From a virus: a stretch of 29,639 nt of DNA. The notes under the pieces were generated by a model. The model had not been told where the DNA came from. It ran no database searches and saw only the letters and a list, made by a program, of their open reading frames with translations. A program made the translations under genes and the position numbers. Position 1 is the stretch's first letter; the number at the start of each line of letters is the position of its first letter. Location: the UHGV virus genome UHGV-0037185; one strand, 5' to 3'. This document shows, piece after piece, positions 1 to 29,639 of this stretch.

Positions 1-49
1 CCATTTTAGTTAATTTATCCTTATAAAACAAACGGATAAAACAAAAACA

Positions 50-1213
50 TCACTCATCATCTTCTGTTTCATACTCCACATCAGAAAGCCTGACCTCAAG
101 CTCCAGGGACGTCGTGAAGCCGCTATTATTCAGAAAATGTGTCACCTTAGTGATTGTCCAGTCCTGCTCGTCTATGACGCGCTTAAAGCCAGACACTCTG
201 ACCGGTGTTTCCGTGTAAATATCTGCCCGACCAGTGGCAAGGCTGATGGAGAACTCCGCAACGCCCCGTTGCAGTTTGTCCCACTTCGCCTGAGCGGCGC
301 GCATGGCCTGCGCTTTCGTGGCATATACCGTGGTCAGGGCAAAAACGTTGTCAGCCTCACCGGCCATGTATTCACCTTCGCGCGCTTCCGGTACTTTTGG
401 CGCTTTCTTCTGCGTGACCGGTTTCGCTTTCGGGTGCTCCAGTGCGCGCAGGTGTTTCTCTTTCTTTTTGCGTTTCAGTTTTACCTTCTGCTTTTGCGGC
501 TTCGGGTCTTTGGTGTGTAACCACTTTGCCGTTACGCCGGTGTAGGCTCCACGGTCAGCAATCGCAAAATGATGACGGTCGCCGTCGCTGCGGGTGATGG
601 TAATCTGCGGGATTTTTTTACCGCTGGCCGTCACCCCCTGCCCCGCTTTGAGAAACAACAATTTTCCCATTTTTACCGACACCTCACCGCCGTTGCGTTC
701 AGCAAGGCGGGTCAGGAATTTTGCATCAGACTCCTGCGACTGGTCGATGTGCGGGATTTTAATTCCGGCCAGTGACGGAGCGACACTGGCTTCCAGCCTG
801 TTACGGGAGGCTATCGCCTCAACAATCGCACCGAGCGTGGTGTCATGCCATGAGCCTTCCCGGCGGGAATTGAGCGTCCCGCGAAAATCTGCACTCCGGG
901 CGCGGATGGTAACCACATCCGGCGCGCCCCGGTGTTCAACCTCATCAACGGTAAATTTCCCTTTGCATACCAGGGCAAAACCTTTCCAGCCGATATACAC
1001 CGTCAGGACAGCGCCACGAACCGGCAGCCCGACCTGCCCGTCGGCATCGTTCAGTTCAATATCAAGCTGGTCAGCCTCAAAGCCCCGGTTATCCGTCAGG
1101 GTCATGCTCATCAGACGGTCGCTGATATTGCCGGTAATATCCCTGCTGTCGAGCATCAGCATGTAATCCGGCGTCAGCGTACTGCCTGCATCAAATGTCA
1201 GCGCATCCAGCAT
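50..1213 (-). CDS. D: Phage tail protein gpD (P2 D-like)
   Basis: 387-aa ORF, same length as P2 gpD; last gene of the FI-FII-E-T-U-D tail operon by synteny; start ATG overlaps the gpU stop (TAATG). Confidence 0.9.
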   Translation of the reverse strand: MLDALTFDAGSTLTPDYMLMLDSRDITGNISDRLMSMTLTDNRGFEADQLDIELNDADGQVGLPVRGAVLTVYIGWKGFALVCKGKFTVDEVEHRGAPDVVTIRARSADFRGTLNSRREGSWHDTTLGAIVEAIASRNRLEASVAPSLAGIKIPHIDQSQESDAKFLTRLAERNGGEVSVKMGKLLFLKAGQGVTASGKKIPQITITRSDGDRHHFAIADRGAYTGVTAKWLHTKDPKPQKQKVKLKRKKKEKHLRALEHPKAKPVTQKKAPKVPEAREGEYMAGEADNVFALTTVYATKAQAMRAAQAKWDKLQRGVAEFSISLATGRADIYTETPVRVSGFKRVIDEQDWTITKVTHFLNNSGFTTSLELEVRLSDVEYETEDDE

Positions 1214-1692
1214 TATCCCGCCCCCGTCATACCCGTGAATTTAGTCGCCATACTGCCAGCCTTACCGATGAGCGATTCCGCCTGTTTACCGATATCGCCA
1301 TAAAGCGCGGCCAGTGATTCATCAACGCGGGTGAGCGACAGCGTAAAATCAATTTTTCGGGGTGTGCCGTCTGCAAAGAAAATACTCCCTGTTTCACTCA
1401 CCCTGCTGATGACATACATGCCGTAAATCATGCCGGTGCCATCCAGCAACGGCCACGCCCGGCCTTCATCTGCCATCAGTCTGAGCGTGGTCATCGTCAG
1501 CTTGCCGCCGGTCAGTTCGGGATAAAGCACACCGGCAAGCGTCATGTTTTCCTCACCAACGCCGAGAAACTGGTAGGCATCCCGTTTACCGATACGGGAA
1601 TTTGACGGCCAGCGATAATCTGATTCACGCTGCATGGTCTGGTGTGGCAGCGTCTGGCGCATAAAAACAAACATACCTAACGCGAGCATCAT
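1213..1692 (-). CDS. U: Phage tail protein gpU
   Basis: 159-aa ORF, same length as P2 gpU; position between T and D. Confidence 0.9.
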   Translation of the reverse strand: MMLALGMFVFMRQTLPHQTMQRESDYRWPSNSRIGKRDAYQFLGVGEENMTLAGVLYPELTGGKLTMTTLRLMADEGRAWPLLDGTGMIYGMYVISRVSETGSIFFADGTPRKIDFTLSLTRVDESLAALYGDIGKQAESLIGKAGSMATKFTGMTGAG

Positions 1693-1706
1693 TTTTCGTC
1701 ACCCCC

Positions 1707-4153
1707 TTAACCGTCATGCATCATGCTGGCACGGGCGCGCGCACGTTTATCCCGCTCGTATTTTTCGAGCGCATCCTGTAACTGGCGGTCAAGCTGTGCC
1801 CCCGGCGCAGTACCACCCGTCAGGCTGATGTGATATTCGTTTTTACTCTGGTCCACATAAGAGCGACCAGCCGGTGCCGTGACCGGCTGATAAGCCTGAT
1901 AGCCTGCATAAGAGCTGGTCGCCGGAATATAACCACCGGTGCCATACGTGGCGGCATGAGTCCTTGCGGCGGTCTGGTCAAGTGTGTCTGACTCTTTGTT
2001 GATAACCCCGAGTTTTTCCAGTACCCAGTCAATACCGCTGCGCAGTTTGTTGAACGCATTAAGCGGCAGCATCAACGCGTCAGCCAGTGCCTGCCCGAAC
2101 ATGACGCCCGTGTCACGGCAACGGTTCAGGGTGTCCTGGGTGGCTTTAACCGGGGCAATCAGGTTTTTAAACCACTGCCACGCGGCCTGTAACTTTTCGC
2201 CCAGCCAGTCAAACACCGGCTTCAGTGGCGTGAACAGTTCTCCCACCGGCGCAAATGCCGCTTTCAGCCCTTCCACCACACCGCCAAAGAATGCGCTGAC
2301 AGGCTCCCAGTATTTACGGATAAGCAACGCCCCGGCGACAATGGCGGCCACCACGGCCACAACCGGCCAGCTAATCGCCCCGATGGTCGTCATAACAGCA
2401 CTGCTAACCGTCGTGAAGATTGCCCCCATTGCGCCTGCTGCCGCGATAATGGCATTGATGCCGGTGATAACCGGCCAGGCTACAAGACCAATGGCACCGA
2501 TGATGCCAATAAGCGCCAGCGCGCCACCGACAATGAGGCCGATGGTTGACGCCAGTGATTTGTTTTTCTGGATCCAGCCGTCGAGTTTTAACACATACTT
2601 TGTGGCCGTCTGAGTGAGCTTACGCAGTGCGCCTTCCTGCTGGTCAAACAGGTCAGTCCCCACTGCCTCATAAGCGGACTGAAACTCTTTAAAGTCACCG
2701 CCTAGGTTGTCCTGCATGATATTTACCAGCTCGGCGGTCTTCCCGTCTGAGGCTTTAAACGCAGCGGTCAGTTTGTCCAGCTTTCCGGTTGAGGCGGCAG
2801 TCATCAGCACGGCGGCGGCTGAGCTGGCCTCCTCCCCGAAAATAGTTTTCATGTATTCAGCCTGCTGGGCAGTACCGAGCCGGTTTTTCTCAAAACTGGC
2901 CTGCATTTCTTTCAGAATGGTAAATATTGGCCGGGTGTTTCCCTTGCTGTCTGAGGTTTTCACTCCAAGCTCTTTGAGTGCATCCCATGCTTTTCCCGTC
3001 GGTGCCTGCAGGCGGCTTAATACGGCACGGCTTCCCGTCCCCGCCATTGAGCCTGTGATTTTTGCATCATGCAGCGCCCCGACCATTGCGGCGGTTTCTT
3101 CAATGCTGACATCGGCATTTTTTGCCACAGGTGCGGCATAGGTCAGCGCATCGCTCATGCCGTCAAAATCGGCGGCGGTTTTGTTCATCGTCATGGAGAG
3201 AACATCCCCGATATGAGCGACCTTATCGTTTGAAAGCTGAAAGGCGGATTTCATCCCCATCAGCAGGGCGGCGTTTTCTTCCATCGTGCGGCGGTTCGCC
3301 AGCGCCATATTCAGCGTGACCGGCGTTGCCGCCTGAATGGCATCAACATCCCCACCCGCTTTCGCGATGATTATCTGTGCACCGGCCGCATCATCCGCCG
3401 AGGCGGCGGTATTGTCGCCGAGCTGGCGCGCCTGTTTGCGTAGTGCGGTCATTTCGGCGGAGTCTTTTGCCACTCCGAGCACGGCCTGCAATTCTGAGTT
3501 TTTCTGCGCAAACTCATAACCGGGCATCAGCAGCTTAACTCCGGCCATCGTTCCCGCCGCCGCAATCCCCACACCGGCAGCGCCACTGAGGCCATATTTC
3601 CGGCCAGTTCCTTTCCGGCCTGATAACGCTGTTTGACTGCGTTAAGTTTTGCCTGTTGCGCACTGACACGCGCCAGCGCGTCGCGCTGACGGTTAAGCTG
3701 TGCGGTGGTTTCACTGATACGGTTTTTCAGCCCCTGCTCATCATGTGCAAGATTGCGGGTATTAATTCCCACAACGGCCAGTTCCCGCTGCTGGCGTTTA
3801 ACGGAATCCGTCAGGCGGTTATATTTCGCCTGTAAGTCCTCCGCCGCACGCTTTGCGGATTCCAGCACTTTCGCCTGAGCACGTGTCGGACGTTCGGTGT
3901 TTTTAAACTGTGTGGCAAGGGCTTCGGCCTCCTGCCGTGCCTTTTCAAGTGCATGACCAGTCACGGCGAGCTGTGCACTGGTCTTGCGAAATCCCTCAAT
4001 ACGGGATGCGTGACCGTTCAGCTCGCGCAGTGATTTTTGTGTTTCCCGGATATCCCCCGACAGCGACTTACTCGCTGTGCGGATGGATTTAAACGGGCGG
4101 GATGCCTGGTCAACAGCCCTGAGCAATACCTGTAATTTTACATTGTTACTCAT
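1707..4153 (-). pseudogene. T: Tail tape measure protein gpT, interrupted by an apparent 1-nt deletion frameshift near 3578-3590
   Basis: Two ORFs (3527..4153, 208 aa, starting MSNNVKLQVLLRAV; 1707..3572, 621 aa, with long hydrophobic and Gly/Ala-rich stretches) are collinear with one tape measure protein. Span is 2447 nt, one nt short of the 816 codons expected for an 815-aa P2-like gpT. Confidence 0.8.
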
Positions 4154-4573
4154 TCGTGTTTCCGCTTCGCCGGAGCGCCTTTTCGCGCCATGTGATGAGT
4201 TCGGTCAGGCTCATGGGATACAGTTCTGATGGCGGCCAGTGAAATATCACTGCCACATCCGCCATCAGGTCATCGACCGAGAGATTTTTCGGAAACGTCA
4301 CTGCACCGAGTTCGGCGACAAAAAACCGACCACCTTACCGGCCAGCGCCACAAGGTCAGGCAGTTCCAGCGCGGCGACTTCCTGCTCGGTCAGCATCGGT
4401 GCCGTCATGCGCGGCAGCACTTTAATCAGTGCATCGACTTCGGAGTTCGCGACTGCAGCCAGACTGACACCGCGCAGCGTCCCGGCACTGGGTTTCATCA
4501 GCGTGACCTGTTCGATAACCTGCTCACCACGTTTGACCGGATTGTCCAGGGTAATGACATTTTCTTTGTTCAT
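4146..4573 (-). CDS. E+E': Tail assembly chaperone E+E' (programmed -1 frameshift extension of gpE)
   Basis: Slippery heptamer TTTTTTG on the minus strand (4319..4325) 8 codons before the E stop; the -1 frame stays open for about 58 more codons and ends in TAA overlapping the T start codon. Confidence 0.75.
4298..4573 (-). CDS. E: Tail assembly chaperone gpE
   Basis: 91-aa ORF (MNKENVITLDNPVKRGEQ...) immediately upstream of T, same length as P2 gpE. Confidence 0.9.
   Translation of the reverse strand: MNKENVITLDNPVKRGEQVIEQVTLMKPSAGTLRGVSLAAVANSEVDALIKVLPRMTAPMLTEQEVAALELPDLVALAGKVVGFLSPNSVQ
4319..4325 (-). other. Programmed -1 ribosomal frameshift slippery site (TTTTTTG)
   Basis: Plus-strand caaaaaa, i.e. 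GGT TTT TTG in the E frame; conserved tail-chaperone frameshift architecture (lambda G/GT, P2 E/E+E'). Confidence 0.7.
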
Positions 4574-4629
4574 GGTTTTCTCACTTCTGAATCAGGGTTA
4601 ACCGGCCAGCCAGGCTGACCGGATGAAAA

Positions 4630-5148
4630 TTACAGGCCGATATTGCGGCGGTGTTGCTCCAGCCGGTCGACGCCGTTCACCTTCTCAATCATGTTGATGG
4701 TGTCGATTTCGACCAGCTCCTTACCGTCCATCGTCAGCCGGAAATAGGTGCAGACCACGGAGATTTTCGACTCGGTGTCTTCTCCCTGTTTACCCTCGCC
4801 GGTGTCGATTTCTTTCTGACGGCCACGCATGACCACCTCTACGGCCACCGTTTCGCCGGTATCGTCACGCTGGTAAGAGCCTGCAAAACGAATCGGCACG
4901 GCATCCACACCGGTTGCGGCGTAAAGCTCCCAGATAACCGAATCCGGGAAGCCCCCGAGCGACCACTCCATTGACAGCGCATCGTCATCAAGGCCGAGGT
5001 CTACCGGTGCGCTTCCGTTCATCCCCGCACCGCGATAGTTTTCGAGTTTACGGGTCAGTTTTGGCAGCGTGACGGACTTTGCAACGCCCTGATAGCTGTA
5101 GCCGTTCAGAAAGACGTTCATTAACTTGAGTTTGCGCGGCATTGCCAT
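4630..5148 (-). CDS. FII: Tail tube protein gpFII
   Basis: 172-aa ORF, same length and position as P2 FII. Confidence 0.9.
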   Translation of the reverse strand: MAMPRKLKLMNVFLNGYSYQGVAKSVTLPKLTRKLENYRGAGMNGSAPVDLGLDDDALSMEWSLGGFPDSVIWELYAATGVDAVPIRFAGSYQRDDTGETVAVEVVMRGRQKEIDTGEGKQGEDTESKISVVCTYFRLTMDGKELVEIDTINMIEKVNGVDRLEQHRRNIGL

Positions 5149-5160
5149 CGGTCAGGCTCC

Positions 5161-6351
5161 TTAATTGCTGTTAACCGAGGTGACCAGATTTGCCAGGTAT
5201 TTATCGGTAATACGCTGGCGCAGGGTCAGGTTTTCAAGAGGAGGCACCGGGGTATAGTCGTAGTCGATATACAGTTTTCCGGCCTTGAGGGTTTCCGCAT
5301 CGTTGGATTCTTCGCTGAACCAGCAGGTCGCATCCACGATATAGCCGTTTGTTTTCAGCTCACGGAATTTGGCATTGATGCCGTCAACGATGTCGCGAAT
5401 CAGCGTTGCGGTGATGGGCTTGTCCACCGCCCACATGTGCGCCTCAGCCATCGTGTCGGCCAGCACCTGCGCGGTGCGGGTGTAGTTTTCAAAAAGGAAC
5501 AGCGGGTCATCAGAGCAGGTACGGTTACCCCAGAATCGGAAACCGTCGCGGCGAATCAGCGTAGTGACGCCTGACTCGTTAAGCAGGTCAGCATCGGTGC
5601 CGGACTCCTGCAAATCCCAGAATACAGAGGCGCTGATGCCGGTAACACCGTTTACCCCGACGTTGGACAGCGTTTTATGCCAGCCCTGCTCCTGGTCGAT
5701 TTTGGCACGCAGACCCAGCGCACGGGCGGTGGCATACGCGGTGGCGGTGGTACTGGTGACCGTATCCCATGCGAGGAAATCCGGCCAGATGACCATCAGC
5801 TCACGCTGGCTGAAATTCTGGCGGTAGGCTTTCACCTCGGAAATGGTTTTACAGCCCCATGCGCTGATATATCCGAAAGCGCGCAGCTTCTGACAGACTG
5901 ATGCCAGTGCAACAGCCACCTCTTTGGTATCCAGCCCCGGCACACCAAGAATACGCGGTTTAACACCGGTTACCGACTCCGCCGCCAGCAGGGCTTTCAG
6001 TCCGGTGTACTGACCGTTTTCGTCAGTGGTGCCGATGATATTGGAAACGGTCTGCGCGAGTTTCGTTTCCTCGTCGTCGCCGGTGCCGTCTTCCACACGC
6101 ACGACAACGGTGACCGGTTTTGACTGGTCGGCGATGGCCTGCAACGATGCCGCCAGCGTGCCTTTTTTACCGGCCTTTGCAATTGCGCTCTGCACATTGG
6201 TAATCAGCACCGGTTTATTGAGGGGGAAGGTTTCCGCATCCGCATCGCTGGCCGTGCAGACCATGCCGACAATGGCAGTGGATACGGTGGAAATGACGCG
6301 GGTGCCGTCGTTAATCTCCAGCACCTGCACGCCGTGATGATAGTCACTCAT
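5161..6351 (-). CDS. FI: Contractile tail sheath protein gpFI
   Basis: 396-aa ORF, same length and position as P2 FI. Confidence 0.92.
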   Translation of the reverse strand: MSDYHHGVQVLEINDGTRVISTVSTAIVGMVCTASDADAETFPLNKPVLITNVQSAIAKAGKKGTLAASLQAIADQSKPVTVVVRVEDGTGDDEETKLAQTVSNIIGTTDENGQYTGLKALLAAESVTGVKPRILGVPGLDTKEVAVALASVCQKLRAFGYISAWGCKTISEVKAYRQNFSQRELMVIWPDFLAWDTVTSTTATAYATARALGLRAKIDQEQGWHKTLSNVGVNGVTGISASVFWDLQESGTDADLLNESGVTTLIRRDGFRFWGNRTCSDDPLFLFENYTRTAQVLADTMAEAHMWAVDKPITATLIRDIVDGINAKFRELKTNGYIVDATCWFSEESNDAETLKAGKLYIDYDYTPVPPLENLTLRQRITDKYLANLVTSVNSN

Positions 6352-6410
6352 CCGTTTAACTCCGTGGTTAATGGGTGAGTGATATTTTCAGTTGTGCCGG
6401 AGATGTCAGG

Positions 6411-7010
6411 CTATTTGTCCCGGTTGGCTAAGGGATGACACAATTTATTTTTTGTCACTGAGGCGGGGAATTTTTTATAGAGCGTGGACAGGCCAATATC
6501 AAAAATCAGTGCCACGCGTTGACGTGATTCCCCTGCAGCCAGCAACCGCCCGGCCTGCTCCCACTCACTCGCGGTGAGTTTCGGACGTCTGCCACCAATA
6601 CGACCTTTAGCTCTGGCCGCTTCCAGTCCGGCGCGTGTCCGCTCGACAATGAGTTCTCGCTCCATTTCAGCCAGGGCACCCATCACATGAAAGAAAAAAC
6701 GCCCCATCGGCGTGCTGGTATCAATGGCATCCGTCAGGCTGCGAAAATTAATGCCGCGTTCGCGCAGCTCCTCAACCAGAATGACCAGATGCCGCATACT
6801 ACGCCCCAGCCGGTCCAGCTTCCAGACTACCAGAGTGTCACCTTCCGATAATGTTCTGAGCAGTTTTTTCAGCCCCGGCCTGTCGGACTTCGTGCCGCTG
6901 ATTTTATCCTCAAAAATCAGCTCACATCCTGCGCACTCCAGCGCGTTACGCTGCAATTCCGTGTTCTGGTCATTTGTTGACACGCGTACATAGCCAATAA
7001 GCATGAGCAT
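6411..7010 (-). CDS. Serine DNA invertase, Pin/Gin/Hin/Cin family
   Basis: 199-aa ORF with the N-terminal resolvase catalytic motif (IGYVRVSTNDQ, catalytic Ser) and a C-terminal HTH; closely resembles e14 Pin as I recall it. Lies about 50 bp from a hix-like crossover site. Confidence 0.9.
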   Translation of the reverse strand: MLMLIGYVRVSTNDQNTELQRNALECAGCELIFEDKISGTKSDRPGLKKLLRTLSEGDTLVVWKLDRLGRSMRHLVILVEELRERGINFRSLTDAIDTSTPMGRFFFHVMGALAEMERELIVERTRAGLEAARAKGRIGGRRPKLTASEWEQAGRLLAAGESRQRVALIFDIGLSTLYKKFPASVTKNKLCHPLANRDK

Positions 7011-7031
7011 CCCCCTGAATAAAAACCGGAG

Positions 7032-7427
7032 ATGATGCCACTTGCCCGTTATCTCTGCATTTTCATAAACGTTGGTTTGGGAGAAGCGGCAAAACGGGAT
7101 GTGGGAACAGGTTCAGGTCAGATACCGGATATGAGTTCTTTTTCTGGCAGCATTGCCAGCAAGGGATATCAGAAGTTACCGGGAGGATTGATTATCCAAT
7201 GGGGGGCAGGAAACGCAGGTACGGGTTATGTAGGCTCGACAGGCAATGAGATGAATTTCCCAATCGCTTTTCCGTCGCAATGTTTTCAGGTGGTGACATC
7301 CTACGATAATGGTGGCGGAAAAATTGTTGCCGGGGCAGCAGGGAATATGACCAGAACAGGATTTCTTCTACGCTGTGATGCTTCTGGTGGCAATTATAAT
7401 TTTCGCTGGTTTGCAATAGGGTGCTGA
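7032..7427 (+). CDS. Alternative tail-fibre C-terminal segment (Sv'-like), silent in this orientation
   Basis: ORF reads through the left crossover site in the same frame as H (shared ...GLGE junction); Gly-rich fibre-tip-like sequence. The functional part probably begins at the crossover (about 7074). Confidence 0.6.
   Translation: MMPLARYLCIFINVGLGEAAKRDVGTGSGQIPDMSSFSGSIASKGYQKLPGGLIIQWGAGNAGTGYVGSTGNEMNFPIAFPSQCFQVVTSYDNGGGKIVAGAAGNMTRTGFLLRCDASGGNYNFRWFAIGC
7060..7085. other. Invertase crossover site, left (hix/gix-like 26-bp site)
   Basis: ttttcataaacg-TT-ggtttgggagaa; the 12-bp half-site GGTTTGGGAGAA is the exact reverse complement of TTCTCCCAAACC in the right site. Confidence 0.7.
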
Positions 7428-7428
7428 T

Positions 7429-7872
7429 ATGAGTAATTATTATTTTTCACGGACGACGTTAGCTTTTTATCCGGTAGATATGCTGGAGCTATATCGCTCA
7501 TATGACAGCTTACCGGATGATATTACGCCAGTATCTGATGAAATATTTTTGACTTATTCAGGAACACCACCTGAAGGGAAAGTGCGCGGTGCAAATGATG
7601 ATGGACAACCTGAGTGGGTTGATATTCCACCAATGGCTCCTGAAGAAGCAATACTCCTTGCCACAGCTCAAAAGCAAAATCTTATTGATAATGCCAACGA
7701 ATATATGAACAGTAAGCAATGGCCTGGCAAAGCAGCTATTGGTCGTCTGAAAGGTGACGAACTGGCGCAATATAATTTGTGGCTGGATTACCTGGACGCA
7801 CTGGAACTGGTCGATACTTCCGGTGCGCCAGATATTGAATGGCCTACGCCTCCGGCAGTTCAGGCCAGATGA
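7429..7872 (+). CDS. Tail fibre assembly protein, alternative copy (U'/Tfa'-like)
   Basis: 147-aa ORF directly after the Sv' segment; C-terminus (...LWLDYLDALELVDTSGAPDIEWP) is homologous to that of the convergent tfa at 7844..8446. Confidence 0.8.
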   Translation: MSNYYFSRTTLAFYPVDMLELYRSYDSLPDDITPVSDEIFLTYSGTPPEGKVRGANDDGQPEWVDIPPMAPEEAILLATAQKQNLIDNANEYMNSKQWPGKAAIGRLKGDELAQYNLWLDYLDALELVDTSGAPDIEWPTPPAVQAR

Positions 7873-8446
7873 CATCCGGCGCGGTGCTGGTATCTGTTGC
7901 CGTCACCGCGTCAATGTAATCCAGCACAGCGTTAAGGCGGGTTGTTTCTGCCTGCGTCAGCTTCCGCCCGGCCTGTAATTTCAACTGAATCAGACTAATG
8001 GAAGCCATTGCAGTATCCATCAGCGACTGGCGCTGTGCTTCTGCTGCGTCTACTGCGGCGCTATGCTGTGCCTCAGTATCGGTCACCCATTTCTCACCAT
8101 CCCATTTATCGTATGGCGTTAATGGGGCGATAGTGGTTGTATTTTCAGGGTAATCACCCGGAGCGGTGATTTCTTTTGATTCTCCTGTTTTGGTGCTATA
8201 GACCGTTTCACCGCGATGGTCTGGCACATATTCCCATGAGTTAAAATCTGCAGAACGGCAGATTGCATAACCAGCCTTATGTGTGCCAGGGGCATCTAAA
8301 CAGGAACATGCCGGAATGCCGACACCAACGGCAAGATATTCATTTGAAGTGGAAATATATTCCCGAGTTTCACCATCATAGCTATAGACGGTAATATTCC
8401 CCGCCTTCGTGGCAATAAGCTCGCTATTTAATACAGCGTTATCCAT
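7844..8446 (-). CDS. G: Tail fibre assembly protein (gpG/Tfa-like), expressed copy
   Basis: 200-aa ORF directly downstream of H (TAATG overlap); conserved Tfa C-terminus (...LNAVLDYIDAVTATDTSTAPDVIWP). Confidence 0.85.
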   Translation of the reverse strand: MDNAVLNSELIATKAGNITVYSYDGETREYISTSNEYLAVGVGIPACSCLDAPGTHKAGYAICRSADFNSWEYVPDHRGETVYSTKTGESKEITAPGDYPENTTTIAPLTPYDKWDGEKWVTDTEAQHSAAVDAAEAQRQSLMDTAMASISLIQLKLQAGRKLTQAETTRLNAVLDYIDAVTATDTSTAPDVIWPELPEA

Positions 8447-9738
8447 TATGCAGCCCTCACGATAAAGTTAAATGCAATATTTCGCGCACGTGTTTCCGTT
8501 GATGTTCTGGCAACACGTGATGCATCAAAATAATAATTCGCCTGTTTATATGTACCACCTGTCGCAATTGATGCGAGATTTGGTGTCAATGTTGAAGAGG
8601 TAAATGCGCCGACAGTATTATTATTTGGCCCCGTGGTCATATCCAAAAAGCTACCTGTAATATTTTGCAGCGTATCGCTCTGAGCACTCAATAACGCTCG
8701 CCCACTGTCCACTCCACGCCCATCATCCCAGCCACGAATAAACTCACCACGTAAATCAGGCAATTTATTTGTCGGGTAAGCCTTTGCCAGCTCCGGGTAT
8801 TCTTCAGCAGAAAAAGCTGCACCATTGCATTTCAACCAGCCTGTCGGTGGTGTAGCTGAAGGCCACGGAACAGGCACACCAACAGGTAATGCAGAGCCTT
8901 CTCCCAAACCAAGGTATGCGAGAAGACCGGCAACATCCTTTCCACTCAAATGAGTCAGCGTATTGTCCAGCGGTTGTTTACCTGCCAGCGCATTGTTAAT
9001 GGTGGTGCTGAATTTCGGGTCATTGTTAATGGCTGCGGCAATTTCTTTCAGTGTATCCAGCGTGGCAGGCGCACCGTTAATCAGAGCGGTAATAGCCGCC
9101 TGAACAAACGCAGTGGTCGCAATCCGCGTGGTGTTATTTCCTGCAGTAGGCGTCGGCGCTTTTGGTTCTCCGGTAAATGTCGGATTATGTTTCTGTGCAT
9201 ACTGGGTATGAGGATCCTGTGCGGCAATATGCTTTCTCATTTGGTCATCCACATACAGCCTTAATTCCAGGACTTCATCATCCACGTATTTACGGGTCGC
9301 CAGTACCACCGACGGGTCGATTTTCAGCGTGATAGCTTCGGTATTCGTGACAACCAGAATCATGCGGATAGTCTGGGTACGACCACTGCCTTCCTGCAAC
9401 TGCGGTTTGTACGTTTCCGGGCAGTTCGCCACCGCAATGAGTACGCCTTCATCATCATAAAGCCCAATCTCACGGATCCAGAATCCGCCCTCGTTCTCAG
9501 GGATGATTTGCTCCGCAATAATCTGGCTCTGGTTGTTCGGGTCAACACTCAGAAGATTCAGCGGCGCGATGCGTTTCTGGTTAATAAGTTTTGTCTGTGC
9601 CGGGTCTGGTGTCGGCAAGACACCATTTGCATCACCAACGGCCATTTGCGTCAGATTCAGCTTACTGCCGAGCATCGTCGCGTTAGCCAGCCGTGCCGCG
9701 CCCTGATTAGTCAGAATGGCGTAGTATTTCACTGTCAT
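8446..9738 (-). CDS. H: Tail fibre protein gpH (constant N-terminal part plus currently expressed variable C-terminal part)
   Basis: 430-aa ORF after gpI; C-terminal region has the tail-fibre motif GEFIRGWDDGRGVDSGR; the crossover site lies in frame at about codon 276. Confidence 0.85.
   Translation of the reverse strand: MTVKYYAILTNQGAARLANATMLGSKLNLTQMAVGDANGVLPTPDPAQTKLINQKRIAPLNLLSVDPNNQSQIIAEQIIPENEGGFWIREIGLYDDEGVLIAVANCPETYKPQLQEGSGRTQTIRMILVVTNTEAITLKIDPSVVLATRKYVDDEVLELRLYVDDQMRKHIAAQDPHTQYAQKHNPTFTGEPKAPTPTAGNNTTRIATTAFVQAAITALINGAPATLDTLKEIAAAINNDPKFSTTINNALAGKQPLDNTLTHLSGKDVAGLLAYLGLGEGSALPVGVPVPWPSATPPTGWLKCNGAAFSAEEYPELAKAYPTNKLPDLRGEFIRGWDDGRGVDSGRALLSAQSDTLQNITGSFLDMTTGPNNNTVGAFTSSTLTPNLASIATGGTYKQANYYFDASRVARTSTETRARNIAFNFIVRAA
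8899..8924. other. Invertase crossover site, right (within H)
   Basis: ttctcccaaacc-AA-ggtatgcgagaa, an imperfect dyad (TTCTCCCAAACC / TTCTCGCATACC) with an AA core. Confidence 0.7.
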
Positions 9739-10346
9739 GCGTTTACTCTCAGGTTATCAATTAAATGAATGGCCGAGGCCGGGAAATAATCCCCTCCGAC
9801 AATAATGGCCTCCGGGGTGTAGGGATAAACCGTCAGGGCGTCACCGTGATAGCATCCCGCACCGGCAAAAATGTTGCCGGTTGTACTTAAACTGATAGCC
9901 AGTCCCGTCAGATGGCGACTTGCAGGTTTTGCATCAGCAACGAGACGCTCCAGCTCCTGATACATTTCCTCGGTAATACCCTGCTCAAGCACGCCAACAA
10001 CGATGCGGAACGTCCCCGGCTCCTCGTTGAGCTGCCACCACTCCCTCACCTCAATCAGATAGCCGAGCGGCTCCACCACACGGCGAATCGCACCAATAGT
10101 GCCCTTATGGCAGTGAATGAAATACGCATCGCGGATAACAGCGCGTTTTGTCGCTTCCGGCCATTTATCATCCCAGCGGTCAACCGAAAATGACCACGCC
10201 AGCCACGGCAGCAGATTTGCCGGACAGGTATCCGGGTTCCACAGCTCACGAATACTGACCGGCGTTTTTTCAATTTCCGCACAGGCTTTTGCGGCGGCGA
10301 CTTCAAGCGGTGATGAGCCGGTCGGCAGCAGGCGCGAATCACTCAT
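9735..10346 (-). CDS. I: Baseplate assembly protein gpI
   Basis: 203-aa ORF between J and H by P2 synteny (V-W-J-I-H-G). Confidence 0.8.
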   Translation of the reverse strand: MSDSRLLPTGSSPLEVAAAKACAEIEKTPVSIRELWNPDTCPANLLPWLAWSFSVDRWDDKWPEATKRAVIRDAYFIHCHKGTIGAIRRVVEPLGYLIEVREWWQLNEEPGTFRIVVGVLEQGITEEMYQELERLVADAKPASRHLTGLAISLSTTGNIFAGAGCYHGDALTVYPYTPEAIIVGGDYFPASAIHLIDNLRVNA

Positions 10347-11245
10347 CCGAGCCTCCGGTCACGACGCTGTATTCGGTGCAGAAAGACGCCTGCGTACTGT
10401 TGAGCACAATGTCGGCCAGTGGTGCGGCCAGCTCGACACGCTGCACGCCTTCCACATGCAAAGCGGCATAAATGGCAGACAGACGGATGTCACGCCCCAG
10501 CCGGTGCTGTGCCGTGATGTACGCTTCCAGTTTTTTCACGGCAGCAGCGCGGATGGGTTCGCTTTCGGGACCAGGGTAAAGGTAAAGCGTGGCGTTTATC
10601 TGGTATTCAACGATGGCGGCAGACTGCACGGTCACGCGGTCGGCCACCGGCCTGACGTCCTCACCATTAAGGGCGTTACGCACCACGGCCAGCAGGTCTT
10701 CGGATGCAACACCGTTATTTTCACGTGACAGCACAGAGATGGTGACGCAGGCCGGAGACGGACTGGTTACAGAAATATCCGCGACACGCCCGTCGGCACT
10801 GCGACCATGATACTGATAGGCTCCCACCGACCCGGCGACGCTTAAACCTTCAAACGCCTGCTGAATACGCAGACGGTAATCGGTGTCAGATTCCATCACG
10901 GCCGGTGTCGGCGGGAGGGTCGAATCATCTGCCGGGGTGATAGTCAGGCGCGTGGTGTTGTAATTGGCACCAATCACATCAAGGTCATTACCGGCGGCAC
11001 AGGCCAGCATTACCGCCCGTGCAGCCTCATACACGCTGACGCCAGATAAGCTCACGATAAGCATTTTCCTCCAGCAGTTTGACGAGAGGCTCGGATTCCA
11101 GCGTCAGGGTACGGGCGACCGCCTCCTGCTGGTCTTCCGGGTAAAGGGAAATCAGTGTCGCCTTGCGTTCGGCGAGAATGGTTTCAAAGTCCAGCTCCTC
11201 GACCACATCCGGTGCGGGTAGCTGGTTCAGGTCGATAATCGGCAT
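10339..11245 (-). pseudogene. J: Baseplate protein gpJ, interrupted by a frameshift near 11029-11035
   Basis: N-terminal 72-aa ORF (MPIIDLNQLPAPDVVEELDFETILAERK...) stops at 11027; the remainder continues in another frame (10339..11064). Span is 907 nt, two nt short of the 909 expected for a 302-aa P2 gpJ. Confidence 0.8.
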
Positions 11246-11249
11246 GGTT

Positions 11250-11597
11250 TCAACTCACAGGGATGGTTAACGAAAGTGGCTGGCCGGTGTCGTTGTGCTG
11301 GCCGGTCAAAGTGACAGTCATTCGCCCGTCAAAACTGCGCTCAGTGGTGACGGATGACAGGGTTACGCGGGGTTCCCATTTCAGCACCGCCATGTAACAG
11401 GCGACCTTAATCTGCAACTCAAGCGCCGGGGTCTGCGGCTGGTCAATCATTGACGCCAGCAACGAGCCGTAATCACGACGCATCACCCGTGAGCCGACGG
11501 GGGTACGCAGGATATCGCCGATACTCTGGCTGATATGCTCAAGGTCAGTGACAGTCAGGCCATCACTGCGATTCATTCCGAGATAACGCGCTGTCAT
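11250..11597 (-). CDS. W: Baseplate wedge protein gpW
   Basis: 115-aa ORF, same length and position as P2 gpW. Confidence 0.88.
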   Translation of the reverse strand: MTARYLGMNRSDGLTVTDLEHISQSIGDILRTPVGSRVMRRDYGSLLASMIDQPQTPALELQIKVACYMAVLKWEPRVTLSSVTTERSFDGRMTVTLTGQHNDTGQPLSLTIPVS

Positions 11598-12229
11598 AAA
11601 GGACTCCCGGTTGTGCCGCCGCTGTCGCCGGGGTGTTTATGGGTATGCAGTACCTTACCGTTTGATGAGAGTTCACCGCCGGTATGTTTAATGTTGCCGC
11701 GCATCGTCCCGCCCTTCTGCACTTCCAGCGTGCCGGTAATCAGTCTGTTGGTGCAGACCACCTCCGGGGTGTCCAGGGTGATGCGGGTTGACGCTTTCAC
11801 CATGACCACCGGCACCGTGGCAGTAACAGAATCAGAAGCCGTCACGCTGGCCGTTTTAATTCCGCTTACCGTGAGTGCACTGGTTTCGGGTTCATACTCA
11901 ATCACCGCCCCGTCAGGGAAACGGATATGCAGGGCATCCGCCGACGCAGACGGCGCGGGGTTATCGCCGGAATAAATCCCCGGCAGAACGAACGCCGTGT
12001 CGAGTTCACCGCCCACGGCCAGAATCAGCACCTGTTCCCCCACGGAAGGTGCCCACCATGTGCGCGAACGTCCGGCGCGATGGGTCAGCCACTGAAGCCA
12101 GTCGGTGCACATGCCGCCGGTCTGGACACGGCAGCGACCGGCGTTAAGGTCGGTTTCGACGATAATGCCGGTGCGGATCATGTTGCGCAGTGCGCGCGCG
12201 AGTTCCTGAATATTTGCGAGAGTGTTCAT
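11594..12229 (-). CDS. V: Baseplate spike/hub protein gpV
   Basis: 211-aa ORF, same length and position as P2 gpV. Confidence 0.88.
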   Translation of the reverse strand: MNTLANIQELARALRNMIRTGIIVETDLNAGRCRVQTGGMCTDWLQWLTHRAGRSRTWWAPSVGEQVLILAVGGELDTAFVLPGIYSGDNPAPSASADALHIRFPDGAVIEYEPETSALTVSGIKTASVTASDSVTATVPVVMVKASTRITLDTPEVVCTNRLITGTLEVQKGGTMRGNIKHTGGELSSNGKVLHTHKHPGDSGGTTGSPL

Positions 12230-12295
12230 AACGGGAAGGATGCCGCCGGGTCATACCGGCGGCAATGTGCCGATGAGGTGTCGGGAATGGCACAA

Positions 12296-12748
12296 CTAAC
12301 GGTCGAGGTGAGCCAGGATAATCTCTTCAATCATCTGCACATCCTCACCGGTAAAGCCGAGCAGAGGACGCGCCGGATAATCAATTTTCTTACCGTCTTT
12401 CCGGTTTTCTTCCGACAGACCGAACTGATGCACGCTGGCGATTTTCGGTGACTTCCCGCCGTAAAATTCCATTGATGCCTGTTCCGGGCTGGCGCGGATA
12501 TGCAAAAAACGGCTGGTGATAAGTTTCGCAAACATTTTTCGCTTAACACGACCGGTCTTTTTTCTGGCGCTCTGCTGCTGGCGTGGCGCGTAGGGTGTGC
12601 CGTCCGGGGCTTTCTGTGCCATCACCCGGCGCTGCTGACTCTGACGCAGACGTTTCGCCAGTTCGGCGCTCAGTCGCCGACGCCCTGACGGTGACAGCGA
12701 CTCAATCAGTCCGGTCAGCCGGTCTTCAAAACGCTTAAACTCATTCAT
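12296..12748 (-). CDS. S: Tail completion protein gpS
   Basis: 150-aa ORF, same length and position as P2 gpS. Confidence 0.85.
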   Translation of the reverse strand: MNEFKRFEDRLTGLIESLSPSGRRRLSAELAKRLRQSQQRRVMAQKAPDGTPYAPRQQQSARKKTGRVKRKMFAKLITSRFLHIRASPEQASMEFYGGKSPKIASVHQFGLSEENRKDGKKIDYPARPLLGFTGEDVQMIEEIILAHLDR

Positions 12749-13208
12749 CCCACTTACTCACCAGTTCACCATTGATATAAAGCTCCATCGGGCGGGTGAC
12801 CGGCTCCGGCAGCGGGGGTTCCGGGATATTCTTCACATGCAGCGCGCCGTCAACCTCACTGACCAGCGTGCGCTCGGTCAGCATCAGGCTGATGCTGATA
12901 TCAAAGCTGCTGTCATTGTTGATGTCCGCATAAAACGTGAAGCCCTTTTTCTGGCCTTCGTCGGTGGTCATGATGTCGGGCTGATTTTCCCGCAGCCACG
13001 CCAGCACCGGCACGATGAGCAGGTCAAAATCACCGGTAAAGTCGGTCACAATGACATTGAGCGTGTAACGCTTTTCAAATGACAGCGACGTCGCCAGTGT
13101 GGAGGCAATACTTCCGTTATCCACGAATATCCGCAACATCTCGGGACTGGTTTTCAGCACCGTGACGGCATCAGTCAGCGCCCTGCGCAGGCTGTCGGGT
13201 TTGAGCAT
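12741..13208 (-). CDS. R: Tail completion protein gpR
   Basis: 155-aa ORF, same length and position as P2 gpR. Confidence 0.85.
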   Translation of the reverse strand: MLKPDSLRRALTDAVTVLKTSPEMLRIFVDNGSIASTLATSLSFEKRYTLNVIVTDFTGDFDLLIVPVLAWLRENQPDIMTTDEGQKKGFTFYADINNDSSFDISISLMLTERTLVSEVDGALHVKNIPEPPLPEPVTRPMELYINGELVSKWDE

Positions 13209-13461
13209 CGTTTCCGTCCTGACAGTGTTTAATCATTTTTATCTGGCTGGCACAGTGTGCCAGCGCGTTCTCAAGCTGCCGGATATCGGCACTTAAATCG
13301 CCGTTCGTCTGCGGGTCACTGCCCGGCATCGGGCAAAGGCTCACTTTCGGGCAGGCGTTGGCGACAATCACTGGCGTCAGTGCAGGCGGGGCGCTGGTGC
13401 AACCGGCGCACAGCATCAGGCAGGCCAGCGCCGTACCAGCGGCGAAAATCTTCGTTTTCAT
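13171..13461 (-). CDS. lysC: LysC (Rz1-like outer-membrane lipoprotein spanin), nested and out of frame in lysB
   Basis: Internal start gives MKTKIFAAGTALACLMLCAGC..., a signal peptide with lipobox (LCAGC); starts inside lysB and extends past its stop. Confidence 0.7.
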   Translation of the reverse strand: MKTKIFAAGTALACLMLCAGCTSAPPALTPVIVANACPKVSLCPMPGSDPQTNGDLSADIRQLENALAHCASQIKMIKHCQDGNDAQTRQPAQGAD

Positions 13462-13741
13462 TAAGTAACCTCGTGATGGTTTTCTCGCGCTGTGCTTCAC
13501 GCTTCGCGGCGTTCTCCAGTTCCTGACGCAGTGCCACCTGCGCCAGCTCGTTTTTGTCTGCCCTGGTGATGGCAACATGAAGCTGATTTTGCAGCATGGT
13601 GATGGTCGTCTGCTGCCCGCTGGCGACGTTGTTCGCCCTGTCCAGCGAGGCGCGCAGGCTGGCGTTTTCATGCTTCACCAGAAACAGCCCCGCCAACGCC
13701 AGCGATAACAGCACAACCATCACAATCATCAGCTTTGACAT
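13316..13741 (-). CDS. lysB: LysB (Rz-like inner-membrane spanin)
   Basis: 141-aa ORF with N-terminal transmembrane helix (MSKLMIVMVVLLSLALAGLFLV) and coiled-coil-like remainder; same length as P2 LysB. Confidence 0.85.
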   Translation of the reverse strand: MSKLMIVMVVLLSLALAGLFLVKHENASLRASLDRANNVASGQQTTITMLQNQLHVAITRADKNELAQVALRQELENAAKREAQREKTITRLLNENEDFRRWYGAGLPDAVRRLHQRPACTDASDCRQRLPESEPLPDAGQ

Positions 13742-14154
13742 GGTTCCCGCCCCTCAAAACGCTGACGGCAGGCCGTACGTATCAGCCGGAAGAACACCGA
13801 CGCCACGAGATAAATCAGCGCGGTAAAAATCCACCCGGCAGCGACCAGCGAGATAAACGTCGCCACCATCACCACCAGAGCCACCGCCCGTCTGCGCCAC
13901 GGCACCGGCTGCAAAAACAGCGACGTGACAATCTTCACGGCCAGCGATTCCGGCGGAAGCTCCCGCCCGTAGCGTTCCAGCACATACTCAGTGGCATACA
14001 CGCCGACACCACCGGCAACCACACAGATAACCGTCGCCAGAATCGCCCAGGCGGCGACAAAATTGACGGCCACGCTCTGCGGGTAAATCAGGGACAGTGC
14101 CAGCATCAGCGCCAGCGACACGTTCAGCATCAGTGAAAGGGATAATTTCTTCAT
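13729..14154 (-). CDS. lysA: LysA, multi-pass membrane lysis-timing protein
   Basis: 141-aa hydrophobic ORF between K and lysB; same length as P2 LysA. Confidence 0.8.
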   Translation of the reverse strand: MKKLSLSLMLNVSLALMLALSLIYPQSVAVNFVAAWAILATVICVVAGGVGVYATEYVLERYGRELPPESLAVKIVTSLFLQPVPWRRRAVALVVMVATFISLVAAGWIFTALIYLVASVFFRLIRTACRQRFEGREPCQS

Positions 14155-14168
14155 GGTGTTTACTCCGT

Positions 14169-14666
14169 TTAAGCCGGTACGCCGCCAGCGGTACGCCAGA
14201 CGGTGACCAGTTTTTCCAGTGAATGCTCACGCTGACCGTAACCGGCACCCGGCAGGGACGCCCAGATATTGCGACAGCGTGAAATGGCTCGCTCAATGCG
14301 TCCCGCCCGGATGTCATCCAGTGCACCGCGTTCGCGGATCAACTGAATGGCAAGTCTGTCCTGTGACAACGGACTGAAATCCGGCAGGGCAAGCTGTTTG
14401 CGGTAATGCGGCCAGAACAGGTAAAGCTGCTGATAGCGACCGGAGGCCGTGGATTTTTCACCGCGACGGTTAAACACCTTCGCCGGTCGGCCATGTGCGA
14501 ACGGGTGGTCACTGTAGTCGGTGAAAATTTCCGGCTTCCCGTCCAGTCCGGTGACTATCACGTCATAGCCCCGGTTTTTCGTCAGCGGATGGTTTGCCGT
14601 CCCTTCGGACACGGCCAGCATGTCGAGAAAGGCGGCGATATTCTGATGCGTGTTAATAACCGGCAT
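14169..14666 (-). CDS. K: Endolysin gpK (phage lysozyme family)
   Basis: 165-aa ORF (MPVINTHQNIAAFLDMLAVSEGT...) at the P2 K position; its start overlaps the holin stop. Confidence 0.9.
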   Translation of the reverse strand: MPVINTHQNIAAFLDMLAVSEGTANHPLTKNRGYDVIVTGLDGKPEIFTDYSDHPFAHGRPAKVFNRRGEKSTASGRYQQLYLFWPHYRKQLALPDFSPLSQDRLAIQLIRERGALDDIRAGRIERAISRCRNIWASLPGAGYGQREHSLEKLVTVWRTAGGVPA

Positions 14667-14946
14667 TACGGTTTCCCCCTGCCCTTAAAGCGGCGCTGAA
14701 TGGCAATCTCAATCACCTGATAACCGGCGATACCCAGCATGGAGCCGATACCGCACACCGCAGGCAGTGACAGGTCAGGAAACTGCACCAGAACAACACC
14801 GGCAACCATCGAGACAAACCACCAAGCAACATGCGCCCGATAAACAGACGCGGGGTGATGGGTTCACCACCGGCAAGCACCTTGCCGACAACAATCAGCA
14901 CCCCAATCATGAAAAGCGACAGGACGCTTTTTTCTTCTGCTGTCAT
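14666..14946 (-). pseudogene. Y: Holin gpY, interrupted by an apparent 1-nt deletion frameshift near 14812-14818
   Basis: N-terminal 45 codons (MTAEEKSVLSLFMIGVLIVVGKVLAGG...) are in one frame; the holin-like C-terminus (VSMVAGVVLVQFPDLSLPAVCGIGSMLGIAGYQVIEIAIQRRFKGRGKP, stop overlapping the K start) is in another. Span is 281 nt, one short of 94 codons. Confidence 0.8.
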
Positions 14947-14949
14947 GCG

Positions 14950-15153
14950 TTACTCCCACAGATTGACAGTTTCAGCCACGGGCGCGGTCTGAACGTCGGG
15001 CAGTTCGACGGCGGTGCCGTGTGGCAGCACCGCGCCCAGTTCAGCCAGTCCCGGATTTGCGGCGAGCACGGCCTCGACCACGCCCTCAGTGCGCCCGTAA
15101 TACCGGACACAAATGGCGTCGAGCGTGTCGCCCTGTAGCGCAAAGGTCTTCAT
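14950..15153 (-). CDS. X: Tail protein gpX (LysM-like)
   Basis: Internal start MKTFALQGDTLDAICVRYYG... gives 67 aa, the P2 gpX length. Confidence 0.8.
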   Translation of the reverse strand: MKTFALQGDTLDAICVRYYGRTEGVVEAVLAANPGLAELGAVLPHGTAVELPDVQTAPVAETVNLWE

Positions 15154-15662
15154 CAGATTTGACTCACGATGCAGCGCGGCTTGTCCTGGATGCGCGCCAC
15201 TGCCCAGCGCATATCCCGCCACAGCTCATCAATGGTGCTGTCAATGCTGTCGGCCTTCTTGTCGCCTTTCGCACTGGCATCCACGCCGCGATAACGCTCA
15301 TAAAGCGACGCGGTCGCCATCGCACACACGGCGCGCTCGTAGTAAAAAACTTTGATACTTTCACCGTCGATGTCGTCCGCCGGAACGTCCGCCAGACGCG
15401 TAAAACCGGCGGCAATTTTCTGTTCGCGGTACTCGTACAGCTCCGCATTTGTTTCCGCCATGCCTGACTTGATGGCCTCACGCAGACGGGCGGGGGCGAC
15501 GGTCTGCTCAAGGCGCATACGTTCCCGGACGCGCTTCGGGTCGATATCGGGAAAAAAGAACGTGTTTTTAATCACCGGCTCGTCGCCTGCCGGTTGCGGG
15601 ATGACCACCGTACCCTCACCGGACACGGGAGCCTCCTTTCGCGGAATAATCAGCGTCATCAT
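15153..15662 (-). CDS. L: Capsid completion protein gpL
   Basis: ORF 15153..15722; the start at MMTLIIPRKEAP gives 169 aa as in P2 gpL. Confidence 0.8.
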   Translation of the reverse strand: MMTLIIPRKEAPVSGEGTVVIPQPAGDEPVIKNTFFFPDIDPKRVRERMRLEQTVAPARLREAIKSGMAETNAELYEYREQKIAAGFTRLADVPADDIDGESIKVFYYERAVCAMATASLYERYRGVDASAKGDKKADSIDSTIDELWRDMRWAVARIQDKPRCIVSQI

Positions 15663-15761
15663 GACTACCTCTGAAAAGTCGGGCGGTGGACGCCGGTGCA
15701 GTGTCAGGTGATTCACCCTCACTGACCGGCGTGCCGCCCTGGCGCGGGGCGCATTCGGTTG

Positions 15762-16505
15762 TTAACTGGCTTTCTTTTTCGGGCGTCCACGTTTTGCCGG
15801 TGTCACGCTCCGGGTCTTACGCGGGGTACGGGTGGCCGCTTTTGGCTGCGGCTCCGGCTTCGGTTTCAGCTCCCGCTCCAGTCGTTCAATCTCTTTTTTG
15901 ACGCCTGCCTGACAGTCGAGCTGTGTCGCACGTTGCAGATGCGCCAGCGCCCCTGCGGCATCACCAGCGTCACGCAGAAACAGACCGGTGATTTTGTGCA
16001 GCTTTGCGCGCACTTCATCAGGCATGTCTGCCGTGGCGGTCAGTGCAAGGGTCTCCGTCAGCAGGCGGGTATCCACAGACTCACCGGCAGCGTGGGCGCG
16101 CATGGCCGCGAGCGCCACCTCCTCGGTGAACATGTACGGCGGGGTGCGGCGGTGTTTACCCGGCATGGTCAGACCGTACTTCAGGGCATAACGGGCAATC
16201 TCCAGCGCACCGGCAATATCGCCGGTATCCAGACGCCACAGCATGACCGTCATCAGAATGTCATCCTGTGCACCTTTGCCCTGCTCCAGCACGCCGTTCA
16301 CCCACGGCAACCAGAACGGCAGCAGTTCGCGTTTTTTCGCGGCCTTCAGCTCTTTTGAATAAATCGCTTTCAGTGTGCGCTGGTCTGCGGCCAGCTTGAC
16401 CAGCATCTGCTCATAGACAGTTGCATGTCGCAGCGGGGCGGCGTCCCGCTGCGCGGTCATCGCTGCCGAGACCCGCATCATGTGGCGCTGTGCGGGACTC
16501 GTCAT
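15762..16505 (-). CDS. M: Terminase small (endonuclease) subunit gpM
   Basis: 247-aa ORF, same length and position as P2 gpM. Confidence 0.88.
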   Translation of the reverse strand: MTSPAQRHMMRVSAAMTAQRDAAPLRHATVYEQMLVKLAADQRTLKAIYSKELKAAKKRELLPFWLPWVNGVLEQGKGAQDDILMTVMLWRLDTGDIAGALEIARYALKYGLTMPGKHRRTPPYMFTEEVALAAMRAHAAGESVDTRLLTETLALTATADMPDEVRAKLHKITGLFLRDAGDAAGALAHLQRATQLDCQAGVKKEIERLERELKPKPEPQPKAATRTPRKTRSVTPAKRGRPKKKAS

Positions 16506-16508
16506 CGG

Positions 16509-17582
16509 TTACGCTCCCGGCTCTGCGGTCACTTTAGTCGGTGTGGAGAAGTCACCGACCTTAATTTTTTCCACCAGACAACCGGCGGCGTAGTCTTCCA
16601 CCACGTAATCAATGTTCATTGACTCGTAGTTCTCCACGCGGTCGAGTTTCGGGTTTTCCTCAATCACGCGGCGATGGCTGTCATCCATGTAGTAGATGGA
16701 CAGGTTTTCCAGCTTCGTGATGAGCATCGCATCCGCCGGGAAGTACGGGACGCGTACCGCCGGCAGGTTACCGATGCGTTTCTGGCTGATGATGACGTCA
16801 GCGGCCAGCATTTCGCTGTTGTCCTGCTCCTTGTTGACGATGGGGAAATATTTGTCCGCCAGCAGCTGACGCCCCACAATCACCACAAGGTCAGGGTCTT
16901 CCTGATACCACGGCTCAATCAGGTTGTTGGTCGCATCCATCACCAGTGCATCGAGGCTGGCATAATCACCGCCCTTACCCACGCGGATGACCTCAGAGGT
17001 GGTGTGCCCTTCCTCGTCAGTGACCTTGCTCATCACGCGCGCCGGTGCTTCATTGCGGTATTTCTGCAGCCAGCCAACCGCCACATCCTGCAGCATCGGA
17101 TTGCTGCTGCGGTCAGAGGTTTCGGCACGCTTCACGCCGTTAAAACCGGCCATGATTAAATCAAGGGACTGGCGTTTGATAATGGCGTTACGGATACGGA
17201 GCTGGAAATCCTGATAACGCGCCCACAGGTCCAGCGTTTTGTAGCGGATATAAAAATCGAAGTTAATCTGGTCGCATTCGTACTTACTGGACGCCAGCTT
17301 CGAGAAGTCCTTCGGCTGACGCTCGGTGCCACCGGCGGTGTCGGTGGTGCTGGCGATGGAGCCGGTGACACCGATGCCAATTTTTTCCCCTTTCATTTCG
17401 CTGACCGGCACAATGTTGATGCGGGTCAGAAAGTCAGAGGACTCCTGCATGGTGTTCATCAGGGTCTGGGTGACCGACGGTTCAACGGTGAATTTTTTCG
17501 ACACATCACCGGCGTCGATGCCGTTCAGTTCGGCAACACGGGACAGGTAGGCATTAAATTTAAAGCGGGTTTCCTGGCGCAT
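16509..17582 (-). CDS. N: Major capsid protein gpN
   Basis: 357-aa ORF, same length and position as P2 gpN. Confidence 0.92.
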   Translation of the reverse strand: MRQETRFKFNAYLSRVAELNGIDAGDVSKKFTVEPSVTQTLMNTMQESSDFLTRINIVPVSEMKGEKIGIGVTGSIASTTDTAGGTERQPKDFSKLASSKYECDQINFDFYIRYKTLDLWARYQDFQLRIRNAIIKRQSLDLIMAGFNGVKRAETSDRSSNPMLQDVAVGWLQKYRNEAPARVMSKVTDEEGHTTSEVIRVGKGGDYASLDALVMDATNNLIEPWYQEDPDLVVIVGRQLLADKYFPIVNKEQDNSEMLAADVIISQKRIGNLPAVRVPYFPADAMLITKLENLSIYYMDDSHRRVIEENPKLDRVENYESMNIDYVVEDYAAGCLVEKIKVGDFSTPTKVTAEPGA

Positions 17583-17640
17583 AGTTTTTCCTGAAATTAA
17601 GGGTTAATCGTGAAGGTTTTCCCGGACTGACTGACGCCGG

Positions 17641-18495
17641 TCAACAGTTCGTCATCAGCGCGTCACCGCCACCGCCGGTGGCCTTGCTGCGGCGCTGCTG
17701 GGTCAGACTTTCGGTGTGGTCGAGGCTGTTTTTCAGGCGGGTGAATGCCTGGCTGGTTTCATCCGCCCTGTCAGTCACCTCCTGCTTAAGTGCAGAAAAG
17801 GCGGTTTCCATCTCAGAGAGGCGCTGCTCAGTGGCGCTCAGTTTTTCCTGCACATGTTCAGCAACAGCGGTCACCGCTTCATGCACGTCATTCAGACGGG
17901 CGTCATCGCTGGCCTGTTTGCGGCCAAAAATGGATTTCACCTTTTCGGTCAGGGCGGTGAACACGGTTTCAGGCAGGTCTTCAAATTCCAGCTCAACAGG
18001 CGTTGCCACTGAAATCAGGTTTTCAGGGCTTAATTTGAAGCGGTTCAGGGGGTTGTGTTTTGCCGTGCGGCAGAATTCCAGGTATTCCGTGCCGAGGCTT
18101 GCCGGGTCATCGGTGACGGCCAGACCCACCAGATAACATTTGCCGGTATTGGCAAAGTTCGGCTGAATTTCCATTGAGGTATAGACCTTCTGCGCGGCCT
18201 TGTTCATCGCGATAAGGTCATCGGTCGGGGTGATTTTCGCAAACAGCGCCCATTTGCCTTTCAGCGCCGAATCATCGTCAATCTTTTCGGCCTTCAGTTC
18301 GGCCACATCGCCATAACGTTTAAAAATACCGTCAGGCAGGATGCCGCGCAGATGTTCCAGGTTAATGCGGCAACCATAGACACGCGGGTCAAAGGTTTCG
18401 GCCATTTCCTGAATATCCTGCGCACTGATGACACGCCCGTCACAGGTGTCACCCTCAACGCCGATACGAAAGAATTTTGAGACTTTTTTTGCCAT
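17641..18495 (-). CDS. O: Capsid scaffolding protein gpO
   Basis: ORF 17641..18561; the start at MAKKVSKFFRIGVEG gives 284 aa as in P2 gpO. Confidence 0.85.
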   Translation of the reverse strand: MAKKVSKFFRIGVEGDTCDGRVISAQDIQEMAETFDPRVYGCRINLEHLRGILPDGIFKRYGDVAELKAEKIDDDSALKGKWALFAKITPTDDLIAMNKAAQKVYTSMEIQPNFANTGKCYLVGLAVTDDPASLGTEYLEFCRTAKHNPLNRFKLSPENLISVATPVELEFEDLPETVFTALTEKVKSIFGRKQASDDARLNDVHEAVTAVAEHVQEKLSATEQRLSEMETAFSALKQEVTDRADETSQAFTRLKNSLDHTESLTQQRRSKATGGGGDALMTNC

Positions 18496-18667
18496 TGTCA
18501 GGAGTCCTGAATAGTGATTAGAGGAGTCACATGTCGGCATCAGTTTCCCGACGATGCGCATCCTCCGCCATCAGTCCCGGATGGCTTATCACTGACACAA
18601 CAGCACCTTAGCGAATCGCGGGGCGCGACTCAGTAGCCTTGCCGTGTATTCATCACGCGAGGTATTC
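18496..18667. promoter_or_regulatory. Divergent late promoter region (expected Ogr-dependent P_O and P_P)
   Basis: Intergenic region between divergent O and P genes, by P2 synteny; I could not find a clean TGT-N12-ACA activator dyad by eye. Confidence 0.4.
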
Positions 18668-20440
18668 ATGACCATCACCACAGACACCACTCTTTTACAC
18701 GACCCGCGTCGTCAGGCGGCGCTGCTGTACTGGCAGGGATTTTCCGTGCCGCAGATTGCCGCCATGTTGCAGATGAAACGCCCGACGGTGCAGAGCTGGA
18801 AACAGCGCGACGGCTGGGACAGCGTTGCCCCCATCAGCCGTGTCGAAATGAGCCTGGAAGCGCGGCTGACCCAGCTCATCATCAAACCGCAGAAAACCGG
18901 CGGTGACTTCAAGGAAATTGACCTGCTGGGACGCCAGATTGAACGACTGGCACGGGTAAATCGCTACAGCCAGACCGGCAACGAGGCAGACCTTAATCCG
19001 AACGTCGCTAACCGCAACAAAGGCGGGCGGCGCAAACCGAAAAAGAATTTTTTCAGTGACGAGGCCATCGAAAAGCTGGAGCAGATTTTCTTTGAGCAGT
19101 CTTTCGACTATCAGTTGCACTGGTATCGCGCCGGGCTTGAGCACCGCATCCGCGATATCCTGAAATCCCGCCAGATTGGCGCAACGTTTTATTTTTCCCG
19201 CGAGGCGCTGCTGCGCGCCCTGAAAACCGGTCATAACCAGATTTTTCTGTCGGCCAGTAAAACGCAGGCGTATGTGTTCCGCGAATACATCATCGCCTTT
19301 GCCCATCTGGTTGACGTTGACCTTACCGGTGACCCGATTGTCCTGGGCAATAACGGCGCAAAACTGATTTTTCTCGGCACCAACTCCAACACCGCGCAGA
19401 GCCATAACGGCGACCTGTACGTCGACGAGATTTTCTGGATCCCGAATTTTCAGGTACTGCGTAAGGTGGCATCAGGTATGGCCTCACAGAGTCACCTGCG
19501 CTCGACCTATTTCTCCACCCCGTCCACGCTGGCGCACGACGCCTACCCGTTCTGGTCGGGTGAACTGTTTAACCGGGGACGCGCCAGCGCCGCCGAACGC
19601 GTGGAAATCGACGTCAGTCATAACGCCCTTGCCGGTGGGCTTCTCTGTGCGGACGGTCAGTGGCGGCAGATTGTCACCATTGAGGACGCCCTGAAAGGTG
19701 GCTGCACGCTGTTCGACATTGAGCAGCTCAAACGCGAAAACAGCGCCGACGATTTTAAAAACCTGTTCATGTGTGAATTTGTTGACGACAAGGCATCGGT
19801 GTTCCCGTTCGAGGAGCTGCAACGCTGCATGGTCGACACGCTGGAAGAATGGGAAGACTATGCGCCGTTTGCCGCAAATCCGTTCGGCTCACGTCCGGTA
19901 TGGATTGGTTACGACCCGTCACACCGTGGCGACAGCGCCGGATGCGTGGTACTGGCACCGCCGGTGGTGGCCGGTGGCAAATTCAGAATACTTGAGCGTC
20001 ACCAGTGGAAAGGCATGGACTTTGCCACCCAGGCGGAATCCATCCGCAAACTCACCGAAAAATACAACGTCGAATACATCGGAATTGATGCCACCGGCCT
20101 CGGTGTCGGCGTGTTCCAGCTCGTGCGCTCGTTCTATCCCGCCGCGCGCGATATCCGCTACACGCCGGAAATGAAAACCGCAATGGTGCTCAAGGCAAAA
20201 GACGTTATCCGCCGTGGCTGTCTGGAATATGACGTCAGCGCCACCGACATCACCAGCTCGTTTATGGCTATCCGCAAGACCATGACCAACAGCGGACGCA
20301 GTGCCACCTATGAGGCCAGCCGCAGCGAGGAAGCCAGCCACGCCGACCTCGCCTGGGCGACCATGCACGCCCTGTTAAATGAGCCACTCACCGCGGGTAT
20401 CAGCACTCCGCTGACATCCACCATTCTGGAGTTTTACTGA
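18668..20440 (+). CDS. P: Terminase large (ATPase) subunit gpP
   Basis: ORF from GTG 18644; the ATG at 18668 (MTITTDTTLLHDP...) gives 590 aa as in P2 gpP. Confidence 0.9.
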   Translation: MTITTDTTLLHDPRRQAALLYWQGFSVPQIAAMLQMKRPTVQSWKQRDGWDSVAPISRVEMSLEARLTQLIIKPQKTGGDFKEIDLLGRQIERLARVNRYSQTGNEADLNPNVANRNKGGRRKPKKNFFSDEAIEKLEQIFFEQSFDYQLHWYRAGLEHRIRDILKSRQIGATFYFSREALLRALKTGHNQIFLSASKTQAYVFREYIIAFAHLVDVDLTGDPIVLGNNGAKLIFLGTNSNTAQSHNGDLYVDEIFWIPNFQVLRKVASGMASQSHLRSTYFSTPSTLAHDAYPFWSGELFNRGRASAAERVEIDVSHNALAGGLLCADGQWRQIVTIEDALKGGCTLFDIEQLKRENSADDFKNLFMCEFVDDKASVFPFEELQRCMVDTLEEWEDYAPFAANPFGSRPVWIGYDPSHRGDSAGCVVLAPPVVAGGKFRILERHQWKGMDFATQAESIRKLTEKYNVEYIGIDATGLGVGVFQLVRSFYPAARDIRYTPEMKTAMVLKAKDVIRRGCLEYDVSATDITSSFMAIRKTMTNSGRSATYEASRSEEASHADLAWATMHALLNEPLTAGISTPLTSTILEFY

Positions 20441-21474
20441 TGAGCAAGAAAAAAGGGAAAACACCGCGACCAGCGGCAAAAAAAATGACCGCCAGCGCCC
20501 CGAAAATGGAGGCATTCACCTTTGGTGAACCGGTGCCGGTACTCGACCGCCGTGACATTCTGGATTACGTCGAGTGCATCAGTAACGGCAGATGGTATGA
20601 GCCACCGGTCAGCTTTACCGGTCTGGCAAAAAGCCTGCGTGCTGCCGTGCATCACAGCTCACCGATTTACGTCAAACGCAATATTCTGGCTTCAACGTTT
20701 ATCCCGCACCCGTGGCTGTCCCAGCAGGATTTCAGCCGCTTTGTGCTGGATTTTCTGGTGTTCGGTAATGCGTTTCTGGAAAAGCGTTACAGCACCACCG
20801 GTAAGGTCATCAGACTGGAAACCTCACCGGCAAAATATACCCGCCGTGGCGTGGAGGAGGATGTTTACTGGTGGGTGCCGTCCTTCAACGAGCCGACAGC
20901 CTTCGCGCCCGGCTCCGTGTTTCACCTGCTGGAGCCGGATATTAATCAGGAGCTGTACGGCCTGCCGGAATATCTCAGCGCCCTTAACTCTGCCTGGCTG
21001 AATGAGTCAGCCACGCTGTTCCGCCGCAAGTATTACGAAAACGGCGCTCATGCCGGATACATCATGTACGTTACCGATGCCGTGCAGGATCGCAACGATA
21101 TCGAAATGCTTCGCGAAAACATGGTGAAGTCGAAAGGCCGCAACAACTTTAAAAACCTGTTTCTCTATGCCCCGCAGGGGAAAGCTGACGGCATTAAAAT
21201 TATCCCGCTCAGTGAAGTGGCAACGAAGGACGATTTTTTTAATATCAAAAAAGCCAGCGCCGCTGACCTGCTGGACGCGCACCGCATCCCCTTTCAGTTG
21301 ATGGGCGGCAAGCCGGAGAACGTCGGGTCGCTGGGTGATATTGAGAAAGTGGCAAAGGTCTTTGTCCGCAATGAGCTTATCCCGTTACAGGACAGGATCC
21401 GCGAGATAAACGGCTGGCTCGGTCAGGAGGTCATCCGCTTTAAAAACTACTCACTGGACACTGACAACGGCTGA
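20440..21474 (+). CDS. Q: Portal protein gpQ
   Basis: 344-aa ORF (MSKKKGKTPRPAAKK...), same length as P2 gpQ; start overlaps the P stop. Confidence 0.92.
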   Translation: MSKKKGKTPRPAAKKMTASAPKMEAFTFGEPVPVLDRRDILDYVECISNGRWYEPPVSFTGLAKSLRAAVHHSSPIYVKRNILASTFIPHPWLSQQDFSRFVLDFLVFGNAFLEKRYSTTGKVIRLETSPAKYTRRGVEEDVYWWVPSFNEPTAFAPGSVFHLLEPDINQELYGLPEYLSALNSAWLNESATLFRRKYYENGAHAGYIMYVTDAVQDRNDIEMLRENMVKSKGRNNFKNLFLYAPQGKADGIKIIPLSEVATKDDFFNIKKASAADLLDAHRIPFQLMGGKPENVGSLGDIEKVAKVFVRNELIPLQDRIREINGWLGQEVIRFKNYSLDTDNG

Positions 21475-21479
21475 ACATC

Positions 21480-21502
21480 GCCGCCTGCGGGCGGCTTTTT
21501 TA
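21480..21502 (+). terminator. Rho-independent terminator after Q
   Basis: GC stem gccgcc-tgcg-ggcggc followed by a run of six T. Confidence 0.75.
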
Positions 21503-21629
21503 CACCCTCACATGCTCACCACCGCACAAAACAGCCCGCAGACACACCAACGCCCCGGCGAACAATCTAAACGCCATCACGACGCGCTCAGACGCTGAAA
21601 AAATAAAATCAGCACCACCGCCAGCGCGC

Positions 21630-21648
21630 AGTGCTTTCCCCGCCTCGC
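21630..21648. other. cos site (19-nt cohesive end sequence)
   Basis: Plus strand gtgctttccccgcctcgcc, the reverse complement of GGCGAGGCGGGGAAAGCAC, which I recall as the P2 cohesive end; located just past Q as in P2. Confidence 0.8.
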
Positions 21649-21886
21649 CCGCCCGCTTCATGGGGCGGTTTTAATGCAGTTGCAATAACACATCAAAACA
21701 TCGTCAATACAGGCGATTATAAACAATAAAAAACGATCGCTGCCGCATGCAAAATCATGCACTAAATGCATGTATTGAAGGGAAATTAGGAACGTGCTCG
21801 TTTGGGTCTAAACTATGATTTCGACACAACTATTTTCCCCAAATCAAAACTAAATTCGACATCCCCATTTACGATATTTTCATTTG

Positions 21887-22708
21887 TCACATGCTCATCA
21901 AAAAGGTCACTAACATCATACCCCGACTGAAACACTGGCTCATGATAGCCACGTCGGTGAATGGCTCTTTTTCATGTGTTATATAATATTGACCATAAAC
22001 ATTTGCAGATTCATCTGCATCATTAAGACTAAGGACTGTTTTTGCTTTGACTTCAGGCATCAGAGAAAAATCAATATTATTCAACAAACACAGTAAGATG
22101 CCTGCTATTGCTCTCCTGTTATTATCAAGCGGCATCAAGTCCACCCCTGGAATCGCCTTCCGAAGCAATATTTTCAGCTCATTAAATAAAGAGTCGAACT
22201 TAATTGCGTCAGAACAATTGAGTAACGACAAAGCTTCATTAATCATTCGCCCTTCATTGGAACCAATTTCTGATGTTAACTTACAAACACCATCATTAAC
22301 AATATACGATTTTTTGTTATTAAGCTTCTTCCTCGCTGTAATTACCTGTCCCCCCTTTAAGTTTAACTTCTCCTTTAAAAACTCATCACTGAACATTCTT
22401 AATTGCAGTCTGATTAATGTAGGTAAGTATTTCGGGTATTCATTTAACTCTGGTTTAACAGCATACTTGTCGCGTCCAAATTTTAAACTTAATAACAAAT
22501 GATTCCTCAGCATGATATCCTTTATCTCGCCTTGATCTCTCCGATGATTATGGGCAACAAAACTCCCAATTTCAAAAATACACTTGGGCGCACTCGGCAA
22601 CTCACGGGCCGTAACAAAAAGAACATCAATATCACTATCAGTGAAACTCCCATCCTTTAATCTTCTCAACACTCTCTCTATTCTTGAGATTGCTTTACTT
22701 TTATTCAT
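21887..22708 (-). CDS. Hypothetical protein, 273 aa, AT-rich cargo gene at the tin/old position (candidate anti-phage defence protein)
   Basis: Long ORF in a strongly AT-rich stretch flanked by GC-richer phage genes; same strand as A, ends about 240 bp from cos; no family recognised. Confidence 0.7.
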   Translation of the reverse strand: MNKSKAISRIERVLRRLKDGSFTDSDIDVLFVTARELPSAPKCIFEIGSFVAHNHRRDQGEIKDIMLRNHLLLSLKFGRDKYAVKPELNEYPKYLPTLIRLQLRMFSDEFLKEKLNLKGGQVITARKKLNNKKSYIVNDGVCKLTSEIGSNEGRMINEALSLLNCSDAIKFDSLFNELKILLRKAIPGVDLMPLDNNRRAIAGILLCLLNNIDFSLMPEVKAKTVLSLNDADESANVYGQYYITHEKEPFTDVAIMSQCFSRGMMLVTFLMSM

Positions 22709-23034
22709 GACATTCTTTCAACCTTAATCAATATTTAATTTAAATAAACCATTCTCATACGCCAACCATACCTGTGACACCTGACAAACCAAATAAAAAC
22801 AAAGGTACAGCGGATATTGGTATGTACAGCTATATTACACATAAACTCATGTTAGTAACATAAGATCTTCTTGTGAATATTTGTAATTTATTAGTTCACC
22901 AACATTAATCTTTCCAACCGTTATAAATCCAATCATATGCTGATACTCAAATGACGGCCAACTACCACCTCGCGCTGTTCGTTGTTCCCTCCAGCAGCAC
23001 TGGAAGCATGTTTCAGTACTGCTGGGGTTTTCTA

Positions 23035-23250
23035 TCAACAACGTGGTAGCAGTGCAATTTTAGACTGTTCTATATCGTTAAACCGCACGTAATTATCCCG
23101 GACTATTTCGGCACACCCGACCAACTCGTCGGGCGTCAGATTTTCGTTGACCATAATCTGCTGTAGACGGTGAACAATAGCCATCAGCTTGATATTTTTA
23201 GTGTTATGTTGCGGTATCTCGCCTGGTATTCTGTGCATTATCCAAGCCAC
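23035..23250 (-). CDS. Hypothetical small protein (71 aa)
   Basis: Start overlaps the end of the upstream ORF by 13 nt, suggesting translational coupling; no recognisable domain. Confidence 0.4.
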   Translation of the reverse strand: MAWIMHRIPGEIPQHNTKNIKLMAIVHRLQQIMVNENLTPDELVGCAEIVRDNYVRFNDIEQSKIALLPRC

Positions 23251-23690
23251 CCGTTTTGCTTTGCACGCTCAATCTGTTCATCTGAATAGTTCCATGCTCC
23301 ATCCGTGGCAACCATTGCCCCGCCAGACATCCCCGTCTCTGGTTCATACATAACAGCAAGGCCGAGCTGATGCATAATTTCATGATTAATTCTGAATACC
23401 AGACCACGCTCACTAAGTTCTTTCCAGTTCACAATCTCATATGCGCCTGTATTAAGCTGCTCAATACTCAGCAAGACATAATCTTCCAGCCAGTCTGACA
23501 GGTCAGTAACATCTGTTATCCGGGCTTCAACCTTTCGCCCCGTATACACACCCTGCACCCATTCATGCAAAATCAACGTGTCCCCGCGCTCATAATTACG
23601 GTCATTTTTCCGAAACTCTGCGCGTTTCTTTCCTTCCAGCACAAGGTCGAAATATTTTGCGTGCAGCTTTACCTCGTGAATTTTTGCCAT
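23238..23690 (-). CDS. ASCH-like (DUF3850-type) protein, about 150 aa
   Basis: N-terminus MAKIHEVKLHAKYFDLVLEGKKRAEFRKNDRNYERGDTLILHEW fits the DUF3850/ASCH pattern as I recall it; the ATG at 23690 overlaps the A stop (ORF track extends to 23726). Confidence 0.6.
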   Translation of the reverse strand: MAKIHEVKLHAKYFDLVLEGKKRAEFRKNDRNYERGDTLILHEWVQGVYTGRKVEARITDVTDLSDWLEDYVLLSIEQLNTGAYEIVNWKELSERGLVFRINHEIMHQLGLAVMYEPETGMSGGAMVATDGAWNYSDEQIERAKQNGWLG

Positions 23691-25975
23691 CATGTCCACT
23701 CCATTACTGTTGAGAATCCCGGCCACTCATCAGCGACCGGATACGTGAATTTTTTCCCGTCATAATTTACAGTCGCGCCACGCGCCAGCGCCTCAAGCTC
23801 CCATCGCTGCGGCCTGATACCGTTCTGAGCAAGGTCAACGCGGATACGGGTGATTTGCATTCGTTCCGACCGGGTCAGTCTGGCCGATGGCGCAATTTCA
23901 TGCGGTTTTAACGTGCTTCCGTTTCTTTGCTGACAGTTTGGTCTTCTATGTCCGTGTTTTAATGCGCCCCTGAGCGCCCTCACGACCTCCGGGTCATTCC
24001 ATTCGATAACACCGTCATCAACCAGATTAAGCACTGCTGCGGCGTGTTCAGAAGGTGTGGGGGCCGGTAACGAAGTATCACCACCGGTGAGCTTTCCACA
24101 GTTATTGACAGGACTCCGAGGCGCGGCGATGCCGCTTTTTAAAGTCAAAGGCTCAACGACCGGCACTTTCGGAACAATGCGCCAGTCCGTCGTTCTGGTG
24201 ATATGAATATGACGCGCGCCGAGATGCGGCGCGTAAATGCCGACCACTCTCTCGACTTCTTCCTCGTACTCGTTAACTTCATCCGACGGACTACGGGCAA
24301 CCCTGACAGTCTGACAATCGCGCGGAACATTTGCCCCGCCCTGCGCGCTGATATACAGCGCAAAATCACCACTGTCTGCGGCGGCGCGTGCAGCCTCGAC
24401 GCGCTCGTCAAACTCATCAGCAATGCTGACGCCGCGAGGCAATTTGCGTAGTTCACGGTAAGCCCCCATTGTCGGCAGGCCAACCGTTTTAAATTGCGGA
24501 ATGCGCCACGTTGACGCCCATGCGGTAACAGCTGCGGCAGTATCTTTCAGAGGTCTGCCGGTATCGTTATCGAGCTGCCCATCCAGTGCATAGCCGTCGA
24601 TATTTTTTGAGATGTATTTCGCGATATACCCCGCAGCACCGCCCCGGTTAAGATGTTTTGCCTGAAAACGGTTTCGCGCGGCTCCTCTTTCGTCGCCATC
24701 CTCTTTGAGCGCATAGCGACGCATGATTTCGATAATCTGGTTACGCTGGCGTGGATTACAAAAAAGCATCATATGCCAGTGCGGCGTTCCGTCGTGGTGT
24801 GGCTCGACGACGCGCAAACCGTAGACCTGTAAATCATTATCCTTGAATGCCGTGCGCATCAGGCTCCAGATACGGCAGAGATAACGCTGCGCATCCTTTG
24901 GATTAAATGCCTCATCGTTCCAGCCGTGATTAAGCTGAACGGTTTTACTTTCGCCTTTTCCGACCTGACGTGTCGGGTGATACTTTGACGGCGCGGTCAG
25001 CGTGATAAACATCCCCACATCACCCTCTGCGGCGGCGTAACGCTCAATACCGGCAATGGTGTTCATCAGCTCCATCCGGCGAATTTCAGGATTAGAAATA
25101 CTGCCCATCACCTTACTGATAAGGTCGATGCGCTCGCCGGTTTCCCTGTTTTCAAGGTCACACGATTTAAGAAATTCCAGATTTGCCTGGCGGCGCGCAC
25201 GCACATCACGAATGGCGTGTTTACTGGCATAAGGAGAACGGTCTTTATTGACCTCCCCGACAGCTATCAGTAACGCTTCATGCCAGCGCATACGCTGGCC
25301 TTTAAGCTGATGAGTCCACCACTCATCGTTAAACAGACGGGCAATGGCAGAATATGCCTGCCTCGTGGTCATCTGTCCTTTACGGTATTTTTTCCAGTAA
25401 AGCGGGGAAATATTGAAAGCACGTGCAGCGCCAGCAACATGACCATACAGATGCGCCTGCGCCTCATCCGTAAACAGCGATTCTTTTTCGCCATGCGCAT
25501 CCACCCAGGCATCGCAGAGTTCCTCATACATCATGAAAATCTGCGATGAGATACGGGCGGCAAACTTTTTCAGCTCCTTGTCATTCATTCCAGGCAGGCG
25601 CGCATAGTGGTCACGCTCTGCCAGAAACAGCAACGACGCGTCGGTGTTCATTTCATGGCGCTGATTCACACGCTCAATACGCGGCCATAAACGACGCTGA
25701 AAAGTGGATGTGAGGAAATAAAACCCGTGTACCGGACTTTTATTGCGCCGGATGTAGTCATAGCGTGAAGTAAACAGCGAGCGCAAAAAGTAAGGCAGGC
25801 GGTTAATCGTGGATAAAACACCTTGCACCTGACGCATCTCGTCACGTGTAAGAGGTCTTTCTCGCCCGACGGCCTCGCGTGGCGCGTTCCATGCATAAGC
25901 ACCGGTAAACGTCTCACCGGTGCCTGCGGCAAATGCTGACGGAGGGACAAAACGCCCGGAGGCTTTAACGGCCAT
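23690..25975 (-). CDS. A: Replication initiation protein gpA (rolling-circle HUH nickase)
   Basis: ORF 23690..26017; the start at MAVKASGRF gives 761 aa as in P2 gpA; contains HUH motif (PHWHMMLF) and active-site tyrosine motif (YIAKYISK). Confidence 0.9.
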   Translation of the reverse strand: MAVKASGRFVPPSAFAAGTGETFTGAYAWNAPREAVGRERPLTRDEMRQVQGVLSTINRLPYFLRSLFTSRYDYIRRNKSPVHGFYFLTSTFQRRLWPRIERVNQRHEMNTDASLLFLAERDHYARLPGMNDKELKKFAARISSQIFMMYEELCDAWVDAHGEKESLFTDEAQAHLYGHVAGAARAFNISPLYWKKYRKGQMTTRQAYSAIARLFNDEWWTHQLKGQRMRWHEALLIAVGEVNKDRSPYASKHAIRDVRARRQANLEFLKSCDLENRETGERIDLISKVMGSISNPEIRRMELMNTIAGIERYAAAEGDVGMFITLTAPSKYHPTRQVGKGESKTVQLNHGWNDEAFNPKDAQRYLCRIWSLMRTAFKDNDLQVYGLRVVEPHHDGTPHWHMMLFCNPRQRNQIIEIMRRYALKEDGDERGAARNRFQAKHLNRGGAAGYIAKYISKNIDGYALDGQLDNDTGRPLKDTAAAVTAWASTWRIPQFKTVGLPTMGAYRELRKLPRGVSIADEFDERVEAARAAADSGDFALYISAQGGANVPRDCQTVRVARSPSDEVNEYEEEVERVVGIYAPHLGARHIHITRTTDWRIVPKVPVVEPLTLKSGIAAPRSPVNNCGKLTGGDTSLPAPTPSEHAAAVLNLVDDGVIEWNDPEVVRALRGALKHGHRRPNCQQRNGSTLKPHEIAPSARLTRSERMQITRIRVDLAQNGIRPQRWELEALARGATVNYDGKKFTYPVADEWPGFSTVMEWT

Positions 25976-26240
25976 ATGAGCCAAAAGCCTCTGAACAACG
26001 CTTGCTGAGTTGCTCAACCTGCGCGTTTAAATCAGCAAAAGACTTTGCGCTTCCGGTCAGAATATCGTGATGCATCAGGCCGGAAACGAGCTGGCTTAAT
26101 TTCGGGTAATAACCAACCACCGCCAGCCATTCCTGACCGGCGTTTTTACCGCTTTCAGCTCTCTTTTTCTCGTGGAGAATAAACTGAAAGCTGTCACTGG
26201 TAACGACATAACGTTCGCCAATTTCAATACGAATACTCAT
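25965..26240 (-). CDS. Hypothetical protein (P2 orf83 position)
   Basis: 91-aa ORF in the B-to-A early operon, tightly packed with neighbours. Confidence 0.6.
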   Translation of the reverse strand: MSIRIEIGERYVVTSDSFQFILHEKKRAESGKNAGQEWLAVVGYYPKLSQLVSGLMHHDILTGSAKSFADLNAQVEQLSKRCSEAFGSYGR

Positions 26241-26461
26241 GCCGTTCTCCGGTAATGTTTGTTTTTTGCTTCAAAAACTGACTGACAGGAAACACAACGC
26301 GTGGCTGACGGATAAGCCGCACGACGGGCAGCAGGTATTGGCGCGTCACACTCTTCGCAAACCATCGCAGAAGCACCGCAATGTTTTACCCTTGCCGCGT
26401 TAATCTGGCGCTCCAGTAATTCAGCCTGTTGTTCCTGAATAAAATCTACGTTGTCCGGCAT
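26237..26461 (-). CDS. DksA/TraR-family C4 zinc-finger protein (P2 orf82 position)
   Basis: 74-aa ORF with CxxC...CxxC (CEECDAPIP...CVSC). Confidence 0.8.
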   Translation of the reverse strand: MPDNVDFIQEQQAELLERQINAARVKHCGASAMVCEECDAPIPAARRAAYPSATRCVSCQSVFEAKNKHYRRTA

Positions 26462-26766
26462 TACCAGTTCCTTTTGTCGTTAAGGTTTTTAAATTCATCA
26501 GCGCAATAGCTGGCGATTTCTGTCGTTAATTTCGTCAGTTCATCCACGGAGGAGATTTGCTTGTGAAACACAGCGCGTTTAACAAGCAAATTGACCACAT
26601 CAGACAGGAGGTTTAATTCGTTCTGATAAATCGCGATAACAGACTCAGTTATTTCGCGTTTTTCTTTATCAAGACCAAGTTGAATAAGAGACAAATCGCC
26701 ATTTTTCATAACGGCGATTTTTAAGGCGTTATTCAGTAATACAACTGAATGAGAACAGGACATCAA
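26461..26766 (-). CDS. Hypothetical protein (P2 orf81 position)
   Basis: 101-aa ORF with stop/start overlap to both neighbours. Confidence 0.6.
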
Positions 26767-26987
26767 AGCACCTCCCCGCGAGACAATCCGATATTGTGAA
26801 ATTTTTCCGACTCCTGACTGAGCATCTCGACTATCTCCACGCGGGATAACTCCGCCTTTGTGATATGGCGAATCATGGCGTCAAGATGAGAAGAAAAGCG
26901 TGTCGCTGCGTCGGCCTGTGCTTCGGCTCTGGCCTGTTGCAGCAGTAATGCGTATTTACCGCACTTGTTTTCAGAAACTGTATGCAT
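26763..26987 (-). CDS. Hypothetical protein (P2 orf80 position)
   Basis: 74-aa ORF between B and the orf81-position gene. Confidence 0.6.
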
Positions 26988-27049
26988 GACTTTCTCCAGG
27001 CAAAAAGAAGCCCCGCACGATTAAGTGCGTTAAAACTCTGGTTAATTAC

Positions 27050-27550
27050 TTAATGCAGATATTGCTCTGGTTTTACCGACGTCAGAATTGTCGGTGCATA
27101 CTCAAACAGGCTGAATAATTCACGTAATGCACGGAATAAAGCATCACGCCAGTAACATGATTCTTCATTAATTCGCCAGTATGGCTGGTTGAATTCTTTT
27201 TCAGTCAATCCGGCATGCATAAATAAAGTACGACGCTGACTGACTGTTAAAAAACTAATATATGCATACTCACTTGCGCCAACCTGACGGCGTTTTGAGA
27301 ATGCCCCACGCAATTCATCAATTGCACATACCAGTCGTTCACGTTCGACATCATTCATTTCTTCAAAACGCATCGTTGCGTGGCGCTGTTTTAACTGCGC
27401 ATGGAAGCAAACCGTTAGCCGTTCGCGTTCCATCATCTGATTATAATAATCGCATGTCTCCTGCCAGCGAGGGACGGCAAGATGCTTACCAATTATCCTG
27501 CGCATAGCTGCTGGCTGTTTTTCGACGAGATTAAGCGTCATCACTGTCAT
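27050..27550 (-). CDS. B: Replication protein gpB
   Basis: 166-aa ORF, same length and position as P2 gpB. Confidence 0.85.
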   Translation of the reverse strand: MTVMTLNLVEKQPAAMRRIIGKHLAVPRWQETCDYYNQMMERERLTVCFHAQLKQRHATMRFEEMNDVERERLVCAIDELRGAFSKRRQVGASEYAYISFLTVSQRRTLFMHAGLTEKEFNQPYWRINEESCYWRDALFRALRELFSLFEYAPTILTSVKPEQYLH

Positions 27551-27783
27551 TTCCAGACCCTCCGGCTTTTCAGAAAGGTCAGAGCCTTTTTTAACGGACT
27601 CTGTTTTTTGGTACGGATAATGATTCCCTTGCGCCCCTTCCCGTGGGTGATGGTGAAGTCAATCGCCCTGGGGCTTTCGTTACGCAATAACTGAGCAATA
27701 CAACGAGGCTCGTTCATCCTTTCCACCTTAAGCCGCACGGCCATGTCTTGATTTGCTGTAACTAATGCGATTTTTCCAGTCAT
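27547..27783 (-). CDS. Hypothetical protein (P2 orf78 position)
   Basis: ORF 27547..27807; the internal start MTGKIAL gives 78 aa; start choice uncertain. Confidence 0.5.
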   Translation of the reverse strand: MTGKIALVTANQDMAVRLKVERMNEPRCIAQLLRNESPRAIDFTITHGKGRKGIIIRTKKQSPLKKALTFLKSRRVWK

Positions 27784-28084
27784 GCCATTCTGTCGGAGCT
27801 TCATCAACTAGCTGGGCTGCGTACTTGTCCCACTCACGACGATTAATCCATAACTCAGCATGACCGCCCGGCTTTAATGGGTCCGTCATATAAAAGGCTG
27901 GTAACTTGCCTGCTTTCGCCATTTCAGCAACAGCACGAGGCGTCTTACCGATGTAAAGAGCAAAACCCTCTTTCGAGAGCAAATCCGACGGTGCGGCTGC
28001 AAGTTTGATGTCACATTTTTTACTTTTTGTGAGATCAGATACTTTTTCTCCAACATCGTTATTCATTTCTGATCCAATACTCAT
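27728..28084 (-). CDS. cox: Cox-like excisionase / early-promoter regulator
   Basis: HTH segment ALYIGKTPRAVAEMAKAGKLPAFYMTDP resembles P2 Cox (AKLIGKSTGAVRRMIDKGKLPVIDMTDP, from memory); divergent from C. Track ORF starts at a TTG (28114); true start uncertain. Confidence 0.6.
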   Translation of the reverse strand: MSIGSEMNNDVGEKVSDLTKSKKCDIKLAAAPSDLLSKEGFALYIGKTPRAVAEMAKAGKLPAFYMTDPLKPGGHAELWINRREWDKYAAQLVDEAPTEWHDWKNRISYSKSRHGRAA

Positions 28085-28188
28085 TTTGATATCCTCAACT
28101 TTGGTGCCATTCAATCAGAGCTATTTGAAGCCGCTCTGCGTTGTTCTGGCGTGTCGCATACAACATAAATTACGAGATACGACAATTC
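28085..28188. promoter_or_regulatory. Immunity switch region (expected Pe and Pc promoters and operators)
   Basis: About 100-bp region between divergent cox and C, by P2 synteny; no operator repeats confidently identified. Confidence 0.45.
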
Positions 28189-28500
28189 ATGTCAAATACA
28201 CAAATCACATCTCAAGCAGAGAAACTCGCACTTATTCGGGAATCAGAAAGAATGACAAGGAAGCAAGTTGCTGAATTAACTGGAATTAACTACAACACCT
28301 ATGCTGGATATGAGCAGGGAAAAGTAAAGATGTCTTTTGACGCAGGTATGAAATTTTTCAAGCCAGAAAGATTTCGCAAGTACCGTGACTGGTTCATGTT
28401 TGATGAAACTGATCCCGCTGGCGGACAAATAGCCCCGGCGCTCGCGCACATTGGGCAAGACTCAACAACCTTGCACCACTCAGACCAAAAGACTGGCTGA
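28189..28500 (+). CDS. C: Immunity repressor C
   Basis: Internal start MSNTQITSQAEKLALIRESERMTRKQVAELTGINYNTYAGYEQGK (HTH); C-terminus GQIAPALAHIGQD...HHSDQKTG resembles P2 C; followed by int on the same strand. Confidence 0.8.
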   Translation: MSNTQITSQAEKLALIRESERMTRKQVAELTGINYNTYAGYEQGKVKMSFDAGMKFFKPERFRKYRDWFMFDETDPAGGQIAPALAHIGQDSTTLHHSDQKTG

Positions 28501-28593
28501 CGATTTATTCAGCATATGTGTGCAGTAAATGTACGAAAGAAAATTGCATTAATTTTCAAGTAGTAGAAGTAAACAGCGTCATCGGAGGGCTTT

Positions 28594-29589
28594 ATGTCTA
28601 TTAAAAAGCTCGATGATGGTCGTTATGAAGTGGACGTCAGACCGCAGGGTGCAGATGGAAAACGTATCAGGCGGAAATTTAAAACTAAAGGTGAAGCTCA
28701 AGCATTCGAACGTCATGTCCTGGTTAACTACCACAACAAAGAGTGGTTGGAGAAGCCGGCCGACCGCCGAACTCTTACAGAGTTGTTAGGCAGATGGTGG
28801 ATATATCACGGAAAATCACATGAGCGTGGAGATATTGAACGAGGGCGTTTGACGACAATAATCGCCAAATTTGCCGAGATGGGAGTGTCCAGGGCGGACC
28901 AGCTAACAAAGAAAACGATAACTGATTATCGCGTTGTAATGATGAACGATGGCCTAAAACCAGCCAGCGTAAATCGGCATCTGGCAATAATGAGCGGGAT
29001 GTTCACCAAGTTAATTGACGCCGGTGAATATCACTCTCACAACCCGTTCCGTGAGGTTAAGCGGTTACGTGAAGCTGTTACGGAAATGGCTTTTTTGTCC
29101 AGTGAAGAGATTACGCGGCTGTTATCCATGCTTGATGGTGATGAGTTAAATGCAACTCTGGTCTGCCTTTCTACTGGTGGACGCTGGAGTGAAGTGTCTA
29201 ATTTGAAAGCTGAACACATCATTAACCAGATGGTTACGTTTATGAAAACTAAAAACGGAAAGCGCAGGACAATTCCCGTTTCGCAGGACCTGATTAAACG
29301 GATCAAGACCAAAAATTCAGGCAGGCTTTTTAATGCCAGTTACTACAAAGTGCGCAACGCTCTCAGGGAAGTAAAACCCGATTTACCTGACGGACAGGCA
29401 GTGCATGTTTTGAGGCATACATTTGCCACACATTTTATAATGAATGGAGGTAACATAATCACATTGCAGCGCATCCTGGGTCATTCTAACATTCAGCAAA
29501 CTATGACCTACGCACACTTTGCACCGGATTTCTTACAAGATGCTGTGACTCTTAACCCGGTGTCAGGAATGTCCATAATGCGTCCATAA
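28594..29589 (+). CDS. int: Tyrosine integrase (P2 Int-like)
   Basis: 331-aa ORF with the C-terminal catalytic region HVLRHTFATHF...LGHSNIQQTMTYAHF (His-x-x-Arg and catalytic Tyr); GGAGGG ribosome-binding site before the ATG. Confidence 0.95.
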   Translation: MSIKKLDDGRYEVDVRPQGADGKRIRRKFKTKGEAQAFERHVLVNYHNKEWLEKPADRRTLTELLGRWWIYHGKSHERGDIERGRLTTIIAKFAEMGVSRADQLTKKTITDYRVVMMNDGLKPASVNRHLAIMSGMFTKLIDAGEYHSHNPFREVKRLREAVTEMAFLSSEEITRLLSMLDGDELNATLVCLSTGGRWSEVSNLKAEHIINQMVTFMKTKNGKRRTIPVSQDLIKRIKTKNSGRLFNASYYKVRNALREVKPDLPDGQAVHVLRHTFATHFIMNGGNIITLQRILGHSNIQQTMTYAHFAPDFLQDAVTLNPVSGMSIMRP

Positions 29590-29639
29590 ACCAGAGTTAA
29601 CTAGAGCCAATTGAAGCGATATGAGTAATTTAACTAATT

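Follow-up and report, generated by a model that had tools for sequence, protein, structure and literature searches.

The described systems closest to the locus analysed here include the invertible P segment of e14, with the invertase PinE, the G segment of Mu, with Gin, and the C segment of P1, with Cin. In Mu and P1 a constant fibre N-terminus is combined with alternative C-termini that have their own chaperones, and the invertase gene lies beside the segment. These two segments belong to a Mu-type phage and a P1-type myovirus, not to P2-type phages, and e14 is a lambdoid remnant. Among P2-like phages, Fels-2 has a further invertase, Fin. In EPEC P2-like prophages, inversion has been shown by sequencing and PCR for segments of about 1,800 and 2,200 bp (PMC4272514). 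The presence of an invertase in the Z/fun hotspot, together with inversion of neighbouring genes, has been noted previously (bioRxiv 2024.10.15.618418). The switch mechanism, its location in the Z/fun hotspot of P2 and its activity in prophages of the P2 type have thus all been documented before.

The window, by which we mean the whole stretch of 29,639 nucleotides of the virus genome UHGV-0037185, carries a locus that is very likely a two-state tail-fibre host-range switch of the Hin/Gin/Cin/Pin type in a P2-like (Peduovirus) prophage. We favour this reading because of the domains of the genes, inverted sites far above chance expectation, an in-frame alternative fibre H′, a PinE-like invertase and natural inversions in related genomes. 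The elements of the locus are the following:

6411..7004, minus strand: DNA invertase gene, encoding a Pin-family serine invertase of 197 aa (ORF as listed, 6411..7010)
6915..6986, minus strand: putative recombinational enhancer (homologue of the Fis-binding 'sis'), within the 5′ coding region of the invertase
7060..7085, no strand: invertase-proximal 26-bp crossover site, pix-like, with crossover at 7072/7073
7073..8911, no strand: invertible segment of 1,839 bp, with the crossover core at either end
7073..7427, plus strand: silent alternative tip of the fibre (Sv′), encoded by a C-terminal exon that lacks a promoter and ending in a gp53-like domain
7429..7872, plus strand: silent cognate tail fibre assembly gene tfa′ (Caudo_TAP)
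7844..8446, minus strand: tail fibre assembly gene tfa, currently expressed (P2 G position; Caudo_TAP)
8446..8911, minus strand: variable C-terminal part of H (Sv), currently expressed (Collar domain)
8899..8924, no strand: H-internal 26-bp crossover site, with crossover at 8911/8912, encoding ...YLGLGE... of H
8912..9738, minus strand: constant N-terminal part of the tail fibre gene H (Phage_tail_fib)

Positions 4..6431 of the window are 97.2% identical to P2 (NC_001895), from D through FI and including the pF promoter core. The homology stops at 6431, just within the 3′ end of the invertase ORF. Since the gene order in P2 is G - fun(Z) - pF - FI, this endpoint puts the cassette at the Z/fun position, where it had been placed by a preliminary description made from the DNA letters alone. 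The genes follow the order V-W-J-I-H-G...FI-FII-E-T-U-D with high identity to P2, which we took as defining a P2-like tail module; Tail_P2_I and sheath domains were detected by Pfam, and the gene order is that of annotated relatives. In place of fun(Z), however, this prophage has an invertase and a second pair of tip and chaperone, whereas H and G of P2 form one fixed pair.

Pfam searches bore out the reading frames and domains that the preliminary description had proposed, namely an invertase, a silent fibre tip with its own tfa′, a convergent tfa and the variable region of H. The H ORF (8446..9738, minus strand) encodes 430 aa and is P2 H-like, with Phage_tail_fib at residues 1-150 (E 2.5e-62) followed by Collar at residues 287-334. 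The alternative tip ORF (7032..7427, plus strand) contains Gp53-like_C (E 5e-20). It enters H only upon inversion, and its ATG at 7032 is no real start; the ORF annotated as a 'gp53-like domain protein' is for annotators an alternative exon of H and no stand-alone gene. The gene tfa′ starts 1 nt past the stop codon of Sv′ and overlaps the convergent tfa by 29 nt; Caudo_TAP was found in both (E 1e-28 in tfa′ and 3e-33 in tfa). No interruption was seen in the invertase, in either site or in either pair of tip and chaperone; all are intact.

The invertase has the features of the Hin/Gin/Cin/Pin class: an N-terminal catalytic Resolvase domain with Ser9 (residues 5-137, E 3e-52), a C-terminal DNA-binding HTH_7 domain (residues 140-183, E 5e-13), a length of 197 aa in a class of about 180-200 aa, and high identity to PinE (86.4%), Cin (79.6%) and Gin (78.5%). 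It also matches phrog_125 'DNA invertase' (E 6e-101), the Gin structure 3UJ3 (E 7e-95) and the structure of the Hin DNA-binding domain, 1HCR. Along the stretch MLIGYVRVSTNDQ the alignment with Gin is residue for residue, and Ser9, the catalytic serine, is matched by that of wild-type Gin (4M6F chain). Translation probably starts at ATG 7004 rather than at 7010, because the resulting protein begins MLIGYVRVS... as in PinE, Gin and Cin, and the same start is annotated in relatives.

Nucleotides 19-90 of the invertase coding sequence are the counterpart of the annotated enhancer of P1 cin. Identity to the cin enhancer is 58/72 for this invertase gene, 57/72 for pinE and 55/72 for gin, in a stretch that is also under coding constraint; since 6915..6986 overlaps the coding sequence, its conservation provides no independent evidence for an enhancer. 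By eye, Fis sites could not be assigned with confidence within it. The substitution M114V in Gin abolishes the requirement for Fis (PMC3575834). The invertase carries the wild-type Gin residue Met114, which suggests by analogy that its activity would depend on Fis.

Two 26-bp hix/gix-like inverted sites sharing a 12-bp half-site, with TT and AA cores, had been proposed, and both the repeat search and the 12-mer scan recovered them. The inverted repeat 7060-7086/8898-8924 is the top inverted pair in 6300..9800, and the half-site TTCTCCCAAACC has exactly two copies in the 29.6-kb window, one on each strand, against 0.14 copies expected; a count of two was attained in 0/100 shuffles. The core dinucleotides are TT at 7072-73 and AA at 8911-12. 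Alignment with known Hin-family sites, which the preliminary description had called for, showed that the reverse complement of the proximal site, TTCTCCCAAACC AA CGTTTATGAAAA, is identical at 26/26 positions to the e14 pix site beside pinE. The H-internal site, TTCTCCCAAACC AA GGTATGCGAGAA, agrees with the other pix of e14 at 23/26 positions, with Mu gix at 18/26 and with P1 cixL at 18/26. Both sites share with pix, gix and cix the 12-2-12 layout ...AAACC NN GG/CGTTT.... No pix-like site beyond these two was found in the whole window with up to one mismatch, or in 6000..10000 with up to three mismatches and the AAACC core. With two crossover sites only, the locus is a simple two-state switch, and a shufflon of several segments, of the kind present in one EPEC P2-like prophage, was rejected.

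Inversion of 7073..8911 in silico fused Sv′ in frame to H residues 1 to about 272, giving an H′ of 393 aa (...LAYLGLGEAAKRDVGTG...), and placed tfa′ directly after H′. Such fused fibre genes are present in the RefSeq annotation of the flipped relatives AH01 and GPEC1210. The window represents one assembled orientation, and the evidence for both orientations comes from close relatives. In two pairs of related E. coli genomes, GPEC1209 and GPEC1210, and O157:H7 2-6-2 and BB24-1, the flanks are 100% identical and only the segment is inverted. The inverted segment is 99.9% identical within both pairs, and the constant N-terminal part of H is identical in both orientations. The breakpoints correspond to 7072..7086 and 8898..8915 of the window, inside the predicted sites. 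AH01, the closest relative of the window (97-98% identity), has the opposite orientation. In the O157 lineage, junction searches in the band of at least 99% identity returned 31 and 32 records for the two junctions. The detection of a single orientation only, which would have spoken against a switch, is not what these genomes show. As a consequence for genome comparison, assemblies of such a prophage may legitimately differ by a 1.8-kb inversion.

The preliminary description had likened the locus to the Mu G, P1 C and e14 P segments set on a P2 tail module. This is right, and the cassette can be placed more precisely as a close sibling of the e14 Pin/P-segment cassette. As in e14, the invertase gene is located outside the segment and points away from it, and two convergent pairs of tip and chaperone occupy the segment, with tfa genes that overlap by 29 nt. 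The segment is 1,839 bp long, that of e14 1,797 bp (PMC12529663). The product of tfa is 94.5% identical to TfaE, and the C-terminal half of that of tfa′ is 77% identical to TfaP, whereas the tips have diverged (Sv 53.5% to the StfE C-terminus and Sv′ 39% to the StfP C-terminus). The cassette of this prophage is attached to a complete P2-type tail module, with the constant part of H, I, J, W and V upstream and FI downstream. The invertase is 13 aa longer at its C-terminus than PinE and reads into the P2 pF promoter region.

Gin/G of Mu and Cin/C of P1 share with this locus the enzyme family and the 26-bp site architecture. In Mu the invertase is read away from the segment, as here and in e14, while the gix core is TC instead of AA. 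P1 differs in that the reading direction of cin is towards the segment and the 3′ end of cin overlaps cixL. No similarity of the fibre tips and chaperones was detectable in the Mu and P1 DNA fetched, of which that of P1 was partial, and a Mu- or P1-type cassette was rejected in favour of the e14 type.

We propose the following mechanism. The invertase, presumably expressed in this copy, would bind as dimers to both inverted 26-bp sites, and their synapsis would probably require supercoiled DNA and the Fis-bound enhancer in the 5′ end of the invertase gene itself. Ser9 would then cut both sites at the central AA/TT, and a rotation of one dimer pair by 180 degrees would invert the 1,839-bp segment, while the late promoter and the first 272 or so codons of H remain fixed. 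The orientation determines whether H ends in the collar-type receptor-binding tip Sv, followed by its chaperone gene tfa, or in the gp53-like Sv′, followed by tfa′. Lysogen populations should consequently release particles of two alternative adsorption specificities, and predictions of host range for such P2-like phages have to consider two receptor-binding tips.

No observation speaks against the mechanism as such; the reservations apply to this individual copy. Three genes of this prophage copy are split by small deletions, called relative to P2 and/or AH01: the tape-measure gene T (1 nt at about 3585, also relative to P2 itself), the baseplate gene J (2 nt at about 11031) and the holin gene (1 nt at about 14816). 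The J frameshift was absent from 1,505/1,505 matching E. coli records (complete genomes); the best E. coli match to this stretch has 99.0% identity, the difference being the 2-nt gap. A 24-mer spanning the J frameshift had no match among one-genome-per-species contigs. Judged from these frameshifts, the copy may be defective; if they are real, no infectious particle would be formed and the host-range consequence would be moot in this copy. The locus might then be a canonical cassette left in a decaying prophage, inverting without consequence for a phage or perhaps no longer inverting. A sigma-70 scan of the minus strand near 7010-7100 found no consensus promoter for the invertase, but the scan is crude and counts as weak evidence at best. 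We nevertheless regard this as rather unlikely, given that all components of the switch are intact and that the frameshifts could be assembly errors, two of the three lying in short homopolymer runs. Moreover, the P segment still inverts in e14, which is itself defective (PMC4272514, PMC12529663).

A truly defective prophage with an intact switch might alternatively have kept the switch for its host, either through action of the invertase in trans on other pix/hix-type sites or through a receptor-masking fibre fragment, made in one orientation and directed against incoming phage. There is a precedent in e14, where PinQ-driven inversion of the P segment leads to StfE2, which blocks adsorption of T2 (PMC12529663). 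The similarity of tfa and the expressed tip to TfaE and StfE and the identity of the proximal site with e14 pix agree with such a role, as does an intact switch within a possibly defective prophage. However, the fibre genes of this prophage belong to the P2 late operon, which depends on Ogr and stays silent in lysogens, and intact relatives have been deposited as inducible phages; a function for the host seems very improbable. The least credible explanation is that the inverted repeat arose by chance or homology and that general (RecA) recombination, rather than the invertase, inverted the segment in the relatives. Inverted repeats can recombine, and nothing more specific speaks for it. The repeat shared in the natural pairs is only about 15-18 bp long, too short for efficient RecA recombination; furthermore, the proximal site matches a characterised invertase site at 26/26 positions, the cognate invertase is adjacent and the half-site is far above its expected count. 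We give this explanation practically no weight, and retain the invertase-driven tail-fibre switch as the preferred reading.

The arrangement is widespread, annotated and published, and has little significance apart from its use for correct annotation. Thousands of E. coli genome records match the architecture, as do several deposited P2-like phages in which a 'DNA invertase' is annotated; deposited P2-like records also use 'phage DNA invertase' or 'hin'. The same position and the order FI - invertase - Sv′ - tfa′ - tfa - H are found in P2-like phages and prophages from both E. coli and Salmonella, among them 'Escherichia phage P2' from O157:H43 T22 (KC618326), pro483, Salmonella phage MET_P1_103_31 and the EPEC E2348/69 P2-like prophages. 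Elsewhere in the prophage, the cargo ORF of the old/tin hotspot had no match in Pfam or PADLOC. Outside the tips, DNA identity to the invertase-bearing P2-like relatives is 94-98%. The combination of tip alleles is particular to this copy; at least 80% of the 3.5-kb query is covered by only 2 records. The H of this copy (430 aa) is shorter than that of AH01 by an in-frame gap of 210 nt.

The window holds a near-complete P2-like prophage: D comes first, then the tail, lysis and head genes, and finally A and the integrase. P2 (NC_001895) aligns with positions 4..6431 at 97.2% identity, from D to just upstream of FI, and the homology ends at 6431. P2 has the order G, terminator, fun(Z), pF promoter, FI, whereas the window continues up the minus strand past this point with an invertase ORF, a fibre-tip ORF, two chaperone genes and a fibre gene:

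50..1213, minus strand: D
3527..4153 (208 aa) and 1707..3572 (621 aa): fragments of T, split by a 1-nt deletion
6411..7004/7010, minus strand: invertase ORF, Pfam Resolvase (E 3e-52) and HTH_7
7032..7427, plus strand: fibre-tip ORF, Gp53-like C-terminal fibre domain
7429..7872, plus strand: silent chaperone gene tfa', Caudo_TAP
7844..8446, minus strand: present chaperone gene tfa, Caudo_TAP
8446..9738, minus strand: fibre gene H, P2 H-type N-terminus (Phage_tail_fib) and Collar domain

The two chaperone genes are convergent and overlap by 29 nt. These ORF and domain calls reproduced every coordinate of the preliminary description, whose observation and whose interpretation as an invertible tail-fibre switch were both right.

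Inversion is seen among natural relatives. Positions 6300..9800, in native form and flipped in silico, were compared with 5,426 complete E. coli genomes, and equally good matches were obtained with both queries. The best relative overall, AH01, matches the flipped form (94% coverage, 97.7% identity). Two pairs of strains are decisive: the chicken isolates GPEC1209 and GPEC1210, and the O157:H7 strains 2-6-2 and BB24-1. Within the pairs, flanks of 3.8 kb and 3.9-4.1 kb match at 100% identity, while the central ~1.87 kb is inverted and 99.9% identical; in both, the alignment pieces overlap at window-equivalent positions 7072..7086 and 8898..8915, within the predicted sites. In the O157 lineage, the two alternative H junctions were counted in 31 versus 32 records at 99% identity or more, a rough census in which this band includes partial-length matches. 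The search of public genomes is the natural equivalent of the PCR or long-read check proposed earlier, and both orientations were indeed recovered in close relatives. Separately, E. coli TUM11352 carries two copies of the fibre/invertase module, one on the chromosome (NZ_CP134384.1) and one on an 88-kb plasmid (NZ_CP134387.1), which match opposite query orientations, each with 78% coverage and ~96% identity.

The top inverted repeat within 6300..9800 is 7060-7086/8898-8924. Its half-site TTCTCCCAAACC occurs twice in the 29.6 kb, once per strand, against an expected 0.14, and none of 100 shuffles contained two copies. The cores read TT and AA on the plus strand and are thus identical as inverted repeats. 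For the alignment to known Hin-family sites that had been suggested at the outset, reference sites were drawn from actual sequence records. The invertase-proximal site is identical at 26/26 positions to the e14 site adjoining pinE in E. coli K-12 (TTCTCCCAAACCAACGTTTATGAAAA). The H-internal site matches the second e14 site at 23/26 positions, and Mu gix (TTATCCAAAACCTCGGTTTACAGGAA) and P1 cixL (TTCTCTTAAACCAAGGTTTAGGATTG) at 18/26 each; the 12-2-12 layout is common to all. The site search of the window found no crossover sites beyond these two, which makes the cassette a two-state switch; a shufflon was ruled out on the same count.

As the segment now lies, the 430-aa H has a collar-type tip at its C-terminus, with tfa as the next gene. 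Flipping 7073..8911 in silico put the 7073..7427 exon in frame behind H residues 1-~272, with the fusion at the ...YLGLGE... codons that both share, yielding a 393-aa product, H', with a gp53-like tip, and tfa' starts one base later. Fused fibre genes of this kind are annotated by RefSeq in flipped-state relatives. This makes the ATG at 7032 incidental, and 7032..7427 a silent exon and no gene. In BB24-1 (5262..6683 of its locus) and SCU-316, which are flipped or error-prone relatives, RefSeq breaks H' up, calling one piece a 'gp53-like domain-containing protein' and another a partial 'phage tail protein' pseudogene; one orientation of the switch is handled wrongly by automated annotation.

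The invertase shares 86.4% identity with PinE, 79.6% with Cin and 78.5% with Gin; the Gin crystal-structure sequences were matched at E 7e-95, and the nucleophile Ser9 is in place. Since it carries the wild-type Met114, and the M114V change in Gin abolishes the Fis requirement (PMC3575834), we infer that it would depend on Fis and an enhancer. The Cin enhancer is annotated in the P1 record at coding nt 19-90; the equivalent stretch, 6915..6986, is identical at 58/72 positions, consistent with a putative enhancer, although this identity is no proof because the stretch is also coding sequence. The invertase is encoded outside the segment, and its gene points away from it; Mu and e14 share this arrangement, P1 does not. 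Its C-terminus (6411..6470) is 13 aa longer than that of PinE and extends into the pF promoter/activator region of P2. Homology to P2 starts at 6431, within the annotated pF activator-binding site, so that the invertase gene runs at its 3' end into the FI late promoter.

The cassette and the e14 P segment are siblings. Its tfa product is 94.5% identical to TfaE, the present tip 53.5% to the StfE C-terminus, the silent tip 39% to the StfP C-terminus and the C-terminal half of the tfa' product 77% to TfaP; tips and chaperones gave no match to the Mu and P1 DNA fetched. The feature is not new: it is widespread and has already been annotated. Parts of the query matched 3,836 E. coli genome records, and the order FI, invertase, silent tip, tfa', tfa, H is found in many deposited phages, such as 'Escherichia phage P2' from O157:H43 T22 ('phage DNA invertase'), pro483 and Salmonella phage MET_P1_103_31 ('hin', with a 99% identical invertase). 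In Salmonella, the P2-like prophage Fels-2 has an invertase named Fin, reportedly the subject of a 2006 paper by Kutsukake et al. By sequencing, Goldberg et al. 2014 found coexisting orientations in two P2-like prophages of EPEC E2348/69, one a simple two-variant switch, the other with three repeats, inversions of ~1,800 and ~2,200 bp and four PCR-confirmed variants (PMC4272514).

Three frameshifts suggest either that the prophage is defective or that the assembly is error-prone. The tape-measure gene T has a 1-nt deletion at ~3585 relative to both AH01 and P2, at a non-homopolymer site (GCGCC-ACTG), and the P2 alignment over 4..6431 implies a net 1-nt gap. The baseplate gene J has a 2-nt deletion at ~11031 relative to AH01, which splits it into ORFs of 72 and 241 aa (window 11027..11064). 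This deletion was present in 0/1,505 matching E. coli complete-genome records, the best identity of 99.0% reflecting the gap itself, and the stretch had no exact match in a scan of one genome per species. In the holin gene (14666..14946), one nucleotide of an A run is missing at ~14816 relative to AH01, which leaves ORFs of 77 and 47 aa that lie in different frames. Either assembly errors or genuine decay may explain the deletions. If the decay is genuine, no particles are made and the switch has no phage-level consequence in this copy. In that case it might instead act at the level of the host, much as reported for PinQ and e14 StfE2 (PMC12529663); we consider such a role very improbable. The frameshifts do not bear on the verdict that the switch is real and already known.

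In its constant part, at ~8983..8994, the 430-aa H lacks an in-frame 210-nt stretch found in AH01 and the O157 relatives (O157 H, 499 aa), and the alignment pieces at the gap overlap by 12 nt in the window. H of GPEC1209 is similarly short (435 aa), indicating that short-shaft variants are natural. In the old/tin cargo hotspot between the portal gene Q and the replication gene A, a 273-aa Lys/Asn-rich ORF (21887..22708, minus strand) is a candidate accessory or defence gene; it had no match in Pfam or PADLOC, its sole match was phrog_29586 of unknown function (E 8e-180), and AH01 has a DEAD/DEAH helicase at this position. Directly downstream of A, a 162-aa ORF (23238..23726, minus strand) has DUF3850/ASCH and DUF7415 domains and one weaker PHROG match, phrog_986, labelled 'RNA-binding protein'.

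Follow-up and report, generated by a model that had tools for sequence, protein, structure and literature searches.

A one-base frameshift in holin gene Y of a P2-like prophage is probably a consensus error of the deposited assembly

Results

Organization of the prophage and its lysis cassette

The stretch of DNA analysed here (29,639 nt, hereafter the window) holds nearly the whole of a P2-like (Peduovirus) prophage of Escherichia coli. Its late genes are mostly encoded on the minus strand and follow the order known from P2, namely D, U, T, E, FII, FI, an invertase with an invertible tail-fibre segment, G, H, I, J, W, V, S, R, lysC, lysB, lysA, K, Y, X, L, M, N and O; the exceptions are P and Q, found on the plus strand, after which come a cargo gene, the replication genes, cox, C and int (Table 1). 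The minus strand carries a lysis cassette of P2 type, Y-K-lysA-lysB-lysC, in which the gene order of P2 is kept, and at 95-99.5% identity the X-Y-K region matches 110 phage records and the complete genomes of about 1,500 E. coli. The reading frames of K, lysA, lysB and lysC are all whole, in agreement with the original prediction that the endolysin and the spanins are intact. The endolysin sequence occurs in identical form on at least 1000 contigs and carries the name of the P2 endolysin (ENLYS_BPP2). The lysC gene was delimited as the C-terminal 96 codons of an open reading frame at 13171..13671, with the equivalent annotated gene as a guide, and the antiholin-like role of lysA is taken from PMC3091744. 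In P2 itself, Y is a class I holin with three transmembrane segments (PMC3091744).

The tail-fibre segment of this prophage is also found in the other orientation. In GCA_029333355.1, another assembly of the same lineage, the portion corresponding to window positions 7069-8891 is inverted (locus L029, 14827..16649) and encodes a 393-aa fibre with a Gp53-like C-terminus, whereas the orientation in the window yields a 430-aa fibre with a Collar domain. The tail-fibre switch therefore flips within the lineage.

Table 1. Features of the window discussed in the text, with positions counted from its first nucleotide
Feature	Position	Strand	Remarks
Tape-measure gene T	1707..4153	-	split into 208-aa and 621-aa ORFs; intact 815-aa gene in GCA_045889855.1
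Private deletion 1	3583-3584		CC, against CCC in sisters; in T
Invertible tail-fibre segment	6411..8891		adjoins a Pin/Gin-like invertase
Baseplate gene J	10339..11245	-	TC missing between 11030 and 11031 (2-nt deletion); stop after codon 72; 72-aa and 241-aa ORFs
lysC, Rz1-like lipoprotein spanin	13171..13461	-	96 aa, MKTKIF...LCAGC at start; intact
lysB, Rz-like spanin	13316..13741	-	intact
lysA, antiholin-like membrane protein	13729..14154	-	intact
Endolysin gene K	14169..14666	-	intact
Holin gene Y, P2-type class I (PF04550)	14666..14946	-	281 nt; frameshifted in the deposited record
Y C-terminal-frame ORF, from Met47	14666..14809	-	stop overlaps the K start
Y frameshift ORF, 77 aa	14713..14946	-	43 native and 34 out-of-frame residues
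Private deletion 2 (missing-base site of Y)	14816..14818		plus-strand AAA (TTT in the gene), against AAAA/TTTT in sisters and other relatives; one T of a T4 run gone
Private deletion 3	18657		G, against GG; non-coding, 10 nt ahead of the ATG (18668) of terminase gene P
Hypothetical cargo gene	21887..22708	-	between portal gene Q and the DUF3850/gpA genes; 273 aa, against 298 aa in relatives
Private deletion 4	21937-21938		GG, against GGG; C-terminus of the cargo gene
A4 run	~27032		between gene B and the next early gene; A5 in more distant relatives
Gene B	27050..27550

Holin gene Y is interrupted at a single site

Position and family both identify the gene ahead of K as the holin gene that the original prediction had taken it for: it lies directly upstream of the endolysin gene at the place of Y in the P2 cassette, stop and start codons overlap, and both of its frames match the phage holin family PF04550 (Phage_holin_3_2). 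The gene runs from an ATG at 14946 to a TAA at 14668-14666, where the last A of the stop in TAATG (14666-14668) is the first base of the K ATG. Its span falls one nucleotide short of 94 codons, as had been claimed, and compares with 282 nt for Y of pro483 and of P2. The prediction had called for comparison with Y of related P2-like phages; aligned end to end with these two intact genes, the window shows a sole gap, where the phages read GGTGGTTTTGTC and the window reads GGTGGTTTGTC, one T of a run of four being absent. The one-nucleotide frameshift thus lies inside the interval 14800-14830 to which it had been assigned.

The frame is lost at codon 44 (Phe), midway through the second hydrophobic segment, and the native C-terminus (residues 45-93, ending QRRFKGRGKP) sits in another frame, whose stop overlaps the endolysin start just as originally described. 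On the PF04550 profile the first frame of the window matches positions 1-44 and the second matches 47-86, so that a single open reading frame spanning the family profile is absent, whereas the intact gene of a related assembly (GCA_045889855.1) matches positions 1-86 with E = 2.6e-42. By Kyte-Doolittle analysis the 93-aa holin of such relatives has hydrophobic centres at residues ~12-23 and ~41-58 and a weaker one at ~66-68, followed by the charged tail QRRFKGRGKP. The 77-aa product of the window retains only the first of these segments and has lost the second, the third and the tail. Cut within its second segment, the product would not be expected to function.

The two frames could be imagined to be joined by a programmed ribosomal frameshift, or to encode a two-piece holin, so that the gene would be functional as written. 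P2-like phages do use a programmed frameshift at the tail genes E/E′ (PMC3091744), and nothing else speaks for the idea. A slippery heptamer (X XXY YYZ) is absent from the junction, GGTGGTTTGTCTCG, Y is in one frame in all close and distant relatives, and the break falls in the middle of a hydrophobic segment. We therefore rejected a programmed frameshift or functional split holin as extremely improbable.

The deposited sequence differs from its sisters by one-base deletions only

The window is 100% identical to contig QSAB01000004.1 of assembly GCA_003464885.1 over 15,950 bases, and the Y deletion is therefore truly part of the deposited sequence; no holin gene has been called on that contig. 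Exact-protein look-ups yielded sister assemblies of the same prophage lineage, which come from isolates or samples other than the strain of the window: GCA_045889855.1 (loci L007 and L028), GCA_902848375.1 (L010), GCA_029333355.1 (L029), metagenome ERZ28581819 (L030), and the Logan assemblies SRR25825048 (L011 and L031), DRR737447 (L012 and L032) and SRR13048128 (L033). Over 4-20 kb, each of these sisters shows 0-2 substitutions relative to the window. All but DRR737447 cover the Y site, and in all six of them the site reads AAAA/TTTT and a 93-aa holin is called. The deletion is thus missing from every independent assembly of the same haplotype that reaches the site, as would be expected of an artefact.

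This difference is one of four. Across the 29.6 kb, four differences from the sisters are private to the window, and every one is a one-base contraction of a homopolymer of 2-4 nt (Table 1, private deletions 1-4); private substitutions number zero. At the three sites other than Y, too, each covering sister disagrees with the window. Three of the four deletions remove a C or G from a run of two or three, one of them lies in non-coding DNA, and none of the 42 runs of at least 6 nt in the window is altered. By comparison, six substitutions and no indels separate the sisters from the window and from one another, and by our own arithmetic the contrast between zero substitutions with four indels and six substitutions with none gives a Fisher p of 1/210. 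Private homopolymer indels that include a non-coding one and are unaccompanied by private substitutions are likewise what an artefact would be expected to leave. Comparison of the whole window with the closest complete genomes and phages (~97-98% identity) also showed one base missing in T, two in J, one upstream of P, one in the hypothetical cargo gene and one between B and the next gene, and in this comparison no insertion specific to the window was seen.

The consequences for the annotation extend beyond Y. The tape-measure gene T is split in the record, and its frameshift is probably an artefact of the same kind as that in Y; a protein look-up found the 208-aa N-terminal fragment not to be on record, presumably because a pseudogene is annotated there. 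The shortened cargo gene product has been deposited as a normal protein, RGW38051.1. This gene has no Pfam match on record, and PADLOC reported nothing for it or for the neighbouring DUF3850 gene. With regard to the host DNA, 1.4 kb of flank is identical to that of two sisters, a length too short to inform on the indel rate of the host sequence, and the contig extents of 174,060 and 174,303 bp are uninformative since the contig ends differ by the order of the assembler k-mers.

A lineage-wide deletion in baseplate gene J

The original prediction implied a prophage that was intact apart from its holin, and this part of it did not hold: T is frameshifted in the record, and J bears a 2-nt deletion of a different standing. 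The J deletion is common to every sister that covers the site and was found in none of 1,583 other copies in complete E. coli genomes. Because all sisters have it, it is real, and J is a lineage-wide pseudogene. Only J, in other words, behaves as an inherited lesion, since the deletions in Y, T and the hypothetical gene are not found in the sisters, and it is the sole lesion in the window with independent support. The prophage with the broken J is otherwise conserved to 0-2 substitutions in at least seven datasets. It is probably defective regardless of the state of Y, and given a J deletion that none of the 1,583 other copies has, infectious particles are unlikely to arise from it.

The A4 run near gene B is shared as well, being present in all covering sisters, and is therefore a real non-coding polymorphism and not an artefact.

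Deletions in Y elsewhere in public sequence data

A 71-nt query centred on the site of the Y deletion matched at 1,698 places, spread over 1,480 of the 5,426 complete E. coli genomes searched. None of these places has the deletion, the top identity of 98.6% corresponding to one gap; nor does any of the 110 phage records have it. Similarly, an exact scan with a 39-mer spanning the deletion found no match in GTDB representative genomes, IMG/VR or JGI metagenomes.

On the other hand, about a dozen contigs in the protein collection encode a 77-aa frameshift product of Y. Seven such products can be told apart, and they derive from at least five distinct one-base deletions within ~35 nt of the gene. 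Six or more unrelated datasets contain the T4 to T3 version, on no fewer than three haplotypes (products P0001, P0004 and P0005). One case, in the Logan assembly ERR2740782, carries the exact 77-aa product of the window; 38 substitutions over 2 kb set it apart from the window and make it an independent occurrence of the deletion. These observations could suggest that the T4 run is a mutational hotspot at which holin-inactivating deletions recur and are favoured in lysogens, the window holding one such adaptive allele. However, the allele is very rare and so far missing from high-accuracy assemblies, as the complete genomes attest, and the dozen or so contigs with a 77-aa product stand against more than 1000 with the neighbouring endolysin sequence. 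Moreover, the contigs in question resemble error-prone data: on three of the four contigs shown for P0004 another homopolymer indel lies within 1-2 kb (A6 to A5, A5 to A4, and C5 to C6), and the fourth is a metagenome contig of 3.4x coverage in which the small-terminase gene M is called in two pieces. A run of 4 nt is also too short for phase variation, which we rejected on this ground. We consider an adaptive hotspot very improbable, and the T4 to T3 contractions in unrelated contigs look mostly like recurrent artefacts.

A different deletion in Y occurs in GCA_044468425.1 (JBHZLU010000005.1, 10001-10234; our locus L027), where a G of GGTGGT is lost and a 77-aa product likewise results. No other indel is present in the 9 kb that could be aligned, and the contig has been seen in two samples; this gene is a candidate for a genuine holin pseudogene.

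Discussion

The original prediction left two readings of the Y frameshift side by side, a lysis-defective prophage and a sequencing error. Our comparisons favour the second, on the strength of the TTTT run in six of six sisters and of three further private homopolymer deletions without a single private substitution, and leave the first much less likely. We conclude with considerable confidence that the frameshift is an artefact of sequencing or assembly and not a mutation of the prophage: a TTTT would have been under-called as TTT in the consensus of a deposited draft assembly. The actual DNA, then, most likely encodes a normal class I holin of 93 aa, which would permeabilise the inner membrane at a set time and so give endolysin K access to the cell wall, LysA, LysB and LysC acting as modulator and spanins. 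The finding is an ordinary one, and most likely not a biological loss of lysis.

In mutation-accumulation studies of E. coli, spontaneous substitutions outnumber small indels by about ten to one. Four indels with no substitution are unlike this spectrum and like the product of a homopolymer-prone sequencing chemistry. One of the private deletions is non-coding and one falls in an essential tail gene, and the set therefore does not have the look of targeted selection; with the cargo gene hit as well, it is not the outcome that selection on lysis would give. These points bear directly on the alternative that the Y deletion is a real and very recent loss-of-function mutation, by which a lineage already crippled in J has also lost its holin and its tape measure through slippage, would no longer lyse at a set time on induction, and has taken a step in the decay or domestication of the prophage. 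There is something to be said for it. The shared J deletion already makes the lineage defective, selection on its late genes may be relaxed, and loss of the holin would favour the host. Distinct one-base deletions do occur within the same 35-nt stretch of Y in public data (seven products, at least five positions), at least one of them, that of GCA_044468425.1, in an otherwise clean 9 kb, and the deposited consensus presumably rests on ~100x data. Yet four indels and no substitutions in 29.6 kb, next to sisters that differ by substitutions only, do not fit E. coli mutation; the non-coding deletion brings no obvious benefit; slippage should prefer the long runs, all of which are unchanged; and none of the four deletions is present in any other member of the lineage. 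On balance we hold a real mutation in Y to be unlikely. That all four deletions are real, so that the J-defective prophage of a gut isolate would have been caught in further decay, its holin and tape measure lost before any substitution, we judge slightly less likely again. If they were, they would point to a strongly indel-biased mutation process or to selection that silences the lysis cassette.

As to the origin of a consensus error, the accession and locus-tag series of the assembly (QSAB01, DWV81, RGW...) is one that we take to be that of the BGI Culturable Genome Reference (CGR) project, from which we infer that the assembly comes. Papers searched for the assembly and run accessions yielded none, and the supplements of the CGR paper list neither NCBI accessions nor the platform used for each strain. 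For CGR genomes one of two routes was used, HiSeq 2000 with SOAPdenovo or, in part of the strains, Ion Proton followed by assembly in SPAdes 3.1.0 (PMC6784896). Ion Torrent data contain site-specific single-base indels at high frequency, from which frameshifts in assemblies are expected (Bragg et al. 2013, PMC3623719), and in a strand-asymmetric class of these indels 82% lie in homopolymers of 2-3 nt, with deletions of C and G dominant (PMC3623719). The cause in the present case would thus probably be Ion Proton reads assembled with SPAdes. Several considerations count against a consensus error. The sisters are other isolates or samples, which leaves a small probability that the mutation is genuine and private to the strain of the window. 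If that strain was instead among those that the CGR project handled with Illumina and SOAPdenovo, a consensus that lacks single bases of homopolymers would not ordinarily be expected. The untouched state of all 42 long runs is not predicted by a simple model in which under-calling depends on run length. Finally, ERR2740782 (locus L006) shows the same deletion on another haplotype with no other indel in 2 kb.

A consensus error in this record calls for caution. A public draft with one-base homopolymer deletions gives rise to false pseudogenes, here Y and T, and to a mis-sized protein, RGW38051.1, and any scoring of prophage intactness, lysis competence or pseudogene load from GCA_003464885.1 would mislead, as might other assemblies made in the same way. 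Were the Y deletion true, this well-understood gene would have acquired an ordinary loss-of-function allele.

Set beside known systems, Y of the window resembles gene Y of P2 in lying between tail gene X and endolysin gene K, in having the same start and in ending in a stop that overlaps the start of K. It has 99% nucleotide identity to Y of P2 and of pro483, and the sisters encode the 93-aa protein of pro483. Unlike P2 Y, it lacks one T in the T4 run at codon 44, and the family profile is not contained in one open reading frame. The private deletions of the window in turn resemble the high-frequency indels of Ion Torrent and Proton data (PMC3623719), being site-specific losses of one base from short homopolymers, mostly of C or G, without substitutions; those errors differ in that they occur about once per 1-2 kb at the level of reads, whereas here there are four in 29.6 kb of consensus, from a platform that we infer. 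A similar case is found in a reference phage record. The P2-like phage of E. coli T22 (KC618326/NC_041848; locus L005) has its own one-base contraction in Y, from A6 to A5 near the start at the equivalent of window position 14933; the annotation of its holin begins at an internal start (15544..15789), and its large terminase subunit is in two pieces, the record differing from the window by one base near window position 19069. This is another phage and another site in Y, and its lesions look like similar homopolymer artefacts. The genuine pseudogene of the same prophage, J, is likewise a late gene broken by a small deletion, but whereas all assemblies of the lineage have the J deletion, only one has the Y deletion.

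What the first reader, a model, noticed from the sequence alone, without database searches (positions are those of the whole stretch)
21650..22900. AT-rich cargo island at the P2 tin/old position encoding an unplaceable 273-aa protein
Between cos (21630..21648) and the replication module, where P2 carries tin and old, the window has a visibly AT-rich block with one long ORF (21887..22708, minus strand) and a roughly 325-bp AT-rich upstream region. The composition contrast with the flanking phage genes indicates a horizontally acquired moron. This locus is a known variable hotspot for anti-phage defence genes in P2-like prophages (Rousset et al. 2022, as I recall). I cannot match the protein (MNKSKAISRIERVLRRLKDGSFTDSDIDVLFVTARELPSAPK...) to any family by eye, including Old or Tin, whose sequences I do not remember. 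A single-gene defence or abortive-infection function is my leading guess.
Basis: partly seen in the sequence, partly recalled or inferred. Interest (0 to 1): 0.8.

Follow-up and report, generated by a model that had tools for sequence, protein, structure and literature searches.

The report
Orphan cargo gene in P2 hotspot
The AT-rich block next to the P2-type cos site is a real single-gene cargo cassette whose protein belongs to a widespread, uncharacterised family with no known relative by sequence or fold; it keeps turning up at phage "moron" positions, so it is a credible but untested phage-defence candidate, and the copy in this window carries a one-base frameshift.

Summary
Window 21688-22845 is the lowest-GC stretch of the window (0.364 against 0.530). 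It lies between P2 cos (21631-21649) and the gpA replication module, which is the documented gpA-gpQ hotspot. The 273-aa ORF is not the native protein. The window lacks one base (GGG->GG at 21936) present in all relatives, whose gene encodes 298 aa. The intact form is on more than 1,100 public contigs and the 273-aa form on one. Similar homopolymer deletions break three essential phage genes here, so sequencing error or prophage decay are both possible.

The protein matches only PHROG 29586 (unknown function). It is "system #75" (53 occurrences, no Pfam) in Rousset et al. 2022 and does not appear among the systems they tested. It has no Pfam, NCBIfam or PADLOC hit and is unrelated to Tin or Old. 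Two confident AlphaFold models have no neighbour in PDB or BFVD.

A profile search finds at least 419 clusters across Proteobacteria and Bacteroidota. Members are always standalone and lie in P2-like hotspots (two very divergent subfamilies), tail-module moron sites, integrase islets and small plasmids, and beside QatABCD and toxin-antitoxin genes.

Best reading: a new single-protein phage-exclusion candidate. Its function is untested.

The parts
21631..21649 (-). P2-type cos, 19-nt cohesive end
   Evidence: Exact match to P2 cosR GGCGAGGCGGGGAAAGCAC.
21650..21780 (.). Conserved cos-proximal DNA, including the hairpin 21756-21772 followed by a TTTTGCATGC tail. This is not part of the cargo.
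   Evidence: Megablast homology to P2-like phages covers 21650-21687. The hairpin and tail are shared with a Klebsiella P2-like prophage, and a similar element lies near cos in P2. The terminator-like scan flags it.
21813..22708 (-). Cargo gene in its native extent. It is 896 nt here and 897 nt / 298 aa in relatives. It belongs to PHROG 29586 and is Rousset P2-hotspot system #75.
   Evidence: restoring one base gives 298 aa, 292/298 identical to system #75. (PHROG).
21887..22708 (-). The ORF as it stands in the window: 273 aa, made of 257 native residues plus a 16-residue out-of-frame tail.
   Evidence: The exact 273-aa product is on a single public contig, E. coli GCA_003464885.1, RGW38051.1.
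21936..21937 (.). Site of the 1-nt deletion (+ strand GGG->GG) that shifts the frame.
   Evidence: Alignments to CUVM53 and JNE120442, to M45 and again to CUVM53.
22433..22708 (-). Codons 1-92: the most conserved part, a basic helical N-terminal domain. R35, A52, H53 and G60 are invariant across the superfamily, and F22, E46, R57 and P92 are nearly so.
   Evidence: conservation; helices; conserved loop 52-60; pI 9.5.
22265..22432 (-). Codons 93-148: three helices plus a beta-hairpin. It looks like a winged helix and is very basic (pI 9.9).
   Evidence: Secondary structure in both models. Only weak, non-significant matches to winged-helix proteins. Charge.
21816..22078 (-). Codons 211-298: an acidic (pI 4.1), sequence-variable C-terminal beta domain. 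Its last 41 residues are lost to the frameshift.
   Evidence: The lost stretch holds F270 (invariant) and D271, V274 and T275 (90% or more conserved) in the close family.
22709..22845 (.). Cassette-specific upstream region, 137 bp, GC 0.321.
   Evidence: It is not conserved with the Klebsiella or Dickeya cassettes beyond the bases next to the ATG.
22846..23034 (.). Upstream intergenic DNA shared with P2-like phages P22H4 and 9W, which carry different cargo.
   Evidence: Promoter-like sites here are no more frequent than in shuffled sequence.
23035..23238 (-). 67-aa gp92-like backbone gene (WP_021517479.1, phrog_11386).
   Evidence: seen on 999 or more contigs.
23238..23726 (-). Orf91-like DUF3850/ASCH protein with a DUF7415 C-terminal part. 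This is the backbone edge of the hotspot.
20440..21474 (+). Portal gene Q, the other backbone edge of the hotspot.

Best explanation
This is a single-gene accessory cassette (a "moron") in the gpA-gpQ hotspot of a P2-like E. coli prophage. Its native product is a 298-aa soluble protein of an uncharacterised superfamily.

I think the protein is most likely a standalone phage-exclusion (defence) protein. In this model the basic N-terminal half engages nucleic acid or a nucleoprotein target of an incoming phage. That half holds the invariant R35/H53/G60 and near-invariant E46/R57 site plus a winged-helix-like module. The acidic, fast-diverging C-terminal beta domain would set specificity or keep the protein inactive until a phage trigger arrives.

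Shown here: the cassette, its borders, its position in the hotspot, the frameshift, the family and its distribution, the absence of a partner gene, the domain layout and the conserved residues.

Inferred: the defence role, nucleic-acid binding, and the division of labour between sensor and effector.

In this window the reading frame is broken after residue 257, so the copy as sequenced would lack part of the beta domain. That is either a homopolymer sequencing error or real decay.
For: Position. The gene lies between cos/portal Q and Orf91/gpA. This is the hotspot where P2 carries tin and old and where Rousset et al. catalogued 169 cargo systems and validated three of the eight additional systems they cloned, plus old-tin (PMC9122126). 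A 2026 study confirms it as a main P2 defence hotspot (PMC13586616).

Foreign composition. GC is 0.364 against 0.530.

Recurrence at moron sites.
- All 10 close-family IMG/VR loci, plus the Klebsiella and Dickeya prophages, have the gene in the A-Q hotspot.
- A subfamily only 17-24% identical (hhalign probability 99.7%) sits in the same hotspot of Aeromonas and other P2-like elements.
- Five other viral contigs carry it antiparallel inside a P2-type tail/baseplate module.

Other mobile or defence-type contexts.
- An integrase + resolvase islet in V. parahaemolyticus.
- Directly beside QatABCD.
- Between toxin-antitoxin pairs on an Acinetobacter plasmid.
- Among 136 neighbours of 15 genome loci: 5 integrases, plus AriA, AbiLi, SoFic, RT and methyltransferase hits.

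Standalone. No neighbour family is conserved across loci.

Architecture. Both AlphaFold models are confident and agree (pLDDT 91 and 86). Conservation is concentrated in residues 21-60 and the C-terminus is variable. The N-terminal half is basic and the C-terminal domain acidic.
Against: - There is no experimental evidence of any kind.
- No similarity to any known defence protein or domain, so nothing supports a specific biochemistry.
- Rousset's hotspot also carries non-defence cargo such as partition systems and a cytolethal distending toxin, and five of the eight additional P2 systems they cloned showed no activity against their panel.
- Several distant members sit alone among housekeeping genes with no defence neighbour.
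- The neighbour enrichment was not tested against a background and rests on about 25 loci.
- The winged-helix assignment rests on secondary structure and non-significant matches.
- No isolated phage among 50,697 records carries the gene.
- In E. coli the gene runs co-directionally with the early operon, so expression in the lysogen is not established. The promoter scan is at chance level.
Confidence: 0.45

Rival explanations
1. A non-defence accessory protein that binds DNA. It would act as a regulator or maintenance factor serving the element that carries it, for example by controlling phage, satellite or host genes, or by helping plasmid or episome maintenance.
For: - A basic N-terminal half and a winged-helix-like three-helix plus hairpin module.
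- Weak matches are to MarR, Rex, TubR and ArgR-type winged-helix proteins.
- It is one of only four ORFs on the 5.3-kb Psychrobacter plasmid pA21BP1, which has no annotated Rep.
- The P2 hotspot is known to carry partition systems.
- In E. coli, Klebsiella and Dickeya the gene is co-directional with the early replication operon.
Against: - There are no iterons or repeats beside the plasmid copy.
- The Acinetobacter plasmid copy sits among toxin-antitoxin genes on a replicon with its own Rep.
- Members occur at unrelated chromosomal sites and inside tail modules, where a regulator tied to one element would make little sense.
- The fast-diverging C-terminal domain is more typical of conflict genes.
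Confidence: 0.27
2. A counter-defence or inter-element competition factor. It would help the P2-like phage overcome host or satellite immunity, rather than protect the lysogen.
For: It is carried by temperate phages at variable positions. In E. coli it sits downstream of, and co-directional with, the early lytic operon, with no terminator detected between them, so it could be expressed early in infection. The acidic C-terminal domain (pI 4.1) could mimic nucleic acid.
Against: - Only two anti-defence system types were detected, in 28 of 1,511 P2 elements, in the 2026 survey (PMC13586616).
- Many members are in non-phage chromosomal islets and plasmids, beside defence and toxin-antitoxin genes.
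- At 298-330 aa it is large for typical anti-defence proteins (my general knowledge).
Confidence: 0.1
3. A selfish, self-mobile gene such as a transposase, recombinase or homing-type endonuclease. It would spread on its own account.
For: Solitary insertions between housekeeping genes. An invariant Arg/His/Glu cluster and a DNA-binding-like module.
Against: - No terminal inverted repeats around four insertions.
- One copy per genome as a rule (median 1 place per genome).
- The same site is used across V. parahaemolyticus strains.
- No hit to any transposase, recombinase or endonuclease family.
Confidence: 0.05
4. On the frameshift only: the 273-aa ORF is an artefact of homopolymer sequencing error in the draft assembly, and the strain really encodes the intact 298-aa protein. 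The alternative is a genuinely decaying prophage.
For: - The deletion is private to one of more than 1,100 contigs.
- The window also has 1-nt deletions in short homopolymers in tape measure T (CCC->CC), holin Y (AAAA->AAA) and three intergenic sites, plus a 2-nt deletion in baseplate J.
- Every indel outside the divergent gene I patch and the intergenic stretches at 17628 and 21504-21552 is a deletion in the window, in otherwise 96-99% conserved sequence.
- The CGR project, to which I believe this assembly belongs, sequenced part of its genomes on Ion Proton (PMC6784896).
Against: - I could not verify that this assembly belongs to that project, nor its platform.
- The J deletion is 2 nt and not in a homopolymer.
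- Pseudogenes are common in P2 prophages overall (PMC13586616), so real decay with four broken genes is possible.
Confidence: 0.6

Closest known systems
P2 Tin (NP_046797.1, 253 aa) and P2 Old (NP_046798.1, OLD-family ATPase/nuclease)
   Same: Same genomic position, between Orf91/gpA and cos. Same kind of element: non-essential lysogenic-conversion cargo of a P2-type phage. Like Tin, it is a mid-sized soluble protein without a recognisable domain that would act alone.
   Different: No sequence relationship (hhalign probability 0.3% to Tin and 6% to Old). No AAA or Toprim domains. tin and old are transcribed towards gpA from a promoter near cos, whereas this gene runs in the same direction as gpA.
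Rousset et al. 2022 P2-hotspot catalogue, including the validated single-gene DUF4238 system (PMC9122126)
   Same: It is one of the 169 catalogued cargo systems of the same hotspot: system #75, 53 occurrences, single protein, no Pfam, 292/298 identical to the repaired window protein. It has the same one-gene format as the DUF4238 system that protects against T7.
   Different: Its sequence is absent from their table of evaluated systems, so it does not appear to have been tested. It has no DUF4238 or other Pfam domain.
PHROG 29586 (unknown function)
   Same: The window protein matches positions 1-264 of 298 at E = 7.9e-180 and the intact form matches full length at E = 6.9e-209. 78 of 79 diverse superfamily members match it and nothing else.
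   Different: The PHROG carries no annotation, so membership gives a name but no function.
P2 Z/fun and other morons inserted in myovirus tail-gene clusters
   Same: Five distant family members lie antiparallel inside a P2-type tail/baseplate module. PMC13586616 describes a defence hotspot within the P2 tail genes. From my own knowledge, P2 carries Z/fun at a tail-cluster position.
   Different: I made no sequence comparison with Z/fun. The window copy is at the A-Q hotspot, not in the tail cluster.
Single-protein abortive-infection genes of the AbiD/AbiF (Abi_2, HEPN) type
   Same: Similar size, mostly helical N-terminal part, standalone, carried on mobile elements.
   Different: No Abi_2 or HEPN Pfam hit in any of 79 members. 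No Rx4-6H motif conserved at any aligned column (at most 9 of 79). The conserved motif here is F-V-A-H-N-x-x-R-D-x-G.

Membership tests
P2 gpA-gpQ cargo hotspot cassette (Rousset et al. 2022) | Located between the replication gene A (with Orf91) and cos/portal gene Q of a P2-like element | tested here: met
   Q is at 20440-21474, cos at 21631-21649, Orf91-like at 23238-23726 and A at 23690-26017. The definition is in PMC9122126.
P2 gpA-gpQ cargo hotspot cassette (Rousset et al. 2022) | Variable content between conserved backbone borders | tested here: met
   Homology to other P2-like phages stops at about 21687 and resumes at 22846-23053. Those phages carry other cargo.
Rousset P2 system #75 / PHROG 29586 | Sequence identity to the catalogued protein, or a match to the profile | tested here: met
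   292/298 identical after restoring the missing base. PHROG match at E = 7.9e-180.
Validated anti-phage defence system | Protects a host against phage when expressed | not testable with these tools
   No experiment was possible. The sequence is absent from Rousset's table of evaluated systems. No paper mentions WP_001043197, WP_139506986 or phrog_29586.
Known defence protein families (PADLOC-DB v2.0.0) | Profile match to a known or candidate defence protein | tested here: not met
   No hit for the window protein. Among 79 diverse members there were only three isolated single-member hits (E 0.006-0.009) and no family shared by two or more members. The library dates from 2023 and DefenseFinder models were not available.
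P2 Tin | Sequence or profile similarity to Tin | tested here: not met
   hhalign probability 0.3%.
OLD-family nucleases (P2 Old) | ABC-type ATPase plus Toprim domains; similarity to Old | tested here: not met
   hhalign probability 6% over 19 columns. No AAA or Toprim Pfam hit.
HEPN-type Abi proteins (AbiD/AbiF, Abi_2) | Conserved Rx4-6H motif in a helical domain; Abi_2/HEPN profile match | tested here: not met
   No profile hit. The motif is not conserved at any aligned column.
Winged-helix DNA-binding proteins | Three-helix bundle plus beta-hairpin wing with significant structural or profile similarity to known winged-helix domains | tested here: inconclusive
Insertion sequences / transposases | Terminal inverted repeats, multiple copies, transposase domain | tested here: not met
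   No flanking inverted repeats. Median of one place per genome. No transposase family hit.
Plasmid replication initiators (Rep) | Similarity to Rep families; adjacent iterons or origin | tested here: not met
   No Rep Pfam or NCBIfam hit. No structural match to solved Rep proteins. No iterons next to the pA21BP1 copy. The Acinetobacter plasmid has its own Rep.

The most novel reading that the evidence does not exclude
The family is a new single-protein anti-phage system with a fold not represented among solved structures. A previously undescribed N-terminal domain, built around the invariant R35/H53/G60 (with E46 and R57) loop, would be the effector or target-binding site. The rapidly diverging acidic beta domain would be the phage sensor. 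The family would be spread across Proteobacteria and Bacteroidota by temperate myoviruses, small plasmids and integrative islets.
Probability: 0.35. Interest if true: 0.7.

Novelty: new variant of a known kind. Interest (0 to 1): 0.5.

Why it matters
The P2 gpA-gpQ hotspot has already yielded several defence systems, and most of its catalogued cargo is still untested. This cassette stands out among those unknowns for four reasons:
- Its protein family is large (at least 419 clusters at 50% identity).
- It is phylogenetically broad.
- It is absent from Pfam, NCBIfam and PADLOC.
- It is predicted with high confidence to adopt a fold with no solved relative.

Two very divergent branches have also landed independently in the same phage hotspot, and other members in a second moron site. 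If the gene protects against phage, it adds a compact single-gene system with probably new biochemistry. It would also offer four or five obvious residues to mutate.

If it does not protect, it is still a widespread mobile-element protein of unknown role. For this particular window the practical message is narrower. The annotated 273-aa protein should not be used for cloning or modelling; the 298-aa form should.

Tried and rejected
- **Profile libraries.** Pfam, NCBIfam and PADLOC gave nothing consistent for the window protein or for 79 diverse members. PHROGs gave only the unannotated 29586.
- **PDB sequence searches.** Three profiles gave nothing significant.
- **Direct comparison with Tin and Old.** Unrelated.
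- **Rfam on the island.** Only a spurious mir-15 match below threshold.
- **Promoter scan.** At chance level.
- **Conserved partner gene.** None. A same-sized neighbour in Aeromonas veronii is not a paralogue.
- **IS-like element.** No terminal inverted repeats.
- **Rep protein idea from the small Psychrobacter plasmid.** No iterons, and the other plasmid has its own Rep.
- **IS903B in two E. coli genomes.** It lies downstream of an intact gene, so it is not a disruption.
- **Hairpin at 21756-21772 as the cassette's own terminator.** Rejected, because it belongs to conserved cos-proximal DNA.
- **Literature look-ups.** Searches by accession, PHROG id and plasmid name found no paper.
- **Second large-database search.** The search with the broad alignment hit its candidate cap and added nothing.
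- **Source assembly.** I could not link it to a sequencing platform.
Full report
**1. The observation**

The ORF 21887..22708 on the minus strand (273 aa) exists. The surrounding DNA is AT-rich: GC is 0.32-0.39 between about 21700 and 22900, against 0.52-0.58 on both sides. The block 21688-22845 has GC 0.364 against 0.530 for the whole window. It is the lowest of all 1158-bp windows (mean 0.532, sd 0.054). The non-coding stretch upstream of the ORF is 326 bp (22709-23034, GC 0.365).

The neighbours are:
- portal Q (20440-21474, +);
- a 67-aa gp92-like gene (23035-23238, -);
- an Orf91-like DUF3850/ASCH gene (23238-23726, -);
- the replication endonuclease gpA (23690-26017, -).

In reference P2 the same interval holds tin and old.

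**2. A correction: the ORF is frameshifted**

PHROG 29586 has 298 positions, and the window protein matches only positions 1-264. All 25 E. coli complete genomes that carry the island annotate two intact hypothetical CDSs across it. In every record inspected the cargo gene is 897 nt, or 298 aa.

Alignment shows that the window lacks one base, GGG->GG on the + strand at 21936. Restoring it gives a 298-aa protein. As sequenced, residues 1-257 are native and 258-273 are out of frame. The native frame runs on to a stop at 21813. The lost C-terminal stretch contains F270 (invariant) and D271, V274 and T275 (conserved in 90% or more of the close family).

The exact 273-aa product is on one public contig, E. 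coli GCA_003464885.1 (RGW38051.1), which is evidently the source of the window. The 298-aa forms are on more than 1,100 contigs.

The frameshift is not peculiar to this gene. Relative to the prophage of strain M45, the window has uncompensated deletions in:
- the tape-measure gene (1 nt, CCC->CC, about 3582; ORFs split at 3527-3572);
- baseplate J (2 nt, about 11030; ORFs split);
- holin Y (1 nt, AAAA->AAA, about 14815);
- three intergenic homopolymers.

Two of these, 18656 and 21936, recur against a second relative, CUVM53. Apart from a patch of compensating indels in the divergent gene I and larger intergenic differences at 17628 and 21504-21552, every difference is a deletion in the window.

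This pattern fits homopolymer sequencing error somewhat better than decay. A project I believe this assembly belongs to used Ion Proton for part of its genomes (PMC6784896), but I could not verify that link. A decaying prophage remains possible, since pseudogenes are common in P2 elements (PMC13586616). I put sequencing error at about 0.6.

**3. Limits of the cassette**

On the cos side, megablast homology to other P2-like phages covers 21650-21687. A hairpin at 21756-21772 with a TTTTGCATGC tail is shared with a Klebsiella P2-like prophage, and P2 has a similar element near cos. It therefore belongs to conserved cos-proximal DNA, not to the cargo.

On the gpA side, homology resumes at 22846 (phages P22H4 and 9W), at about 22961-22995 (most others, including a P2 isolate (OU784549/NC_070904) and Wphi), or at 23053 (P37). 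Phage 9W carries different cargo after the shared 189 bp.

The cassette proper is therefore the gene plus 137 bp of very AT-rich upstream DNA (GC 0.321). Promoter-like sites are no more frequent than in shuffled sequence (4 found, 4.9 expected). No Rfam family matches meaningfully.

Unlike tin and old, which are transcribed from near cos towards gpA, this gene runs in the same direction as gpA. The same is true in Klebsiella and Dickeya.

**4. What the protein is**

The close family has 34 clusters at 90% identity. All are about 297 aa and 42-99% identical. They come from E. coli, Citrobacter, Klebsiella, Salmonella, Cronobacter, Serratia and Dickeya, and every one is named "hypothetical".

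A profile search of 1.8 billion cluster representatives found 419 proteins at E <= 1e-3, 126 at E <= 1e-10 and only 13 at E <= 1e-30. So this is a large, divergent superfamily of proteins of about 290-340 aa. Profile-profile comparison of the close family with a distant subfamily gives probability 99.7% and E = 1.7e-26 over 259 columns.

Genome scans place distant members in Gamma-, Beta- and Alphaproteobacteria and in Bacteroidota.

None of 79 diverse members matches any Pfam, NCBIfam or PADLOC family consistently. 78 of the 79 match PHROG 29586 and nothing else. The protein is unrelated to Tin (probability 0.3%) and to Old (6%).

**5. Structure**

An AlphaFold2 model of the intact E. coli protein is confident (pLDDT 91.0, pTM 0.84). 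So is a model of the distant Aeromonas member (pLDDT 86.2, pTM 0.83). Both show the same order of elements:
- a helical N-terminal domain, with a conserved loop between helices 3 and 4;
- three helices followed by a beta-hairpin (residues 95-144 in the E. coli protein);
- a helical linker;
- a C-terminal beta domain.

Across the superfamily R35, A52, H53 and G60 are invariant, and F22, E46, R57 and P92 are nearly so. Conservation peaks at residues 21-60 and falls towards the C-terminus. The conserved motif reads F-V-A-H-N-x-x-R-D-x-G. There is no conserved HEPN-type Rx4-6H motif.

The N-terminal domain and the helix-hairpin module are basic (pI 9.5 and 9.9), and the beta domain is acidic (pI 4.1). 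There is no membrane segment.

The winged-helix reading of residues 93-148 is only a lead. The matches to TubR, ArgR, MarR-type proteins and Rex are all below significance.

**6. Where the family lives**

*Close family.* All 10 IMG/VR loci, plus the Klebsiella and Dickeya prophages, have the gene between gpA and portal Q, including elements whose portal is only 35% identical to the window's.

*Distant subfamily.* Members are found in the following settings:
- in the same hotspot of an Aeromonas caviae P2-like prophage and two other viral contigs;
- antiparallel inside a P2-type tail/baseplate module in five viral contigs, with Baseplate_J, gp25/W and Tail_P2_I on one side and GpU, GPD and tape measure on the other;
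- in a five-gene islet with an integrase, an RNase H and a resolvase in Vibrio parahaemolyticus;
- directly beside QatABCD in two metagenomic contigs;
- between BrnT/BrnA and an HTH + RelE-like pair on an 11-kb Acinetobacter plasmid;
- on a 5.3-kb Psychrobacter plasmid with MobA;
- in islands of hypothetical genes;
- as solitary insertions among housekeeping genes.

No neighbour family is conserved across loci, so the gene acts alone. Among 136 neighbours of 15 genome loci there are five integrases, plus hits to AAA_21/AriA, SLFN_AlbA_2, AbiLi, SoFic, a reverse transcriptase and DNA methyltransferases. I did not test this against a background.

No isolated phage in 50,697 records carries a member. 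There are no terminal inverted repeats.

**7. What is already known**

Rousset et al. 2022 defined this hotspot (18,150 loci, 169 curated systems). Besides old-tin, they tested eight further P2 systems and found three active (PMC9122126).

Their Table S5B lists this protein as system #75: no Pfam, 53 occurrences, single protein. It is 292/298 identical to the repaired window protein. Table S5A lists the arrangement "DUF3850/ASCH + hypothetical + hypothetical" with WP_001043197. The protein string is absent from their table of evaluated systems.

No paper in the library mentions its accessions or the PHROG id. The cassette is therefore catalogued but uncharacterised.

**8. Interpretation**

What is shown:
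- a foreign single-gene cassette at a documented cargo hotspot;
- an orphan but large protein family with a conserved N-terminal polar site;
- a confident fold without known relatives;
- standalone organisation;
- repeated, independent arrival at phage moron positions and other mobile contexts.

What is inferred is the function. I favour a standalone phage-exclusion protein (about 0.45). The hotspot and the tail-module site are where P2-type phages keep such genes. The gene also travels alone on phages, plasmids and islets, next to defence and toxin-antitoxin genes. And the pattern of a conserved N-terminal half with a variable C-terminal domain is typical of conflict proteins.

A mechanistic sketch follows. 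The basic N-terminal half binds nucleic acid, and the acidic beta domain senses the phage or inhibits the protein until triggered. This is consistent with the charge split and the helix-hairpin module, but it is not demonstrated.

The main rival is a DNA-binding regulator or maintenance factor (about 0.27). A counter-defence role (about 0.1) and a self-mobile gene (about 0.05) are less likely.

**9. Verdict**

The locus is one of many untested cargo systems already listed for this hotspot, nothing here demonstrates defence, and the copy in this window is frameshifted. What lifts it above an ordinary hypothetical protein is the size and breadth of the family, its complete absence from curated libraries, the confident fold with no solved relative, and its convergent placement at phage hotspots.

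Noticed in passing
window ~3582 (tape measure T; ORFs 1707..3572 and 3527..4153), ~11030 (baseplate J; ORFs 10339..11064 and 11027..11245), ~14815 (holin Y; ORF 14713..14946): Three essential phage genes carry uncompensated 1- or 2-nt deletions relative to related prophages, mostly in short homopolymers. There are three further 1-nt homopolymer deletions in intergenic DNA (4594, 18656, 27031). Either the draft assembly has homopolymer errors or the prophage is decaying.
   Followed up: partly
window 21756-21772, with tail to about 21785: A hairpin (CATGCATTTAGTGCATG followed by ATTTTGCATGC) near cos is shared with a Klebsiella P2-like prophage. It resembles an element near cos in P2 and in the P4 sequences printed in Rousset's Table S2. 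It may be part of the extended packaging signal or an insulating terminator.
   Followed up: partly
window 23238-23726 (-): The Orf91-like protein is 162 aa and combines DUF3850/ASCH with a C-terminal DUF7415. P2 Orf91 is 109 aa with DUF3850 only.
   Followed up: no
window 22979-23037 (-): Rfam mir-15 match at 23.8 bits, against a gathering score of 57.3. It is a eukaryotic family and I take the match to be spurious.
   Followed up: no
window 26050-28200: A second, milder low-GC stretch (about 0.44) over the early/immunity region of the prophage. I did not examine it.
   Followed up: no
L006 679-3150 (Dickeya sp. NCPPB 3274 prophage): Between the integrase and the repressor, this P2-like prophage carries a KAP_NTPase gene and a 312-aa gene. 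This is probably cargo in the integrase-proximal hotspot described in the 2026 study.
   Followed up: no
L004 1258-1809 and L005 341-892; gap at L003 7055-8000: Klebsiella cassettes have an extra stretch upstream of the family gene. Gene callers give it inconsistent ORFs (61-183 aa; "putative prophage protein"). It is unclear whether it is a real gene.
   Followed up: partly
L043 814-1782 (E. coli EC9952); also H25: An IS903B is inserted between the intact cargo gene and cos in two E. coli genomes.
   Followed up: yes
L044 (Psychrobacter plasmid pA21BP1, 5,342 bp): This plasmid has only four sizeable ORFs (MobA/MobL, the family member, and two small proteins without Pfam hits). It has a 1-kb non-coding stretch without iterons and no annotated replication gene.
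   Followed up: partly
L025 (NC_070906.1, Peduovirus P2 isolate) 646-5236: Another P2 isolate carries a different cargo at the same hotspot: a PAPS-reductase-like cysH gene, a 763-aa protein and a 311-aa protein.
   Followed up: no

Follow-up and report, generated by a model that had tools for sequence, protein, structure and literature searches.

We found that the two small genes lying directly after the replication initiator gene A in UHGV-0037185, a virus genome stretch of 29,639 nucleotides (the window), are real conserved genes of the P2-like early replication operon. They belong to the conserved backbone of these phages, separate from the variable defence cargo that follows them. Judged by its sequence, the first gene, encoding a 150-aa ASCH-DUF7415 protein, is the full-length orthologue of P2 orf91, and the P2 copy is truncated to the ASCH domain. 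Both genes are already annotated and present in published tables. The features of the locus are listed in Table 1.

Table 1. Features of the region downstream of gene A (positions in the window)
Feature	Position	Strand	Basis or remark
Gene A, replication initiator / nicking endonuclease	23690..25975	-	ORF; 97-99% identical to P2 and Wphi gpA
ASCH(DUF3850)-DUF7415 gene, 150 aa	23238..23690	-	Pfam and PHROG matches, start-codon conservation, dN/dS 0.28, AF2 pLDDT 87
DUF3850 / ASCH (PUA-like beta-barrel) domain	23463..23681	-	octapeptide G-K-K-R-A-E-F-R, then KNDRN
DUF7415 core (helix, helix, beta-hairpin)	23307..23435	-	motif GLvfRINxE[IV][LM]HPLGLA...G.S.GA...DG.W
67-aa ORF	23035..23238	-	PHROG 11386; PSP3 gp37 homologue; core dN/dS 0.18
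AT-rich spacer, GC about 30-40%	22709..23034	.	composition profile; between conserved pair and cargo gene
Cargo gene, 273-aa ORF (context only, outside the module)	21887..22708	-	PHROG 29586

The two ORFs are regarded as real, and more than chance reading frames, because of their full-length PHROG family matches (phrog_1812, E 4e-82, for the 150-aa protein and phrog_11386, E 4e-39, for the 67-aa ORF), their hundreds of homologues, variation that falls mostly at third codon positions, and low dN/dS ratios. The ratio for the ASCH-DUF7415 gene is 0.28 as a whole, 0.16 in the N-domain and 0.38 in the C-domain, and that for the core of the 67-aa ORF is 0.18, indicating purifying selection on both genes. 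Of 56 loci, 54-56 keep the reading frames open, and A, ASCH-DUF7415, small ORF is the gene order in every one of the 56 IMG/VR loci that carry the full-length gene. The same trio exists in an Enterobacter lineage whose ASCH protein is only 56% identical. Among complete E. coli genomes, 1682 have a close A gene, 403 have the pair and 25 have the whole locus including the cargo. Among E. coli prophages that have a close A gene, about a quarter contain the pair; since about three quarters lack it, it does not count as a core replication function. The sequence-only reading had named conservation as core genes, in all P2-like genomes and regardless of cargo, as an argument against its own proposal. 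The genes do occur regardless of cargo, but not in all P2-like genomes. A second search, of genome contigs with the ASCH protein, gave two loci only.

Among the large genes of the early operon, A comes last, and its 2286-nt extent was taken from the PGAP annotation of the near-identical CUVM53 locus. The start of the 150-aa gene overlaps the A stop codon TGA (23692-23690), just as had been noticed from the letters of the window, and a GGAG ribosome-binding motif is found ahead of that gene at 23702-23699. Two ATG codons are candidates for the start. The first (23693-23691), forming an ATGA overlap with the A stop, is found in 38 of the 56 related loci. The second (23690-23688), forming a TGATG overlap, is found in all of them and is the PGAP start in the 100% identical copy of E. 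coli CUVM53, giving the 150-aa protein. The longest form of the small ORF has 71 aa, beginning at a GTG at 23250 and overlapping the ASCH gene by 13 nt. This form, described in the sequence-only reading, exists, but the true start is most likely the ATG at 23238-23236, which gives 67 aa and shares one base with the ASCH stop TAA (TAATG), since this ATG is conserved in 56/56 loci and was chosen by PGAP. Both the TGATG and the TAATG overlaps are kept in every one of the 56 loci. A scan of 21400-23800 found no terminator-like site between the A, 150-aa and 67-aa genes. Because of these overlapping stop and start codons and the lack of a terminator-like site, joint expression with the replication initiator is expected: the three genes would be expressed together after infection or induction and, judging from the gene arrangement, probably from the early promoter only. 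The terminator scan also gave no terminator-like site on the minus strand from 23035 to 22709. Promoter-like sites in 21400-23800 were not more frequent than in shuffled sequence and are uninformative on a cargo promoter. A 64-aa ORF at 22847-23041, with a TTG start and zero family matches, was treated as spurious.

The ASCH-like, DUF3850-type N-terminus proposed for the 150-aa protein was borne out by Pfam, where both DUF3850 (PF12961; E 6.8e-18, 65.1 bits vs a cut-off of 22.9) and ASCH (PF04266; E 2.4e-11, 44.7 bits vs 21.2) matched. The C-terminal half is DUF7415 (PF24187; E 1.9e-14, 54 bits vs 27), a second domain that was absent from the sequence-only reading. The ASCH domain has the PUA-like beta-barrel fold, and its GxKxxExR-type octapeptide is in register with those of PDB 3IUW and E. 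coli YqfB; the Glu of this octapeptide is missing from some orthologues. Many divergent alleles of the ASCH-DUF7415 gene exist, with about 50-57% identity. 3IUW ('Activating signal cointegrator', NP_814290) of Enterococcus faecalis, a structural-genomics entry, is a stand-alone DUF3850 protein of 83 residues with a single domain and no DUF7415, whereas the window protein has two domains. YqfB is an ASCH N4-acetylcytidine amidohydrolase with Thr24 as the nucleophile (PMC9599836). This position is Glu in the window protein and in 3IUW, and thus the YqfB catalytic arrangement is absent from the window protein. A YqfB-type N4-acylcytidine amidohydrolase was rejected, as the catalytic Lys21-Thr24-Glu74 triad is not preserved and the Thr nucleophile is replaced by Glu.

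The 150-aa gene occupies the position of P2 orf91, in agreement with the sequence-only reading. Like P2 Orf91 (NP_046796, RefSeq 'DUF3850 domain-containing protein'), it follows A with an overlapping start at the same junction, and the two proteins are 97% identical over residues 1-76. The P2 homology ends at the domain boundary, at about position 23469 of the window, and P2 has no DUF7415. P2 also lacks the 67-aa ORF; there, tin and old follow orf91. P2 and P2-type prophages keep residues 1-76 only, and PGAP labels the P2-type copies as pseudogenes with a missing C-terminus. The function of P2 Orf91 has been entered as 'unknown' (PMC3091744). The textbook annotation can be corrected here: P2 orf91 is the stump of a two-domain gene that has lost its second half at the site now occupied by tin and old.

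The DUF7415 motif GLvfRINxEIxHxLGLA...S.GA...DG.W is common to 171 of the 215 relatives collected. A PDB profile search found no relatives among solved structures, Foldseek matches in BFVD were confined to other DUF7415 proteins, and no mention of DUF7415 was found in the literature searched. Stand-alone DUF7415 proteins (Klebsiella phage KP15, Salmonella phage Spc35 and phiO18P gp15) have the same motif and a predicted helix-helix-hairpin fold, and likewise lie within replication or nucleotide-metabolism gene clusters. In T4-like, T5-like and other P2-like phages, DUF7415 proteins are without ASCH or are joined to other partners. In a context sample of about ten loci, which is not a census, the DUF7415 gene is immediately downstream of GPA (L084), preceded by a Toprim-type replication protein and followed by a Dam methylase (L081), flanked by a TraR-like gene and by Dam plus GPA (L082), or one gene downstream of rep (Aeromonas phage phiO18P). 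It is flanked by nrdD and nrdG in a T4-like phage and close to nrdD and an origin-binding protein in a T5-like phage, and it also adjoins class I RNR and a phosphoribosyltransferase or lies downstream of a UvsW-like helicase. Fusions with a dATP/dGTP pyrophosphohydrolase (three clusters), an Rv2179c-like exoribonuclease (one) and thymidylate kinase (one) were also found. In at least three phage families, the small conserved DUF7415 domain accompanies genes of replication and nucleotide metabolism. The small ORFs after DUF7415 in L084 and phiO18P are unrelated to the 67-aa ORF, which rules out a general pair of DUF7415 and a small ORF. A HExxH zinc metalloprotease was rejected for this domain, because the first His of HEIMH (residues 104-108 of the 151-aa translation from 23693) is not invariant. 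This position in the 171 relatives is H in 59, R in 46, K in 23, T in 18 and N in 13, with rarer A/Y/Q/E/S/D; conservation is limited to the Glu and the second His, and structure comparison gave no fold match of DUF7415 to any protease.

From the gene arrangement and these contexts, the pair most likely serves DNA replication or nucleotide handling in the phage as an accessory, expressed early and non-essential, which would improve lytic replication but not be required for it; we give this reading about an even chance of being right. By analogy with its relatives, the ASCH barrel may bind nucleic acid or a (modified) nucleoside. DUF7415 could be a small phage-specific module that ties the barrel to the replication or nucleotide-supply machinery, or that provides a ligand site. 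As for the 67-aa protein, it would be a distinct factor, small and helical in appearance, that enterobacterial P2/186-like phages encode at the operon end and that can occur without the ASCH gene. The module is considered dispensable because P2 keeps only the truncated copy without DUF7415. Other points toward dispensability are the Salmonella phage PSP3 and another locus (L005), both without the ASCH gene, and two loci in which the small ORF is cut to 13 codons. As a counterpoint to the tethering role of DUF7415, its conserved polar residues (N, E, H, S, D) are also compatible with a small enzyme.

Alternatively, the 150-aa protein might be an early counter-defence factor, in which the ASCH barrel reads a modified base or a nucleotide signal and shields the replicating phage genome from host or competitor defence. 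Its gene adjoins a hotspot of defence genes and, if the coupling is a guide, would be expressed with the earliest lytic genes. The patchy presence among close relatives and the divergent alleles resemble an arms-race-type pattern, and PUA-like domains read modified bases. BapA, an ASCH-like protein, acts on 5hmC in DNA (bioRxiv 10.64898/2026.02.25.707755), and an anti-defence role has been proposed for prophage DUF3850 fusions to ParB-CTPase folds (PMC12704722); we counted both for this explanation. However, the protein resembles no characterised anti-defence protein, its dN/dS of 0.16-0.38 is that of ordinary purifying selection, the neighbours of DUF7415 are replication and nucleotide-metabolism genes with none known as anti-defence, and P2 manages without the C-terminal half. 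We therefore regard counter-defence as unlikely, and the accessory role in replication or nucleotide handling as the preferred reading.

Rousset et al. 2022 (PMC9122126) described a 'hotspot' of anti-phage systems between gpA and gpQ of P2, to which the window locus corresponds. In that study, the entire gpA-gpQ interval was counted as the hotspot, whereas we find that its first two genes are conserved backbone. Between gpA and gpQ, Table S5A of the study includes DUF3850/ASCH as well as the exact 67-aa protein (WP_021517479), and the old-tin construct of that study included the truncated orf91, undissected (PMC9122126). In 56 related phage contigs the pair adjoins about 25 different cargo types, 28 sequence types of the stretch between pair and portal gene are seen among 61 loci, and one locus (L019) has the pair with essentially no cargo. 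The cargo of this window is found in only 3 of the 56 IMG/VR loci carrying the full-length gene. Its 273-aa ORF is frameshifted relative to a 298-aa homologue and has no Pfam match. PADLOC and NCBIfam profiles gave zero matches for the ASCH protein, the 67-aa protein and the cargo, and PADLOC thus placed none of the three in a known defence protein family. The points at which homology to other prophages breaks off are concentrated at the 3' terminus of the 67-aa ORF and over the following 40 bases (query positions 1, 8, 20, 29, 38, 44 and 54), and the Wphi homology stops near 22995. The exchange junction lies in the last codons of the 67-aa gene. A defence cassette would vary and travel with its neighbouring cargo, but the pair is constant across 28 cargo types.

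The sequence-only reading had offered two possibilities, that the ORFs are accessory to the 273-aa cargo gene or that they form an independent small module, and the latter is the better description. That the pair serves the cargo gene, or forms a lysogenic-conversion defence module of its own, is in our view very improbable. The pair and the cargo gene are adjacent on the same strand, and 'DUF3850/ASCH + hypothetical ...' is among the arrangements in the hotspot as delimited by Rousset et al., who took everything between gpA and gpQ (PMC9122126). On the other hand, about 25 or more unrelated cargos occur beside the pair, with almost no cargo in L019, just 25 of the 403 E. coli genomes with the pair have this cargo, an AT-rich spacer of 326 nt lies between pair and cargo, and PADLOC matches are absent. 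Coupling to a repressed early operon also speaks against expression in the lysogen. The idea of cargo partners is largely refuted by this distribution. The variable hotspot starts at the 3' end of the 67-aa gene, and the first two genes are best removed before any clustering, cloning or testing of cargo cassettes.

The 67-aa ORF consists of a conserved core (residues 1-50) and about 17 variable residues at the end. Pfam gave no match, and a PDB sequence search gave noise only. Its counterparts are PSP3 gp37, with 78% identity over 58 residues, and a 68-aa ORF of an Enterobacter lineage. PSP3 gp37, too, closes the stretch that follows A; unlike the 67-aa ORF, which follows the ASCH gene, it comes after tumA and tumB (DinI-like). 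PSP3 and L005 carry the small ORF without an ASCH gene, and in 2 of 56 loci the small ORF is shortened to 13 codons beside an intact ASCH gene. A toxin-antitoxin or addiction system, made up of the 150-aa toxin and the 67-aa antitoxin or the reverse, would suit two small, overlapping genes that are expected to be co-transcribed and lie at the edge of a mobile-element hotspot. However, the partners are not obligately inherited together, since each gene occurs alone (PSP3 and L005, the two 13-codon loci, and the ASCH N-domain of P2), and no toxin-antitoxin family in Pfam, NCBIfam or PADLOC matched, so we hold such a pair to be most doubtful. In the Wphi record, both genes are disrupted by stop codons and frameshifts. 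An identity of the 67-aa ORF with Wphi 'orf92' was rejected, as Wphi gp91 and gp92 are pieces of a frameshifted ASCH-DUF7415 gene running into the small ORF.

A functionless remnant, with the DNA between A and the cargo decaying, would fit the truncated P2 copy, the broken Wphi genes and the absence of both genes from most P2-like prophages, but it is hardly credible given the intact frames (54-56 of 56 loci), the dN/dS well under 1 in both genes and both domains, the gene order kept in a lineage at about 56% protein identity and the conserved coupling signals. The GC content of the pair (46-47%) lies between those of A (55%) and the cargo (30-40%). This intermediate value is a counterpoint to the accessory reading, as an old acquisition with a host-directed role may still fit.

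This P2-like (Peduovirus) E. coli prophage has its portal (Q) and terminase genes on the plus strand, left of the early operon. Gene A is followed by two genes whose arrangement provides for co-transcription with the replication initiator and for translational coupling to it. Two ATGs of the larger gene overlap the A stop, one at 23693 (as ATGA) and one at 23690 (as TGATG), with a GGAG motif 5 or 8 bases 5' of these candidates. The second ATG is kept in all 56 related contigs, the first in only 38, and the small-ORF ATG in 56/56. PGAP picks the same starts (second ATG and small-ORF ATG) in the 100% identical copy of E. coli CUVM53. The two ORFs of the sequence-only reading are thus real and overlap as it described, but on the basis of the conserved starts and PGAP their lengths were adjusted to 150 aa and 67 aa. 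The 71-aa version uses a GTG four codons 5' of the 67-aa start in the same frame, and its 13-nt overlap arises because this GTG sits inside the 150-aa gene.

Coordinates of features at the gene A junctions and in the cargo gene
Feature	Position	Strand	Remark
Gene A	23690-25975	minus	end of early operon
Stop codon (TGA) of A	23692-23690	minus	
Stop codon (TAA) of the 150-aa gene	23240-23238	minus	
67-codon ORF	ATG 23238-23236, end 23035	minus	A of the ATG is the last base of the TAA
Separate 40-aa ORF	21813-21935	minus	lost C-terminus of the cargo gene

Profile searches confirmed the DUF3850/ASCH domain proposed for the N-terminal half of the larger protein (Pfam DUF3850, E 6.8e-18; ASCH, E 2.4e-11). 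This half also matches the 83-residue structural-genomics protein 3IUW (E 4e-13), and the ASCH octapeptide is GKKRAEFR. Aligned in register with YqfB, it retains the catalytic Lys and Arg but has Glu in place of the nucleophile Thr24, and a YqfB-type enzyme was rejected for this reason. The C-terminal half, which had escaped the sequence-only reading, forms a Pfam domain of its own, DUF7415 (E 1.9e-14). Its conserved motif is GL..RIN.E[IV][LM]HPLGLA...G.S.GA...DG.W, and the predicted model (pLDDT 88.8) consists of helix, helix, β-hairpin and helix. The HEIMH in this half resembles a zinc-protease motif, but we dropped the zinc-protease reading because, across 171 relatives, R, K, T or N stands at the position of the first His as often as His itself. 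The family is small, with only 194 clusters at E <= 0.001 among 1.84 billion representatives, and our literature search found no mention of it.

We examined about ten independent contexts of DUF7415, and every one involves DNA replication, recombination or nucleotide supply. In Peduoviridae, a DUF7415 gene with a different N-terminal region directly follows GPA (L084), or DUF7415 stands between a Toprim-type replication protein and a Dam methylase (L081). It is flanked by a TraR-like gene and by Dam and GPA in a 186-like Cronobacter prophage (L082), and lies one gene after rep in Aeromonas phage phiO18P. Among other phages, it separates nrdD from nrdG in a T4-like Klebsiella phage. The T5-like Salmonella phage Spc35 (L077, 2827-3255) encodes a 142-aa protein of two tandem DUF7415 repeats; its gene adjoins two Sir2-like genes, with nrdD and an origin-binding protein nearby. 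In one further context DUF7415 adjoins a class I ribonucleotide reductase and a phosphoribosyltransferase, and in another it follows a UvsW-like helicase. Fusions join it to dATP/dGTP pyrophosphohydrolase (three clusters), an Rv2179c-like 3'-5' exoribonuclease and thymidylate kinase. We propose that the ASCH barrel may bind nucleic acid or a modified nucleoside, that DUF7415 would tie this barrel to the machinery of replication or of dNTP supply, or provide a ligand site, and that the module could confer a quantitative benefit in lytic growth. We give this overall picture of an operon-coupled accessory an even chance; any specific ligand would be much less probable. The variable gpA-gpQ interval is a P2 defence hotspot (Rousset et al. 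2022, PMC9122126), and an early counter-defence factor was also considered; no recognised defence or anti-defence gene occurs in the about ten DUF7415 contexts, and we regard this role as unlikely.

A Dam-type (MethyltransfD12) gene lies directly 3' of DUF7415 in two different P2/186-like prophages (L081, 5001-6254; L082, 5001-6286), which suggests a possible functional link to adenine methylation. Some DUF3850/ASCH loci in Rousset's table likewise include MethyltransfD12 or DNA_methylase genes (PMC9122126).

In all 56 IMG/VR loci encoding the full-length 150-aa protein, its gene is directly preceded by A and directly followed by the small ORF, and only 3 of these loci carry the 273-aa cargo gene. 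The final 700 bases of A occur in 1682 complete E. coli genomes, the pair in 403 (345 nearly full length) and the whole 21400-24000 stretch with the cargo in just 25. The pair therefore travels with A. These counts speak against the suggestion that it partners the cargo gene on the same strand; such a partnership, or a defence module, is highly improbable. The DNA between pair and portal falls into 28 sequence types in 61 loci (0.7 to 5.4 kb), and in one locus (L019) this interval is almost empty. An Enterobacter lineage keeps the order GPA, DUF3850-DUF7415, 68-aa ORF, cargo, portal, at 56% identity for the larger protein and 71% for the small one. Given the constant order of A and the pair across cargo types, the pair is backbone of one P2-like phage branch, independent of cargo. 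The sequence-only reading had also envisaged core genes present in all P2-like genomes regardless of cargo, and here independence from the cargo held but universality did not: other prophages whose A is 99% identical (L005) have other genes after A, and 186/PSP3-type phages have tum/DinI at this position. Rousset's Table S5A names DUF3850/ASCH in about 8 of its first ~85 gpQ-gpA loci (PMC9122126).

A 326-nt AT-rich stretch separates the pair from the cargo gene. The breakpoints of homology are concentrated in the final ~20 codons of the small ORF (query starts 1, 8, 20, 29, 38, 44, 54), so its C-terminal ~17 residues vary; residues 1-50 are conserved. Most alleles, among them PSP3 gp37 and those of the Enterobacter lineage, have a proline/arginine tail (..APPPRRR). 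The window's allele (23035-23090) ends ..IEQSKIALLPRC, an ending found in other loci with this cargo, and thus cargo exchange rewrote the tail. Within the AT-rich spacer, a TTG-start 64-aa ORF (22847-23041, minus) overlaps the end of the 67-aa ORF; it has no match in Pfam or PHROG and is probably not a gene.

P2 orf91 is an orthologue of the 150-aa gene, with 97% identity over residues 1-76 and the same A junction. It is a truncated copy, since homology stops at window ~23469, the boundary of the ASCH and DUF7415 domains, where tin and old come next in P2, and PGAP labels P2-type copies 'incomplete; missing C-terminus'. P2 also lacks the small ORF and yet grows well, so the full module is dispensable. 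In Wphi (L002, NC_005056, 3539-4180), translation identifies 'gp91' and 'gp92' as parts of a single ASCH-DUF7415 gene that a frameshift and two in-frame stops disrupt, through either genuine decay or errors of the old record. Wphi gp92 continues into the beginning of the 67-aa ORF, itself unannotated there, and equating the small ORF with Wphi orf92 was rejected accordingly. PSP3 gp37, a homologue of the small ORF (78% identity), lies downstream of tumA and tumB, where no ASCH gene is near, and a sensitive blastn search finds the small ORF in more E. coli genomes (545) than have the ASCH gene. The two genes are thus adjacent without being an obligate pair; that this adjacent couple is a toxin-antitoxin system is very doubtful. 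In a degraded P2-like prophage of E. coli SRY206 (L004, 4934-5573), A and the remaining early operon are deleted, and the DUF7415 half and small ORF abut an integrase-gene fragment adjoining cpxP.

Both ORFs are genes conserved under purifying selection. Over its full length the larger protein matches phrog_1812 (E 4e-82), and the small protein matches phrog_11386 (E 4e-39). Among distinct alleles, variable sites by codon position number 31/14/47 in the larger gene and 11/8/19 in the small one, the third position being commonest. The dN/dS is 0.28 for the larger gene (N-domain 0.16, C-domain 0.38) and 0.18 over codons 1-50 of the small ORF, both of whose alternative frames contain stop codons. 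The broken Wphi copy notwithstanding, a functionless remnant is scarcely credible.

The gene pair is already known as an object, since RefSeq holds identical proteins ('DUF3850 domain-containing protein' and 'hypothetical protein'), P2 orf91 has been mapped for decades with the function entry 'unknown' (PMC3091744), and the gpA-gpQ gene list of Rousset et al. includes DUF3850/ASCH and the exact small protein WP_021517479 (PMC9122126). What is added here is the two-domain architecture, of which the P2 copy is a stump, the position at which backbone gives way to cargo, and the consistent association of DUF7415 with replication and nucleotide functions.

The window's copy of the cargo gene, encoding 273 aa, carries a frameshift (21813-22708, minus). 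Near 21939, a CCC run has one C fewer than the 298-aa homologue of E. coli CUVM53, swapping the last 35 residues for 10 others; this could be a sequencing error or real inactivation. The cargo protein matches only phrog_29586, with no match in Pfam, PADLOC or NCBIfam. Near the Q end, the window has a 13-base deletion relative to CUVM53 (~21495-21510), just outside a terminator-like hairpin after the portal gene (GCCGCCTGCGGGCGGC, 21480-21495) and about where the cos site would be expected to lie.
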